From IMG/VR virus record IMGVR_UViG_3300029258_002378, positions 1 through 53,745 of that record: 53,745 bases of DNA; one strand, 5' to 3'. The notes beneath the pieces are model-generated. The model was not told the origin of the DNA. It saw only the letters and a list, made by a program, of their open reading frames with translations, and did no database searches. This document shows, in pieces, positions 1-53,745 of the stretch. The stretch is from a virus. Lineage: Duplodnaviria; Caudoviricetes. The translations under genes and the position numbers were made by a program. The stretch's first letter is position 1, and every line of letters starts with the position of its first letter.

Positions 1-144
1 AAAAGACTTTCAATTGCTCTCGCAATTTTTTAGTCAGTTTGAATGATTCGATTTCTCCCTGAGTGGGCACTGCACTGTCAAATAAGTGGACGGCTGTTTG
101 ATCCTTTGGGTTGGGGACAGTAACTCCTCGAAATCTGTATGATG
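1..144. repeat. Terminal direct repeat, left copy (circular-assembly overlap)
   Basis: Bases 1-144 are identical to 53602-53745, and the primase-helicase reading frame runs through the join. Confidence 0.95.
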
Positions 145-1543
145 TGTTACTTTTCAATCCATGCCCAGTAAAGTATGCGTTTCGCATTACGTATTGAGCG
201 GCGTGACTTTCAATAGTGGGAATGAGAATCAATTGCTCAACGTTGAACACTTTAACGGGTTCAACCTGCACGTTACACCCCGGTTTTGCGTTAAATCCCG
301 CAAGCTTTGCAAGGATCTTGTCGCGTGTTGTCCTCGGAATATCGATAAGTTCGAGAATACGTTCATTTGATGGGTCTAATGTAATCTCTCTAAACTCAGC
401 ATCAACTTCGGCCAGGGGACAGTCATCACAAGATTTATTACATGAAACGCGGTACGTTTCCGGTAAGTCATATGGTGCAGCTGACTTTCCCGATACAATT
501 GCATCAACTTCAATTCTTTTTCCAAACGTTGATGCTTCGCTAGCCATATCAAGTCGGACATGGACAAGCTCTTTGTTTACTTCTGTATTCTCGGGGTTTT
601 CAACAAGTAATGATGCACGGTGAATCCGTGTTAACCACCCCCCGGGATTTTGCATCTGGGGTTTGTTGTGAATCCAATCGCCAACGTCTTTACCGTACCG
701 TTTCGGAACCACTAATTTCTTAACGATGCCGGCAATGTCTCGTAATTCTCGAAATACTTTGGATTGCCCCTCCCGTCCCGCTTTGTCGTTATCATAGACG
801 AGTGTAACTTCAAGCCCCCGAAATTCGTTGTTGTATTGAGATGGCCATGATCGTGCACCCGCCGTGGATGTAACGGTGGGAATTCCCATCGATATAAGTG
901 CAAGTGCATCCCACTCCCCCTCACAGATGATAACATATCCCTCCTCTTTTGCATCAATCATTGCCCCGTATGGATACAGATGGGGAGGAGATCCGAATTT
1001 ACGTTTTTCCTGGGGGTCAGTATGGTTTATCATCTTGGGGAATTTCGGATCACCTCCCGCCAAATACAGTCGAGCATTGACAATGAGACCGTACTCATTG
1101 ATAACGGGGAAAACGAATCGCCGACCATTCCACCCAAGACGAAAACGTTTGATTGCTTCAATAGTTAAGTCTCTGTTGTGCAGCGCGTATCGTAATGCCA
1201 TCGGTGTATTGAGTAAAGCAGTATGCCACGCTTTTATTTTAGTGGGGGATATAATTGGCTGAATGTAGCGTACAAATAACTCGATGGCTGCCTGTTTCAG
1301 AGATAATCCTTCAACTTGGGCATGGAACGAAACAATCGATTTCCCCCCTTGCTCACATCCATGACAATACCATGCACCAGTTTTTGGATTAACATGCAAA
1401 CTTGGTGTTTTCTTATCATCGTGCAGTGGACATAACACACGGGGTTCAGTACTATCGTCAATCCATCGAATCTCTGGGAATGTATCGGTGTAATATTGCT
1501 TTGGATCAACAGTTGACTTTACATGGTGCACAAGTGAGGGCAT
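1..1543 (-). CDS. N-terminal half of DnaG-type primase / MCM helicase fusion (continues over the join to 52286; ~952 aa)
   Basis: Not in the ORF track because it runs off the edge. ATG at 1543 is in frame with 52286..53671. Manual translation gives a CHC2 zinc finger (CPLHDDKKTPS...WYCHGC), Toprim motifs (ICEGEWDA, VYDNDKAG, KDVGDW) and a second Cys cluster (CNKSCDDC). The frame was spot-checked at these motifs, not at every codon. Confidence 0.9.
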   Translation of the reverse strand, partial: MPSLVHHVKSTVDPKQYYTDTFPEIRWIDDSTEPRVLCPLHDDKKTPSLHVNPKTGAWYCHGCEQGGKSIVSFHAQVEGLSLKQAAIELFVRYIQPIISPTKIKAWHTALLNTPMALRYALHNRDLTIEAIKRFRLGWNGRRFVFPVINEYGLIVNARLYLAGGDPKFPKMINHTDPQEKRKFGSPPHLYPYGAMIDAKEEGYVIICEGEWDALALISMGIPTVTSTAGARSWPSQYNNEFRGLEVTLVYDNDKAGREGQSKVFRELRDIAGIVKKLVVPKRYGKDVGDWIHNKPQMQNPGGWLTRIHRASLLVENPENTEVNKELVHVRLDMASEASTFGKRIEVDAIVSGKSAAPYDLPETYRVSCNKSCDDCPLAEVDAEFREITLDPSNERILELIDIPRTTRDKILAKLAGFNAKPGCNVQVEPVKVFNVEQLILIPTIESHAAQYVMRNAYFTGHGLKSNTSYRFRGVTVPNPKDQTAVHLFDSAVPTQGEIESFKLTKKLREQLKVF

Positions 1544-1634
1544 AGACCTTGACCCTTCTTAATCTGAAAATGACGTCCCCCCGCTCTAGTGAACGGGGGA
1601 ACATCATACTGCTACAAGGCAGCTGGAGAGAAAA

Positions 1635-2603
1635 TCACTTGGTCTTTGCCTTGCACTCCTTGATAAGCGTCAGTACTTTGTCAAACGACCCGGCGACTTC
1701 GAGATGTTCAGCAATGTCACAGAGCAAGTCTACATAGGACTCGTAGTCGTAGGGATCGAACTCATGCGATGTGGCGAGTGTCTTGATCGCCTTCTTCTGG
1801 GAAGCGTTCAAGTCATCATCGGTAAACGAGACTTCTACGGTGCCGTCACCGCCGTCACCCTCGTCTTCCTCTTCGTCTTCGCCGTCATCGCCCCCACTTT
1901 CCTCCTCTTCGCCCTCTTCGACTTTCAGATCGTCGATGGGGTATTCGCCTTCGTCGCCGTCATCAAACGCGACGCTGACAGTTCCTTCCTTATCGTTAAT
2001 CCCGTTGATCTCGCCAGTGTAGTCGGCTCCGTCGATTTCAACAACGCAGCGATGACCAATTTCCCAGCCATCCTCTTCGCCGTCTTCCTCTTCGTTTTCG
2101 CTGTCATCACTCCAATCTTCGAGATCCTCGGCATCAACGTCATCGCTGTCAAGCGCTCGGTTAAAGTAGACGTTCTGAATGTCCGAGTCGCCCTTTGTGC
2201 GAGCAGTTACTTCGGCAAATGTGCCAATGACCTCCTCTTCGAGCATGTCGGGAATGTCGGTCGCTTTTTCCGGCCAGTCGATGCCGAGTCGTGCGAGTCC
2301 GCCCCTGAACCACCCGAGATTCGTCTCATCTTCCATACCGTCGTGCTTGAACAGCATTCGCCCTTTGTGTTCGCCACTGACGATCTTCATCTGCCATGAA
2401 CACTGGAAACGGCCCGATGATTTGCTGTGATTAAGTACTGCGGCAGTAATCTGAACTTGGTAGCGTCCATCGGGGATGTCTCCAAATGACGATTCCTCGA
2501 CATCACCCCAGACGCCTTCGAGTTCCTCGAGCGACGACATTACGTCCACTGTTCCGTGCTCGTCGCCCTTTTTCACTGCCTTTTTTCGTGCTTTCTTGGC
2601 CAT
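1635..2603 (-). CDS. DUF669-like single-stranded DNA-binding protein with acidic linkers and an internal Tudor-like domain
   Basis: FGDIPDGRYQVQI...GEHKGRMLF pattern; lies next to a Sak4-like ATPase; SD AAGGAG precedes ATG 2603; Tudor-like segment WEIGHRC...VAFDDGD. Confidence 0.75.
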   Translation of the reverse strand: MAKKARKKAVKKGDEHGTVDVMSSLEELEGVWGDVEESSFGDIPDGRYQVQITAAVLNHSKSSGRFQCSWQMKIVSGEHKGRMLFKHDGMEDETNLGWFRGGLARLGIDWPEKATDIPDMLEEEVIGTFAEVTARTKGDSDIQNVYFNRALDSDDVDAEDLEDWSDDSENEEEDGEEDGWEIGHRCVVEIDGADYTGEINGINDKEGTVSVAFDDGDEGEYPIDDLKVEEGEEEESGGDDGEDEEEDEGDGGDGTVEVSFTDDDLNASQKKAIKTLATSHEFDPYDYESYVDLLCDIAEHLEVAGSFDKVLTLIKECKAKTK

Positions 2604-3369
2604 TAGGATTGGCTCCTTCAAACGTTTGAATGAACTTAGCGCCATCGAGTAATTCACGTTCCGAGCGACGCCTACTCGTTACGCGATCCTTTGCATAGAG
2701 ACTTTCACTTGGATTAGTTATGAGTACACGTACCTCCTGGCGTTTGCCACCAACTTTAATTGACTTAAATCCACAATATCCGATCAAATCACAGAGGGGA
2801 ATGAGCACATTCCATGCTGTTTTCGATAACGCCGGCATTGTTCGCTCGAGTTGTATAGATTTCGTGCGAACTGTTTTTATTGTTTCGTGGGCAATAAACA
2901 CAACACCAAGGTCAAGTTTCAGAAGCAATTGGATATATGCGTGCATGGTTTTCCGAAACGCCGCCCACCCTTTACCGTATTCCGCATCGGACAATGCTTC
3001 AATTCCGAGTTGATCGCATACATGATCTTCACAGATATTTGCAAAGTCATCGACATGGTCAATAGCGATCATGTTATATGGTTTACATGCACCCGGCTTC
3101 GTCAATGCTCGTGCCACTTTCATAAAATCCTCAAACTTGTGACACTCAACTCGCATCGCTGAAACGAATCGTGTTCCCCTGTCTGTTGATAGGAACAGCA
3201 CCCGCCCCAAATCTTTAACGAATGTCGTTTTGCCTACGCCTGGTGGACCATAGAACATCGTAATGTAATCGGTTATCGATGTCGCTACGAACGATGGTTC
3301 TGTGGGTAATTTGAATCCACTAGGCTTTACTCCCCTTTTCTTTGCAGTTATTTTCTTTCGTGGCGGCAT
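2503..3369 (-). CDS. Sak4-like / AAA_24 P-loop ATPase (recombination, ssDNA annealing)
   Basis: Walker A YGPPGVGKTT, Walker B IAIDH, YGKGW and VVFIAHE motifs; lies between nuclease and SSB. Confidence 0.85.
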   Translation of the reverse strand: MPPRKKITAKKRGVKPSGFKLPTEPSFVATSITDYITMFYGPPGVGKTTFVKDLGRVLFLSTDRGTRFVSAMRVECHKFEDFMKVARALTKPGACKPYNMIAIDHVDDFANICEDHVCDQLGIEALSDAEYGKGWAAFRKTMHAYIQLLLKLDLGVVFIAHETIKTVRTKSIQLERTMPALSKTAWNVLIPLCDLIGYCGFKSIKVGGKRQEVRVLITNPSESLYAKDRVTSRRRSERELLDGAKFIQTFEGANPNGQESTKKGSEKGRRARNSGRNVVARGTRRRLG

Positions 3370-3722
3370 TATTTGGCCCTTCGCTTTCGGATAATGGGTT
3401 CAGCAATTAACTGACGCGGTAAGAAAATGCCAACAATCGCTTTCTGGCGACGGAAGGCAACGAATCGAATTTGAATCTGCATTCCACTAATGCTGAACAT
3501 GACAGCTTCACGGAGGAGAATCGTCTCGGATCGCTTGTGCAGCGATAACCATACAGTGATATCCGTACGATCATATCCGTTATACATCCCCAGCACTTTA
3601 ATGATGCAGTAGGGAAGGTTATCGTTGTTCTTTGCTTTTACGATAACTCGATCACCGATGGTCATTGGGCGAATCATGCTTCCATTACTTCCTCGTAGTC
3701 GCCGCTCAACTCTTCGTGCCAA
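3369..3722 (-). CDS. Hypothetical beta-rich protein (start uncertain)
   Basis: Fills the gap between nuclease and ATPase, with a stop/start overlap at 3369. Confidence 0.5.
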   Translation of the reverse strand: MARRVERRLRGSNGSMIRPMTIGDRVIVKAKNNDNLPYCIIKVLGMYNGYDRTDITVWLSLHKRSETILLREAVMFSISGMQIQIRFVAFRRQKAIVGIFLPRQLIAEPIIRKRRAK

Positions 3723-4738
3723 TCGCTATGTTGCTCGAACAACATACCCGTCCCACGATCAAGACCCGTCGTACATACCTCGAGGTACGGACACGTCCTG
3801 AAAAACGCAGAGCATTCGGCATCATCTGGTCCCCACGATCGGGGATCAAGCGGATCACTTCCGTTGATAATCGCCATGAACTCAGCATGTGTTTGTCGCA
3901 CTTCGTACTCGAACGCATCGATGTCTGATTTGTTGAATTTCAACGGCTGCCTGAAGAAATAGAAGTCAGGACGTGCTTCATAATCTTCAGCAATGCGAGC
4001 ATTGAAGGCATCTGCTGTTTCTCCGGATTTTCGACGCAAGCTGCATTTACGGACGACATCATACAATACTTCATTAACACGAAGTCCAAGACCTTGTGTT
4101 GCGCCGAATACGTAAGAACGAACTTGCGTATCCATTGGCAATCGAGTAATGTATGCCTCACTGATTTTCCTTGCTGTCTTGTGTTCCACAACTGTGTAGC
4201 ATTTTGCTTGTGGCTTAAGCAGCGTCACAAGGTCGATTTTGCCGGCGTAATCGAAGTCACCCATATCAACACGGAACTCGACTTCGACTAACTTGCGATT
4301 GATCGTCCAAATCCTGCGATCATCAGCATATGTGTGAGCATAGCCAAATAGCATTCCGTACAGCGCTTGGATTTCGGCGGATAATTTTTCAAAGTCATCG
4401 GGATTGTAAAGTGCCGATTGCTCGCGTGCTTCTGTCCATGCGGGATCGATGCGCCGCCGTGCAATACGTGTCATCCTTGCACGATTGCTACTGTACCAAT
4501 CCCCTATACACCAGTGAAACAAACCGCCAATGAGAAGTGCATTATCGGGGATACGCTTTCGCAATCCCATTACGTACTTCCAGAAGAACTTACGCTTACA
4601 TCGCCGAAACAATTTGATGGCACTTGATGTCCAGCAGATTCGTTTCGGCAATACGGGCGATTTGAACTGATGCTCACCAATCAATTGTCGAAGTTTGAGA
4701 GTTCGAGACACGTTTTTGCTCCAGTAAAGCGGAAACAT
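3674..4738 (-). CDS. PD-(D/E)XK RecB/Cas4-like exonuclease
   Basis: SSAIKLFRRCKRKF N-terminus, EVEF...GKIDLV...VEHKT catalytic motifs, QVRSY motif, C-terminal Cys cluster. Confidence 0.85.
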   Translation of the reverse strand: MFPLYWSKNVSRTLKLRQLIGEHQFKSPVLPKRICWTSSAIKLFRRCKRKFFWKYVMGLRKRIPDNALLIGGLFHWCIGDWYSSNRARMTRIARRRIDPAWTEAREQSALYNPDDFEKLSAEIQALYGMLFGYAHTYADDRRIWTINRKLVEVEFRVDMGDFDYAGKIDLVTLLKPQAKCYTVVEHKTARKISEAYITRLPMDTQVRSYVFGATQGLGLRVNEVLYDVVRKCSLRRKSGETADAFNARIAEDYEARPDFYFFRQPLKFNKSDIDAFEYEVRQTHAEFMAIINGSDPLDPRSWGPDDAECSAFFRTCPYLEVCTTGLDRGTGMLFEQHSDWHEELSGDYEEVMEA

Positions 4739-4772
4739 AAATCATAACATAAGGGGTACGATTTGAAAACCC

Positions 4773-6152
4773 TCATTTTAGAATCTCGCGAATACGGTGT
4801 CCATTTTTCAGTTGATCAAGTATGAAGGTGGCAATTGACATCTTATTGCCAATGCACTCTAATACTTTTTCATCCACTGATCCCTCCGTGATAAGGTCGA
4901 CATACGTAATAGCCTTGTGTCGTTCAGATCCGATTCGACGTGTTCTTCGCATTGACTGCTGTCGAGATACTACTTTGTGTGAATTGCTATAATACACGGC
5001 AGAATCAGCGACAACTAATTCATTCATGCCCACACCCGAATCAACTTGTCCGATGAACAGACGTACTGTAGGATCGTCTCTAAAGCGTATACGAGCGTTC
5101 TCTTTCTCTCGACGCTTCGATCCCATGAATTGCACAGTGGAAATCCCCCTATTTTGTGCAATTCGAGCAATACGAACGATTTCCGCAGTAAATGAACACC
5201 AGATTACAATTTTTGGTTTGATCCCCAGATAATAGGGGTTTTCGAGAAGGTCAAATAGTACATCCAATTTCGGGCATGGGAATTCATGGGTATCGTGATT
5301 CTCATCGTACAGAAATCCCGATGCGACTTGTCTCAATTTCGCAACTTGAGTGACAATGTAGTCGACTTCAATAATACTCCCCCCATTAAGCACTGTTTCA
5401 AACTCCGTAAGAATCTCCTCGTAGTGAATTCGCTGCGTCCGATGCATTGGTGCACTCTTACGATAGCGTCGTATAGGGGGCAGTGTAAGAACATCATCTT
5501 CATGCACATGGAACGATATTGCTGGGAGTTTTGAAGCAATCTCATCCTTCGCCTTTTTTCGTGGATACCAGCCGGGACCTGATTGTAAATAGTAACGTTG
5601 TTTAAAATACCATTGGGAGTTGCCAAACGTTTGACCGTTATCGATGAATAACGCTTGGGAGAATACATCCATCACTTCGTTTGTGATGGGTGAACCAGTC
5701 AATGCTAACCGACGTTTAATGTGGCGTGTTGCACGTATGACTGCTTTCGTTCGTTTCGATTCCCACCGCTTTATCATATGAGATTCATCGGCAATTACGG
5801 TATTGAACGGTGAGTGTTTAATCCACTCGTAAATGACCGAGTTCTTGACGAGATCATACGTAACAAAGAACCACTTGACACCAAAGTCGGACATTGCATT
5901 AATTTGATTGAGGCGATGAGCGCCGCTTTGAATGAACTCCATTTGGTGCCGTTCGACGCCTTCTAACTTCAATTCCGTATTCCACGTCAAGAAATCATCA
6001 CGTCGGCAAATAACAAGGATGGGCCCAATCGCTGCACGTATCGCTACAAGCGTCTTGCCTGTTCCCGGTGCCATGAACAATCCCGCCTTACCGCCCTTTT
6101 TTCTCACGAATGTTAGCGCGTCTCTTTGATGTTGCTTTGCTTTTCGTGCCAT
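4773..6152 (-). CDS. SNF2-family (SF2) helicase
   Basis: MAPGTGKT, IADESH, ALTGSP, GVGMN and QSMRRTRRIG motifs. Confidence 0.9.
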   Translation of the reverse strand: MARKAKQHQRDALTFVRKKGGKAGLFMAPGTGKTLVAIRAAIGPILVICRRDDFLTWNTELKLEGVERHQMEFIQSGAHRLNQINAMSDFGVKWFFVTYDLVKNSVIYEWIKHSPFNTVIADESHMIKRWESKRTKAVIRATRHIKRRLALTGSPITNEVMDVFSQALFIDNGQTFGNSQWYFKQRYYLQSGPGWYPRKKAKDEIASKLPAISFHVHEDDVLTLPPIRRYRKSAPMHRTQRIHYEEILTEFETVLNGGSIIEVDYIVTQVAKLRQVASGFLYDENHDTHEFPCPKLDVLFDLLENPYYLGIKPKIVIWCSFTAEIVRIARIAQNRGISTVQFMGSKRREKENARIRFRDDPTVRLFIGQVDSGVGMNELVVADSAVYYSNSHKVVSRQQSMRRTRRIGSERHKAITYVDLITEGSVDEKVLECIGNKMSIATFILDQLKNGHRIREILK

Positions 6153-6765
6153 GCATTTTACTCTGCCGCTTTAACATAGCGGCCATTTCGTCTTTGTTGA
6201 TTGTGGGTGTTGGATCAACCACTGTAGCGTTTAACCAAATACGATCATATAAGCGGATAAGTGACTTTGGTGTCGTGGTCAACAAACATGAGAAGTCATC
6301 CCACCCAGATCCTGTGAAATTGTGACCGCCAACAATGGAGAAAATGGAGTCTTTTGTATTGAGCGGCTCGCATATGACACACTTTAAATGCGTCTTTGTT
6401 ACTAGTCGCCATTCGATACCTCGGTACTGATCTGCAAATAGTCGAATATGATTCCATGTTTCGTCGGTGATGCCGTCAGAGCACCCAACAAGAAATCGAT
6501 GCATTTTACCAATCGGAGACCGACTATTGATTGCAGTAAGAATACTTTCACCACCCCACCATTGCCCTATGCCGAATGACGAAATGCTAACACGACGCCA
6601 GCCACGTACATGAGTGACAAGCGACAGTACCATGTCGTTATACTCTTCAATCGTTGTTGCTGACTGTCGCACTTGGCTATCCTTGTATCTTCGGCAGATA
6701 GTCACGGACGTGACTGATAATATTACGAATCTCAGCATCGGCATATTCACTGCAACGCATAGCAA
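6088..6765 (-). CDS. PLD-like (HKD) nuclease-domain protein (true start probably downstream of 6765)
   Basis: THLKCVI...IVGGHNFT resembles the HxK...GSxN motif of PLD-family nucleases. Confidence 0.55.
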   Translation of the reverse strand: MLCVAVNMPMLRFVILSVTSVTICRRYKDSQVRQSATTIEEYNDMVLSLVTHVRGWRRVSISSFGIGQWWGGESILTAINSRSPIGKMHRFLVGCSDGITDETWNHIRLFADQYRGIEWRLVTKTHLKCVICEPLNTKDSIFSIVGGHNFTGSGWDDFSCLLTTTPKSLIRLYDRIWLNATVVDPTPTINKDEMAAMLKRQSKMHGTKSKATSKRRANIREKKGR

Positions 6766-7708
6766 TAATGTGTTGCCATTGACTTAGTGTTGCACTGAAG
6801 ACAAGTTGTGTCGCCATTGCGTTTGGCAGTACGCCGCGGGCCGCACCGCGAGCTTCTTTCCGAGTATGGCCTTGCACTTCAAGTTGATTCGCTAGTCTCA
6901 TGTATAGCGACTGTGACGCTTCATTAATCGCAAGCGGACCATTGTCGTTCGCAACCGTGAAGTCGGCGTCGCCAAGCAGTGGATGCCAACACATCTCCGC
7001 GTCCGATTCGTCACAGTATCGTGTACTGCGTTGGGAAATTGCTGTCCAATCGCCGTGGCGTACAAGTTCATGGGAAAAACCACGTGATCCCTTGAACCAG
7101 AACGTGAACCAAATTTCACTCATCGCTTTCGGGGGAACGAGACGTGACCATTGTTGTATGTCAAGACGGAATTGCCCCTGTGGGGGATTGAGGATTACAC
7201 GTGGCGCAATCTTGTTCCCCCAGAATTGCAGATATGTTCCAATCACTTTTGCCTCTGAGGGCCATAACGTCGTCCGCTCTTCCCATTCGAGGATCGCACG
7301 CAGATTTACGGAGAAGCGTATACCGGCTTCCTCAATTGCAGTGACAAAAATACCTGGACGGTTAAGCAAACATGGAACGAACGCTGGCCATTGGTTGCTT
7401 TTCCCATGCAGTTGCAATGTGAAGTTTGCATGTTCGTAAATGGACAGGTGGCCAATGTCAAGTATGTGCTGATGAAACTCGGCTGAAGACCGCCCTTTAC
7501 CAATTGAATCGTAACATACTCGACCAGCGATTTCGGACACAATTTCAGCGGGTGTACCAATACATTGGTCATCACGAGGTTTTCCCATTTGTGGGGGACA
7601 GATTACTTCCTTGTCGATGTTCGATCCAATGGGGCAAACATCTTCATGGAGGGGTATTGCGTCCTCATTCTTGTGTTGATCAGTAATTAAGCCACTCATG
7701 TCGTTCAT
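6677..7708 (-). CDS. thyX: FAD-dependent thymidylate synthase ThyX
   Basis: AGRVCYDS, GHLSIYEH, SHELVRH...SQRSTRY and ARGVLP motifs. Confidence 0.92.
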   Translation of the reverse strand: MNDMSGLITDQHKNEDAIPLHEDVCPIGSNIDKEVICPPQMGKPRDDQCIGTPAEIVSEIAGRVCYDSIGKGRSSAEFHQHILDIGHLSIYEHANFTLQLHGKSNQWPAFVPCLLNRPGIFVTAIEEAGIRFSVNLRAILEWEERTTLWPSEAKVIGTYLQFWGNKIAPRVILNPPQGQFRLDIQQWSRLVPPKAMSEIWFTFWFKGSRGFSHELVRHGDWTAISQRSTRYCDESDAEMCWHPLLGDADFTVANDNGPLAINEASQSLYMRLANQLEVQGHTRKEARGAARGVLPNAMATQLVFSATLSQWQHIIAMRCSEYADAEIRNIISHVRDYLPKIQG

Positions 7709-7864
7709 GCCTCTATTTCCCAGTCGAAGACTGTAACAATTTGACGTTGTCCATCATCCCAGTAAACAATAGTGTATGTCTCTCCTTCTATGTCAGTGTT
7801 AAGCCCAATGATTCAAGCATTTATATCAACGGCAATAACTCGTACGGAGTCACCGATGTCACAC

Positions 7865-8326
7865 TTATACGTTATCTTCTTCTCCGGCATTAGAGATTGA
7901 TTCCCCTGATTCACCAGTTGTTTCAAGTTGAGGTAATGGAAGATACGCCGGCAGTTTACATCCAAGGGTTTCACAACGATGGCGAATCATCTCATCAACG
8001 ACTTTGGCGATACCGTCAACAATTGACTTGTGCCGCCCATCATCATAACCGAATCGGTGGTGCAATAGTTTACTTCGCACTTTTTCCCATGGCACACCGT
8101 ATTGAAGTGCAATGGATGTAATGGTGACAAGTGCATCTGTTAGTCCGCTGATTTCAGTTCCCTCCTTGGCAATCGAGATGAATATTTCCGCGGGCTCAGT
8201 TTCGTAACCCTCTTCTTCAAAAAACGAGACAGTTGTGAATGTTTTATAGCCACATATAGAGCGCTTGTGTGTTATGCTCCCCCGACTTTCAGGTAAGTGT
8301 GTTCTTTGTGGTTCATAAATCGTCAT
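7865..8326 (-). CDS. Stand-alone TSCPD-type domain (resembles the C-terminal part of class II ribonucleotide reductase)
   Basis: PAEIFISIAKEG...SIALQYGVP...SIVDGIAK; SD-like GAAAGG before ATG 8326. Confidence 0.7.
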   Translation of the reverse strand: MTIYEPQRTHLPESRGSITHKRSICGYKTFTTVSFFEEEGYETEPAEIFISIAKEGTEISGLTDALVTITSIALQYGVPWEKVRSKLLHHRFGYDDGRHKSIVDGIAKVVDEMIRHRCETLGCKLPAYLPLPQLETTGESGESISNAGEEDNV

Positions 8327-8813
8327 TTTCGTCTGTGCCTTTCTTCGTTTGGTGCTCGAAAACACGATGTAAAAAGTTGGTAATGATGCTGAGCGATGTT
8401 CTTGTAATTTTGGCAAGTGTCTCAGGATCATTTATCAAGTCAGGTGACTGTTGTAGTTCATTGATGATACGTATTTCTCCTATTGCCGTAGGCATTGGAT
8501 AATCGCTCATATGCCCTGTTTTCCACAGAAATATGGCCGCTTGTTTAAGTCGGTGTCGCACAGCGCCCTCAGACATTCGGAATTTCATAGCGAGCTTAGC
8601 AATTGTCATCTCGCCTGTATATTCCTCGAATAGCTCGACGCTTACATCAAGTGGCTTTATTTCCCGTTTGGGGGGCGGTAATCCAAGTCGGCGAAGATGG
8701 TTGTATACAGTGACTGTCGATACGCCAAGTGCTGTTGCTACTTCAAGTACTGTCGATGCTTTCCGAACTTCACGCTTGAATCGTCCATCTGTGAATGTCC
8801 GCGGTCGTGACAT
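8313..8813 (-). CDS. Multi-HTH DNA-binding protein
   Basis: TVLEVATALGVSTVTVYNHL and TIAKLAMKFRMSEGAVRHRL are HTH-like; a third HTH-like segment lies at the C-terminus. Confidence 0.75.
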   Translation of the reverse strand: MSRPRTFTDGRFKREVRKASTVLEVATALGVSTVTVYNHLRRLGLPPPKREIKPLDVSVELFEEYTGEMTIAKLAMKFRMSEGAVRHRLKQAAIFLWKTGHMSDYPMPTAIGEIRIINELQQSPDLINDPETLAKITRTSLSIITNFLHRVFEHQTKKGTDENDDL

Positions 8814-8899
8814 ACTATGCCTTCTCTGATCCACTTAGCCATGAAATCATTACTTTACGTTGTCGGCAACGCTCATCGGGTGTAAGTGATCGCCACCAC

Positions 8900-9442
8900 T
8901 TACGAATCTTTTTGTGCTCGTTTTTCGTGGTCTGTTGGTGTTTCCTCTGTTGAGCGGCGTAATGTCGTTTCAGCAATTTCACTGTACGTTGATTCAAGCA
9001 CGTCCCTTTCTTGGTTAAGATTACGGTTTTCTGGATTGGCTTTTTCTGCTGAGAATTTGTCACCATATCGTGTCCGAAGTTTGGCGATGTTCTGCGCCCA
9101 CAAATCATGGATAGTGATACTACGTGAACGGCAGTACAGGGTAACATACCATAACAAATCACCAAACTCTTCGTCGAGATTCGGTATATCTGGTGGTATA
9201 TCGTAAAAAATTGCCTTTTTTACCACGTCCATCATCTCGCCTGATTCAGTGGCGCAACCAATTATTGCGTGCAGCATATCACGACTTATACGTTTGACCT
9301 GAAAATGAGGCGAGCACAGTTGGCCGACAACATATGAGTGCTGGGCGAATGTCGCTTGGGGTGTTTGTCCTTCGGGCATAAAAATGGGCCCTTTCCCTGC
9401 AATATGTATGCTAAGCTCGAAATGTTTAACGGGGCTGAACAT
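8900..9442 (-). CDS. MazG-like nucleotide pyrophosphohydrolase
   Basis: GCATESGEMMDVVKK...EEFGDLLWY...NIAKLRTRY. Confidence 0.88.
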   Translation of the reverse strand: MFSPVKHFELSIHIAGKGPIFMPEGQTPQATFAQHSYVVGQLCSPHFQVKRISRDMLHAIIGCATESGEMMDVVKKAIFYDIPPDIPNLDEEFGDLLWYVTLYCRSRSITIHDLWAQNIAKLRTRYGDKFSAEKANPENRNLNQERDVLESTYSEIAETTLRRSTEETPTDHEKRAQKDS

Positions 9443-9768
9443 TATGCACTTTGCACAAGTTGAAGTTGACGCTGACGCTGCCCTTTGCGGGGCTTGGCCA
9501 CAATACTAATGTTTTCGAGTAAACCAAAATCATCCATTAGCAGTACAAGTTGTTCGGCGTGTTTCTTGTCTTGTGCAGTAATGCCGTCTCCCTCACAAAG
9601 CTTGAAAAACGAGGACATGGCGTGGATGATTTCATTCTTACGTTGCTGTGGTTTACGCCGATAGTGTATTTGGCGATCGTGCGCTTTAACTCGGGTTTTC
9701 TTCTTCAGTTTGCGTTTCGTGAGTTGGAATCGTTCGTAGAACGTGAGCGGTGAGTAGTCATTTGCCAT
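9442..9768 (-). CDS. Hypothetical basic protein
   Basis: SD AAGGAA before the ATG; 1-bp overlap with mazG. Confidence 0.65.
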   Translation of the reverse strand: MANDYSPLTFYERFQLTKRKLKKKTRVKAHDRQIHYRRKPQQRKNEIIHAMSSFFKLCEGDGITAQDKKHAEQLVLLMDDFGLLENISIVAKPRKGQRQRQLQLVQSA

Positions 9769-10073
9769 TTGTTTGACCGTTCCTTTCTTTTCCTTGATAT
9801 AACGCGAAGCATTTTCTTGCCGTCAATACCCATTACTTGTTCGAGTGCTCGGACGAGATCGGGGAATTCGTGGGGGTGCATATAGACTACGTGTTGTATC
9901 GCTTCGCACAACTGGGAGCGTGCTACGAAATTCATCTTGAGTTCGTCGATCTCAACAAGTTCCCATATGGCGTAATACAGCTGGTTCATGCCCCTGTAAT
10001 GCAGCTCTAGTCGCCTTTCGTAATCGATGGGGGAGAATTGTCGTGAGACTCGATGGAGGATTCGTGCTGACAT
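9705..10073 (-). CDS. Hypothetical protein
   Basis: SD AAGGA before the ATG; co-directional in the operon. Confidence 0.6.
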   Translation of the reverse strand: MSARILHRVSRQFSPIDYERRLELHYRGMNQLYYAIWELVEIDELKMNFVARSQLCEAIQHVVYMHPHEFPDLVRALEQVMGIDGKKMLRVISRKRKERSNKWQMTTHRSRSTNDSNSRNAN

Positions 10074-10414
10074 GGTTTTCCTTTTTTCGTTGGGGTGTAA
10101 GGGTACGATGATCGTGAATCACGAGACGAGCAATACCATGTATACGTTGCATCCACGAATAACTCAAAGAATCGCTTATCACAGCCGATCCCCGAATCGT
10201 TGAGAAAATTAGCCCACGCCGCTCGAATAGCTCCGTATTTTTCGGGCGCAGGAACAGCACCCATATTTACTTCGGTAATGACCTCACGATCATTAAGCTC
10301 GAATGTGAGGTACCACTCAAGTTTGTTATGGTCGGGTACAGAAACGATGATGGTGTCATCACCGTAATTAAAAGTCAGATCCGTTCCGATGAGTTTTGCT
10401 GTTGTTGTGGGCAT
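10007..10414 (-). CDS. Hypothetical protein
   Basis: ORF 10007..10450 with probable start MPTTT after GGGG; co-directional. Confidence 0.5.
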   Translation of the reverse strand: MPTTTAKLIGTDLTFNYGDDTIIVSVPDHNKLEWYLTFELNDREVITEVNMGAVPAPEKYGAIRAAWANFLNDSGIGCDKRFFELFVDATYTWYCSSRDSRSSYPYTPTKKGKPCQHESSIESHDNSPPSITKGD

Positions 10415-10746
10415 TGTTTTTTCCCCAGCACAAATTGTGCTCGTTTCCATCCTAGTATGTAGTCGTCCATTGCCTGTGTGCCTTGTTGTGTTACCTTCAT
10501 CATCCTTTCAATTTGCTTGATACGTAATCGAAGCTGTTGCTCGGAGAGTTGGTCGAATTTACATAATCTCCCCGATGGTCCAAACTCCTTGAGTTCCTCT
10601 TGTGTTACGGGGAACGAAAGAAAACGTGCTTGAGCATCATTCGCCTTGTAAGTATGGAGGTTAATCTGGGTCACTATCTGATTCCGTTTCTGCCCGCAAG
10701 GTATGATGAGCATACAGAGACTGAACTCGTTTGTGGAGTTCGTCAC
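10375..10746 (-). CDS. Hypothetical protein (start uncertain)
   Basis: Co-directional ORF tiling the operon. Confidence 0.45.
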   Translation of the reverse strand: MTNSTNEFSLCMLIIPCGQKRNQIVTQINLHTYKANDAQARFLSFPVTQEELKEFGPSGRLCKFDQLSEQQLRLRIKQIERMMKVTQQGTQAMDDYILGWKRAQFVLGKKQCPQQQQNSSERI

Positions 10747-11086
10747 TGATAGCGCCGAGTAGAAAAAGCATCATTTCAGTTTCGTCCTCGACGAATTCCT
10801 CCAGGTTGTTCATGTGGAGCACTGCGGGGATCATAAACGTCATAACGCCACCAAATATGTCGATCGTTTCCTTCTCAGTGCTGGTAAACTTTGGCTGCTT
10901 TGCAAGTTCAGTACATTGAAACAAGTAGGTAGCCGAGTCGCATGTATTTTCCAGTATCTTGGCGAAATTTGGGTTCTTGGCATTGCGGAATACGCCATTC
11001 CGTTTTACTACTTGTTTAAGCCTTTGAACTTCTTTGATTGTATACGTTGATTGAGCACTTCGGGGGATTGACGCCCAATAGGACAT
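10661..11086 (-). CDS. Hypothetical protein
   Basis: SD AAGGTGA before ATG 11086. Confidence 0.65.
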   Translation of the reverse strand: MSYWASIPRSAQSTYTIKEVQRLKQVVKRNGVFRNAKNPNFAKILENTCDSATYLFQCTELAKQPKFTSTEKETIDIFGGVMTFMIPAVLHMNNLEEFVEDETEMMLFLLGAISDELHKRVQSLYAHHTLRAETESDSDPD

Positions 11087-11182
11087 AATTAGTCACCTTA
11101 TTTGCCATGAAGTAGGAGCGGGTAGCGTCGTACCAATCACAGAATGGGCAGTTTGGAATGCTGAGCCCGCAGTTACTTTCCA

Positions 11183-11470
11183 TCATTTACCTTCTCCCTT
11201 GCCGGCGGCAGCGGCTCGATGCTTTCCGAGCATGTCGCTCTCTTCGCAGGCCCACCAGTACACATGCCGGCCTTTCGACCATGCGAGGCGATCAAAGCAA
11301 TCCGGACAGAGCACGGTGTTCGGTTGCCCGGTTACATCGTTCCATAGCTGATCTGGAGCGGTCCAGGCGATAGGTTGGCGTCGTCCGCACCGATGGCAGT
11401 ATTCCGCAATCAGCCTGTGATGAGCGAGCCATTGTTTCCATCGCACGCGAAACCACGAGAGTAGCTTCAT
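11183..11470 (-). CDS. Small Cys-rich (CxxC...CxxC) hypothetical protein
   Basis: CHRC and CPDC pairs; SD GAGG; ATGA overlap with the upstream gene. Confidence 0.65.
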   Translation of the reverse strand: MKLLSWFRVRWKQWLAHHRLIAEYCHRCGRRQPIAWTAPDQLWNDVTGQPNTVLCPDCFDRLAWSKGRHVYWWACEESDMLGKHRAAAAGKGEGK

Positions 11471-11769
11471 TCCTCACCCCCTCCACCGCCAGTGGCGGCA
11501 CGGGAATACGCCTTGATGCGCTCCGCGTCGGCCGCCATTTGCGTGGCATATTCCAGCGCGAACCGCAACCGTTCGACCTCGGCTTCGAGGGCGGTGATGC
11601 GGTCTACAAAGCCATTGATCCAATTCGCCACATTGACAGCAGACGGTCCTGAATACCCACTGGTGATAATTGTGTCCCCAATGGCAACCGCTGCGGGACC
11701 GAGGATCACTCCCCCGTTGACAGCAAACGACATTTGGGGGAAGGTAACGTAGGCTCGATGGGGGGTCAT
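11467..11769 (-). CDS. Hypothetical protein
   Basis: ATGA overlaps at both ends; SD GGAG; short coiled coil RITALEAEVERLR. Confidence 0.65.
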   Translation of the reverse strand: MTPHRAYVTFPQMSFAVNGGVILGPAAVAIGDTIITSGYSGPSAVNVANWINGFVDRITALEAEVERLRFALEYATQMAADAERIKAYSRAATGGGGGEE

Positions 11770-12020
11770 GGCTGAGTCTCCACATTAATCACCCCCTCCA
11801 CGCCTGAACGCCTGAACGCCTCCTCGGCGGACACGGGCGGAAGGCGTACCGGGGCAGAGTAAGCATTGCGATAGAACAGTGATATCGGAGCGGCCCGTTC
11901 GAACCTCCGACAACTACGTGGGGTGTCTGCGGGCCACCAAAGAGCACAGCCGAACTGGTGCCCCTCGTTGTCGCGGACCATGTGACGGCACTCTTTGCAA
12001 AGATGGCAGCCGTAGCTCAT
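11766..12020 (-). CDS. Small Cys-rich hypothetical protein
   Basis: SD GGAGGGGGTG; CKECRH...C...C pattern. Confidence 0.6.
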   Translation of the reverse strand: MSYGCHLCKECRHMVRDNEGHQFGCALWWPADTPRSCRRFERAAPISLFYRNAYSAPVRLPPVSAEEAFRRSGVEGVINVETQP

Positions 12021-12510
12021 CGTTCACCCCCTCCCCCACCGGCGGCAGGGTCATCGACGATCTCCTTTGTTGAGTCAAAGTACACTTCAAATCTACCGTC
12101 AGCATAAAGAAATTGGGTTTGAATCAAGTTACTTGGATTAGGCATAATGCGTAGCATGGTTTGTCTTTTCGTTTTGTCGACTAAAAATGATCGCATTAGG
12201 GATATCCTTATAAGGGGATATACGATCGATTAAAAGCATCGATCATCATATGTGATATGGTACCATTTAGCAGCTCCCAAAGTTTAATTTATTTGCGAGT
12301 CTAGTTGTGTTTGCGTGAAATCGAATATACACACAAATCGACAGAAATGCCCTGTTTTATAGGATAAATACCATGCTTAATGAAAAAGTGTGTTATTGCG
12401 TGTTGTTGTGTGTTATTCTGTTGTTCATGTCTATAAAATAAACGTATAATATAATATAAAACGGCTAAGAAAGCGCATTAACGGGGGGATAAGCGGGGGA
12501 AGTTGAGTAT

Positions 12511-12663
12511 CAAAGTTTATTATTGGACTAATTAGATCGTAAATTTATTTAGATACTTGATCTAAAAGCGTAAACTAACAGTGCGGGGTGTTGTGTTTTT
12601 TTCCATCATTAGATCGAGTATCGAAATAATTTTCTAATCTAATCAGTAGAATAATAAACTTTG
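12511..12663. repeat. Imperfect 55-bp inverted repeat with 43-bp spacer in the AT-rich strand-switch region
   Basis: 12511-12565 versus the reverse complement of 12609-12663: 46 of 55 positions match by manual alignment. Confidence 0.9.
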
Positions 12664-12758
12664 GGTGATCAATGACGGGAGTTTAAAAACGAATTTGAAT
12701 GGACTTTATTCGTTGTAATTGTGGCTGCTGTATGAGTATACGTTGTGTAAAATATGGG

Positions 12759-13256
12759 ATGGTAACTAAAGTGATGACAATTGATCCTGGACTTACGGAG
12801 TGTGGATGGGCCGTTTTCGACATTGACCACGAACGCCAACAAGGAATACTTAAAGACTGCGGCGTTATTCGATGTCGAATCGGTGACTGGGTTATGCGGC
12901 TTGATTTCGTTGTTGACCAAGTCGCGGATTTGTTGGATTCATGCAGGACTGAGCGTGTTGTGATTGAATTGCCTCATACGTATGCAGCTGGGAAAGGAAC
13001 AGTGGCACGAAATTCGGGGGCAATTATGAAACTTGGTGCGCTTGTCTTTTCTATTCGCAGCACTGCTTTGATGGAGGGCGTTGATGTAACGCTTGTATCT
13101 GTGGCGAAGTGGAAGGGGAATTTGCCAAAAAAGATTACGCAGAAGCGTATCCGAACGCGGTGGGGATGGGAAGGAAAAAATCATAATGAAGCAGATGCTG
13201 TTGGTATTGGCGATTGGTATATTCGTAAATCGCTACGTTTTACCCCAGGAAAATAA
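12759..13256 (+). CDS. ruvC: RuvC-like Holliday junction resolvase
   Basis: TIDPGLTECGWAV, VVIE and HNEADAVGI catalytic motifs. Confidence 0.88.
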   Translation: MVTKVMTIDPGLTECGWAVFDIDHERQQGILKDCGVIRCRIGDWVMRLDFVVDQVADLLDSCRTERVVIELPHTYAAGKGTVARNSGAIMKLGALVFSIRSTALMEGVDVTLVSVAKWKGNLPKKITQKRIRTRWGWEGKNHNEADAVGIGDWYIRKSLRFTPGK

Positions 13257-13335
13257 TCCGTGAAAAAATGCTGACAGCCCGGTGGATTTCCTCCACAATC
13301 ACAGCGTATTGTTCCTTCGTGTGCATGAGGCCTCT

Positions 13336-13851
13336 ATGCCTGGTCGAAACATTGGACCAAGATCGAAAGCGGGTAAGTCGCGTCAAAAACCGATGCGAAA
13401 TGGCCGTAGTAATGGACGCACCGTATTCACTCCTCTTGTGATTGAATACGTGGCTTTTCGTATGGTTTGCCGAGAACGAAAACATAAGATCGTGGCATCA
13501 GTTTGTCGTATATTACGACGTAAAAAGATGAACGCCGGCCAGATGGAGCGGATGTTTCGTGAAGCAAGGCAACTGTTGCAGACACGCCTCGATCAAAATC
13601 CGCGACACCATAAAGCAATATCGCTGGCGACATACAACGAAGCAATCCGTCGTGCTTTCAAAGGCGAAGCGGAATTACGCGACGGTTTACGAGCACAGGA
13701 GCGAATTGATGCAATTCTTGGACATGATGCGAAATTCCGTGATATGCAACTTGGAGATGCAGAACGTGCTCGAATGTGGAATGAATATATTGCTGAAACC
13801 GATGCACTAATGGGCAGCATTGATGATGGAATTGAACCAGAGGAGGGTTGA
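13336..13851 (+). CDS. Probable terminase small subunit
   Basis: Immediately upstream of TerL; basic N-terminus and helical LRAQERIDAILG segment. Confidence 0.6.
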   Translation: MPGRNIGPRSKAGKSRQKPMRNGRSNGRTVFTPLVIEYVAFRMVCRERKHKIVASVCRILRRKKMNAGQMERMFREARQLLQTRLDQNPRHHKAISLATYNEAIRRAFKGEAELRDGLRAQERIDAILGHDAKFRDMQLGDAERARMWNEYIAETDALMGSIDDGIEPEEG

Positions 13852-13863
13852 CTTATTGTCGCC

Positions 13864-15177
13864 GTGTTAACACCACGATGGACGCCAATGCGTCTGCATC
13901 CAAAGCAGCGTGCATTTTATCGATCTCAAACTCGGTATGATGTCGCTCCGTGTGGACGTCGTTCTGGTAAGACGGAAATCGTTAAGCGAAAGATGGTTCG
14001 TCGTGCAATGATGCGGCAACGTTTTCTTGATCCGTGGTATTTGTTGACGGCACCAACACACGATCAAGCAATCCGTCTCTATTGGCGTGATGTCAAGAAT
14101 TTGATCCCCCGATGGGCGGTCGATCATATCAGCGAATCTCGACATACTGTCCGTCTGTTGAACGGCTCAGAAATATCAGTGATGGGGCTAGACAAGCCCG
14201 AACGTGCAGAGGGGCGTCCCATCGACGGCATCGGTCTTGATGAGTTCGGCAATATGAAGGCGTCCGTATGGGAGGAGCATATTCGTCCGGGACTTGTCGA
14301 TCATCAAGGATGGGCGATTATCTTTGGAGTTCCTGAGGGGAGAAACCATTATCATACGTTGTACGAGACAGCAAGTGCTGATGATTCGGGATACTGGTCA
14401 GTGCATCACTGGACAACTGAGGAGATATTGCACTTGTATCTAGGTGAACATGCTGCTAATGCCGAAATTGAGGCAGCAAAGCGTGACATGGATACTATGA
14501 CGTATGACCAAGAATTCCGGGCGTCATTCGTTGTATTTGAGGGGCAGATTTACTACAACTTTAATCGAGAAGTTCACGCTTGTAGCAAAATTCCGTATCT
14601 AAAGCATGCACCACTCATTATATGCCTTGACTTCAACCGGGCTCCAGGTGTAGCGTTGATTGTGCAGGAGATAGGAGAACAATCATGTATCCTTGATGAA
14701 GTCTATATTCCTCGTAATTCAAACACGGTAGCAGTGTGTAGAGCAATCATCGAGCGATACGGCAAACATAAGGGGCATATCTATGTTTATGGTGATGCCA
14801 CGGGGGGCGCTCAACACAGTTCATCAACTGAAGGATCTGATTGGAATATTGTAGAACGTATGCTACATCGTCACTTTGGGATTGATCGAGTTCATTTTCG
14901 TGTGCCGCATTCTAATCCTTCAGAACGTGCTCGTGTTAACTCAGTAAATTCACATTTTAAATCAGTGGATGGTTACATCGGTGTCCGTGTGGACAAGCGT
15001 TGTATTCATACTATCCGGGATTTTGAGGGTGTCCGGGCATTAGAAGGAGGATCGGGCGAAATCGATAAGAAGCGGGATAAGAAATTGACACACTTGTCCG
15101 ATGCTTGGGGATATTACTGTGCTCAAGAGTATCCTGTAAGCGGCGGACGTAAGTTAACCATCGAGGAAGTAGCATGA
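13864..15177 (+). CDS. terL: Terminase large subunit
   Basis: Walker A GRRSGKT, Walker B IGLDE, PEGRN coupling motif, nuclease motifs CLDFN and HLSDAWGY. Confidence 0.95.
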   Translation: MLTPRWTPMRLHPKQRAFYRSQTRYDVAPCGRRSGKTEIVKRKMVRRAMMRQRFLDPWYLLTAPTHDQAIRLYWRDVKNLIPRWAVDHISESRHTVRLLNGSEISVMGLDKPERAEGRPIDGIGLDEFGNMKASVWEEHIRPGLVDHQGWAIIFGVPEGRNHYHTLYETASADDSGYWSVHHWTTEEILHLYLGEHAANAEIEAAKRDMDTMTYDQEFRASFVVFEGQIYYNFNREVHACSKIPYLKHAPLIICLDFNRAPGVALIVQEIGEQSCILDEVYIPRNSNTVAVCRAIIERYGKHKGHIYVYGDATGGAQHSSSTEGSDWNIVERMLHRHFGIDRVHFRVPHSNPSERARVNSVNSHFKSVDGYIGVRVDKRCIHTIRDFEGVRALEGGSGEIDKKRDKKLTHLSDAWGYYCAQEYPVSGGRKLTIEEVA

Positions 15178-16025
15178 CGGCAGCTCCAATTTTATTGTCC
15201 ACAACCGTATTTAATCAGACTTCAGCAGAGGGGGAACAGCGTATTCGGTCGCTTGGATTTTCACGGCAGCGATTCATTACTGAGCACACATACATTGCTC
15301 AGGTATGGAAGGATCAGTTCGGTCCAGGTGATGAATGGAAAAAGAAACTGGCGGAAATTCCGAAACCACAGCGCCTTGATGAAGTTGTGCTCGACTATTC
15401 ACTGATTGCGGATGAGATGATGGCAATTCCGCCCATGGACAAGCTCGGAAATGATGAAGACGAAGATCACGTCGTTTGCCTGAATTATGAGGATTGCCAT
15501 GCATTATTGGATTGGCAAGCGAAAGATGATGATAAACGGCGGTATGCATTGGGTATGCATGCTGGCGTAGTTGGGACAGCGCAAGCGTACTTGACGCCAT
15601 CTCGTATTTTTGGGACATGGGGAACAGCGAAATGTAGACGGGGGGGAAAGCATACTATTTCGTCGTGGCGAAATGTGGCGGCGAGAATGTGTCAATGCGC
15701 TCATATATCTGGTTATTTCAACAACCATAATGTCGAAGAATGGTCGTGGCTGAAAGCACAAGTCGCTAATGGGTTGCAGTGGCCATATGTGCGACTTCAT
15801 TTGTATCATCGCTCTCAGAAACATCATATTCTGCTGAATCCCGACATACTCAGTAAACAAGCATCGATGTTCAAACAGATGGTTGGTGAGTTTGGCCATC
15901 CAGATGCAGGCATTGTTTTCTGGGCGATGGACAAGTGGGGAGTTATGAAAGGACAGCCACAGCACGAGATCGATCAAACGTTTTTCGATGCCTGCAAAGC
16001 AATTCGAGATGGCATTACTGGATAA
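15174..16025 (+). CDS. Hypothetical protein
   Basis: 283 aa; ATGA overlap with terL; no family recognised. Confidence 0.75.
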   Translation: MTAAPILLSTTVFNQTSAEGEQRIRSLGFSRQRFITEHTYIAQVWKDQFGPGDEWKKKLAEIPKPQRLDEVVLDYSLIADEMMAIPPMDKLGNDEDEDHVVCLNYEDCHALLDWQAKDDDKRRYALGMHAGVVGTAQAYLTPSRIFGTWGTAKCRRGGKHTISSWRNVAARMCQCAHISGYFNNHNVEEWSWLKAQVANGLQWPYVRLHLYHRSQKHHILLNPDILSKQASMFKQMVGEFGHPDAGIVFWAMDKWGVMKGQPQHEIDQTFFDACKAIRDGITG

Positions 16026-16037
16026 GGAGTTGTATCC

Positions 16038-16829
16038 GTGAATCGAGGACTTGAAACTACATTGCTTGCGTTAGCGCTCGTTATACTGACGGCGCTCATT
16101 CTCATCTTTGCTCCCGACAAACACAAGGAGTGGATGGCAGCCATTCCGATTGTTATCGGTGCTGTACGTTTATTGTTCGCATATGGTGTAACCAAAGATA
16201 CGACACGAGTGGGCAGTTTTTTCTTGGTCGCTGCACTCGGTATTACACTGATCCTTGGCGGGTGTATCGGCACAAGTAAGTTTGAGGCAGAAACAGAGCA
16301 AATTGCGTACGTTATCGATGAAAGCGGTAACGAAGTGGAACAGCGTATCCCCGTAAAAATCAAAGGCGAAGGGGTGCATGCTCCTCACATATACGCGAAC
16401 GAGTGGGGATTGCATATTACACCCGAACCATCGAGCGATACACAGATTACAGCAGAGGAGGGGCTGCTTATTACTGGGGATCGCACTGCCGCCGGCATTG
16501 CTATTATGATGAAGAAGGGGGGTGACGTTGCCATTACATATGGGAGCGATAAGCTAGTCACTATCGGAGAGGCGTCATATGATCCCGTAACTGGCGCGTT
16601 TACACTTACGAATCTTGGCGCTGATCCGACTGCAAAGTTTCAGACGCTTATGGAAATAGCGCTTGCACACTACGATCAAGCGGAACATGCGACTGGAGCT
16701 CAAAAGGAAGCCATGATTGCAATGGGGGATATGCTTACTAAAGTTGCCAAAGCGTATTTGACAGCAGGCATATCTGAACTTGCCCCTAATGAGACTGTCG
16801 TTCAACCGCCGATTGAATCAATCCCATAG
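16038..16829 (+). CDS. Membrane protein: about 3 N-terminal hydrophobic helices, lipobox-like LGGC, soluble C-terminus
   Basis: SD AAGGAG; three hydrophobic stretches in the first ~75 aa. Confidence 0.75.
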   Translation: MNRGLETTLLALALVILTALILIFAPDKHKEWMAAIPIVIGAVRLLFAYGVTKDTTRVGSFFLVAALGITLILGGCIGTSKFEAETEQIAYVIDESGNEVEQRIPVKIKGEGVHAPHIYANEWGLHITPEPSSDTQITAEEGLLITGDRTAAGIAIMMKKGGDVAITYGSDKLVTIGEASYDPVTGAFTLTNLGADPTAKFQTLMEIALAHYDQAEHATGAQKEAMIAMGDMLTKVAKAYLTAGISELAPNETVVQPPIESIP

Positions 16830-16889
16830 AGACCTTTCTCTTCTTTTCCTCCTCAATTGCGCCCCGCCCGATACACAAAGTGGGCGCAG

Positions 16890-16925
16890 TCCCCCAGCCG
16901 TCGGTGGGCGGCTGAGGGGATTTCT
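16890..16925 (+). terminator. GC-rich hairpin, possible weak terminator before portal
   Basis: TCCCC-CAGCCGTC...GGCGGCTG-AGGGGA followed by TTTCT. Confidence 0.4.
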
Positions 16926-16942
16926 CAAATCTGGAGTATCTA

Positions 16943-18448
16943 ATGGCAGTAACTGGGACATTACCGAACGATAGCGATAAAGTCGACGTCCAATCGGTGT
17001 CATATCAAGCAATGTCTGAGAAGTGGAAACCGCTTCATGCATTGCTTGGCGGCACAAATGAAATGCGTGAGCGGAAAGATACGTATTTACCACGGGAGGA
17101 AAAAGAAACAAAGAATCAGTATGATATTCGTGTAGCCCGGTCGTACCTGTTTAATGCATACGGTGACACAGTTGGCAAATTGTCCGATAAACCATTCACA
17201 AAACCAGTAACAATTAGTGGCGCTGAAGGTGTTGACTGGATTGAGGAAATTCAAGCTAATGTGGATGGCGTGGGCACCGAAATATCACAGTTTGGTCGTG
17301 AACTACTTAATGCGTGCTTAGTATACGGCAAAACTCATGTCCTTGTCGATTTTCCCTTTGTCCCGGGGGGGTTGACAATGGCGGAAGAAAAAGAGTTGGG
17401 CGTCCGTCCAACGTTTGTGCACTACACAGCCGTACAATTACTTGGATGGAAAAGCGAAGTTGTCAACGGTAAACGTCGACTTCTGCAAATTCGCTTGTAC
17501 GAGGTGCAAGTTGAACCAAGTGGATTGTACGGTGATTGGGAAGTTGAGTATATCCGTGTATTTAATGCGCCAGGCACTATTACTGAAGATAACCCAGACG
17601 GCAAAGGTACATGGGAGTTGTGGCGAAAGACACCAAATGATGATGAGTTTAAACAAGACAAGGTTGGTACTCACACATTCGGCGAAATCCCGTTCATTAC
17701 AATCTACGCTGAAAAGACGGGATTTATGACGGCGGAACCCCCGCTGTACAACCTCGCTCAACTGAATATTGCTCATTTCCAATCGTACTCTGATTATCGT
17801 CATGCACTTCGTTTCCAATCGTTTGGGATGGTATTTATTTCAGGTATCACCCAGGAAGAGGCAGATGATGTTACGGCTGTCGGACCAAACCGTCTGATTC
17901 ATGCAAAAAATCCTGAAGCAAAAGCAAGCGTTATCGAACATCAGGGAAAAGCACTCGCTGCTGCTCGCGAGCATTTGAAAATGCTTGAAGAATTGATGCA
18001 GGTGCTTGGATTACAGCCCCTTATGCAAAAATCGAGCAGTACGGCGACAGGTGAGGCAATACGTGAAGGGAAAAACAATGCATCAATCCAGACGTGGATT
18101 CGTGCAATCGAAGCGGGCATTTATGCGTGCTACGAATTCGCAGCAAAATGGGGAAAACAAGAACTGCCCTCTGATTTCGGAGTTGACATCTTTAGTGATT
18201 TTGCCTTGTCATACGCTGCCACTAAAGATATTGAACTGCTATTAAAAGCAAGGGAAAAGGGCGAAATCTCGCGTGAGACGTTCCTGTACGAACTCAAACG
18301 TCGTGCTATGCTTGATGAAGCAACGGACATCGATGAAGAGATGGAACGTATCGATCAAGAGGGGCCAAAATTATTTGAAATTGGTCTTGGAGATAGTGGG
18401 GAAGATATGGGCGGGGATAAAGATGGAGACGAGGAAGACGAGGAGTAA
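16943..18448 (+). CDS. Portal protein (DUF4055-like)
   Basis: YLPRE..E....Y..R N-terminus, PPLYNLAQLNIAHFQ motif, acidic tail; lies after terminase. Confidence 0.9.
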   Translation: MAVTGTLPNDSDKVDVQSVSYQAMSEKWKPLHALLGGTNEMRERKDTYLPREEKETKNQYDIRVARSYLFNAYGDTVGKLSDKPFTKPVTISGAEGVDWIEEIQANVDGVGTEISQFGRELLNACLVYGKTHVLVDFPFVPGGLTMAEEKELGVRPTFVHYTAVQLLGWKSEVVNGKRRLLQIRLYEVQVEPSGLYGDWEVEYIRVFNAPGTITEDNPDGKGTWELWRKTPNDDEFKQDKVGTHTFGEIPFITIYAEKTGFMTAEPPLYNLAQLNIAHFQSYSDYRHALRFQSFGMVFISGITQEEADDVTAVGPNRLIHAKNPEAKASVIEHQGKALAAAREHLKMLEELMQVLGLQPLMQKSSSTATGEAIREGKNNASIQTWIRAIEAGIYACYEFAAKWGKQELPSDFGVDIFSDFALSYAATKDIELLLKAREKGEISRETFLYELKRRAMLDEATDIDEEMERIDQEGPKLFEIGLGDSGEDMGGDKDGDEEDEE

Positions 18449-18451
18449 ATC

Positions 18452-20746
18452 ATGCCAAGTTTGCTGAAGGATCCTCGTTATATTCAAGCAGCTTCGTCAG
18501 TGAATGATACGTTGGCGAATGCTGCTATTCGTCACAGTGTTTATCTCGAGCACTTTAAGACGGGTGAAGTACGAAAGATAATAACACTGCTTAATCGTGA
18601 TGTCTTTCCAGACATTATCGAGAATTATGGGCGACGGCTGAGCAATATTGCTACTCGAGGATTCGACACTGGTCCAGCAACAACGCAACGTATAGCGAAC
18701 TTGGTAAAATCAACACGAGCACAGATTGGTGCTGGTGTGCAGCTCGCTGGTGGTACACTCGTTAAGGACATGAAGGATTTTGCATTAACAGAGGCAGAAT
18801 GGCAACGTGCAATCCTATCGAAATCTGTTCCTTTAGATTTGCAATTTACTCTTCCTTCTGTGCAGCAATTACGTAGCATTGTGACAGCACGTCCGATGCA
18901 GGGGGCATATATTAAACAGTGGTTCGATTCGCTTAGTAAATCGTCCCAATTGAACTTCGTTCAGCAATTGAATATTGGACTAGTGCAGGGGGAATCTGTC
19001 CAACAGTTAACACGTCGTCTTGCAAGTAAAGGGGGTGTTCTTGATCAAACACGTCGGCATATCCAAACGCATGTTCGTACAGCGGTCAACCACGTCTCAA
19101 CTCATGCACGAGAAGCAACGTATGAAGCAAACGACGATGTAATAAAAGCCGTGCAAATCGTTGCTACACTTGATGCACGAACGACTGATATCTGCATGGC
19201 GCAAGACGGGAAGACGTATCCTATTAACGAAGGATGGCGTCCACCTGGTCATCATCAATGCCGTACCACAACTGTCCCCATAACAAAAAGTTGGAAAGAG
19301 TTGGGCATTAAGGGGTTAGATGCTCCTCCTGCTGGTACACGAGCATCAATGAACGGACAAGTGCCTGCACGTCAAACGTACGGTGCGTGGTTGAAAAAGC
19401 AACCGAGAAAAGTACAGAATTCAATACTGGGCAAAGAACGAGCAGAGCTATTCCGTCAAGGCAAAGTACCGATTACAAAGTTCGTTGACCATCGGGGTAA
19501 ATCGTACACACTCGAACAACTGCGTCGGAAAGAGGGATTACGTACTGTACATGAGCAAGCACCGATCCCCACTGACCCCCTTATTTTACAGGAGGAAATT
19601 AACGATCTTCTTGCTCAGTTGCAAGTAGCGACAGATCCCAAAGTGAAGAAGCGTCTTCGTGCAGCGTTGAGGAAGCGTGGTCATAGGGGTGGCTTAAAAA
19701 AGACGACCGTTAAAAAGAAAACGAAAAAGAAGGTAACGCCTAAACCCCCCATTACATCGGATAAACCCGATATTCCAAGACGTGGTCAACCTGATCTACC
19801 CAAACTGCCCGAGCAAGCATTGACGGGCAAGCAAGTAGAAACAGAGGCACGAAAGTTGATTGCACGTCGTAACGGGTTATCTGAGGCGCAACTCAAGAAA
19901 ACTCGTGCATCGATCCGTCAACTTGAAAAGCAGCGCGATAGTATCGCTAAGCAAATTGAATCGAGGTATCTCAAAGGTGAGTTGGGGGATTTGAACGCTC
20001 AGATTAGCAGTGTTCGAGCTGGAAGAATTAGTGGGCAATTAGCGGAAAGGGTCACACAAGATTATCGCCGTGTAAATCGGGGAATGCAGGCAGAAATTAG
20101 GAGTCGCACCTCTCATATTAACGATCAAATCCAATCACTTAAGGACTCAATGCGGGTGAACATGAAAGGGGTAAAAGAGGAGATTCACGCGCTACTTCGT
20201 GTACCTTTATCTGAGCGATCATTAGTCAAAGCATTTTTTGAACGTAGCATTACTAGTCTGCATGTTCAAGAAGACATCAAAGAATCAAGCAGATGGCTTA
20301 GTAATGTCCTGTCAAAAAGGAGTGTTAAGCACGTGGGCGTAAATGCGGGGCAATTGATAACAGGGGGACGTCCATATCATAGCGTGGGAACGATTTACAT
20401 TGCTCCTGATAATGGGCTGAAAACAATCTTGCACGAAATTGGGCACTTGCTTGAGTTCCATAATCCGAAGTGGAAGCGTGCAGCGAATGCATTCTTATCC
20501 AAGCGTACAGCGGGGGAACGCGCTCAATCACTAAGAAAACTTACAGGATTATCGTATAGAGCGGATGAAGTTGCGAAACCTGATAAGTTTATTCAGGCTT
20601 ATATGGGTAAGATTTACAAATCACCATCTACTGAAATATCATCGATGGCGTTAGAAATGCTGTACGCTGACCCGGTTAAGTTATTACAAAAGGACCCGGA
20701 AATGTTCAGGTGGATTGTGGATATGTTACATGGAGTAGAGATATGA
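18452..20746 (+). CDS. MuF / SPP1-gp7-like minor head protein with long C-terminal extension ending in a HExxH metallopeptidase-like domain
   Basis: ATLDARTTDIC...PPGHHQCRT MuF motif; TILHEIGHLLE and a downstream TEISSMALE. Confidence 0.88.
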   Translation: MPSLLKDPRYIQAASSVNDTLANAAIRHSVYLEHFKTGEVRKIITLLNRDVFPDIIENYGRRLSNIATRGFDTGPATTQRIANLVKSTRAQIGAGVQLAGGTLVKDMKDFALTEAEWQRAILSKSVPLDLQFTLPSVQQLRSIVTARPMQGAYIKQWFDSLSKSSQLNFVQQLNIGLVQGESVQQLTRRLASKGGVLDQTRRHIQTHVRTAVNHVSTHAREATYEANDDVIKAVQIVATLDARTTDICMAQDGKTYPINEGWRPPGHHQCRTTTVPITKSWKELGIKGLDAPPAGTRASMNGQVPARQTYGAWLKKQPRKVQNSILGKERAELFRQGKVPITKFVDHRGKSYTLEQLRRKEGLRTVHEQAPIPTDPLILQEEINDLLAQLQVATDPKVKKRLRAALRKRGHRGGLKKTTVKKKTKKKVTPKPPITSDKPDIPRRGQPDLPKLPEQALTGKQVETEARKLIARRNGLSEAQLKKTRASIRQLEKQRDSIAKQIESRYLKGELGDLNAQISSVRAGRISGQLAERVTQDYRRVNRGMQAEIRSRTSHINDQIQSLKDSMRVNMKGVKEEIHALLRVPLSERSLVKAFFERSITSLHVQEDIKESSRWLSNVLSKRSVKHVGVNAGQLITGGRPYHSVGTIYIAPDNGLKTILHEIGHLLEFHNPKWKRAANAFLSKRTAGERAQSLRKLTGLSYRADEVAKPDKFIQAYMGKIYKSPSTEISSMALEMLYADPVKLLQKDPEMFRWIVDMLHGVEI

Positions 20747-20988
20747 GTCGCGTATCAATTGAAACTCCTCTGGGGGATGCAGTTATTGAGAACGGCCAAT
20801 GGGAATCCGAAGATAATGAGTTCCTTGAGATGGTCGAGGCGGTACAAGCATGGGTGGATGAGTTTGAATCGGTGGGGCATATTCCGGATACTGATGAATT
20901 TTCGGCGATTCGTGTTGTTAATGAACTTGGGGGTAGGGTTGTTTCGATTGGGGGAAGAGAGGAGTTTGTCAAAAACCGGGTATATTAG
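20743..20988 (+). CDS. Small acidic protein, candidate immunity partner of the MuF extension
   Basis: ATGA-coupled to muF; SD GGAG; 81 aa and acidic. Confidence 0.6.
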   Translation: MSRVSIETPLGDAVIENGQWESEDNEFLEMVEAVQAWVDEFESVGHIPDTDEFSAIRVVNELGGRVVSIGGREEFVKNRVY

Positions 20989-21063
20989 AGGGAACTTCTA
21001 GATCTTTTCTTATAAAAAAGCTGCTAGGCGTACCCCCTCGATATAAAATTTACGCCGTCCAAT

Positions 21064-21139
21064 AGATTGCGAGAGGCAATCTTGATTTCATAAACCCGAA
21101 CGGTAAATGAGATGTTTACCAGTCCAAAGGCGAGATGCC
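21064..21139 (+). promoter_or_regulatory. Three tandem stem-loops with GAGA(G/T) pentaloops in the scaffold 5' leader
   Basis: AGATTGC-GAGAG-GCAATCT, GGTAAAT-GAGAT-GTTTACC and GGC-GAGAT-GCC; the last abuts the SD GAGGAG. Confidence 0.7.
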
Positions 21140-21152
21140 GAGGAGTAACACA

Positions 21153-21914
21153 ATGGCCCTTATTCCTGTGATTGACCAAGAGGCGTATGATGCTTTGAAC
21201 GAGACGATCAAAGCGGAGTACAAATCGAACGATGGCGGCAATTTCATCTTAGATGTAACGCCGACAAATGGATTTGAGTTGCGTGATACTAGTGCTCTTC
21301 AAAAGGCACTTGGCGAAGAGCGAACGGCGCGGCGAGCTGCTGAGACAGCAGTCAAAGCGTTCGGTGACATTACCGCTGAAGAAGCGCGAGAGGCGATTCA
21401 GAAGGCGAAGAATGCAAAAGCTCCGAAGGACGTAGACGAGGCGGTTCAGTCCGCGCTCGCTGAAGCACGAACTCGCCACGAAAGTGAAACGAAAAGCAAA
21501 GACGATCGAATCACTGCACTGACGAGGCAACTTGAAACTGCGCTCATCACAAGCGAAGCGACAAAGGCGATTGTGGAAAACGGTGGTTCGGTGGATCTGC
21601 TACTTCCGCATGTTAAGTCGTCAACTCGTATGAGAGAAGGCGATGATGGTAAAGTCGTAGTCGAAGTACTTGATGGAAACGGCAATGCTCGTTTTAACGC
21701 GGAAGGCAACCTTCTTTCGATTGGTGAAAAAGTCGGCGAAATGAAGGGTGTAGATGCATATGCACCGGCGTTCAAAGGGACTGGTTCCGCTGGGAGCGGA
21801 GCTGGCAGTCAGGACAGTACAGGCGCAAATAGTGCCGGTATTAAAACCGGTAGCGCTGACTTTCAGAAATTGCCCCCCTCCGAACGTCTCAAAGCAGCGC
21901 GGAGGCAAGGGTAG
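21153..21914 (+). CDS. Capsid scaffolding protein
   Basis: Coiled-coil protein directly before the MCP; ALQKAL.EER and FKGTGSAGSG patterns; SD GAGGAG. Confidence 0.85.
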   Translation: MALIPVIDQEAYDALNETIKAEYKSNDGGNFILDVTPTNGFELRDTSALQKALGEERTARRAAETAVKAFGDITAEEAREAIQKAKNAKAPKDVDEAVQSALAEARTRHESETKSKDDRITALTRQLETALITSEATKAIVENGGSVDLLLPHVKSSTRMREGDDGKVVVEVLDGNGNARFNAEGNLLSIGEKVGEMKGVDAYAPAFKGTGSAGSGAGSQDSTGANSAGIKTGSADFQKLPPSERLKAARRQG

Positions 21915-21937
21915 AAGTAGTCGAAAGGAAAACATCC

Positions 21938-22867
21938 ATGGCGCTCACGCTTGTTGAAGCTGCGAAGCTCCACTCTGGCGACGTTGTTCGGTCAGCAGTG
22001 ATTGAAGTATATGCCCGTTCTTCGGATATTCTTCGTGTACTCCCGTTTGACAACATCCCCGGCAATGCGCTTCGTTACAATCAAGAGCAGACGCTTCCCG
22101 GCATCGGTTTTCGTGGTGTGAATGAGGGATACACGGAGGCAACCGGTATCATCAATCCCGTTACGGAATCGCTTGTGATCGCTGGCGGTGATTTGGACGT
22201 GGACAAGTTCATCGTCCGTACGATGGGCGTAGACCAGCGTTCAACACAAGAAGTGATGAAGATCAAGTCGCTCGCCCATCGCTGGACGAAGACATTCCTC
22301 AAAGGTGATACGGCATCGGCAGTTAAGGAGTTTGACGGACTTCAGGTTCGTCTCGTTGGCAATCAGTTGATTAACGCTGGATCGACTTCGGGTGGCGATG
22401 CTTTGTCACTGGCGAAACTCGATGAACTTATTGACGCAGTAAATGATCCGTCTTATCTGATTATGAATAAGACGATGCGCCGCCGTTTGTCAGCAGCGGC
22501 TCGTTCTTCATCTGTAGGCGGTTACATCACGTATGAACTGGATGAGTTTGGCCGTCGAGTAACTAAATACAACGATCTGGACATCTTGATCGCTGATGAA
22601 GACGAGACGGGTACACAGATCTTGCCGTTCACGGAGGCCAACCCCGGTGGTGGAGCTGCTGCGTCAACGTCGATCTATTGTATCTCAGTCGGCGAGCAGA
22701 AACTCAGTGGTATTCAGAACGATACGATCGAAGCGGAGGATCTTGGTGAACTCGACACCAAGCCGTGTTACCGTACTCGTGTCGAATGGTACAATGGTAT
22801 TACTGTTTACCACCCGAAGGCTGCCGCTCGTCTGAATGGAATCAAGAATGCGGCTGTTAGTGCATAA
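21938..22867 (+). CDS. Major capsid protein (HK97 fold)
   Basis: MALTLVEAAK start, FRGVNEGY, GGDLDVDKF, EFDGL and AARLNGI motifs. Confidence 0.92.
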   Translation: MALTLVEAAKLHSGDVVRSAVIEVYARSSDILRVLPFDNIPGNALRYNQEQTLPGIGFRGVNEGYTEATGIINPVTESLVIAGGDLDVDKFIVRTMGVDQRSTQEVMKIKSLAHRWTKTFLKGDTASAVKEFDGLQVRLVGNQLINAGSTSGGDALSLAKLDELIDAVNDPSYLIMNKTMRRRLSAAARSSSVGGYITYELDEFGRRVTKYNDLDILIADEDETGTQILPFTEANPGGGAAASTSIYCISVGEQKLSGIQNDTIEAEDLGELDTKPCYRTRVEWYNGITVYHPKAAARLNGIKNAAVSA

Positions 22868-22943
22868 CATCAACTGAGCGGCATATCCACTGAACATGGG
22901 CTGTTTAGTTTGATTATCGTCTAAACCGTAGGAGGTTTTTCAA

Positions 22944-23204
22944 GTGACGACAACCATCAAAACTACTTCGATTGCAGTTGATAGCGGGGGCTCCAAGAAA
23001 GAGCGACAAGTGGCGGCTGCTACGACATTCTCGCCGCTTACAATTACATGGACAACTGCTGAACCTACGACAGGTGATGCGCTCACGATTGCGGACGGGG
23101 CGACTCCGACCGTGGCGGAGCTTGGGTCTTTTGCGGCTTGCATTACGCCGAAAGTGAACGCTCTTCTTGCGGCATGTAAGGCGCATGGCATTATTGCCGA
23201 ATAA
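22944..23204 (+). CDS. Small virion protein (head fibre/decoration-like)
   Basis: SD AGGAGG; C-terminal KVNALLAACKAHGII resembles head-fibre ends. Confidence 0.6.
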   Translation: MTTTIKTTSIAVDSGGSKKERQVAAATTFSPLTITWTTAEPTTGDALTIADGATPTVAELGSFAACITPKVNALLAACKAHGIIAE

Positions 23205-23266
23205 TGGAACTAGTCCTCGGCATTGTGACTGAAACTAATACCGCAATCCCTTAGGAGATTTAAACA

Positions 23267-23725
23267 ATGGGATCCAAAGCGGACATGAACTTCACATTTG
23301 ACAGTGATCTCGAATTGAAGGACGCCGGTCTTGTCGCGGCATCCGCGGCAGCGACTGTTAACGGTTCAGCGCAAATCCTTGATCTGGGTGATGCGTTGAT
23401 GCAAGGCATGGTTGTTATCGAGGTCAGTGCGATCGAAATTGCCTCCAACGACGAGGCGTACACAATTGTAGCTCAGTTCTCGTCTGATGCTGACTTCGGA
23501 ACTGCCGGGAACATTCACGATATGTGTCAAATGCATCTTGGCGCCAAAGAGACGAAGCTGAGTGACTGTGATAAAGACGATGAGGCTGGACGCTATCTGT
23601 TGCCCGTTCAGAATTGGGAGGATGGCACATACTACCGTTATATGCGGCTTTATACCGTAGTTGCTGGCACCATCGCCTCGGGTATCAACTATCGGGCATT
23701 CCTGTCGAAAGGAAGTCTTCAGTAG
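23267..23725 (+). CDS. Capsid cement/decoration protein (jelly-roll type)
   Basis: Lies after the MCP; ILDLG...YRYMRLYTVVAG pattern; SD AGGAG. Confidence 0.65.
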   Translation: MGSKADMNFTFDSDLELKDAGLVAASAAATVNGSAQILDLGDALMQGMVVIEVSAIEIASNDEAYTIVAQFSSDADFGTAGNIHDMCQMHLGAKETKLSDCDKDDEAGRYLLPVQNWEDGTYYRYMRLYTVVAGTIASGINYRAFLSKGSLQ

Positions 23726-23768
23726 TTGATGACCTCTATGTTTCTCGTAAATAAGGAGTGGGGATTGC

Positions 23769-24320
23769 ATGAGTAATCCCCCCTCCCTTTTACCCACTGA
23801 CGGAGTTTTTGATATGATTACACAAGATCACGTTGGTCCGGACGGTAAAGTATCGATGACGTACATCGGTGAAGACGCCAAACCGAACCAAGACCCGATT
23901 CGTGTATGGCCTGTGGACGCTAACGAGATGTTACGTTCTGGGCATTACAAACTTACTGAAGGTACTGTAAGTGTCCCCCTTCCGCCGATTATTCCGACGT
24001 TCAAAACCTTGATGACGAAAGCGCACGGTGACCTTATCGAAATGGCGGCATTGGGGGGTGTTCCTGGCGTTACAAAAACATCAGCAAAAGAGGAAATCGC
24101 TAACGCCATCATTAATCACTTTGCCATCAAGATGGGGTTTGGCCCACAACACCCTCAAGGATCTATGGCCGAAGATACTGATGAAATTTCGGCCCCAGCA
24201 GCACCATCGAAAAAGGTGGGAAAGGAAACCACCAAGAAACGTGGTCGTCGTGCAACGAACGGTAACAAGGGCACCGACACTAATGAAAATGAAGAAGGAT
24301 CTGATGACCCCCGGACGTGA
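23769..24320 (+). CDS. Hypothetical protein
   Basis: SD AAGGAG; short helix-extension-helix-like segment and a K-rich tail. Confidence 0.7.
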   Translation: MSNPPSLLPTDGVFDMITQDHVGPDGKVSMTYIGEDAKPNQDPIRVWPVDANEMLRSGHYKLTEGTVSVPLPPIIPTFKTLMTKAHGDLIEMAALGGVPGVTKTSAKEEIANAIINHFAIKMGFGPQHPQGSMAEDTDEISAPAAPSKKVGKETTKKRGRRATNGNKGTDTNENEEGSDDPRT

Positions 24321-24424
24321 AGTAAGTTCGCGAGCTGTGTCAGTGGGTCCTGTGGGTGTGCCTCGCAGTCCATGACAAGGCACGATGGGTGGCGGGGTTC
24401 TTTTTATAAGGACGAGGAACCACT

Positions 24425-24667
24425 ATGAGTAATGAACTTGGCGAAAGACTTATTGAGCTCGATGGTCCTGGGGGACGTCGGGTTATTACACTAGAAGAGT
24501 ATCATCGGCGGTACAAGTCGAACGTAAAATATCGTCTTGCTAATCCGTCGGACTACAACGACGATTACAAAGACGGTATTCCCGACATTCCCGCTGCCAT
24601 CAAAGTTGAGGATAACTTTGATGAGTTTGATGCGTTTGAAGAAGACGAAAACGACGAGGAGCCGTAG
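24425..24667 (+). CDS. Hypothetical acidic protein
   Basis: SD GAGGA; 80 aa. Confidence 0.65.
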   Translation: MSNELGERLIELDGPGGRRVITLEEYHRRYKSNVKYRLANPSDYNDDYKDGIPDIPAAIKVEDNFDEFDAFEEDENDEEP

Positions 24668-24669
24668 CT

Positions 24670-25188
24670 ATGGCATTGGTCGTCGAAGATGGCACTGGGA
24701 AGAGCGACGCCGACAGTTACCTTTCGGAGACGGATGCCGATACGTACCATACGAAATACACAGGCTCAACCGATTGGTCGGGGGCATCAAGTAGTGAGAA
24801 AGAAATGGCGCTGCGAAAGGCGACTCAGTATCTTGATGCAGTGTATGGTCGACGTTGGAAAGGCGTCCGAGCGAATGAAGCTCAAGCGTTGCATTGGCCT
24901 CGCAGCAATGCGGAAGATCGAGATGGTGTTGCAATCGATGACGACGATCTGCCTGTGATGCTTGAGCGTGCAACTGCTGAAGCAGCGCTTCGTGCAATTA
25001 CTGAAACGAATGGACTTATGCCCGACATCTCTGATCCTGGTGACATCAAACGGGAGAAGAAAAAGTTGGATGTGATTGAAAAAGACACCGAATACATGGG
25101 AGGAAAATCTCCGATCAAGAAGTTCAGAGTCATTGACTTGCTTGTTGGTGATTTAATCGAAGACCGTGGCGTATTGTCAAGGATGTAA
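24670..25188 (+). CDS. Head-tail adaptor (DnaT-like family)
   Basis: MALVVEDGTG..DADSY start and QALHWPR motif. Confidence 0.85.
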   Translation: MALVVEDGTGKSDADSYLSETDADTYHTKYTGSTDWSGASSSEKEMALRKATQYLDAVYGRRWKGVRANEAQALHWPRSNAEDRDGVAIDDDDLPVMLERATAEAALRAITETNGLMPDISDPGDIKREKKKLDVIEKDTEYMGGKSPIKKFRVIDLLVGDLIEDRGVLSRM

Positions 25189-25191
25189 ACC

Positions 25192-25572
25192 ATGACCGAC
25201 CTCGATGATGAATTTCTTCCCCTTATTAAGGAAATGATCGAGGAAGATGGTGTGCAAAGGCACTTTGTTGTGGATGGGTCAACGTCATATAATCCGGACA
25301 CTCGAAAAGTAACGCACACTGATCCCGTCAATACGTCATGGTGGACGACGCCGCTACTTCAGTATAAGCAGCATTTGATTGACGGAGATACGATACAACG
25401 TGGTGACGTGAAAATTTACATTGCCGCAAAGGATCTAACATTCACCCCCACTGTCGGGATGAAAGTCAAGCCGACTGATAGTGTTGATCCAATTTATCGT
25501 ATCGTTGAAGCAAGCCCTATTCATTCGGGCGAATCAGTTGCTGCTTGGCGGATTCAACTTCGAGCTGCGTAA
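25192..25572 (+). CDS. Head closure protein
   Basis: LIDGDTIQRGDVK and W.IQLR motifs; synteny. Confidence 0.75.
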   Translation: MTDLDDEFLPLIKEMIEEDGVQRHFVVDGSTSYNPDTRKVTHTDPVNTSWWTTPLLQYKQHLIDGDTIQRGDVKIYIAAKDLTFTPTVGMKVKPTDSVDPIYRIVEASPIHSGESVAAWRIQLRAA

Positions 25573-25976
25573 TGCCGACAAATGTGAGACAGTTTAATCG
25601 TGCAGTTACTAAGTTCGCGGAGACGATGCTCCCGTATCAAGTCAAGTTGTTTACTAAGAAAGTGGCACTTGATACACTTACGCGAATTGTCCGAAAAACT
25701 CCTGTAGATACAGGGCGAGCACGAGGTAACTGGCAAATTACAATCAACACGGCATCCGAAAGTGAGGTTAACAACGTAGCAGGTAGTGGAATTTCAGACG
25801 TTGTGTCACAAGGACGAGTAGCGCTTGAGAACATGGAACCTTTTTCAATTGTGTTCATCTCGAATAATGTTCCATACATTGCTTATCTAGAACAAGGATC
25901 AAGTAGTCAAGCGCCACAAGGGATGGTGGCAACAACAATTGAGGAAATGAATCAAATCTTTGCTCGTATTGTGTAG
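25572..25976 (+). CDS. HK97 gp10-like neck/tail completion protein
   Basis: TPVDTGRARGNW, NNVPYIAYLEQG and QAPQGMV motifs. Confidence 0.88.
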   Translation: MPTNVRQFNRAVTKFAETMLPYQVKLFTKKVALDTLTRIVRKTPVDTGRARGNWQITINTASESEVNNVAGSGISDVVSQGRVALENMEPFSIVFISNNVPYIAYLEQGSSSQAPQGMVATTIEEMNQIFARIV

Positions 25977-25987
25977 GGCGAGATACA

Positions 25988-26437
25988 ATGGCCGATACTT
26001 GGCTAGCCGACATTTCAAAGGCAATTTCGAGTCGATTTCAAGATGAAGTTATTGATGGTAATTATCCATCGAACCTGACTGTCATCTACGATAACGATCC
26101 GACACAGCCGCCAACTGCTGAAACTGCGTTACTAGCTGGGGATGTGTCGGCGTGGTGTCGTGTATCAATTCGTCCTGCTAATACGGAGCAAATAACGATT
26201 GGTGCTCCCTCAACAAACCGATTCAGACATACTGGTGTTATGATTTGCCAGTGCTTCTGTCCGATACATGAGGGCGATGCTACTGTCCTCAAAGTTGCTG
26301 ACGTTATAGCGAAAGCATTTCGTGCAGCGACAGAAGATGGCGTCCGGTATAGGACACCCCGAATTGAAGTTATTGGTCGAGTTGATAAGTGGTGGCAAGT
26401 GAATGTCACTTGTCCTTGGCAATCAAATAAGGAGTAA
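25988..26437 (+). CDS. Tail terminator protein
   Basis: WCRVSI, G.MICQCF.P...G and WWQVNVTCPW patterns; directly before the tail tube gene. Confidence 0.8.
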   Translation: MADTWLADISKAISSRFQDEVIDGNYPSNLTVIYDNDPTQPPTAETALLAGDVSAWCRVSIRPANTEQITIGAPSTNRFRHTGVMICQCFCPIHEGDATVLKVADVIAKAFRAATEDGVRYRTPRIEVIGRVDKWWQVNVTCPWQSNKE

Positions 26438-26443
26438 CATCGT

Positions 26444-27598
26444 ATGGCTGAAGCGGACCAGATTCAAATATCATATGTGGAAGAGTCAACGTTTGGCGTA
26501 ACTCCTGAATCCAATCTGCAAATCATCCGTGTAACTGGTGAAGATCTCGGGGGTGATATCGATACAGCAGAAAGCGCAGAAATTACAGGAGATCGCCAAA
26601 AGAGTCGTGTCGCTCGAACTGGGGTAGCGGCATCCGGTTCCGTCAATGTCGAATTATCTTATGGTACATTCGATGACTGGCTTGCCGCTGCATTACTTGC
26701 TGCTGAATGGTCGTCTGAAACGACTGTGTTATCAGCGGGGACAGCTAGTGCTGCTGAATCAGGGAATAAGTTCACTCATACGGTAGCATGGACAGCGACA
26801 CCATCTGCCGGTCAGTGGATCGAAGTTCGTGGATTCACGACTGCTGGGAACAATGGGTATTTCAAAGTTGCAAGTGCAAGTAGTACAGAGATTGTGGTTG
26901 AGGGTGGAACGCTTGCCGACGAAGCAAGTGTAGAAGGTGTCACCATTACTCAGGCGGCACAAATCGTCAATGGAACTACCAAGACGTCATTTGCTATTGA
27001 GAAACTGTACTCTGATCTTGCCGGTACAGTAATCTCGATGCTTCACGGCATGATGATCGACACGATGGACGTAAGCATCAGTGCAGATGCGTACATTAAT
27101 GGAACATTCAACTTCATAGGCAAGAATGAATCATCCGAAGAGTCGTCTGAGGGTAGTGGTTACACGGCTGCAACCACCGAGGATGCAATGGCGGCGGTGG
27201 ATGATGTCGTGGCAATTTACGAGAATATGAGTTCAGTACAGCTTATTGAACTATCGTTCTCGTTAGGCAACAATCTTCGTCCAAAGAATGTAATCGGGAC
27301 AGCGGGTCCAATTGGAATCAACGCCGGTAGCATTACGCTAACTGGTACTGTGCAAATGTACTTTGAGAGTGCAACTGTCCTCAACAAATTCATCGATTTT
27401 ACCTCCAGTCGATTGGCAGTCGTTACTGAAGATACAGACGGTAACGCTGTCATTTTCGAGTTTCCGGAAATCAAATACACATCTGGTCGTCGTGTGGCTG
27501 GGGGGCAAAACACTGACATTATTGCGGATTTGGGGTTTACAGCATATGAGGATCCCACTGAAAATGTGACGATCCGCATTGCCAAATTCGCTGCGTAA
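26444..27598 (+). CDS. Major tail tube protein (with inserted domain)
   Basis: YVEESTFGVTP, ESAEI.GDR, ELSYGTFD and LTGTVQMYF motifs. Confidence 0.88.
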   Translation: MAEADQIQISYVEESTFGVTPESNLQIIRVTGEDLGGDIDTAESAEITGDRQKSRVARTGVAASGSVNVELSYGTFDDWLAAALLAAEWSSETTVLSAGTASAAESGNKFTHTVAWTATPSAGQWIEVRGFTTAGNNGYFKVASASSTEIVVEGGTLADEASVEGVTITQAAQIVNGTTKTSFAIEKLYSDLAGTVISMLHGMMIDTMDVSISADAYINGTFNFIGKNESSEESSEGSGYTAATTEDAMAAVDDVVAIYENMSSVQLIELSFSLGNNLRPKNVIGTAGPIGINAGSITLTGTVQMYFESATVLNKFIDFTSSRLAVVTEDTDGNAVIFEFPEIKYTSGRRVAGGQNTDIIADLGFTAYEDPTENVTIRIAKFAA

Positions 27599-27612
27599 CA
27601 ACTTGGGGACCT

Positions 27613-27661
27613 GGGATGCGTCGAATGTGTGCTCGGCGCATCCCCTTCTTTCCCCTTTTTC
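27613..27661 (+). terminator. Rho-independent terminator candidate after the tail tube gene
   Basis: GGGATGCGTCGA...TCGGCGCATCCC stem followed by a pyrimidine tract. Confidence 0.55.
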
Positions 27662-27680
27662 ACTGACACGGAGATAATAG

Positions 27681-28094
27681 ATGCCCTTACCATTGTCGAA
27701 GTTTCGATCTAACCCAGTGAAATCTGAGGAAGGCGTATGGATTGAATACCCCGAAGAGGGGTTTGCGCTGAAGATTGCCCGTATGGGTAACGCGAAATAC
27801 ACGCAAGAGATCGTATCCATGCGCCGGGGTAAACAAATCGCCAGTCCGCTTGTCGAAGAGATTTCGCCAAGTGCAGTTGAGGCGATCCAAATGAAAGCGA
27901 TGGCAAAACACATCCTTCTTGATTGGAGGGGGATCACGGACGACAACGGTGAGGAAATCCCGTTTAGTCCAGAAAAAGCGTATGAGATCATCTCTGATCC
28001 ACAATACCGTGACTTTTATACGCTTGTTCAAACGCTCGCTGCTGATGCAAAGAATTTCCTTGATGAAGCTGAGGGCGTGGATGAGGGAAACTGA
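27681..28094 (+). CDS. Tail assembly chaperone (G)
   Basis: EEGVW, KIARMGN and ILLDWRG motifs; ends in the slippery site G GGA AAC TGA. Confidence 0.85.
   Translation: MPLPLSKFRSNPVKSEEGVWIEYPEEGFALKIARMGNAKYTQEIVSMRRGKQIASPLVEEISPSAVEAIQMKAMAKHILLDWRGITDDNGEEIPFSPEKAYEIISDPQYRDFYTLVQTLAADAKNFLDEAEGVDEGN
28085..28091 (+). other. -1 programmed ribosomal frameshift slippery heptamer GGGAAAC
   Basis: X XXY YYZ heptamer immediately before the stop; the -1 frame is open and joins ORF 28115..28510. Confidence 0.85.
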
Positions 28095-28510
28095 TAGAGT
28101 GCCTCGATTGGTATTTGAAATACGCCGCTGATCCGAAAGTGCTGAAAGCCCTTAAAAAAAGGCAAAAACGCGGGCATGAAATCAAAGCACTAAGCGAGGC
28201 ACCGTCGCTCCCCGATTTCTTGATTCCATTTTGGGATGCTTTCTGGGATTTACATGAGAGGAGGCAGTCAACACAAATCCCTTCACCGATTCAAACGAGC
28301 GAAGTAGTTGCTTGGTTAGATTTACATGGGGTTGACCAATTCAACCTGCGACTCGAGTTCTATCGAATGATTCATGCGCTTGATGCCACGTGGTTGGCAC
28401 ATCTGTACGAAAAGATCAAGCCGAGATTGAAACATGCCGGTTCTACAAGTAGTCATCGATGCTCTCAAAGCAAAAGCGGGCGCAAGGCAGTTCAAAGGCG
28501 CCGCAGATAG
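28091..28510 (+). CDS. Tail assembly chaperone frameshift extension (T part of G-T)
   Basis: In the -1 frame of the chaperone; WDAFWDLHERR...I.ALD..WL pattern. Confidence 0.8.
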   Translation: MIECLDWYLKYAADPKVLKALKKRQKRGHEIKALSEAPSLPDFLIPFWDAFWDLHERRQSTQIPSPIQTSEVVAWLDLHGVDQFNLRLEFYRMIHALDATWLAHLYEKIKPRLKHAGSTSSHRCSQSKSGRKAVQRRRR

Positions 28511-31500
28511 TGTCAAACGGGGCGGTGACCAAATTCATCGCAGTGTGACACGAGCGGATAAAAGCATCGATCAACTAGGTCGTACTGCAAGTGGAACAAG
28601 GCGAATGCTCGGGGGATTATTCGCCGGCGTGAGCGCTGCCGTTATTGTCCGTGACATGACGAAGGTCATTCGTGGATATGAAGAAACGATCGCTATACTT
28701 CAGGGTGTTTCGGGCATTGTTGATAGTACAGACGTAAGACTTGCTGCGTTGCAAGATACTGCACGTACACTCGGTGCTACAACCCGTTTCTCAGCACAAG
28801 AAGCAGCAGAAGGACTGTTGTTCCTTGCTCGTGCAGGATTTGAAGTTGACGAGCAAGTTGCTGCCCTCCCGTCAACGCTACATCTTGCGCTTGCTGGTGT
28901 TCTCGAATTAGGACGTGCAGCGGATATTGCCTCCAACACATTGTCACAATTCGGGATGGCAGCGGTGGAAACAGAGCGTGTTGTTGATGCGCTTGTCATT
29001 ACGTCGAACCGAACGAATACGAACGTTGAACAACTCGCCGAGGCAATGAAAATGGCGGGGCCGATCGCTGGTGCACTTGGCTACACTATTGAGGATACAG
29101 CCGCTGCCATTGGTGTACTTGGTGATTTTGGTATTCAGGCGTCACTCGCCGGCACAAATCTACGAGGTACAATGTCGGCGCTTATGGAAAGGAGTGATAA
29201 ACTTGAAGCAGCGCTGAAAAAATTGGGATTGCGATTTGAGGATGTTAATCCCGAAGAGCATGACTTGTTGACTATTTATCAGCGATTCGCTGAAAGCGGT
29301 TTAAGGGCGAGTAATGCTGTTGAGATATTTGGTCGACGTAATGCTGCCGCTGCTCTCATCCTGTCTAAGCAGACCAAAAAACTTGAGGAACTTAGGGGAG
29401 AATTTATAGCAAATACGGGGGAAGCAGAACGGATGGCGAAGATCCAAGAAGATACGTTGACGGGTTCGTTTAAATCGCTCCGTTCATCAATTGAGGAAGC
29501 GTATTTGGCGATCGGGGAAGGGGGATTCGGAGGGGGGCTTCGAGCACTTATCGACATTATGACCAACACGGTCCGAGTGATCGTTGGCATGGATGATAAA
29601 GTCACTAAGTTTAGTACAACTGCTCGTGTCCTTGCCACTACGCTCGAAGTACTTACAAAAGCGCTCATTACGTTGTTGGCGTTGAAGATCGCAGTGTGGA
29701 TTTACGGAATTGTTACTGCACTCGAATCCCTGCGATTCACACTGTTTGCAATCCAGTACTTTGTCGTTACAAATCCACTGGGTGCGGTGGTAACAGGATT
29801 GGCCGCTGTTGTTGGTATGGCATGGTCGTATAAGTCGATCATTAGATCGTCGGCGTCTGCAACTAACGAGTATGCAGAAGAACTCAATAAACTAAATGAA
29901 GTGCTCGGACGAACGAAAAATCTTCAAACTCGATTAAATCGAGCAATTGCAATTGAAGATTTACGAGAGCAAGCAAACGTTATCGATGAGCAAGTTCGTC
30001 AACTTGAGGATTTGTCTATTGCTTGGCGTCAAGCAAATCGTATGTTTGTTCCCGCTGAGCAACTGTATGATGTAGGGTTGACAACCTCTCTTGCCGAACA
30101 GCGTAAAATGCTCGCTGAACTTGAGGATCAACTTGGTGATGCTAATAAAGCATGGCTAGCATTTAGAAATTCACAACAGACTAGTATAAATAGAAACACG
30201 TCGTTTATTGTATCGCAGATAGAACTCGATGACGCATTGAAGATGGTCGAGAACCGGATTATCGAGTTGAAGGAACAGTCAAAGGCCTTGAGGAGGGAAG
30301 CAGAAAAGACAAGTAAAGTAACGACTGAAGTTGCGGGTGATAATAGTAAGTATGCAAAGGCGGTTGCTCTTGCCCGTGATGAACTATCGAGAATGATCGA
30401 GGAATTGCAACTTGAGAATCAAGCGTTGCAAATGGGGGAACAAGATCGCGAGATGTTTATCCAAGCTCACAAGGCACTTGGTCTTGTGATGGCGGCGGAG
30501 GTTGAGAATGCCGGCGAATTGTATACTCGTATACTTCAATTGATTGATGCTAATAGGCGTTTGACTGAGGGAGAGGAAAAACGTCTTGAAGTTGAACGCG
30601 AATTGGGGCGGAGCCGAGCTGCATTTGAGGAGTGGATCAGTGATCTCCGAACTGAGAAATCACTTATTGGTGCATCCACTGAAGATCGCCGTGCAGTCAC
30701 TGCGCTTCGCCGTGCAGAAGCAATGGCAGCTCAAGATGCAACGGGATCGCTCGATCATTACGTTGATCAAGTAATTGAAGAAGTCGAGTCGATCAATCGA
30801 CTTACAATAGCACATGAGGCATTAAAGAAAGAGAAAGAGGCGGCAAAAGAAAAAGAGGAAGAGCGGGCGCGCTCGCTTGAGAATATTAACAAGACGCTCG
30901 ATGAGCAGATTGCACTAACTGGGATTGAGATCGAATACATCCTTGCGGAAAATTCGGCTCGTGAAGGTGCTATTACTGCATATCGAATCCAGCAGACATT
31001 GCAAGAGGCGGGGATCCAATTGACGGAAAAGGAACTTGAGTTATTACAGAGAAAACTTGAGTTACTCGTTAATATGAAACAACGAGAAGAAGATCTTCGT
31101 GAATTGGATATTGTTGCCAACCAAATGGGACGTGAATTTGCAGATGTACTTGAGGGAATGATATGGGAGGCGAAAAGCTTTGAGGATGCAATGAAACATA
31201 TGCTTATGAGCATTTCTCGTATGGTATTCCAACAGATGGTAACAAAGCCTATTACTGATATGGCATCTTCGTTCCTTTCTTCGATACTGACTGCTGGGAT
31301 GGCCGCGGGTGCAGGTGCAGGGGCAGCAAGTGCTCAAGGTAATATATTCTCAAACGGTCGTCTTGTTCCCTTTGCTCGAGGTGGAGTTGTATCATCCCCC
31401 ACTGTTTTCCCCATGGCTAATGGGGGCGTTGGATTATTGGGAGAAGCGGGACCCGAGGCAATTATGCCGTTAAAACGTGACACAAAGGGAAATCTTGGTA

Positions 31501-31634
31501 TTGTGGGCGGAGAGAAGTCAGAAATTCATATTCACGTTCACGGAGCAACAAATCCCAACGAATGGCGTCGTGGACAACGGAAAATTTTTGGCGATATCGA
31601 TAAACAACTAATGGCAGCACGTCGAGGAAGTTGA
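28434..31634 (+). CDS. Tape measure protein
   Basis: 1066 aa, helical; TP901-type core (LGATTRFSAQEAAEG, AGTNLR); C-terminal FARGGVV...GEAGPEAIMPL. Confidence 0.95.
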   Translation: MPVLQVVIDALKAKAGARQFKGAADSVKRGGDQIHRSVTRADKSIDQLGRTASGTRRMLGGLFAGVSAAVIVRDMTKVIRGYEETIAILQGVSGIVDSTDVRLAALQDTARTLGATTRFSAQEAAEGLLFLARAGFEVDEQVAALPSTLHLALAGVLELGRAADIASNTLSQFGMAAVETERVVDALVITSNRTNTNVEQLAEAMKMAGPIAGALGYTIEDTAAAIGVLGDFGIQASLAGTNLRGTMSALMERSDKLEAALKKLGLRFEDVNPEEHDLLTIYQRFAESGLRASNAVEIFGRRNAAAALILSKQTKKLEELRGEFIANTGEAERMAKIQEDTLTGSFKSLRSSIEEAYLAIGEGGFGGGLRALIDIMTNTVRVIVGMDDKVTKFSTTARVLATTLEVLTKALITLLALKIAVWIYGIVTALESLRFTLFAIQYFVVTNPLGAVVTGLAAVVGMAWSYKSIIRSSASATNEYAEELNKLNEVLGRTKNLQTRLNRAIAIEDLREQANVIDEQVRQLEDLSIAWRQANRMFVPAEQLYDVGLTTSLAEQRKMLAELEDQLGDANKAWLAFRNSQQTSINRNTSFIVSQIELDDALKMVENRIIELKEQSKALRREAEKTSKVTTEVAGDNSKYAKAVALARDELSRMIEELQLENQALQMGEQDREMFIQAHKALGLVMAAEVENAGELYTRILQLIDANRRLTEGEEKRLEVERELGRSRAAFEEWISDLRTEKSLIGASTEDRRAVTALRRAEAMAAQDATGSLDHYVDQVIEEVESINRLTIAHEALKKEKEAAKEKEEERARSLENINKTLDEQIALTGIEIEYILAENSAREGAITAYRIQQTLQEAGIQLTEKELELLQRKLELLVNMKQREEDLRELDIVANQMGREFADVLEGMIWEAKSFEDAMKHMLMSISRMVFQQMVTKPITDMASSFLSSILTAGMAAGAGAGAASAQGNIFSNGRLVPFARGGVVSSPTVFPMANGGVGLLGEAGPEAIMPLKRDTKGNLGIVGGEKSEIHIHVHGATNPNEWRRGQRKIFGDIDKQLMAARRGS

Positions 31635-31635
31635 T

Positions 31636-32826
31636 ATGAGTTTTCACGAAGTCGATTTTCCTGAGATTCCCGGTTACGGTACACAAGGGGGTCCCGGCTG
31701 GAAAACGGAAATCATTACCGTAGATAGTGGTGCAGAACAACGTGTATCTCGTTGGGCATCGCCTCGTCGTAGGTGGACGTTGAATTTGGAAAATCTCGAT
31801 CGAGATGATGCCGGTACATTGCTCGATTTTATTCAGGGACGGCAGGGTGCTGCTCATGGTTTTCGATTTAGTGATCCCGCTGATTACACGACATCAAGCG
31901 ATCACCGCTCTTCACCTGATGACCAGGATGTGCTTATCGGTACGGGAGATGGAAGCGATGTTACATTCCAACTCAAGAAAAATTATTACGACGGGTTGAC
32001 GACACGAGAGCGAACACTTACGAAAATTGTGGCAGGTACAACTGTTGTTTCACTCGATGGTGTTGCATCGATTGATCGAGAAGGAACAGTTACAAGTGGG
32101 GGCGGTGGAACAACGCTCGTGGATAGTGCAGCAACGTTCCAAACATGGGGGATTCGTGTTGGACAAGTAATCTCAAATGATGATGATGGGTCTACAGGCG
32201 TTGTTGAATCCGTTGACTCAGAAACACAAATCACTCACTCGGCGCTCAGCGGTGGTACGGAGAATGACTGGGATGTTGACGAAGCGTACACAATCCACAA
32301 AGGATGGTCGGTGAATACTGCTACGGGGTTGGTGACCTTTACGACTGCGCCATTGGAGGGTGTTGAGATAAAAGCGGGATGTCAATTTTTAGTTCCCGCT
32401 CGATTCGGAGATACAGTCGATGAACTCCTTGGGATGCATTTTACTGAGTTCGATATTCGCAACTTTTCAATAGAAGTTGTTGAATTACTTGAGGAGGGTG
32501 AGCATCCCGAATCGTTTTTCTATGGGGGGTCTACACGTATTTATCCGTGGAGCAGCATAACGTTATCAGTAATTGAAGGACGAGTGGTTTATCTTGATCC
32601 TCAACAAGCGGGTTTGAATTGCTATTTACCCGTAAAATCACTGATTGCTCCAGGCGGGGGTGCGCCGATCATGTACCTCATCAACGGATCAGATTCCATT
32701 GATATTTCTATTCGTGAACACGCAGATGATGGTGGTGCATTTCTTTTTACTTTATCCGCAGAGCAAACCGCTGTGATGTTACTGTCATATGATGGGCTTT
32801 CAACTTATACGTGGCATGCAAAATGA
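31636..32826 (+). CDS. Distal tail protein (DUF2460-like) with internal insertion and extra C-terminal domain
   Basis: MSFHEVDFP, GGPGWKT, EQRVSRW, GFRFSDPAD and F.VPARF motifs. Confidence 0.88.
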   Translation: MSFHEVDFPEIPGYGTQGGPGWKTEIITVDSGAEQRVSRWASPRRRWTLNLENLDRDDAGTLLDFIQGRQGAAHGFRFSDPADYTTSSDHRSSPDDQDVLIGTGDGSDVTFQLKKNYYDGLTTRERTLTKIVAGTTVVSLDGVASIDREGTVTSGGGGTTLVDSAATFQTWGIRVGQVISNDDDGSTGVVESVDSETQITHSALSGGTENDWDVDEAYTIHKGWSVNTATGLVTFTTAPLEGVEIKAGCQFLVPARFGDTVDELLGMHFTEFDIRNFSIEVVELLEEGEHPESFFYGGSTRIYPWSSITLSVIEGRVVYLDPQQAGLNCYLPVKSLIAPGGGAPIMYLINGSDSIDISIREHADDGGAFLFTLSAEQTAVMLLSYDGLSTYTWHAK

Positions 32827-33392
32827 TTAGTCGAGAACAATTTTTTGGCGGAGCGTATGAAGTCGCTTTAACGGGTGATGCTGATGTTATTCTCGGCAAT
32901 GGTCGCGTACAAGTGTTTACGCCCGATGCCAATGGATATACCATCTATTTGCCTCAAGCGACGTTTGGGGGTCCTAAGCATCCCCTCCATGCCGGGGGTC
33001 CTGTATTTTACTTGTGCAATAATGGGGTTGTTGGCCATGATATTACGGTCAAAGAGAAATCAACGGGACTAACAATTGGGACGCTTGCTGCGGATAACAT
33101 TTGTACGGTTTTTCTTGTAAAAACCGATGGGTGGGTTGATAGCGTCCAATCGGAAATAATTACGTGGGAGATGGATTGTGCAAATGACTTAGTTAATATC
33201 AGCGGAACAACAACGCCCTCTGCAACAACAACTCCAGGTACGACACCTAGTTGGTCACATACACAACCAGCAACTACATGGTGGACAACAAACACAACAA
33301 GTACAACAATATCCGCAATGACTGATGGGGGTGAATTTACAGTGTACGGTGGAAACTTGTTTGAGTGGCCTATGATTGAGGAAGGAATGTAA
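32823..33392 (+). CDS. Putative tail protein with Thr/Pro-rich mucin-like segment
   Basis: ATGA-coupled to the distal tail gene; N-terminal domain resembles that protein's C-terminal domain; SGTTTPSATTTPGTTPS...TTNTTSTT. Confidence 0.8.
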   Translation: MISREQFFGGAYEVALTGDADVILGNGRVQVFTPDANGYTIYLPQATFGGPKHPLHAGGPVFYLCNNGVVGHDITVKEKSTGLTIGTLAADNICTVFLVKTDGWVDSVQSEIITWEMDCANDLVNISGTTTPSATTTPGTTPSWSHTQPATTWWTTNTTSTTISAMTDGGEFTVYGGNLFEWPMIEEGM

Positions 33393-34906
33393 TGCGAACT
33401 TCAGTAGTTATTGTCACAAAAGACGAAGGCAGAGACCTTGAAGCAACAGTCGCTTTGTGTGGCGCATCGGAGCCCAGGCCATACGAGATTATTGTAGTTG
33501 ACGATCATTGCCATACAAGTGTCCAGTCTCGTATGGGATCATTCCCCTATGTCCAAGTTGTCAAACCACCGATACAACTTGGTGCTGGCCCCGCAAAGCA
33601 ATTTGGTGTAGAGCATACAACTGGGGATATTATTGTCATCCTTGATTCTCATATGCGAGTCCCTTATTACTGGCTCGAATTAGTAGAAGAGGCTTGCAAG
33701 ATTTTCCCCATGTCGGCATTTTGTCCGACATGCCGAGGATTTGATCTTCGTAAAGGTATGATTGGCGCGGGGGCCGAATACATCCGTCGAACAGAAGAAC
33801 CCGGCGATTTTTTCTTGATGCGGAATTGGTGTAAGCGTGGCAAACTCGATGAAATTGATCGTGTGCCTTGCCTATTAGGGGCATGCTACATATTTCCGCG
33901 TCGAGTGTGGGAGGGTATTGGGGGGTTCAACCCGAATCTAATCGGATGGGGAATGGGTGAACAAGATTTGTCAATGCGACTGTGGTTATTGGGCTACGAG
34001 GTAAGACGTATTAATCTCCTCACTGTTGCCCATCACTTCGGGCGGAATTTGCCTCCATCTCAACGCATGAACTCGTGGCATCGTGACTATAACATGATTG
34101 TGGTTGCAGCAACGCTTTTCGAGGATGGTGTATTTGAAGAGCTCTACGAACCGTTCATGCAAGAGTTACTTAAGCGTCGTGCGTGGGATGAATTTGAATC
34201 TCGTCTCCCCCAAGTCATCAAATACAAGGAGGAATTCAGGAGTCGCGTGCTTGTGCATGAGGGTCGGCTCAATGCACTCTGTGGATATCGACATCCGACG
34301 GTTGAAGAGCAACGTCGTGCTGTGGATGCTATTGTTCGCAACCATGCAAATCAGAGACGTCAAATTTCAAAGGTAGTTACGTATAATCCATGGAGTCTCG
34401 AGCCGAAACAACGACGGGCAGTACTTAACGCATTGCCACCAAATGGTCGGATGCTTGAGTGGGGCGTTGGCGATACGACGAAGTGGTTCCGTGAACGACT
34501 ATTGCCCGAGCAAGAACTTGTGTCTATCGAACATGATCCTGAGTGGGCATTGAAATTCCCTGGAACAGTGTTGCATGAAGTCGAGACCGTTGGTTATGCA
34601 GGACCAGGCACAGTTCACGAATCGGTTAAGGGGATCGACGGCATTTATCTTGGACAGGACCTACCGTACATTCGCGCTGTCGATGACGGGCAAAAATTTG
34701 ATGTTATCCTTGTTGATGGTGTGCTTCGAAATGCGTGTCTTATTCGTGCAGCAGAGTTGTTAAAACCGGGGGGTCGTGTATTTCTCCACGATGCACAGCG
34801 AAGGGTGTATATGGCGGGGATGAAGGGATTTGACTGGGAACGTCGAATTAAAGCCGAATATAAGGGGAGTGAAGCACATCTTGATGAAGGGAAACTTCGC
34901 CAATGA
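33392..34906 (+). CDS. GT-A glycosyltransferase (ppGalNAc-T-like) fused to a class I SAM-dependent methyltransferase
   Basis: SVVIV, EIIVVDD, ILDSH, WG.GEQDLSMRLW and VAHHF; then MLEWGVG, SIEHD..W, FDVILVDG and LKPGG..FLHD. Confidence 0.9.
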   Translation: MRTSVVIVTKDEGRDLEATVALCGASEPRPYEIIVVDDHCHTSVQSRMGSFPYVQVVKPPIQLGAGPAKQFGVEHTTGDIIVILDSHMRVPYYWLELVEEACKIFPMSAFCPTCRGFDLRKGMIGAGAEYIRRTEEPGDFFLMRNWCKRGKLDEIDRVPCLLGACYIFPRRVWEGIGGFNPNLIGWGMGEQDLSMRLWLLGYEVRRINLLTVAHHFGRNLPPSQRMNSWHRDYNMIVVAATLFEDGVFEELYEPFMQELLKRRAWDEFESRLPQVIKYKEEFRSRVLVHEGRLNALCGYRHPTVEEQRRAVDAIVRNHANQRRQISKVVTYNPWSLEPKQRRAVLNALPPNGRMLEWGVGDTTKWFRERLLPEQELVSIEHDPEWALKFPGTVLHEVETVGYAGPGTVHESVKGIDGIYLGQDLPYIRAVDDGQKFDVILVDGVLRNACLIRAAELLKPGGRVFLHDAQRRVYMAGMKGFDWERRIKAEYKGSEAHLDEGKLRQ

Positions 34907-35745
34907 TCCCGCTACGTAATGAACTGCTACTGTTTGTCAAAGGTACGGTGCATCGCTATGCAACGTTATGGGAAATCGAACGGGTTGACGAGACGAAGTT
35001 TAGGTTTACAGATCACAGCCATACGATTGACTATGGTGGTTATCTTTTTGTGCCAACAGGGGGGTTTAATGCTTCGGCCATTGAGTATCCCGTGAACTTT
35101 GCAACCGCGGGGTTTGAGTCGATGGGTTTAGTGACATCAGACGCAATTACTCAAGAAGATTTACGTGCCGGGAAATTCCATCATGCCAAAGTGACCAGGC
35201 GCATTGTTGATTGGTTGTATCCATGGGCAGGATTCATTCGTAAGGATGTTTTCTGGATTACCAATATTCGATACAATGAATCGGTGTGGTACGCGGAATT
35301 TTCGGGGTTAACGAATCGATTGAAACGTCGGCGGGGGAGCGTCTATTCATCAACTTGCCGACATCGTCTTGGTGATAGTAACTGTGGCGTAACACTAAGT
35401 TCGTATAAAACAGCGGGGGCAGCAGTTACTGCAATTACAACACAGCGAAAGGATTTTGAGACAGATCTAACGGAGGAGGATAACTATTTCAGTTATGGCT
35501 ATATCGAATGGTTGACGGGCGAAAATGCGGGACTTTCGCATGAGGTATCTAAATCGTACTTATCAAATGGTCGATTGGTACTTCATCTGTCCACTGAATT
35601 CGATATTGCTGTGGGTGATACATTCGATGCATACGCTGGCTGTAATAAACAGTTTAGTACGTGCGGGACGAAATTCAACAATGCAGTCAACTTCGGTGGA
35701 TTCCCATGGATCCCCGGACCATTTAACGCATATCAACCAAGATGA
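34903..35745 (+). CDS. Baseplate hub protein (DUF2163/BR0599-like)
   Basis: FTDH, CRHRLGDSNC, GCNK..STC..KFNNAVNFGGFPWIPG. Confidence 0.9.
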   Translation: MIPLRNELLLFVKGTVHRYATLWEIERVDETKFRFTDHSHTIDYGGYLFVPTGGFNASAIEYPVNFATAGFESMGLVTSDAITQEDLRAGKFHHAKVTRRIVDWLYPWAGFIRKDVFWITNIRYNESVWYAEFSGLTNRLKRRRGSVYSSTCRHRLGDSNCGVTLSSYKTAGAAVTAITTQRKDFETDLTEEDNYFSYGYIEWLTGENAGLSHEVSKSYLSNGRLVLHLSTEFDIAVGDTFDAYAGCNKQFSTCGTKFNNAVNFGGFPWIPGPFNAYQPR

Positions 35746-36170
35746 TTACTCGTCAGGCTATCGTGGATAAAGCTCGGGAATATCTCGACACGCCGTTTCA
35801 CCACCTCGGTCGACAGAAGGGCGTAGGTATTGATTGTATTGGTCTTGCAATATGTGTGGCGCAGGAATTGGGATTGTCATGGGATGAAGAACATTACGAT
35901 CGTCACCCAAAACCGGGATTATTGCTTCGTCGATTACGTGAGACACTTCAGGAAAAACCACTCAATGAACGACTTCCCGGTGATCTCGTTGTTTTTTGGA
36001 TTCGGCATACGAGTGATGATTGCCATTGTGGTATTGTCACGGATAGAGGATTTGTGCATACATACTATGATCCTAACCGAGTCAATAGTCGTGTGACGGA
36101 AGTTGAGCTTGTATCGTTCTGGGAAGAGCGTTTGCTCGCATGTTTCAAGTATCCTGAGGTGATTGACTGA
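35742..36170 (+). CDS. NlpC/P60 tail-associated peptidase
   Basis: AREYLDTPFHHLGR..GVGIDCIGL, PGD, HCGI and FVH motifs. Confidence 0.92.
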   Translation: MITRQAIVDKAREYLDTPFHHLGRQKGVGIDCIGLAICVAQELGLSWDEEHYDRHPKPGLLLRRLRETLQEKPLNERLPGDLVVFWIRHTSDDCHCGIVTDRGFVHTYYDPNRVNSRVTEVELVSFWEERLLACFKYPEVID

Positions 36171-38551
36171 TGGCAACTTTAGCATTTGGTGCTGTTGGTA
36201 CTGCTATTGCCGGTCCAATTGGCGGAATGATTGGCGCGGGAATTGGTAGTTACATCGATCAAGCGTTTTTGTTTCCTGCTATTTTCGATGAAGATCGTTC
36301 AATTACGAATGAGCAGCATTTCGGCCAGGAAAAACTGTCTGACTTCAATATGACGTACTCATCCGAGGGCTCTCCAATGTCGTGGGGAACGGGACGTCGC
36401 ATGGTTGTTCCGGGAACAATTATTTGGATGAGCAAACCGTACAAAATTACAACGGTTATTGTTCATCAGACTGAGCAGGGGGGCGGAGGTAAAGGGGGCG
36501 GAGGGGGTAGTACTACATCAACTTCGACATCGTACACTCATACATGGTATGTGGATGTTGCTGTTGCAATTGCTGAGGGGACTGTCGATCGTGTTGCTCG
36601 TGTCTTTGCAAACAATAGGACGATCTGGCGGGATAGAGGCGGGGGAGATACAGTAAAAAGTGGTTGGGTACAGTCGGTTCATCGATATAGGGGAACGACT
36701 GGACAATCAGCTGATTCTTGGATTGATGCAGCAGTTGATGGCACAATTCCCGCTTTTAGGAAAACGTCATACATTGTGCTAAAAAAGCTTTGTATCAGTA
36801 AAACAGGCAATCAGATGCCAAGATTTTCACTTGGTCTTGATGTCGATGAAGATGCTATGTTAACTGATGCAATTGCAGCAATCCTTAGTCGGGGTGGTGT
36901 TGAGGCTGGTGAGTATGACATTAGCAGTACACTTGATAGTATTAAGGCATGGGGTATTGTTTTATCAGGACCTCAACCACCAATCAAAGCACTTGAAACA
37001 CTTGCTCTTGCCTATGATCTCATGGGATATGAAAAGAGCGGTAAATTGCACATCATCAAGTCATCAGATTCGACAAGCATCACTGTAGATTCTGACCATT
37101 TGGCTGCTCATTTGTATGGAGAGCAGCCCCCACCTATGCTTGAAATCAATGATAAGCCTGATGATGAACTAGCATCTCAAGTGTCAGTAACTGCTGGCAA
37201 AACGGGGTTTACGAACAATACCACATCTGCGTATGCAAGTCGTCAACTAAAGACGGATGGACCACATCGAAAAATTACGCTCGATGCTCAACTTGGATCG
37301 GGACAAGTTCGCGTAATCGCAGATCGAGTGTTATGGAAGGAATGGGAGGATCGACGATCAGCGACATTGTATCTGCCTCCATCATACATCGACATTACTC
37401 CAACTGATTTACTTAGCATTGAAGATTCAGATGGTGAGGGATTTACAGGGCTTGTCACCAAAGTTGATATGTCACCTGACTTTAGAATACGTGTTGAGGT
37501 TATTCTTAGAACTGTCGAGACTATTGACTTTGTGGATGATGACACTGAAGACGACGATGACGGTGACGATCCCTATACCGGCGGGACGGGTGTGCTTGCG
37601 ACAATCGATGGCCCTGCGCTTCAAGAAAGTCAAAACGTTATTCCTGGATTTTACATGGCTGCATGTCTCGAAGAGGGGAGTGAAGAATGGGACGGATTGG
37701 TTGCGTACATTTCGGATGATGATTCGACATTCAGTTACTATGAACCGTTTCCGCATGAGGCATATATCGGCAAGACGACTGATGCACTTGGTGATATGAA
37801 TGAATCAGAAGGGCGGATTTGGGATCGAATTAATACAGTCAACGTCGATATGTACGAAGGGGAATTGACAACTCGTACTGAAGCAGAAATACTAAATGGG
37901 GCCAATCGTGCGTTCATCTACGCGGATGGTTCATGGGAACTGATTGGATTTGTTACTGCCACACTTGAAGGAGATGGGACATATACGCTTTCAACTTTGC
38001 TGCGTGGAATACGTGATACATTCGATGAAATGGATGACCACGCTATTGATGATACATTTGTACTTCTTGCTGAAGCGTATATGGCATTCCGTGATTTCAG
38101 TATTGGTGAGATTGGTGAAACAAAGTACTTTAAACCAGTACCAGCGTTTGTCGATGAGTCAGACGTTTCGTCGTTCAGCGATACACTTGACGCTCGAAAC
38201 TTACGTCCTTTCCCTGTAACTCGTGTGCAAGGATCTCGAGATGCCTCAAATAATCTTACAATAACGTGGAAGGCAGTAACACGATCACTTGTTCCGATCT
38301 TTAGAAAAACAACTGCGCCACTTCAACATCCAACTGATATTACGGGATATGAGATTGATGTGATGGATGGCGTAGATGTCGTTCGTACAATTACGATAAG
38401 CGGGGCAAACACAGAGACAGCGAGTTACACGGCTGCTCAACAATCAGCGGACGGGTTTACCCCCGGTAATGTCATTAACGCAATCGACTTCGAGATCTAC
38501 CAAATGTCTAGTATATATGGACGTGGTAGGAAAAAGGAGGCCACGTTATGA
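36170..38551 (+). CDS. Central tail tip / host-specificity protein (GTA-like)
   Basis: GTIIW, GGGKGG, YVDVAVAIAEG, PAFR, LNGANRA and LSTLLRG motifs. Confidence 0.88.
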   Translation: MATLAFGAVGTAIAGPIGGMIGAGIGSYIDQAFLFPAIFDEDRSITNEQHFGQEKLSDFNMTYSSEGSPMSWGTGRRMVVPGTIIWMSKPYKITTVIVHQTEQGGGGKGGGGGSTTSTSTSYTHTWYVDVAVAIAEGTVDRVARVFANNRTIWRDRGGGDTVKSGWVQSVHRYRGTTGQSADSWIDAAVDGTIPAFRKTSYIVLKKLCISKTGNQMPRFSLGLDVDEDAMLTDAIAAILSRGGVEAGEYDISSTLDSIKAWGIVLSGPQPPIKALETLALAYDLMGYEKSGKLHIIKSSDSTSITVDSDHLAAHLYGEQPPPMLEINDKPDDELASQVSVTAGKTGFTNNTTSAYASRQLKTDGPHRKITLDAQLGSGQVRVIADRVLWKEWEDRRSATLYLPPSYIDITPTDLLSIEDSDGEGFTGLVTKVDMSPDFRIRVEVILRTVETIDFVDDDTEDDDDGDDPYTGGTGVLATIDGPALQESQNVIPGFYMAACLEEGSEEWDGLVAYISDDDSTFSYYEPFPHEAYIGKTTDALGDMNESEGRIWDRINTVNVDMYEGELTTRTEAEILNGANRAFIYADGSWELIGFVTATLEGDGTYTLSTLLRGIRDTFDEMDDHAIDDTFVLLAEAYMAFRDFSIGEIGETKYFKPVPAFVDESDVSSFSDTLDARNLRPFPVTRVQGSRDASNNLTITWKAVTRSLVPIFRKTTAPLQHPTDITGYEIDVMDGVDVVRTITISGANTETASYTAAQQSADGFTPGNVINAIDFEIYQMSSIYGRGRKKEATL

Positions 38552-39225
38552 GTACTTCTCCAATCCTCGGCATCACTTACCTTGTCGAAGGGCAAGCGAG
38601 TGCTGAAGTAAGCGTCAACGATGCAATTAACATTCTTGAAGCGGTAGCGTTTGGTGGAGTGAAGGATCGTGACCTTACTGCTCCCCCTGGTGGTGAGAGT
38701 AATGGTGACCGTTATATTGTTGGTGCACTAGCAACAGGGGCTTGGTCAAGTCAAGATGGTAAGATTGCGGTTTATTACGATGGGTGGTACTTCGTTACAG
38801 TTGCAGAGGGGTTTGAACTGTGGGTAGATGACGAAGACGTTAAAGTCACATACGATGGATCGAACTGGTATGTAACGAATCGTAAGACACGACGACTTAC
38901 CCTGCACTTCGATGACCCTGCTGCCGGCGATGAAGCACTTGCATTGCTTGTCGAATCAGCAATCACAATCACAAAACTTGTTGGTGTTATCAGCGGGGGT
39001 ACAAATGTTAACTTTGATGTAAGGCATCATACGGATCGCAGTAATGCTGGTAACGCTGTTAATTCAGCGGGACTTACTGTGACAAGTACAACGACAGGCA
39101 CAGTAGATACGTCATTCGATGATGCGACAGTGCCAACTAATTCTTTTGTCTGGGTCGAAATCGATTCTGTATCGGGATCAGTCGATTGGGCAGAACTGAT
39201 GATTGAGTTTACGGTGGACGGATAA
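38548..39225 (+). CDS. Tail fibre protein with DUF2793-like N-terminus
   Basis: GQASAEVSVNDAI..LE, DLTAPP, GDRYIV...ATGAW and GWYF motifs. Confidence 0.85.
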   Translation: MSTSPILGITYLVEGQASAEVSVNDAINILEAVAFGGVKDRDLTAPPGGESNGDRYIVGALATGAWSSQDGKIAVYYDGWYFVTVAEGFELWVDDEDVKVTYDGSNWYVTNRKTRRLTLHFDDPAAGDEALALLVESAITITKLVGVISGGTNVNFDVRHHTDRSNAGNAVNSAGLTVTSTTTGTVDTSFDDATVPTNSFVWVEIDSVSGSVDWAELMIEFTVDG

Positions 39226-39740
39226 TGTACTACGAAATTGAATCCATCCGAATTGTGAAAGGAAATAAGGGACTTGCTTGTCGTATCTTATACTGGGCGA
39301 GCAAGAAATCGTATGACCAAGGCGATGATCCTGAATTTCTTAACGATCACTTCTTTCCTCCCCCGCCAACAAGCAAACGTAAGCGGATCAAGATGCAGGA
39401 TGATTTGCTTGTACTTAAGGATGGGACAAAACTCACTCGCGAAAAAGCTGCTGAACTCGAAGAAAAGCAAATTAATGAATGGTGGGCAACGCACGATCCT
39501 AAGGATGGCATTGGCCCCCCCGGTCTAGATTGGGAATATGAAGAATACGACTGGGACATTGATGAGTTTATGAAAGCAGCATTTGTGCGTTGGTATAAAC
39601 GTGCAAAGGTGCGTGGATATAAAAAGGATGGGCGTGATAAGAGTAAGAAGAAAATTACAGATGATGGTCATATCTTCATGCAGCCTAAGATCAAAGCATT
39701 GAGGGGTAAGAAGTACGAACATACGGAGCTAGCACCCTAA
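39225..39740 (+). CDS. Hypothetical protein
   Basis: 1-bp overlaps with both neighbours. Confidence 0.75.
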   Translation: MYYEIESIRIVKGNKGLACRILYWASKKSYDQGDDPEFLNDHFFPPPPTSKRKRIKMQDDLLVLKDGTKLTREKAAELEEKQINEWWATHDPKDGIGPPGLDWEYEEYDWDIDEFMKAAFVRWYKRAKVRGYKKDGRDKSKKKITDDGHIFMQPKIKALRGKKYEHTELAP

Positions 39741-40327
39741 TGGCGGCATATACAGACTATGACGAAGGTATTTCTGATACTGGCCAAGATTGTTGTATGA
39801 AGATGAACGATTCCGGGTATAGTGAAACTCGCACCACTGATTATCATATTGCTGATTCAGCAGATGCCGATCGTTGGATAACTGGGATGAGGTGGGCTAG
39901 CGTCGATATTCCCCAAGGAGCAACGATTGATGGTGCAGTTGTAAATGTCTACATCGAAAACAATAATTACTGGGATAACTTATACACCACAATATGGGGA
40001 GAAGATGCAGACGATGCAAATGACTGGGCGAGTAACGATAATCCTCTCGATCGTGTAAGTACAACTGCTACTGTGAATTGGGGAGATGGATCAGGTGAAG
40101 GATTTGGGCAGTGGATCGAAAGTCCCGACATTTCAACAATCATCCAAGAGATTGTTAATCGGGCTAGTTGGGCAGGAGATCATCTTGTACTATGTATCGA
40201 AGGACGAACATCGGGAACTACTTACAATAGTCGGCAGTATTCAATGAATCAAGACATAGGGTACGCACCAACTTTGGAAATTGATTACACGGCAGGTGGA
40301 AATCCGATCGTCTGCATAGCGGCGTAA
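39740..40327 (+). CDS. Putative virion protein with DNRLRE-like beta-sandwich
   Basis: DIPQGATIDGA.V...PDISTIIQEIV...APTLEIDY pattern; SD GGAG. Confidence 0.6.
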   Translation: MAAYTDYDEGISDTGQDCCMKMNDSGYSETRTTDYHIADSADADRWITGMRWASVDIPQGATIDGAVVNVYIENNNYWDNLYTTIWGEDADDANDWASNDNPLDRVSTTATVNWGDGSGEGFGQWIESPDISTIIQEIVNRASWAGDHLVLCIEGRTSGTTYNSRQYSMNQDIGYAPTLEIDYTAGGNPIVCIAA

Positions 40328-40337
40328 ATTATAAAGA

Positions 40338-40778
40338 GTGTATTCCATGACAGAAAAAAGGCAAACATCTATGACCATGAAGTCGAAAAAACCAATCGGT
40401 GAAATGAATGGGCTTTGGGGTATTTTACTGAAAGTCCTATTGGTGACATTTGTTCCATGGGCAACATTTATCACATACAATCAAATCCTTGATAACGATT
40501 TTCGCGGACAAGGACGACGTTGGACGGCAACTGATGCTGAGGTACAGACAAAGACGATCATATCTGAACTTATCATCTTTGTCCATGAGGAATTGAGGAA
40601 ACACGAAAACAGTGGTCATGCTGTTCTGCAAGCTCGTATAGCATTTCTTGAGCGTGTATTTCCAGAGATCGTCGATTGCGAAAGCGACCGCATCGAAATC
40701 CTCCGAGCAATACAGCAAGACATTCATTCTTATGCCCAATTCGTAATGACTAAGCAACGTGAGTCGGAGGAGGGTTAA
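40338..40778 (+). CDS. Single-TM membrane protein (possible lysis accessory; start uncertain)
   Basis: Hydrophobic LWGILLKVLLVTFVPWATFI; last gene of the late operon. Confidence 0.55.
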   Translation: MYSMTEKRQTSMTMKSKKPIGEMNGLWGILLKVLLVTFVPWATFITYNQILDNDFRGQGRRWTATDAEVQTKTIISELIIFVHEELRKHENSGHAVLQARIAFLERVFPEIVDCESDRIEILRAIQQDIHSYAQFVMTKQRESEEG

Positions 40779-40845
40779 TTGGGGGGCAACCACTGATTGA
40801 CAGGGGAAACATATCGACTTATGTCGATTCATTGATACAATGGCC

Positions 40846-41080
40846 TATGTTTGGGGTATGTTCGTACAGGGCCGTAAATCGCCTGTAACGCGCTCGTCTG
40901 GGGGAACGACATATCCCCCCGCCCCCCGGCGTCGATGCGTGCAGGCGTGATATACGCCCCCCTAGCAGATGCGTTGTCGCCGACGCTTGACTGTGCATTA
41001 ACGTCCCCCGTAGGGGGGACAATATTCGGGGTATGTTCGGGGGATATACGATCGGGCGTATGTTCGGGGTATGTTCGGGG
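40846..41080. repeat. Cluster of 11-bp TATGTTCGGGG direct repeats
   Basis: Exact copies at 41032, 41059 and 41070; variants at 40846, 40857 and 41021. Confidence 0.85.
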
Positions 41081-41337
41081 GGTTCGATTGAGCGTGATAA
41101 TCGTCTCCTGTGCAATCGAGGAAGGGGAACGATTCATGTCCCACGACACATGCAGAAGGACGATACGTGCAATCCAGCGCGCCCGTACGGCATGCTATAT
41201 GTCGAACATCGGAACGAAACGACATACAACACACAACACGGGCGTCTTGTGTCGCCAACACGGTCCCTCCACGGGGGGAATATCCCATACGTCGAAACGA
41301 TGGATGGAAACGCTACACGACGATCCAATGCTGCCAT

Positions 41338-41370
41338 AAAAAAAGCCCCCCGGCGTAATGCCGGGAGGCG
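41338..41370 (-). terminator. Rho-independent terminator ending the early operon
   Basis: Minus strand GCCTCCCGGC-ATTAC-GCCGGGGGGC followed by T7. Confidence 0.88.
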
Positions 41371-41394
41371 TGACAAGGGGGAACGGGAAAACAG

Positions 41395-41592
41395 TCAAGC
41401 GGCGGGGTTGAATCCTACGCGCTGCTTGAATGTCGTCAACCGATTGTTGATTATTCGGCGAATTACTCGTCCATGCGACATTCCACGCCCCGCACACCTG
41501 GCAATTGTTCGAGCGATTACCCTTTCTCGTGCAGTGTTAACACGGCGCGCTAGCTCACGATCCATGTAAGCAATGGTGATTTGACGTTTCAT
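41395..41592 (-). CDS. Small basic hypothetical protein
   Basis: Between 41596..41808 and the terminator; Arg-rich. Confidence 0.55.
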   Translation of the reverse strand: MKRQITIAYMDRELARRVNTARERVIARTIARCAGRGMSHGRVIRRIINNRLTTFKQRVGFNPAA

Positions 41593-41595
41593 GCT

Positions 41596-41808
41596 TTATG
41601 ACTTTGTCGTAATAGTGACGGTGATGGCGTCGATCCCTTCAACCGCCTTCTTGTCAAGATAAACATTAGTGACGACTGCGTCTTCCTCTTCGTCGACTCG
41701 GAACACTGCCTTTCGCTTTGTGTCCCGTTCCCTTTGCATTACGACTTCGGCGATTACGTTCGTTGTTGCCGTCTTCTTTGTCGTTGACTTCTTCGTTGTC
41801 GCTGGCAT
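41596..41808 (-). CDS. Small protein with N-terminal TTKKSTTKK tail
   Basis: SD AAGGAG; MPATTKKSTTKKTATT followed by a short beta-rich domain. Confidence 0.8.
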   Translation of the reverse strand: MPATTKKSTTKKTATTNVIAEVVMQRERDTKRKAVFRVDEEEDAVVTNVYLDKKAVEGIDAITVTITTKS

Positions 41809-42790
41809 TGACTTGCTCCTTTTTAATCCTTGAGCGTGCTGACTTGATGCCGCCCCTGATTCCTCTGCTACGTAGCAGTTGACGGATACGGCGCTGTTCT
41901 ACCCGATTTCCCTTATCATATTGTTTCACAAGCAATTCTAATGATGTATTGTCGATCGTTTGCTGTAATGCAGCTCCTTTCTGTCCCTTCTTGCCTTTCG
42001 ATGCAGCAACGCCATCGAACACTGCACCATGTAGTAGTGAGGGAACTTTGCCATCGAGCGCCATTGCTGTGGATGTCACATCGATATTTAATGTGAGCGC
42101 GGGTTCGCCAGGGAATTCGCTTTCGATACGGAATTGTCTTGCACCACCACATCGTAATGCTGTGTCTCGCACTGTCGTCAAATCAAGAATGATTCGATCA
42201 AGTGTGGCAGACGACTTAATTGTGATGGCTGGATGATCCGCACGTTTCCGAATATCATCGATGGACTCATGTCCTTCTTCGTTTCCCTCATGGCGATAAA
42301 TGAACTTGTTGATTGCCGCACAGATATCAGCGTCCAACGACTTCTGTCTTTCGCGGGGGTCCTTGTCATAGTAGTACGGAATGGAGTCGAGCACATATGA
42401 GTGTTCGCCTTTCCGTGCATACAACCAAATTACCCAGCAATCGACTTCATCAATTGTTCGTGTACGACTCCAGAATCCCCAGAAATGAAAATCGCCAACA
42501 TCAACTGTTAGATGTGTCTTTGTATGGTCCCACTTAACGTCGTATTGGCAGAACCCGATATACTCCTGTTTAGTTGCATCGCTTGATTCGTTGTCTTCGA
42601 GATCGGATGAAGGAACTAGTTCATCGACGGGTACAATCAAACGATCGCCATCTTCAAAGTGAACGAGTGCCGTACCGTTACGGCGACATTGCTTTACTGT
42701 TCCGGGATAGTCTTCTCCGTTATCTGACCATATTACTGAGGTTCCTTTCTTGAGCTTTGTCGTCCTTGACGTTTCACAGTGTTTACCCAT
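41666..42790 (-). CDS. Multi-domain protein: N-terminal Tudor-like domain and C-terminal basic helical module
   Basis: SD AAGGAG; GTSVIWSDNGEDYPGTV...VHFEDGD; QRRIRQLLRSRGIRGG. Confidence 0.8.
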   Translation of the reverse strand: MGKHCETSRTTKLKKGTSVIWSDNGEDYPGTVKQCRRNGTALVHFEDGDRLIVPVDELVPSSDLEDNESSDATKQEYIGFCQYDVKWDHTKTHLTVDVGDFHFWGFWSRTRTIDEVDCWVIWLYARKGEHSYVLDSIPYYYDKDPRERQKSLDADICAAINKFIYRHEGNEEGHESIDDIRKRADHPAITIKSSATLDRIILDLTTVRDTALRCGGARQFRIESEFPGEPALTLNIDVTSTAMALDGKVPSLLHGAVFDGVAASKGKKGQKGAALQQTIDNTSLELLVKQYDKGNRVEQRRIRQLLRSRGIRGGIKSARSRIKKEQVNASDNEEVNDKEDGNNERNRRSRNAKGTGHKAKGSVPSRRRGRRSRH

Positions 42791-42877
42791 AAGCGTTGCT
42801 CCTTTACGTGCAAGAGTGCACGTTATCTCAACGTCTTGTCAATGTAAACTGACATCGACTGGGAAAAGAAAATCATT

Positions 42878-43111
42878 TTATGCGCCCGGTTCACGATGTT
42901 TTAACTGCAAGATCATATCGTCCTTCTTGATTCGCGGTATATGTCGTCGCAGCCGTCGGAAGGAACGAATCTTGATTACCCTTTTCGTCGTTAAGTTGGT
43001 TCCGACGTAACCACCATTGGGTAATTCGTAATCGATGCGAACTGGGACAATCTTGCCCGACACTTTTACTGCATATATGCCACCAACGTATACATCTGCT
43101 TTCCGAACCAT
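42878..43111 (-). CDS. Small basic beta-rich hypothetical protein
   Basis: SD AAGGAG; VGGIYAVKVSGKIVPVRI...GTNLTT. Confidence 0.8.
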   Translation of the reverse strand: MVRKADVYVGGIYAVKVSGKIVPVRIDYELPNGGYVGTNLTTKRVIKIRSFRRLRRHIPRIKKDDMILQLKHREPGA

Positions 43112-43129
43112 TGTGTTCTCCTTGCGTTA

Positions 43130-43369
43130 CTACCAGTTACGGTAGTCATCACGAAGCGAAATATACGATTCAAGCCAGGCGGACAATGGCAACGATCGAA
43201 GTCGTAGCACGCCAACACTTGACGAATACCAGCTACATGATGCATTATGAGAAAAGTACCAATAACCACGACCGGGCGACAGTTGAACATCATCCCCCGT
43301 ATGTGCTTTAATGAAACGTTCAACTTCACGAGCAGTTCGTGGTCTACGATCGGGAGTGAGGTCAGTCAT
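43130..43369 (-). CDS. Hypothetical protein
   Basis: Probable start MTDLTP just after the upstream stop codon. Confidence 0.6.
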   Translation of the reverse strand: MTDLTPDRRPRTAREVERFIKAHTGDDVQLSPGRGYWYFSHNASCSWYSSSVGVLRLRSLPLSAWLESYISLRDDYRNW

Positions 43370-43377
43370 CGTTGTTT

Positions 43378-43632
43378 TTACGCCGGCCTGATATGACAAC
43401 CGAATGATGCCCAGCGACCATCTGCGAACGGCCACTGCTTGAATGGCGAATATTTAACAACTCTGACTACTGTGTTATCCCCCCGCCGTTTGATGATTGC
43501 AGTGATATCCGTCTGTGACTCCGGCCAACACGAATCGTAGCGAAGCATATCCATCGGAAATGCACCAGTGAATGTAATCCTTGCTACGTGCCGCCACTTC
43601 ATGGGTTCGATTAACTTGATCGGGTTTGGCAT
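43378..43632 (-). CDS. Hypothetical protein (FPMDMLRYD motif)
   Basis: SD AAGGAG; G.FP.DMLRYD.C.P...RW.SFG pattern that I recall from small phage early proteins. Confidence 0.75.
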   Translation of the reverse strand: MPNPIKLIEPMKWRHVARITFTGAFPMDMLRYDSCWPESQTDITAIIKRRGDNTVVRVVKYSPFKQWPFADGRWASFGCHIRPA

Positions 43633-43749
43633 TACGTTACTCCTTGTAAACGTGTAGTTTTAAAACAAGAAAGCGGCGAGGGGCGTTCCCGCCGATCGCC
43701 ACGTATACTTCATGCTAATCGCTCAGTATGATACGTGAGCGATTGGTTG

Positions 43750-44208
43750 TTATGACTTCTTGGTCGTTGACTTCTTGGTCGTTGACTTCTTCGCCGTCTT
43801 CTTCGCCGTCGACTTCTTTGTCGTTGACTTCTTGGTCGTTGCACGAACACCGAGTCCCCCCGTATGTCCCCGACGACGAAGTGCACGACGAATCCGCTTC
43901 TTATCCTCGGGATCATCCGATGTCTTCAGCTCAGCGAGCAAATCCTTAACCTCCTTTTCAATCTCAGCCGGTGTCATTTCTTCGTGCAGTGAACGACGTC
44001 CCCGCTTCGAGATCGTCACATCACCGCGCTTCACTGCTGCGGCAGTGTACGTATGAGTTTCACCATCATCGAATTCGACAGTGATATTCCCCTTCGCTGT
44101 CTTGACGACTGAACCGCCGTACGTTTCACCGTCGCTCCACAGTGCATTGACGCGCTGTCCATCAGTGAATGAAACCGTGGCATTTCCGTTATTGTTACGA
44201 GTCGACAT
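43750..44208 (-). CDS. Tudor-like domain + basic helical module + H1-like KKSTT tail
   Basis: SD AGGAG; GQRVNALWSDGETYGGSV...VEFDDG; KKRIRRALRRRGHTGGL; TTKKS repeats. Confidence 0.85.
   Translation of the reverse strand: MSTRNNNGNATVSFTDGQRVNALWSDGETYGGSVVKTAKGNITVEFDDGETHTYTAAAVKRGDVTISKRGRRSLHEEMTPAEIEKEVKDLLAELKTSDDPEDKKRIRRALRRRGHTGGLGVRATTKKSTTKKSTAKKTAKKSTTKKSTTKKS
43753..43810. repeat. 58-bp direct repeat, copy 1 (15-bp and 12-bp tandem units encoding KKSTT/KKTA)
   Basis: Identical to 45477-45534. Confidence 0.92.
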
Positions 44209-44335
44209 TGCTTTGCTCCTATTACAAAGCGATTTAAAAAGTGGCAATCATCATCAGATCATGTCCGCCACGACATGATGACGTGCTCAGTCATGGAGCA
44301 CGTTTCGATTTACATTGTCAAGGCCCCCATCTCGA

Positions 44336-44533
44336 TCAAGATACTGTTTCCCACAAATGAAAACCATCAAGATCGATTACTAATCGAACGTAACCGTGAC
44401 GCTCGAGCTCTTTCATCTTGTCGTAGAATGCGCCCGCGCTCATGCCGTGGTCGATTCGGATCTTACCGACTGGACGTGGACCGTTTCGTTTGAGATAAGC
44501 GATGATCCGCTTGTCGAAGTCGTTGAGTTCCAT
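44336..44533 (-). CDS. Small winged-helix DNA-binding protein
   Basis: LNDFDKRIIAYLKRNG...MSAGAFYDKMKELERHGYV (AsnC/MarR-like wHTH); SD AGGAG. Confidence 0.75.
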   Translation of the reverse strand: MELNDFDKRIIAYLKRNGPRPVGKIRIDHGMSAGAFYDKMKELERHGYVRLVIDLDGFHLWETVS

Positions 44534-44586
44534 TGTGCCGTCTCCTGTGTTGTATGCTACGCGCTATGAATTGCTCGCGTGTTCAT

Positions 44587-44772
44587 TTATGTGGCATTGC
44601 GGACAAGACGTCGAATCTGCCGCTTCCATGTCGCCATGTCATCAGTGTGAACATTGAATGTTCCTAGCCAACGACCACGAATTGTTGATACGCTCCACAC
44701 TTCTCTACTATTACGTAGAGCACGAATAAATTGGACATCATAACGCTTATTGTTGATTCGCACTGTCATCAC
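44587..44772 (-). CDS. Small hypothetical protein
   Basis: SD AGGAG; first ORF after the structured leader. Confidence 0.65.
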   Translation of the reverse strand: MMTVRINNKRYDVQFIRALRNSREVWSVSTIRGRWLGTFNVHTDDMATWKRQIRRLVRNAT

Positions 44773-44799
44773 TCATACTCCTGTTTAGACGTGCATGAA

Positions 44800-44839
44800 G
44801 AAACGAAAATACAGCTCAGCGCGTTTCCGCGTTGAGCTG
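44800..44839 (-). terminator. Terminator-like hairpin with GAAA loop
   Basis: Minus strand CAGCTCAACGCG-GAAA-CGCGCTGAGCTG followed by TATTTTCGTTTC. Confidence 0.7.
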
Positions 44840-45136
44840 CTAGATTTACTCGGGGGCAGTTTTCCGATTTGCACGACTTTGCGGTCAAGCACCTACGTGC
44901 GGAGTTCGCCGGATTCACGGATCAATGTTCAGAGCCATATTTCGCGAGAAGGGGTAAACATCGAGCGCTGACCGGCCAAACCTCGGTAAGGTTGAGAATC
45001 GTCATTCTCGGGCGTCGCTGAGTTGATTCGTTGTTTTCCCCTTCGCTCCTCAGACATCGTTGTTCCGATCGGAACGTTTCCAACGTTGCCTGGCACAACT
45101 TGAAGGGGATCGCGGCGTTTCGTGTCAGCGCCTGGT

Positions 45137-45148
45137 TGTCAAAGAGCA
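45137..45148 (-). promoter_or_regulatory. boxA-like antitermination element TGCTCTTTGACA
   Basis: One mismatch to rrn boxA TGCTCTTTAACA; lies at the predicted transcript start. Confidence 0.75.
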
Positions 45149-45155
45149 CAGGGTC

Positions 45156-45184
45156 ATTATCGTAGATGCCGGGGGGTATCGCAA
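45156..45184 (-). promoter_or_regulatory. Sigma70-type early promoter
   Basis: TTGCGA-17 bp-GATAAT on the minus strand with an AT-rich upstream segment. Confidence 0.7.
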
Positions 45185-45361
45185 GGAAAAATGAGTATTT
45201 TCGCTAAAATTGTGGAGATTTTCAGGTGATACCCCGCTTTACGCCCCCGAAAACGCCGGTACGAACATTCCCCTAAGACGCCCTTTCCCAATTTGACACC
45301 TCCCAAAACTGGGTTAAAGATGACCAGTGTGTCATCTTTTAACGGTGGCATTATCGACACG

Positions 45362-45393
45362 AAAAATACCCCCGCCAAGTATGGTGGGGGCAT
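45362..45393 (-). terminator. Rho-independent terminator after the H1-like gene
   Basis: Minus strand ATGCCCCCACCA-TACT-TGGCGGGGGTAT followed by TTTT. Confidence 0.75.
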
Positions 45394-45425
45394 CTTGTGT
45401 CAATGAGTAACAATTGCCAGCGGCG

Positions 45426-46193
45426 TTATGCGGCGGGGCTACGTGTTTTTTTCTTGGTCGTTGACTTCTTGGTCGTTGACTTCTTGGTCGTTGACTTCTT
45501 GGTCGTTGACTTCTTCGCCGTCTTCTTCGCCGTCTTCTTTTGATCGCTGATGCGATATCCTTGCGCTCGCAGTCGAGCACGAATCTTCCTCTTCTCCGTT
45601 TGATCCTCTTCGTGGTCGAGCATGGCCAGCAATTGATCGATTGTATGCTCTGGCTGTCGACCGCCCGTCTTCTTCGTTGTTGTCTTCTTTGCTGTTTTCT
45701 TAGTTGTCTTCTTCTTGGCCATTTGTTCGTGTCCTTTCACGTTTGACCATTTAGAGAATGAGCGCTCAGATTTTCTGAGTCGACTGAAACGAGTACACTC
45801 GGCGTTGAATTCTCGAGCAGTTTTTGTTGACCGCTTTTTCAAGTCATCGAGTGTGGACAATCCTCGTTCAATGTTGGCAATGATTCGGTCTGCTTCCTCC
45901 TTATGCTTTCGTAATACGATCATTTCTTGTCGTAATCGATCGGCCGATTCCGAAGTGTTCTGTACTAGTCTGTGATACTGAGCTATTTGCTCTCGATTCC
46001 TTGGTTCAACTGGACGTCCAGGACGATACGGGTTTAGATCGAACTTGAACCCTTCGATACGCAAATCCTTAGTTGCCACCATTTTGTACAGTTTAGTACG
46101 TGTCTTCTTGTGTGCGGATTCAAGGTCGTCCCGTATCTTTGTGAGAGTGGTGATGAACTGCTTCGGTGTTTGTTGTCTCGGTGTGCGGGGCAT
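45426..46193 (-). CDS. Coiled-coil protein in frame with a histone-H1-like C-terminal part (own SD/ATG at 45722)
   Basis: AAAGGA before internal MAKKKTTKKTAKK; module IDQLLAML...KRKIRARLRAQG; KKSTT repeats. Confidence 0.75.
   Translation of the reverse strand: MPRTPRQQTPKQFITTLTKIRDDLESAHKKTRTKLYKMVATKDLRIEGFKFDLNPYRPGRPVEPRNREQIAQYHRLVQNTSESADRLRQEMIVLRKHKEEADRIIANIERGLSTLDDLKKRSTKTAREFNAECTRFSRLRKSERSFSKWSNVKGHEQMAKKKTTKKTAKKTTTKKTGGRQPEHTIDQLLAMLDHEEDQTEKRKIRARLRAQGYRISDQKKTAKKTAKKSTTKKSTTKKSTTKKSTTKKKTRSPAA
45477..45534. repeat. 58-bp direct repeat, copy 2 (inside a longer TTCTTGGTCGTTGAC x4 array from 45451)
   Basis: Identical to 43753-43810. Confidence 0.92.
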
Positions 46194-46280
46194 GGAAAAG
46201 ACCCTTGGGGATATAGAACAATCACAGACTCGAAGCGTATATTACCAAACTCGTAGTCGAGTATCAGTATTTTTTTCCAT

Positions 46281-46343
46281 AAAAAAGCCCCCGTCGGGAA
46301 GGAGCAAATACGTGCAACACGCTTTTACCCGCCGGGGACTTTT
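46281..46343 (-). terminator. Terminator-like hairpin with a ~30-nt loop after DNA polymerase
   Basis: Minus strand AAAAGTCCCCGGCGGG...CCCGACGGGGGC followed by T6. Confidence 0.7.
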
Positions 46344-46505
46344 CAACAGTTGCGAACAATGGTGGATTTGCGTTGACCACGTTGGTCATTGCGAAAAGAA
46401 GTCCATATCCTAACTGCCTTATTCGATTGCTCTACTTCATGTCACACCTCCTCTTGTTGGTTATGTCTCTATCACTCCCCTGGAAAAGAGAGCGTATTGT
46501 AACAA

Positions 46506-48617
46506 TTACGCTGCTCGCATGAAGCCATATTTTTTTGCTTTTTCCTTGTTCCCCCAGTGGGACCCATTAACCTCAACATCCGCAGTAATTGGGACAAAGA
46601 ATGAGTCGTAATCTTCCATAATATCAAGCACCAATTGTGGCACAATGTTTTCTTCATTGCGGGGAATCTCAAGAACAATCTCATCGTGGATGGTCTTGAT
46701 GATCTTTGATCGTAGTTTACGCTCTTTAAGCTCCTTCCAAATCGTGACCATTGCAACTTTGATCTGGTCGGCCGATGTCCCCTGACACATATAATTTAGA
46801 GCGGTGTATGCACGACTTAGACGGATATGATATCGACGTCCAAACGGATTGGTTACAAACCCCTTCTCTGCAAGGATTGCTTTGAGTTTATTCGTTGTTC
46901 GTCGTACTGATGGAAATGATCGATGATATGATGCAACTAGTTTGGATGCCTCTCGCTTTGTTGTTGGTAATCCCTTCCTTGTCAATGTTTCAGCTTGTGT
47001 GCCTGGACCTGACCCATAGATGATCCCAAAGTTTACCGCTTTTGCTCGTTTGCGTTGCTCTTTTGTAACCTCACGTTTTGGTTTGTTATATATTTCCGCA
47101 GCAACGGCGAGGTGGATATCATCTGCAATTGCTCGTGCCATTATCTCATCTTTAGCGAAGTGCACAAACATTTTCATTTCGACTTGCTCGTAATCGAAAT
47201 GCCAATTTCTACGTCCGTTGCGGGGGATGAAACATTCCCGAGGACCAAAGACACGTGGTACATTTTGCAAGTTGGGGCTTGAGGACGAGAATCGTCCTGT
47301 CATTGCTTCACTCTGATTGAATCGACAATGCAATATACCAATCTCTCTGCCGCTCGACGTAACATGCACATTTGTTGCTTCGTTAATAATGTGGTCGTAA
47401 TACGTAGAAACCATTTTCAACAATCGGCGACAATACAACACAAGTGGAGGTAATAATTCTCTCCGATTGAGTTTATGGTTTCGACGTACTGCATGTACGG
47501 CATTGTAGAATTTTCGACCACTCCATCCCTCCTCACTCGAATCACGAATAATCGATGCTAGCGGCTTACTAACATAGCGGATAATGGCGTACTCATCGAA
47601 ACTCCAATTGCCCCCTCCTGTCTTTGCACCACCCTTCTTTCCCTTCTTCGGTTTAGTCTTATATTTCAGAGGGATTCCAACTTTGTTGAACGCCGCTTCC
47701 ATTTGCAGTCGACTATTTGGATTGAATCGATCTGATATCTCAACTTCAATTTCCTCGCCCTTCCGCTTCTTTTTGACCTTGATGGGGAGAACGAGGCGAT
47801 CGAGTATTCTTTGCATGAGTTCAATATCGCGTTGTGCCTCCGTACGTAATTCCTTTGCTCGTGTTATGTCAACTTGCACACCATGATCTTCCATCTCGAT
47901 GCACACGTACATAAGCATAAGTTCGGTTTCAAGTAATTCCGGAGATGCTTTAACAACGCGCTGCCGTATCGCAAACCACAGTAGTAATGTCGTTTCAACA
48001 TCCCAGTAGACGCGCTTCTTTACTGATTCAATTGGTGCATCATCAAAGCCAAGTTTGAATCCCCGATTTTTCACTTTCGCTTTTGTGTTCTCTTTTCTCA
48101 ACCAATCGATAATCTCAAACTTATCAGCTGTCGATCGTCCTAGTAATCGATCACCAAGGAATGCTAGCTTGTGTGACGGCAACATGCCATTGTACAGCTT
48201 ACTAATGATGAGCGTACATTCGATCCTTGCTTTAGCGTTGTATATGTCAACGCCTTCTTGAGCAAACATTTTCAAATCAAACTTAGCATTGTGGAAGACA
48301 ATAGTAAGTGTGGAGTCATTGAACAACCGCTTTATCCATGTGATATTCGCCGATGTGTTCAGCATGAAACCCCGCTCACCCTTTTCCGTTATGTACGCCC
48401 AACAGAATATTCTATCGCCGTGATAAGGGTCGAGTCCTGTCGTTTCCGTATCAAGTGCAATGACTTTGCCTTTTAAGCAAGGTCCGCTTGACGCATCGCT
48501 ACAGTTTCGACTCCGCAATTTCTTAGCACGTCTCCCCCGTCGCCGTTCCTGTACTCCGAAAGGAAGATGACCTTGCATATCCCCGCTTGGACGATTCGTT
48601 GAGCACACATTTTGCAT
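46506..48617 (-). CDS. polA: Family A DNA polymerase with 3'-5' exonuclease (start uncertain)
   Basis: Exo I ALDTETTG, Exo II FHNAKFD, TGRFSSSSPNLQN, motif A DYEQVE, motif B RAKAVNFGIIYG, motif C IHDEI. Confidence 0.95.
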   Translation of the reverse strand: MQNVCSTNRPSGDMQGHLPFGVQERRRGRRAKKLRSRNCSDASSGPCLKGKVIALDTETTGLDPYHGDRIFCWAYITEKGERGFMLNTSANITWIKRLFNDSTLTIVFHNAKFDLKMFAQEGVDIYNAKARIECTLIISKLYNGMLPSHKLAFLGDRLLGRSTADKFEIIDWLRKENTKAKVKNRGFKLGFDDAPIESVKKRVYWDVETTLLLWFAIRQRVVKASPELLETELMLMYVCIEMEDHGVQVDITRAKELRTEAQRDIELMQRILDRLVLPIKVKKKRKGEEIEVEISDRFNPNSRLQMEAAFNKVGIPLKYKTKPKKGKKGGAKTGGGNWSFDEYAIIRYVSKPLASIIRDSSEEGWSGRKFYNAVHAVRRNHKLNRRELLPPLVLYCRRLLKMVSTYYDHIINEATNVHVTSSGREIGILHCRFNQSEAMTGRFSSSSPNLQNVPRVFGPRECFIPRNGRRNWHFDYEQVEMKMFVHFAKDEIMARAIADDIHLAVAAEIYNKPKREVTKEQRKRAKAVNFGIIYGSGPGTQAETLTRKGLPTTKREASKLVASYHRSFPSVRRTTNKLKAILAEKGFVTNPFGRRYHIRLSRAYTALNYMCQGTSADQIKVAMVTIWKELKERKLRSKIIKTIHDEIVLEIPRNEENIVPQLVLDIMEDYDSFFVPITADVEVNGSHWGNKEKAKKYGFMRAA

Positions 48618-48901
48618 GGGAACACCGTGGTGAACATTATCATTTCATTCTCGAATGAACGAAGGGCCAAGATTGCGTTTTCTTCGGCATGTAAACAACC
48701 ACAATTACCTTGTATGCCACTACAACTATCGTGACTGAGTCCCTTTGCTGGTCCATTGTATCCAATAGACAAGATTCGTTTCATGTCACCAGACGTAATG
48801 ACAGCTCCGACTCGGAGACGTTTACATAGTGAACGATTTGCCCACATGAGCGCTGTTTTCATGTGCAGCGATTCACGACTTGGTCTATGTGTACTTTGCA
48901 T
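48473..48901 (-). CDS. dCMP deaminase
   Basis: RSLCKRLRVGAVI, GYNG, HAEENA and PCKMC. Confidence 0.92.
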   Translation of the reverse strand: MQSTHRPSRESLHMKTALMWANRSLCKRLRVGAVITSGDMKRILSIGYNGPAKGLSHDSCSGIQGNCGCLHAEENAILALRSFENEMIMFTTVFPCKMCAQRIVQAGICKVIFLSEYRNGDGGDVLRNCGVETVAMRQADLA

Positions 48902-49701
48902 TAAAAAATACCTCTTGCTTTCATATCTTTACGATATGCGTGCAGTGAACCAGCAAAATAGGTAAATGTCCCCATAGGAATATCACATGATTGAGCGAAG
49001 TAGTGTTGCAATCGTAATGCAAGTGCAATGTCTACTGGAAAGTGCACGAGGTAGTCGCATGAGCGCATTACGTAAATTAGATCAAGTCTTTTGTTCCGTC
49101 GCATAATTTGATAGAACATGGAACATGGGACACGTCCCCCACCACCCATATTGCACAAATCTCGTCCTTGCTGCACAATGTTTGCCGGTCCGTCTGGGGG
49201 TGTTACATCGAGTGCACAAATGTTTGAGTGAATCGTGATAATTCCCTGCCGAGTGTCAGGCTTTGACTTGAGTTCGGCAATGATAGATGGAAGTTGAGGC
49301 GTAATTCGTTCGCTATACGTGTAAGCGAATTGCCCCCCATGCATGAACTCATTCCACAACTCAGCACGTGCTTCCCATGCATTACCGGGATTGAGTTGTT
49401 CACCCGATACTCGATCACTAAATTCTTGTTCAATGTAATCCATTACTTGCTTGTACGTTGTCGCTGGGGCTCCCTTCAATTTGCCAGTAAGCACGTAGTT
49501 AACCATGACAGCAATGCCCGGATTATTCCATTGCCAATTTACAATCTTAAATGCATACCCCTGCATTTCGATTGTTTCGTAGTTGGGATCATCGTGAATG
49601 TCTTTGTCTTGCATAGTCTGTGGATGGACCCGAACGCCCATTTCCCACAGGTCACGCTCGACTTCACGAACTGCTTCAAGTGGTGTACTGTAGATTCTCA
49701 T
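48901..49701 (-). CDS. Thymidylate-synthase-fold enzyme with dCMP-type Asp (candidate dCMP hydroxymethylase/modifier)
   Basis: YTYSERI, DTRQ, RVPC, MRSCDYLVHFPVD and GSLHAY; Asp at the position of E. coli ThyA Asn177. Confidence 0.85.
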   Translation of the reverse strand: MRIYSTPLEAVREVERDLWEMGVRVHPQTMQDKDIHDDPNYETIEMQGYAFKIVNWQWNNPGIAVMVNYVLTGKLKGAPATTYKQVMDYIEQEFSDRVSGEQLNPGNAWEARAELWNEFMHGGQFAYTYSERITPQLPSIIAELKSKPDTRQGIITIHSNICALDVTPPDGPANIVQQGRDLCNMGGGGRVPCSMFYQIMRRNKRLDLIYVMRSCDYLVHFPVDIALALRLQHYFAQSCDIPMGTFTYFAGSLHAYRKDMKARGIF

Positions 49702-50286
49702 TTATTGCCTATCCTTTGTCCAGTTTTTTACCCATTCAAGTTGACGACGTAACACACGCCGTCCATTATGGCCACAGCGCATACAATACGCTGGGTGATA
49801 TCCAAATCTCATGTTAGTGCCATGAGGAAAGAGTAATGATTGATGAAACCAGCATGATCCACGAGTATAATCTTTACGTGAAAATCCAAGCGCATTGAAC
49901 GCAACGTTGCCCATAATAAGGACAGCACGTGGTCGGATGATATCCATTTCAGCAATGATGTACCGCCCGCACTTTGCAATCTCATTATCTGTGGGGTTTC
50001 GATTGTGGGGTGGACGGCATTTAACGACGTTGGTAATCCATACTTTGTCGAGGATTTGCAATTCTCGTAGTACATCGTTAAGTAATCGCCCACATTGCCC
50101 CGAAAACACTTTGCCTGTCAATGCTTCGTTTGCACCCGGCGCTTCACCGAGTAATACGACGTTAGCAAGAGGATTTCCCCGACCAACAATGCATACATGA
50201 TCGGATGAACGATGGAGAGTGCAATGCCGGCAACGTGGATTATGTACGCCGCGTATTTTCGCGAGTTGTCCTCGACGTCCAATCAT
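49702..50286 (-). CDS. Family 4 uracil-DNA glycosylase (Fe-S type)
   Basis: CRHCTLH, GEAPG, TNVVKCRPP.NR.P and YHPAY. Confidence 0.9.
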   Translation of the reverse strand: MIGRRGQLAKIRGVHNPRCRHCTLHRSSDHVCIVGRGNPLANVVLLGEAPGANEALTGKVFSGQCGRLLNDVLRELQILDKVWITNVVKCRPPHNRNPTDNEIAKCGRYIIAEMDIIRPRAVLIMGNVAFNALGFSRKDYTRGSCWFHQSLLFPHGTNMRFGYHPAYCMRCGHNGRRVLRRQLEWVKNWTKDRQ

Positions 50287-51206
50287 GTTTCATCATCACT
50301 TTCGATGTCTTCATATTGGGCCCCATACGGAAGACATTTAGTGAAATCAAGTTTAGCTGGCATAAGGCTGGGCGGGATGTTCTTTGTCAAATGCCCCTGA
50401 TGCTCCAACCATCGTCGTTTAATACGTCGAAACGGACCGTACTTTTCATTGGCGAGCATCAATTCAGGATCTTGATATTGCGCCCACGCATCTTCAACTT
50501 TTTGGTGCCACCTAATTATGTGACGCCACGCTGGTGACTTATCTTTCTCTCTGGCCCATCTGCCTTTCAATTTTTTATGAAGGTCGAATTGCGAGTAGAT
50601 AAACGGTAACGATTTGAAGTGATGCAGTTGTGCAGATGTCAAATACCATCTAAACGCAATGTGACTAACATCCAGATCTTCAAATTGATCGGCAATTTCT
50701 CTTGCTATGACATAGGCGATTGCTGCGTCCATCATTCCCATATAACCAATATATGACGTGCGGGAATAAAACGTCAGCGTGGGATTATTTGACGCATCTC
50801 CACGGAACGTTGCCGATTGTAAACAACCTCCCCACCGATGCTTTTTTGCCATTCGTCGTGGATCGTTGAACAGCATACCTACGCAAGCACCGTCTCGTGC
50901 TTCGCCGGCGAGGATTGTGGCTGCTCCATTAATAAATGCCTCGAGTGAGTCACTTGCAATGTATTCACGAGTTAATCTCGTCCAACGTGATTGATTCAAC
51001 CACAATTCTTTGCCGATGTCCAATTCATATTCACAAGAGTGGGCAAGAATTATGACATTGAAGTGGTGAGTTTCAATATTAAGGATAGCATCGGGATGTT
51101 GCGAATCGAGCATATCCCGGACAGCTGTGTGCATAGCGTCAGTAAGGGTTGACTCTTCAATGAAACAACTGTTACCAGTGTAGGATGGTCCACGTACTAA
51201 TGACAT
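50283..51206 (-). CDS. Divergent thymidylate-synthase-fold protein
   Basis: GGCL...LTFYSRTSYIGYMGMMD...SAQLH aligns with PC...RSCD-x7-D...SLHAY of the neighbouring TS-like gene. Confidence 0.6.
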   Translation of the reverse strand: MSLVRGPSYTGNSCFIEESTLTDAMHTAVRDMLDSQHPDAILNIETHHFNVIILAHSCEYELDIGKELWLNQSRWTRLTREYIASDSLEAFINGAATILAGEARDGACVGMLFNDPRRMAKKHRWGGCLQSATFRGDASNNPTLTFYSRTSYIGYMGMMDAAIAYVIAREIADQFEDLDVSHIAFRWYLTSAQLHHFKSLPFIYSQFDLHKKLKGRWAREKDKSPAWRHIIRWHQKVEDAWAQYQDPELMLANEKYGPFRRIKRRWLEHQGHLTKNIPPSLMPAKLDFTKCLPYGAQYEDIESDDET

Positions 51207-51856
51207 CAGTAGTTCGTCCTTTGTCTGAATACGTTAACTGTTGCCTTCTTCATGTAGAGAATGTAGATGTCATTGAGTGTGAACTCATACGTAGCGAACA
51301 TTGCACCGAGTTGTCGCCATGCTCGATTTAAGTGTTTGGTGAAGTTCTCTTTGTCGGTCTCCATATGAGTGTTTTTCCACGGTTTGTTCTTTAGACAGTT
51401 CGCTGCGAGACCGAGCTCCATGATGATACGAAATGCGTACTGTTCAATGGGTCGTTGCCCCATTGTTTTCTGGAAACCGGGGAACGCCCAATCCTTCGGC
51501 TCAAAGTCAACGATGATAGATGCCTCGACAAGGAAGTGGAGAGCATCGGCGATCTCCTCCCATACATGCCGAATTTTTGACCTTTCATCCCATTTTTGCC
51601 GCCATTGCCACAAATCCTGGGGCACATCCTCAAGTGCTTCGGCGAGTTCTTCTGTGACACGCCAGAACATATCCTTGACCCGCATCTGGACACGGGGATC
51701 GTTAATCCCCCACGCTGGAGACGGGACAACTGCACCGTTTGCTCGTTCAATCTCTTCATATTTGTCCATGAGCGATGCTTGCTTCACATAGATATGTTTA
51801 AGCACGGGCCCTTCGGGGATCTCAATCTCGGTCGATTCTACGTCGTCAATGTTCAC
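51206..51856 (-). CDS. All-alpha dimeric dUTPase/dCTPase-like pyrophosphatase
   Basis: TEELAEA, EEIADALHFL, KNKPWK and Y.KK..VN.FRQ..NY; SD AAGGAG before GTG 51856. Confidence 0.85.
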   Translation of the reverse strand: MNIDDVESTEIEIPEGPVLKHIYVKQASLMDKYEEIERANGAVVPSPAWGINDPRVQMRVKDMFWRVTEELAEALEDVPQDLWQWRQKWDERSKIRHVWEEIADALHFLVEASIIVDFEPKDWAFPGFQKTMGQRPIEQYAFRIIMELGLAANCLKNKPWKNTHMETDKENFTKHLNRAWRQLGAMFATYEFTLNDIYILYMKKATVNVFRQRTNY

Positions 51857-51858
51857 TG

Positions 51859-52311
51859 CTATACTCCTTGTTTTGTGACGAGTTGGTAACCCAGCACACA
51901 GTATCCCAATAAGTCGAGCAATGTGTCGTGGATTGATTCGCCACATTCCTCATCTCGTAATTGCTGAGTCAAATTCGCAATGCGAACAACTTTTGAGTCA
52001 ATCCGAATAAACACTCCCAATACTCCCCATCGAAGAATTGGTGCACTCCCATATGCTGAGTGTTTTCGTAGTAAAAAATCAGCAAATGTGCCAATATCAA
52101 ACCCCTTTTTGTCCTTTAACATCGAAACTACGATTGCACCAAACGAAATGAAGAACTCTTGAGGATTATCGAACGTAACACCCTTATGGAATGTTCTGTT
52201 TATGCTATCTGTCATCTGGAATAGCACATAATTCCCCGTCACTGGGGGATTACGATCGAGCATTTGTTCAATGACCGGAATAATGTCATCCTTTGTTTCG
52301 ATTAGCAGCAT
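51859..52311 (-). CDS. Nucleotide-modification-associated domain 1 (DUF1599-like)
   Basis: RKHSAYG...RIDSK..RI.NL...ESIHDTLLDLLGY; SD AAGGAG. Confidence 0.8.
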   Translation of the reverse strand: MLLIETKDDIIPVIEQMLDRNPPVTGNYVLFQMTDSINRTFHKGVTFDNPQEFFISFGAIVVSMLKDKKGFDIGTFADFLLRKHSAYGSAPILRWGVLGVFIRIDSKVVRIANLTQQLRDEECGESIHDTLLDLLGYCVLGYQLVTKQGV

Positions 52312-53745
52312 TGTGTTTTCTCCTTGAGTAGTTACGTAACCACATGACGAAATCTGGGTTTTTCATGTATCCCCGTCCATCATCACGACGCGCTAAGCAT
52401 CTAATCTGAACTAGCCCGCCAATTAAGTCTTTTGCAGTAATAATGTCACCAATAAAATCGCCGAGTGATTCAGGTGTGACATAACGACAATTAAGCAGTG
52501 CTTGCATAACTTTTTCTTTGCCCGTTGGTACCCACTGGTCAATGACTTTTTCAATCTCATCTGTTGTTGCCATTGTCGTTGACTGCTTGATGATTCGACT
52601 ATACGTATCGTATGCTAGACTTTGTTTTGCATACGCTTCTCGTAAAAACGAACAAGCATATCGAACATGACTTGCTTGAACGATAAGTACCTCTCCCGTT
52701 TTGTCTGAACTAAATGTACGTGCAGCAACAGCTGCTGCGATCTTTGCAATCTTTACTCGGATATTCTCTCCTTGTACGAGAGGAATTGTAGCCGAGTATT
52801 TGCTTCCAAAGCGTATAGCCGAATCAATCACTGTTCGTGTTGCTTCATTTGTGAATTTGACTTGGTCGGGTTTTCGACTCCACGCCCATAGCACAAGAGC
52901 ACGACACAATGAAATAGGGTATTTTTCTCCATCAGTAAGATCATCAGTGCATAAAGCATTAATAATCTCACTTGGCACTTCATCAGTGGCAACGCTTAAT
53001 ACAAAGTCGAATCGACTGATATCTTCGTTATTTCCCACAAGTTCACGAACTGCTTCTATACCCGTATTGTATGATCGTAATGGGCGTCCGCTTCGAGGAT
53101 TTGACAACCATATCAATCGAGTGTTTGCTTGTGTTGCTTCTTTGACGATCTTTGTAATTTCGGCAACACCTTCTGATCGTACTCGTGACATTCGGCCAAA
53201 GTCATTTGGATCCAATGCAGATGCTTCATCTATAACTACAAGTCGGTTGTTATTTAATGGGATAACACCCCATGTTATAAACCACCGCTTTGATACTTGC
53301 TGTACACCCCCAACAAGCCCAGCGAACGAGCAATTTTCACCTGATGCAACTTCGCCTAGTTTATAGAATCGACATAGACGTTCAGTAACATATCCTTTCC
53401 CGCATCTTGTATCTCCAATGACCAGCACATCGAGCATTCCTCGGGAGATTTCCTCACCGTTGAACTCAAACGCTGCAACGCTATGAAACACAAGATCAAC
53501 AGCAATGTGTAGATCAGGACGATACCGAATTTTTGTTACATGGCGTGATTGCCAATCTGCTATGTCGTTAAGATGTACGTTGATCTTACGTCGACCGGGC
53601 GAAAAGACTTTCAATTGCTCTCGCAATTTTTTAGTCAGTTTGAATGATTCGATTTCTCCCTGAGTGGGCACTGCACTGTCAAATAAGTGGACGGCTGTTT
53701 GATCCTTTGGGTTGGGGACAGTAACTCCTCGAAATCTGTATGATG
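52286..53745 (-). CDS. C-terminal MCM-type AAA+ helicase half of the primase-helicase fusion
   Basis: RGMLDVLVIGDTRCGKG (Walker A region), SGENCSFAGL, W.ITWGVIPLNN...IDE (Walker B), SNP and ISRFD (Arg finger) match MCM box motifs. Confidence 0.9.
   Translation of the reverse strand, partial: SYRFRGVTVPNPKDQTAVHLFDSAVPTQGEIESFKLTKKLREQLKVFSPGRRKINVHLNDIADWQSRHVTKIRYRPDLHIAVDLVFHSVAAFEFNGEEISRGMLDVLVIGDTRCGKGYVTERLCRFYKLGEVASGENCSFAGLVGGVQQVSKRWFITWGVIPLNNNRLVVIDEASALDPNDFGRMSRVRSEGVAEITKIVKEATQANTRLIWLSNPRSGRPLRSYNTGIEAVRELVGNNEDISRFDFVLSVATDEVPSEIINALCTDDLTDGEKYPISLCRALVLWAWSRKPDQVKFTNEATRTVIDSAIRFGSKYSATIPLVQGENIRVKIAKIAAAVAARTFSSDKTGEVLIVQASHVRYACSFLREAYAKQSLAYDTYSRIIKQSTTMATTDEIEKVIDQWVPTGKEKVMQALLNCRYVTPESLGDFIGDIITAKDLIGGLVQIRCLARRDDGRGYMKNPDFVMWLRNYSRRKHNAANRNKG
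53602..53745. repeat. Terminal direct repeat, right copy
   Basis: Identical to 1-144. Confidence 0.95.

Follow-up and report, generated by a model that had tools for sequence, protein, structure and literature searches.

A conserved basic helical module recurs on otherwise unrelated proteins of an uncultured phage

Genes and domains at the locus

The window, meaning the whole 53,745-bp stretch of DNA that was analysed, is the complete genome of an uncultured phage. Genes for proteins of 152, 255, 374 and 70 amino acids lie at the distal end of its minus-strand block of replication genes. The initial annotation had described the 152-aa protein as combining a Tudor-like domain, a basic module and a lysine-rich tail, and this architecture was recovered: the gene (43750..44208, minus strand; AGGAG upstream of its ATG at 44208) encodes a barrel at residues 12-66 (44011-44175), the module at residues 67-122 (43843-44010) and the tail at residues 123-152 (43753-43842). 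The 374-aa protein (41666..42790, minus strand) begins with a Tudor-like barrel (residues 12-57, 42620-42757), followed by a central domain without known fold, a divergent module at about 41849-41953 and a 45-aa extension into the next gene. The 70-aa gene (41596..41808, minus strand), which shares 142 nt with the 3' end of the 374-aa ORF in a different frame, has AAGGAG 6 nt upstream of its ATG and an N-terminal TTKKSTTKKTATT tract (41759-41802). The 255-aa protein (45426..46193, minus strand; pI 10.7) is a coiled-coil protein with an internal KKTTKKTAKK tract (45666-45716), a module at about 45555-45698 and a KKTA/KKSTT tail (45438-45539).

A helical module shared by four proteins

The unit that recurs across these proteins is a conserved helical module, not the tails emphasized in the initial annotation, where it appeared only as a "basic module". 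It spans about 55 aa and consists of an RGRKxL motif followed by a helical hairpin that ends KKRIRRALRxRGHxGGLG; in the 152-aa protein a KRGRRSL motif precedes a hairpin ending KKRIRRALRRRGHTGGLG. An HMM built from 58 segments of relatives, with the 152-aa protein's own sequence left out, found four copies in the genome: in the 152-aa protein (E 2.5e-26), a 764-aa MuF/SPP1-gp7 minor head protein (E 2.3e-15), the 255-aa protein (E 8.8e-6) and the 374-aa protein (E 0.0028). The next match had an E of 0.73. Pairwise BLAST between the module parts of these paralogues gave E values of 3.1, 0.003 and 0.039, and in three of the four proteins 30-345 residues stand after the module.

The module also occurs among uncultured relatives. 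A profile of five orthologues matched 516 proteins at E<=1e-3, and among the 150 matches listed, 59 had the motif (protein length 54-211 aa, median 13 residues after the motif). A K/R-rich tail was found in 5 of the 27 module proteins that have at least 15 residues after the module. Six related metagenomic contigs gave 15 matches to the module HMM, one being a 34-aa piece at the edge of a contig. The module was C-terminal in 14-15 genes of these contigs, three of which encode SprT-like proteases (L003, L005 and L006; Pfam E ~1e-9, over the cut-off). Module genes were clustered in all six; L006, for example, has four side by side and L003 three in a row. Orthologues of the 374-aa protein (P0007, L001:1469-2416 and L006:1981-3141) keep the module at the same position. 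Overall, the partners of the module are unrelated "head" domains, comprising Tudor-like, KOW (P0163) and S1 (one member) barrels, the 374-aa family, SprT-like metalloproteases, a coiled-coil protein and MuF.

Eleven surface residues were invariant across 53 proteins (K103, K104, R107, R108, L110, R111, R113, G114, H115, G117 and G118). Net charge was +6 for helix B, +5 for the whole module and +12 for the tail, and pI values were 10.2-10.7. Helix A, however, carries -2 (acidic or mixed), which makes the hairpin less basic than its appearance suggests. No family in Pfam, NCBIfam or PHROG matched the module, the best Pfam matches being noise (RPAP1_N, RecX_HTH3). A search of 50,697 phage records did not find it either, and a scan of species-representative prokaryote genomes gave six pattern matches, none of which was confirmed. 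The module therefore defines an uncharacterised domain family. A portable module of about 55 residues on at least four unrelated proteins per genome, within one phage lineage, offers a handle on how proteins are organized around DNA or in the capsid.

The copy in the head protein had previously gone unnoticed. This 764-aa protein (18452..20746, plus strand) scored above the curated cut-offs for Phage_Mu_F (38.3 bits, cut-off 29.6) and TIGR01641 (41.9 bits, cut-off 39.65), and its gene follows a DUF4055/SPP1-portal-like gene (16943-18448), which identifies it as a MuF/SPP1 gp7 protein. Its module lies mid-protein (residues ~379-417, 19586-19702); after it come a K/T-rich stretch, a coiled coil and, C-terminally, a zincin-like HEIGH motif. 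Pairwise comparison of this zincin-like HExxH with the SprT-like proteins of relatives gave E 0.003 over 22 residues only. MuF proteins form a family of head components to which injected effectors are fused (excerpts of PMC5512222), and the 764-aa protein, with its added domains including the zincin-like motif, resembles the polyvalent members described there. However, its inserted module and K/T-rich stretch match no Pfam family, and the excerpted description of polyvalent MuF proteins mentions no such module (PMC5512222).

Tudor-like barrels and their aromatic cage positions

Structure prediction bore out the Tudor-like domains that had been placed at 44046-44169 and 42616-42757, since AF2 models of the 152-aa and 374-aa proteins contain five-stranded barrels at or near those coordinates (block pLDDT 75-86). 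The best Foldseek matches in the PDB were Tudor domains of PHF1, PHF19 and PHF20 (TM on target 0.73-0.89, rmsd 1.0-1.6 A, 24-30% identity). We note that KOW, PWWP and chromo barrels have fold-level scores nearly equal to those of Tudor: VIA Z was 8.0-8.5 for Tudor chains, with KOW and PWWP within 1 Z and the KOW domains of NusG and Spt5 at Z 7-8. Pfam Tudor_2 matched the 152-aa protein at E 8.6e-6 (25.9-26 bits, under the 31.4-bit cut-off) and DUF4537 matched the 374-aa protein at 16.2 bits (cut-off 27). Orthologues matched Tudor_2 and Tudor_3 at E ~4e-8 (best 3.9e-8), multi-barrel matches of the family profile passed easily, and the profile of five orthologues matched KDM4A double-Tudor chains at E 4e-6 and PHF20 at 9e-4. 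Small barrels of a similar kind are common in uncharacterised phage proteins.

A barrel HMM from 25 orthologues, with the genome's own 152-aa protein left out, found exactly three barrels in six frames of the genome: in the 152-aa protein (E 5.4e-18), the 374-aa protein (9.1e-10) and a DUF669 SSB-like protein (4e-5), with the next match at E 1.1. The three are paralogous. The third, which had also been anticipated, lies at about 1926-2036 in a 340-aa protein without the module (1635..2657, minus strand; DUF669 E 3e-7, BAHCC1-like Tudor 0.0023), inside a very acidic region (residues 176-300 hold 50 D+E versus 6 K+R; pI 4.2).

The barrels resemble the Tudor royal family (PHF1/PHF19/PHF20, KDM4A) in their five strands, in detectable sequence similarity and in the W-x5-Y and F-D-D-G signatures of this genome's copies. 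In alignment, a W..6..Y pair of the barrel family falls against the KDM4A Tudor's W..6..Y. The 152-aa protein does have W, Y and F in cage-like spots (W24, Y30 and F46), as the initial annotation had it. Across 26 orthologues, as judged from aligned residues, W24 was W in 7 and aromatic (W/F) in 10, Y30 was aromatic in 18 and F46 in 20. All three were aromatic in only 8 of the 26, and P0005 has none. A fourth PHF1 cage position, F71, presumably corresponds to H52 or T53 of the 152-aa protein (the mapping is approximate), and neither column is conserved as aromatic among orthologues. By comparison, the KDM4A cage is formed by F932, W967 and Y973 (excerpt of PMC5114558), and PHF1 W41, Y47 and F65 are each described as essential for binding (excerpt of PMC7492083). 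The phage barrels thus differ from the royal family in the incomplete triad, the lack of the fourth aromatic under this approximate mapping and, for the 152-aa protein, a Pfam score under the cut-off.

They also differ in that the phage genome encodes no writer enzyme, in agreement with the initial annotation: six-frame searches of the complete genome with SET, Methyltransf_25 (class-I methyltransferase) and Pkinase returned nothing at E<=1, and none was found among the 39 phage proteins scanned with Pfam; a writer could be encoded by the host. The barrels are probably not conserved methyl-lysine readers in this family, and the proposal that aromatic cages read methyl marks here is unsupported.

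Lysine-rich tails and the SNF2 gene

Tracts of the KKSTT/KKTA type were found on the three proteins for which they had been reported, at 43753-43845 (152 aa), 45438-45539 and 45666-45716 (255 aa) and 41759-41802 (70 aa). Tandem DNA repeats of 15 nt and 12 nt encode them, so the tracts are not a matter of chance composition. The 152-aa and 255-aa genes, the two with long tails, have matching repeat units, and the 70-aa tract belongs to the same repeat family, D2. Assemblies break within the repeats. KKSTT tails were absent from all four orthologues compared, though barrel and module were kept. Of the undescribed modular system that had been proposed, basic proteins combining Tudor-like barrels and Lys-rich tails do occur in the phage and its relatives, but the tails are not a conserved element of it.

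Chlamydial Hc1/Hc2 and the HupB tail are Lys-rich and H1-like. With these and DdbA, the tail of the 152-aa protein, known from composition only, shares low complexity, a content of nearly half Lys (14 K in 30 residues by our count) and its place on a small, DNA-associated-looking protein. It differs in being Ser/Thr-rich rather than Ala/Pro-rich, and in being encoded by perfect 15-nt repeats, without conservation in orthologues. Linker_histone and Hc1 Pfam models gave no match at E<=1 for the nine proteins scanned. A Lys-rich H1-like tail has been described for Streptomyces DdbA (excerpt of PMC3643593).

A SNF2-family ATPase is encoded as previously noted (4773..6152, minus strand; SNF2-rel_dom core, 43.6 bits). 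It carries no accessory chromatin domain, and its neighbours are a PD-(D/E)XK nuclease (3674-4738), an AAA_24 ATPase (2503-3369) and DUF669. SNF2 genes beside these three form a common phage replication/recombination cassette, not the context of a chromatin remodeller. The gene thus sits in an ordinary replication and recombination cassette, we found no evidence linking it to the module proteins, and its assignment to a chromatin-like toolkit is unsupported.

Possible roles of the module

Our best reading, a tentative one, is that the module is a modular nucleic-acid tether. In order, it has an AT-hook-like RGR(K/R)xL motif, then an amphipathic helix, a D-x-D turn, the strongly basic helix KKRIRRALRxRGH and, at its end, a Gly-rich xGGLG. 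It is a mobile unit that the phage and its uncultured relatives append, mostly C-terminally, to unrelated "head" domains. We infer that the module binds and tethers DNA, the most likely nucleic acid, probably without sequence specificity, and so would draw the various fused activities to the DNA of phage or host. The tails of KKSTT type, whose repeat origin is shown, are probably recent and labile expansions that would add H1-like non-specific affinity in this phage, and the Tudor-like barrels may serve as adaptor domains whose ligand is protein or nucleic acid. The fused partners (SprT-like, MuF, KOW and S1) point toward nucleic acid, and eukaryotic SprT/Wss1 proteases are DNA-dependent. Against this, the module showed no detectable similarity to known DNA-binding families. 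If it is a DNA tether, it would represent a new kind of phage nucleoid-associated module.

A copy inside a head protein suits a capsid-loading role equally well, and this is the main rival, although we consider it unlikely. All tagged proteins, among them the MuF-zincin fusion, the SprT-like protease and the proteins of H1-like and Tudor type, would enter the capsid and be injected together with the DNA, either as early effectors or as DNA-protecting "virion chromatin". One of the genome's four copies is in MuF, whose family carries injected effectors fused to head components (excerpts of PMC5512222); a zincin (SprT-like) is separate and tagged in relatives, with a zincin-like HExxH fused to MuF here; and the module usually stands at the extreme C-terminus. 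There is precedent in the P22 scaffolding protein, whose C-terminal helix-loop-helix anchors to the coat N-arm via R293 and K296 (excerpt of PMC9965877), and which is similar, by description only, in using a C-terminal basic helical hairpin of ~30-40 residues as a portable tag. The putative scaffold of this phage (21135-21914) has a short basic end, ...ERLKAARRQG, but lacks a match to the module HMM, which sets it apart from P22. Further, the small tagged genes lie on the replication-gene strand outside the head operon, the coat N-terminus is not notably acidic, and the residues that follow the module in three of four proteins fit poorly with a terminal tag. The tag may also resemble the Gly-rich C-terminal cargo-loading peptides of encapsulins. 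A capsid-loading tag would be a ready-made tool for cargo encapsidation, linking scaffold tags with encapsulin targeting peptides. Rather unlikely, in our estimate, is the fuller version, with the module as an address tag by which a whole set of phage proteins is loaded on the encapsidated genome. The set would consist of the 374-aa family, the MuF-zincin protein, the SprT-like protease and the proteins of H1-like and Tudor type, so that pre-assembled "virion chromatin" of enzymes and DNA-coating proteins is injected; if true, an HK97-type capsid would have a portable system for loading cargo, with analogues in scaffold helix-loop-helix tags or encapsulin targeting peptides.

The conservation of surface residues in 53 proteins exceeds what generic electrostatic DNA binding needs, which hints at a single specific partner. 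Module, barrels or both could then recruit the fused domains to one host or phage protein (RNA polymerase, ribosome or a replisome hub), a possibility that we rate as improbable. UvrD/PcrA, Mfd and CarD dock onto RNA polymerase through Tudor-like domains. The exposed RGHxGGL is near-invariant in the 53 divergent proteins, N-terminal partners are barrels of Tudor, KOW or S1 type, and the NusG and Spt5 KOW domains score near the Tudor matches. A bacterial Tudor-like domain has been described on the repair ATPase UvrD1 (excerpt of PMC11975281). However, no candidate partner emerged, and the absence of the module from the prokaryote genomes scanned means that no host homologue hints at a cellular pathway.

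Very improbable is a network in which Tudor cages read methylated or phosphorylated KKSTT tails, DNA is compacted, the replisome is recruited and SNF2 acts as remodeller. In its favour, W, Y and F occupy cage-like positions in the genome's own barrels, the W..Y pair aligns with KDM4A, and one barrel lies within an SSB-like protein. Against these stand the triad kept in a minority of orthologues, the non-aromatic F71 equivalent under approximate mapping, the missing SET, class-I methyltransferase and kinase genes in the whole genome, the loss of tails where orthologues keep barrel and module, and the recombination setting of SNF2. A "histone-code in a phage" is an attractive reading that is unsupported and that the present result corrects. 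Least probable of all is that there is no system, with the tails as neutral slippage products and the module similarity of the 255-aa and 374-aa proteins as convergent low complexity. The weak pairwise BLAST values and the assemblies broken inside repeats would suit it, but it is largely refuted by the family HMM, which sets the four copies apart from all else in the genome, by the clustering of modules in six of six related contigs and by the retention of the module at the same place in 374-aa orthologues.

H-NS/Lsr2-type prokaryotic RGR motifs bind in the minor groove. The module resembles these and AT-hooks in its RGR core with basic flanks, which stands directly before the hairpin in most members. 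It differs in that the motif lacks a Pro after RGR, is not invariant and gave no Lsr2 or H-NS Pfam match. Nor is it a canonical AT-hook (R-G-R-P): the 152-aa protein has KRGRRS, RGRKP occurs in one of the first five orthologues, and Pro is not conserved. Extra short basic motifs of the KGKRA type occur in several relatives.

Conserved module and its copies in the window

Orthologues of the 152-aa protein (43750..44208, minus strand) retained its Tudor-like barrel, the motif RKRGRK and a near-invariant stretch, ...D-x-D-EKKRIRRALRRRGHxGGLG, and a KKSTT-type tail was found in none of the four closest orthologues (0/4). Judged by sequence, the conserved element is the barrel with RKRGRK and the EKKRIRRALRRRGHxGGLG stretch, in place of the lysine tails. 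At E<=1e-3, an exhaustive profile search recovered 516 proteins. Some were full-length orthologues or multi-Tudor proteins, but many matched over profile positions ~65-125 only, which correspond to the helical module that follows the barrel (residues 67-122, window 43843-44010). The module-only matches were proteins of 54-211 aa with unrelated N-termini that were often disordered and basic; some consisted of scarcely more than the module, and one had two modules. Among the best 150 of the 516 proteins, 59 contained the core motif, and the median length of sequence C-terminal to it was 13 residues.

We searched the window in six frames with a module HMM built from 58 segments, excluding the window protein. 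Matches were found in the 152-aa protein (2.5e-26), the 255-aa protein at 45426..46193 on the minus strand (8.8e-6) and the 374-aa protein at 41666..42790 on the minus strand (0.0028), as well as at residues ~379-417 of the 764-aa MuF/SPP1-gp7 head protein at 18452..20746 on the plus strand (E 2.3e-15); these E-values apply to a small search space, the six-frame translation of the window, in which the next match was at E 0.73. The copy in the head protein is new relative to the initial annotation, and a K/T-rich stretch follows the module there too. We also observed a HEIGH zincin-like motif in the MuF C-terminus (20249-20743), with a weak local match to the SprT-like proteases of relatives (E 0.003, 22 residues) and no match in Pfam. 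This C-terminus may be a fused counterpart of the separate tagged SprT-like protease of relatives.

Distribution of the module

A metagenome scan yielded six related contigs, in which the module HMM gave 15 matches at E<=0.01, one of them a 34-aa contig-edge fragment. Contig L006 carried four tagged genes close by on one strand, the last three of them consecutive: a barrel-less homologue of the 374-aa protein, two proteins of 151 aa and 451 aa, and an SprT-like protease. Counterparts of these last three genes occurred in L003. L005 encoded a barrel-module protein and a module-tagged SprT-like protease, and in L001 the 152-aa and 374-aa proteins both had orthologues, encoded close to one another as in the window. 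From these gene sets, the module is, at the level of sequence, a portable and mostly C-terminal unit on several unrelated proteins per genome. On the opposite strand, L006:7685-8398 and minus-strand genes of L006 and L003 looked class-I methyltransferase-like and glycosyltransferase-like by sequence; no counterpart of these genes was found in the window.

Database searches did not attach the module to a named family. It matched no family in Pfam, NCBIfam or PHROG, and the four proteins with a tail or module had no PHROGs match better than E 0.005 and only noise in NCBIfam. A tblastn search with the module as query returned nothing at E<=0.01 from 50,697 phage records, although the low-complexity filter of BLAST may hide matches. 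Pattern matches numbered 404 in a viral contig scan (query A1) and 6 in a scan of species-representative prokaryote genomes, with 0 confirmed in either. ESM Atlas gave no usable match for P0055, a stand-alone module protein, and a word-based search with the 53-row profile found 41 proteins, all labelled "hypothetical protein" or left blank.

Tudor-like barrels and the role of the module

The initial annotation claimed three Tudor-like barrels, and our searches bear this out. A barrel HMM from 25 orthologues recovered copies in the 152-aa protein, the 374-aa protein and the DUF669 SSB-like protein (1635..2657, minus strand), with none other in the window at E < 1, so the three are real paralogues. 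The AF2 model of the 152-aa protein (pLDDT 70.1) has a five-stranded barrel at residues 19-66, helices at 80-96 and 100-112 and a disordered tail, and the 374-aa protein has a predicted barrel of the same kind at residues 18-60. The top PDB matches of the 152-aa barrel were the Tudor domains of PHF1, PHF20 and PHF19. For a five-orthologue profile, the match to double-Tudor chains of KDM4A reached E 4e-6, with weak scores for the individual stretches, and Pfam Tudor_2 matched the 152-aa protein at E 8.6e-6, below the family cut-off. The family profile also matched long proteins of up to 23 such barrels, one of them a brown-alga record, and these long proteins pass several Pfam Tudor families. 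We note that, at the fold level, Tudor scores differ little from those of KOW, PWWP and chromo barrels, and that uncharacterised phage proteins often have small barrels of Tudor-like kind. All Foldseek and VIA matches listed for the 374-aa protein came from its N-terminal barrel and none from the central domain (residues ~86-237).

These barrels had been proposed to carry aromatic cages that read modified KKSTT tails in a chromatin-like network with the SNF2 ATPase. The window barrel does retain the W..Y pair and the F of a cage; the KDM4A cage is described as F932/W967/Y973 (PMC5114558), and PHF1 is reported to require W41, Y47 and F65, and F71 to a lesser degree (PMC7492083). However, the position mapped by spacing to PHF1 F71 is H52 or T53, in a column without a conserved aromatic. 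The three cage-like positions were aromatic in 10/26, 18/26 and 20/26 orthologues and all three together in only 8/26, and one orthologue had Leu at all three. SET, Methyltransf_25 and Pkinase had no match in six frames of the whole genome, and SNF2 lies within an ordinary cassette of PD-(D/E)XK, AAA_24 and DUF669. On this evidence, we regard a methyl-mark reader system as very improbable.

Basic charge (+5 for the module, +6 for helix B and +12 for the tail), an RGR motif directly ahead of the module hairpin and fusion partners whose activity involves nucleic acid (SprT-like proteases, MuF, and KOW/S1/Tudor-type barrels) lead us to favour, tentatively and at somewhat under even odds, a module that would tether its fused domains to nucleic acid. 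Its main rival, a capsid-loading tag, is a good deal less probable and keeps that place because RGHxGGL is strictly conserved and one copy lies in the MuF head protein; the P22 scaffold, described as having a basic helix-loop-helix (PMC9965877), offers a precedent. A docking tag for a specific protein comes next and is slightly more doubtful again, ahead of the mark-reading model. Pair prediction for two copies of the module (152-aa residues 67-122, 53-row alignment) scored 0.00, which is evidence neither way. Extremely acidic sequence (50 D+E versus 6 K+R in 125 residues, pI 4.2) flanks the barrel of the DUF669 SSB-like protein and might serve the basic module and tails as an electrostatic partner.

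Lysine-rich tracts and their repeats

The KKSTT-type lysine tails noted initially are real, and a six-frame scan placed lysine tracts in the window only at 43753-43845, 45438-45539 and 45666-45716, with a shorter one at 41759-41802. Tandem Repeats Finder reported a period of 15 for these repeats, counting 6.1 copies at 43753-43841 and, at 45451-45515, 4.3 copies that are all perfect. Both the 152-aa and the 255-aa gene use an identical 15-nt unit, which adjoins a common 12-nt unit, and from this we infer that the two long tails are one cassette, recently expanded or exchanged. Contigs from four DNA runs matched 41500-43782, 43781-45480 and ~45505-46300 with zero differences; the runs come from three studies and may include the source of the window, and are thus not independent. 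These contigs break within the KKSTT-coding repeats, so exact copy numbers come from the window record alone, without independent confirmation. In sequencing runs X1-X4, summed contig depth rose about two- to four-fold over lysine-repeat DNA (43754-43914 and 45364-45685), from which many loose contig ends ran into other sequences; similar K-rich coding repeats are thus also present in other sequences of these samples, whether from this phage or from others.

The 374-aa and 70-aa (41596..41808, minus strand) ORFs overlap by 142 nt (41666-41808), a stretch containing a short KKSTT-coding repeat read in two frames: it reads TTKKSTTKKTATT in one gene and an acidic stretch in the frame of the other. 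The four-run contigs showed no difference here, and orthologues of the 374-aa protein end ~45 residues sooner than the window copy. We rejected a +1 frameshift between the two ORFs as unnecessary: the orthologues P0007 and L001:1469-2416 end ~15-20 residues past the module, and the 70-aa ORF is preceded by an AAGGAG of its own.

Genome setting

The window is a single virus record, rated 100% complete and bearing direct terminal repeats, and an ORF spanning its ends (2..1543 continuing into 52286..53743) encodes a DnaG-primase and MCM-like ATPase. Genes for replication and nucleotide metabolism lie on the minus strand at 1-12,200 and 41,400-53,745 (family-A DNA polymerase, SNF2, PD-(D/E)XK, AAA_24, DUF669, ThyX, dCMP deaminase, UDG, dUTPase and MazG), and those on the plus strand at 12,700-40,800 encode RuvC, the large terminase subunit, the portal (16943-18448), MuF, a putative scaffold (21135-21914), the coat protein (21938-22867) and tail proteins. 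Across 50,697 phage records, DNA polymerase identity was <=24% to any record and a DNA search with the region under study found no match; a viral contig scan with the portal protein gave 1 pattern match and 0 confirmed. Near-identical DNA was present in sequencing runs labelled sediment and seawater metagenomes, none of the runs listed being RNA. No 9-mer promoter word was common to at least 3 of 28 upstream regions, and promoter-like and terminator-like counts showed no excess over shuffles. The ~650 bases that separate the 255-aa gene from its minus-strand neighbour (44773-45425) held only short, oddly composed ORFs without family matches and gave no Rfam match at E<=0.1.

A type II hammerhead ribozyme (RF02276) was matched at 44239-44310 on the minus strand (47 bits, with a gathering threshold of 37; E 1.4e-6), over the full-length model and with the CUGAUGA and CGAAAC cores present. 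It sits between a wHTH gene (44533..44336) and the ATG (44208) of the 152-aa gene, and the predicted ribozyme would cleave a polycistronic RNA immediately 5' of that gene; the six related contigs contained none at E<=0.01.

Genes for nucleotide metabolism or modification were dense on the minus strand at 48473-52311 and 6677-9442, including dCMP deaminase, thymidylate-synthase-like, UDG-superfamily, dUTPase_2, ThyX, TSCPD, MazG and a weak match to DUF1599 ("nucleotide modification associated domain 1"). This gene set hints at phage DNA with a modified base.

Follow-up and report, generated by a model that had tools for sequence, protein, structure and literature searches.

A candidate boxA-led leader RNA between two terminators of an uncultivated marine-sediment siphovirus

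The minus strand of an uncultivated marine-sediment phage contains a 653-nt gene-free gap (44773-45425) in which two terminator hairpins, T1 and T2, flank a boxA-like motif and a domain predicted to be closed by a long-range helix. The reading preferred here, and held tentatively, is that this element is a leader in the style of rRNA operons (rrn), in which boxA leads anti-termination or attenuation for the next genes. It possibly forms the 5′ end of a small accessory unit that continues with a 61-aa gene, a 65-aa winged-helix gene, a hammerhead ribozyme, and Tudor-domain genes. The sequence features are real but carry little statistical weight, and their interpretation is plausible in outline; with one genome and marginal statistics behind it, the element is at present a candidate.

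The window, that is, the whole stretch of DNA analyzed, is a complete viral record of 53,745 bp with direct terminal repeats. PHROG matches place a siphovirus-type structural module on the plus strand and, on the minus strand, genes for a primase, a helicase, a Sak4-like annealing protein, an exonuclease, a family-A DNA polymerase, a dCMP deaminase, and thymidylate synthases. Neither a tRNA nor a tmRNA is found in the whole window. Near-identical DNA occurs in sediment and seawater metagenome runs, none of which (0/6) is recorded as RNA. Contigs in three of four runs are identical to the window across the stretch, so that they offer no variants to use, and the fourth run holds nearby fragments only. 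The polymerase as a single sequence has no match in IMG/VR, and a polymerase alignment (A1) has none in the genome collection and therefore provides no host clue.

The gap separates a 255-aa gene (45426-46193) from the 61-aa gene, past which the 65-aa winged-helix gene, a type II hammerhead ribozyme, and the Tudor-domain genes follow in that order. Tudor-like genes, which the first-pass annotation of this DNA had placed under the control of the element, are thus indeed among those downstream. The first features past the gap are:

44587..44772, minus strand: first gene after the leader, 61 aa, with a GTG start, an AGGAG Shine-Dalgarno sequence, and a codon score of 0.239
44336..44533, minus strand: second gene, encoding a 65-aa winged-helix protein, with a codon score of 0.369
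44239..44310, minus strand: type II hammerhead ribozyme (RF02276), full length, 47 bits against a gathering score of 37

The 61-aa protein weakly resembles the AsnC ligand-binding domain (PF01037, E 0.0045, below the family cut-off), and the 65-aa protein matches HTH_24 with an E of 2.9e-4 and 20.8 bits (cut-off 21.9). Neither protein has a relative in IMG/VR or among the fetched relative loci. The ribozyme, flanked by the 65-aa gene and the Tudor-domain gene, belongs to their predicted transcript, and Hammerhead_II at 44239-44310 is the sole hit when the whole window is searched against Rfam at gathering thresholds.

The terminators at the two ends of the gap, together with two motifs of its upstream half, are:

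45359..45393, minus strand: terminator T1 of the upstream unit (DNA polymerase plus 255-aa gene), CCCCCACCA-UACU-UGGCGGGGG, then UAUUUUUCGU
45316..45339, minus strand: 9-bp perfect palindrome AAAGATGAC-N6-GTCATCTTT, a candidate RNA hairpin or protein operator
45262..45273, minus strand: copy of the motif GGGGAATGTTCG, which is present four times at 40853-41077 on the plus strand
44795..44840, minus strand: terminator or attenuator T2, GCAGCUCA-ACGCG-GAAA-CGCG-C-UGAGCUGU plus AUUUUCGUUUC

T1 begins 33 nt past the stop codon of the 255-aa gene. The stretch 45290-45450, which contains T1 plus the 9-bp palindrome and lies outside the element as first annotated, has the strongest fold signal in the gap (z -5.26; 0/200 shuffles). 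A pattern scan reports the T1 hairpin on the plus strand only; the minus-strand version has one A.C mismatch. A tail resembling that of T1, GCGGGGGGTATTTTTCGT, follows the 255-aa homologue in one of the relatives (L084, described below). With up to two mismatches, the GGGGAATGTTCG motif occurs 15 times against 7.5 expected, a count reached in 0/100 shuffles, and its exact matches (four) are limited to 40853-41077 and the gap copy. The possibility that 40780-41665 and the gap are diverged inverted duplicates was rejected, as the comparison gives short motif matches only.

At the downstream end, the GAAA hairpin with a U tract claimed in the first-pass annotation holds up as a convincing candidate for an intrinsic terminator. 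The T2 hairpin (44840-44806) is predicted to form 12 pairs around the GAAA loop, followed by the tail AUUUUCGUUUCUU, with a folding energy of -21.1 kcal/mol and a z of -3.37 (1/200 shuffles), in keeping with the intrinsic-terminator criterion of a G+C-rich stem-loop and then a U-rich tract. The pattern scan for terminators misses T2, which we attribute to its interrupted stem. The U tract stops 22 nt short of the GTG of the 61-aa gene. Further minus-strand terminator-like hairpins lie at 46305-46287, 43694-43674, and 41369-41345, of which that at 43694-43674 ends ~40 nt before the next gene. These two short distances imply that downstream expression needs read-through. Every minus-strand interval between terminators contains protein genes, except that from T1 to T2.

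Between T1 and T2, the sense strand carries the two motifs with which a leader may begin:

45156..45184, minus strand: sigma-70-like promoter candidate TTGCGA-17-GATAAT (TTGCGA 45184-45179, GATAAT 45161-45156), matching 9/12 positions
45136..45148, minus strand: boxA-like motif TGCTCTTTGACAA, i.e., TGCTCTTTGACA(A), the only exact copy in the window

The promoter-like site ends 7 nt upstream of the boxA-like motif. Its hexamers and their 17-nt spacing are present as annotated, but such sites occur at chance frequency, with 3 against 3.0 expected in 43500-46500 and 25 against 23.1 in 40000-53745. The boxA-like motif lies on the sense strand in non-coding DNA. It matches 10/11 positions of GYTCTTTAANA, the gamma-proteobacterial consensus given in PMC5725501, and departs from it at position 8 (A to G). 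With one mismatch allowed, the 11-nt consensus is not enriched (7 matches against 5.95 expected). Agreement with the E. coli rrn 13-mer extends to 12/13 positions. At no more than one mismatch to this 13-mer, the window holds 1 match against 0.08 expected. The annotated boxA is thus the sole exact copy in the window, but an equal match (at least one) turns up in 7/100 shuffled genomes. A literature search for exact 12-mers returns unrelated papers only, as judged from the listing, and the texts of PMC3177189 and PMC2800207 contain neither a boxA sequence nor the word “consensus.”

The motifs and complementary segments of the first-pass annotation are all found on the minus strand where it places them, and those downstream of the boxA-like motif are predicted to form two structures:

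44964..45132, minus strand: multi-helix domain with a long-range closing helix (45132-45124 / 44972-44964), from a ViennaRNA fold
44923..44963, minus strand: hairpin CGAUGUUUA (44963-44955) / UGAACAUUG (44931-44923), whose loop holds a second CCCCUUC (44954-44948)

The closing helix would pair GCGCUGAC (45131-45124) with GUCAGCGC (44972-44965). It would enclose (i) an inner helix, UCCCCUUC (45109-45102) / GAAGGGGA (45044-45037), that bounds a ~73-nt hairpin (45109-45037), (ii) the nested helices CAGGCA (45092-45087) / UGUCUG (45056-45051) and CGUUG / CAACG, and (iii) the short hairpins GAGAAU (45009-45004) / AUUCUC (44999-44994) and AACCU (44993-44989) / AGGUU (44983-44979). In ViennaRNA, the centroid of the 351-nt fold contains the inner helices, but the long-range helix is recovered only when 44960-45135 is folded alone. 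Forcing the closing helix at full length gives -118.3 kcal/mol against -121.4 kcal/mol for the free minimum (MFE), a cost of ~3 kcal/mol. The 351-nt MFE has a near-zero ensemble frequency, with alternative folds within 3-5 kcal/mol.

By these models, the fold signal of the element appears to lie only weakly above chance. The 351-nt body has a z of -1.98, and 4/100 shuffles fold as well; unbiased 150-nt windows across 45150-44850 give z values of -0.5 to -1.9. The 176-nt domain 44960-45135 reaches a z of -3.11 (0/200 shuffles) with borders picked after the fact at the complementary strands, and under a fair null, which takes the best 176-nt window of each shuffle, its -63.3 kcal/mol is matched by 4/80. 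The element thus folds better than shuffled controls, but marginally so. A switch based on the second CCCCUUC, also put forward in the first-pass annotation, is not supported: the alternative pairing costs ~5 kcal/mol, and a repeat of this kind is at chance level, with ~3-4 repeated 7-mer pairs expected in 350 nt by our own arithmetic. Any function of the folded domain is hypothetical.

Neither the element nor the two genes downstream of it have a counterpart in the fetched relatives, so that all three are orphans. The relatives comprise 16 IMG/VR and ~47 JGI metagenome loci, whose closest polymerases are ~60% identical. Searched with blastn and nhmmer, the gap finds nothing in the 16 IMG/VR relatives and nothing in 80 metagenome loci, and blastn against INPHARED gives no match. 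A single-sequence covariance model of the 176-nt domain (R1), a weak probe that distant homologues could escape, recovers nothing but its own sequence from the window and 16 loci, has no hit in the whole records (0/16), and has none in 40 metagenome loci. The ~63 fetched loci yield no homologue from which covariation could be computed. Relaxing the Rfam threshold to E up to 10 for 44300-45700 produces one spurious snoRNA match of 13.7 bits (gathering score 100), and the element itself matches no family.

A leader of comparable layout occupies the same slot in two relatives, L010 and L084. The syntenic slot of L010 is an 863-nt gene-free gap with a strong terminator (9405-9426), the motif GTTCTTTGACA, 3 nt, and an 11-12-bp closing helix around ~125 nt. 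This closing-helix domain has a z of -2.94 (0/200 shuffles) and is followed by a hairpin, a Shine-Dalgarno sequence, and a Tudor gene. L010 (9822-9950) and L084 (5796-5912) share a homologous 120-nt non-coding block (nhmmer E 9e-7 and 1.6e-5), and three pairs of their core hairpin are kept via compensatory double changes; RNA-level constraint on a long leader is therefore possible at this position. L084 has a T2-like terminator ahead of its next gene. Speaking against a common mechanism, L084 has a degenerate sequence in place of boxA (ATTCTTTTCCA), and its domain shows no folding advantage over shuffles (z -0.29; 76/200).

Like the window element, the L010/L084 leader lies past a 255-aa-type gene and a terminator and ahead of a hairpin, a Shine-Dalgarno sequence, and a gene. 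L010 further shares the succession of boxA-like motif, 3 nt, and closing helix, with 125-150 nt enclosed in the two genomes. In contrast, the inner helix topology differs, and no similarity to the window element is found by nhmmer or by R2, a covariance model built from L010 and L084. R2 scores these two at 146.8 and 127.8 bits and finds nothing in 44773-45425; its best match in the window (15.7 bits) lies elsewhere. Pattern scans of IMG/VR return the contig of L010 itself plus one chance match that R2 rejects. The 10-mer GYTCTTTRAC occurs in 1/64 relative loci (L010:9827), against ~3.7 occurrences expected by chance in 481 kb on both strands by our own arithmetic, and the boxA-like motif is not conserved at its position across the 64 loci. 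More generally, the region past the polymerase gene is highly variable across relatives, with many gaps of 200-1000 nt, and in L002 the slot holds no more than a short leader.

The lack of a gene between T1 and T2, combined with the need for read-through, is the best argument for a leader that relies on antitermination to get past its own terminator. In the proposed mechanism, transcription of the upstream unit (polymerase plus 255-aa gene) would halt at T1 (45393-45359), and a new transcript would begin near 45150, from TTGCGA-17-GATAAT or from another start in the gap. This transcript would open with a host-type boxA, followed 3 nt on by the 5′ strand of the closing helix, whose partner would lie ~150 nt downstream. 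The leader would finish at the putative intrinsic terminator T2, 22 nt ahead of the next start codon; as no space for a promoter is left after T2, the downstream genes would be expressed by T2 read-through alone. BoxA may load the host NusB/S10 (Nus) complex on RNA polymerase, in the manner of rRNA operons and lambda nut, and the polymerase would then pass not only T2 but also the terminators farther on (43694-43674, 41369-41345). By remaining tethered, boxA may in addition aid formation of the closing helix, as proposed for the rRNA leader-trailer helix. The antitermination leader suggested in the first-pass annotation thus retains a coherent layout (promoter-like site, boxA-like motif, helices, terminator, Shine-Dalgarno sequence, and gene), but its fold is marginal and it has no homologue in the fetched loci.

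Judged by analogy of layout, the element most resembles an rRNA operon leader. In the portion of PMC10250234 available, rrn boxA lies just after the promoter, is necessary and sufficient for assembly of the Nus/SuhB complex, and is proposed to anchor the leader strand until the trailer emerges. The likeness consists of a boxA-type motif after a promoter-like site and, within a few nucleotides, the 5′ strand of a long-range helix. The spacing between boxA and helix is 3 nt here, compared with the 18-19 nt between boxA and boxC that the same portion of PMC10250234 gives for Enterobacteriaceae. The enclosed RNA is ~150 nt rather than 16S rRNA, no boxB hairpin lies upstream, the motif is off consensus at position 8, and the unit ends in an intrinsic terminator before protein genes. 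A point against the proposed mechanism is that complexes of the rrn type act mainly on Rho-dependent termination.

The element shares with lambda nut a phage early-type leader, a boxA upstream of several terminators, and a co-directional gene string. It differs from nut in that no short stem with a 5-nt loop (boxB) follows boxA, the next helix being the long-range one. The boxA of lambda is a weaker variant, and the boxA-like motif of the element is presumably closer to the rrn form. For lambda N-TAC, the available text of PMC10250234 describes high resistance to both Rho-dependent and intrinsic terminators. The HK022 put, EAR, and LoaP leaders are similar in that a folded nascent leader is proposed to confer terminator resistance without an N/boxB pair; the element differs from them in having no Rfam match and boxA as its sole recognizable signal. 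In put, two stem-loops exert a direct effect on RNA polymerase.

About as likely as the leader, and like it short of probable, is that the gap is an ordinary intergenic spacer between real terminators, at a fast-evolving cassette-exchange junction, with a boxA match and inner helices that arose by coincidence and serve no function; the junction would perhaps contain a weak promoter and operator. The marginal significance of the fold, the chance level of promoter-like sites, and a boxA match with p ~0.07 per genome all agree with such a spacer. So do the absence of the gap and the two downstream genes from all fetched relatives, the 200-1000 nt gaps of the variable post-polymerase region, and the short leader of L002. 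However, 550 nt free of genes between two good terminators would be unusual for a compact phage, and the boxA-like motif is on the right strand, directly between a -10-like hexamer and the closing helix, an order that L010 repeats. The conservation of the L010/L084 leader in this slot, with compensatory changes, likewise speaks against a mere spacer.

A stand-alone small RNA, ~345 nt from ~45150 to T2, with trans targets in the host or the phage and with incidental read-through, is decidedly unlikely. It would account for a terminator-bounded unit without a gene and for the strong hairpin and U tract of T2. However, the 22 nt after T2 hold no separate promoter for the next gene, which therefore needs at least some read-through, and the RNA has no homologue in the fetched loci, no Rfam family, and an ill-defined fold. 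The independent 345-nt RNA of the first-pass annotation is better described as part of the 653-nt terminator-to-terminator unit (45425-44773).

It is quite improbable that the domain is a conditional attenuator, riboswitch-type or protein-dependent, that senses a ligand or a phage protein and decides whether T2 forms, although the winged-helix and AsnC-like products encoded just downstream would be candidate binders. The 3′ strand of the closing helix could then serve as an anti-terminator when the helix is open, and UCAGCGC (44971-44965) does have 7-bp complementarity to the 3′ arm of T2 (GCGCUGA). T2 lies directly ahead of the Shine-Dalgarno sequence, and the layout of closing helix, junction, and terminator is aptamer-like. 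Nevertheless, the anti-terminator fold lies 12 kcal/mol above the MFE, a comparable 7-mer match is expected about once per ten such leaders by our own estimate, and neither a known riboswitch family (at E up to 10) nor conservation in the fetched loci is found.

The gap is most likely non-coding, as judged from codon usage and protein searches. Real 75-codon chunks have codon scores of 0.325 +/- 0.125 with a 5th percentile of 0.12; the open frames of the gap score -0.18 to 0.15, and only a 55-aa frame (0.148) exceeds that percentile. Three same-strand frames tile the gap, with 78 aa (45393-45157), 75 aa (45149-44922), and 49 aa (44918-44769), the latter two sharing a reading frame with a single TGA between them. 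The 75-aa ORF (44922-45149) scores 0.00 and has no Shine-Dalgarno sequence. It has neither a relative nor a self-entry among 5.8 billion clustered proteins, where it is not called as a gene; Pfam offers no family for it at E up to 0.1, and PHROG nothing better than E 0.15. Conserved translation of this ORF, which the first-pass annotation had named as evidence against an RNA element, is thus not found. The 78-aa ORF (codon score 0.05) matches two giant proteins only. Its match to a 2460-aa protein (E 4e-17) covers ~30 residues of a DUF11 repeat, eight copies of which add up to the score, and is read as spurious. Within this frame, GGGAGGTG followed at 7 nt by a TTG start at 45291 would give 44 aa, upstream of the element as first noted. 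With TGA read as X, the gap frames match no Pfam or PHROG family. A pseudogene remnant was rejected after a translated search (tblastx) of the gap against 80 loci, in which the best E is 0.067.

One or more unrecognized small protein genes, or a decayed gene, are very unlikely in the gap: the tiling open frames, the Shine-Dalgarno-like GGGAGGTG ahead of TTG 45291, and a promoter-like TTGGCG-17-GATAAT (45378-45350) with the palindrome at its expected transcript start would favor them, but the codon scores of the three frames (-0.18 to 0.05) fall under the real-gene 5th percentile, the 75-aa frame has no homologue or Shine-Dalgarno sequence, the 78-aa match is repeat-inflated, and no Pfam or PHROG match, nor any translated similarity in the 80 loci, is found.

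The boxA-led leader might, in a broader and rather unlikely form, represent a recurring, so far undescribed phage device. Such a device would be an rRNA-operon-style cassette that combines a Nus complex recruited by a promoter-proximal boxA, a terminator-resistant polymerase, and a chaperoned closing helix with a functional cargo RNA (a sensor, decoy, or processing substrate) swapped between phages. Free swapping of the cargo would explain why layout, but not sequence, is common to the window and L010/L084.

If the leader is real, a non-lambdoid phage, in this case a marine-sediment siphovirus, would borrow the rRNA-type boxA of its host to express accessory genes through serial terminators, and an rRNA-type boxA signal would be coupled to a folded leader. 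The main present value of the analysis is a control-region map of an unstudied phage group, which places two terminators, a candidate operator motif, the putative leader, and a hammerhead ribozyme.

The strongest folding within the 653-nt gene-free stretch on the minus strand (44773-45425), which separates the 255-aa gene from the 61-aa gene, falls at 45290-45450 on the same strand (z -5.26). This upstream part of the gap and its edge carry:

Within 45290-45450, minus strand: terminator of the 255-aa gene
Within 45290-45450, minus strand: 9-bp palindrome AAAGATGAC-N6-GTCATCTTT
45378-45350, minus strand: second promoter-like site
45291-45157, minus strand: Shine-Dalgarno sequence and TTG start of a possible 44-aa basic peptide

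A non-coding leader block at the syntenic position, after the 255-aa-type gene and a terminator, is conserved between two relatives of the phage (L010 9822-9950 and L084 5796-5912), and its core hairpin shows three compensatory base-pair changes. Neither locus has an Rfam match at gathering thresholds, and a covariance model of both members and IMG/VR pattern scans found no further members of the block.

The gap also contains one copy of a motif that recurs in the window:

40853-41077, plus strand: four copies of GGGGWATGTTCG, three exact and one with one mismatch
45262-45273, minus strand: one inverted copy, in the gap

The match count at up to two mismatches (15, against 7.5 expected) was reached by none of 100 shuffles. 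The motif is a possible operator or iteron, and the 65-aa winged-helix protein may be the factor that recognises it. The four plus-strand copies lie in a gene-poor junction where two gene modules converge; the gap copy lies ~80 nt upstream of the sigma-70-like promoter candidate of the first-pass annotation (45184-45156, minus strand).

Two small genes downstream of the gap weakly resemble Lrp/AsnC regulators, with both matches below the Pfam cut-off:

44587-44772, minus strand: 61-aa gene, ligand-binding half (PF01037, E 0.0045)
44336-44533, minus strand: 65-aa gene, winged-helix half (HTH_24, E 2.9e-4)

Unlike in Lrp/AsnC regulators, the two putative halves are separate proteins encoded by adjacent genes, and their order is reversed.

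Lysine-rich KKSTT/KKTA repeat tails form the C-termini of two proteins, the 255-aa one and the one with the Tudor domain, and are coded by near-identical 15-nt repeats (43750-43850 and 45440-45540, minus strand) that coincide with break points of public assemblies.

Type II hammerhead ribozymes (gathering score 37) occur in the window phage and two relatives, L008 and L091, in each directly upstream of Tudor-domain or 374-aa-type genes:

Window 44239-44310, minus strand: 47 bits
L008 8543-8612, plus strand: 44.1 bits
L091 9596-9663, plus strand: 49.1 bits

In the window, hammerhead cleavage would separate the winged-helix gene from the Tudor gene that follows it on the predicted polycistronic transcript.
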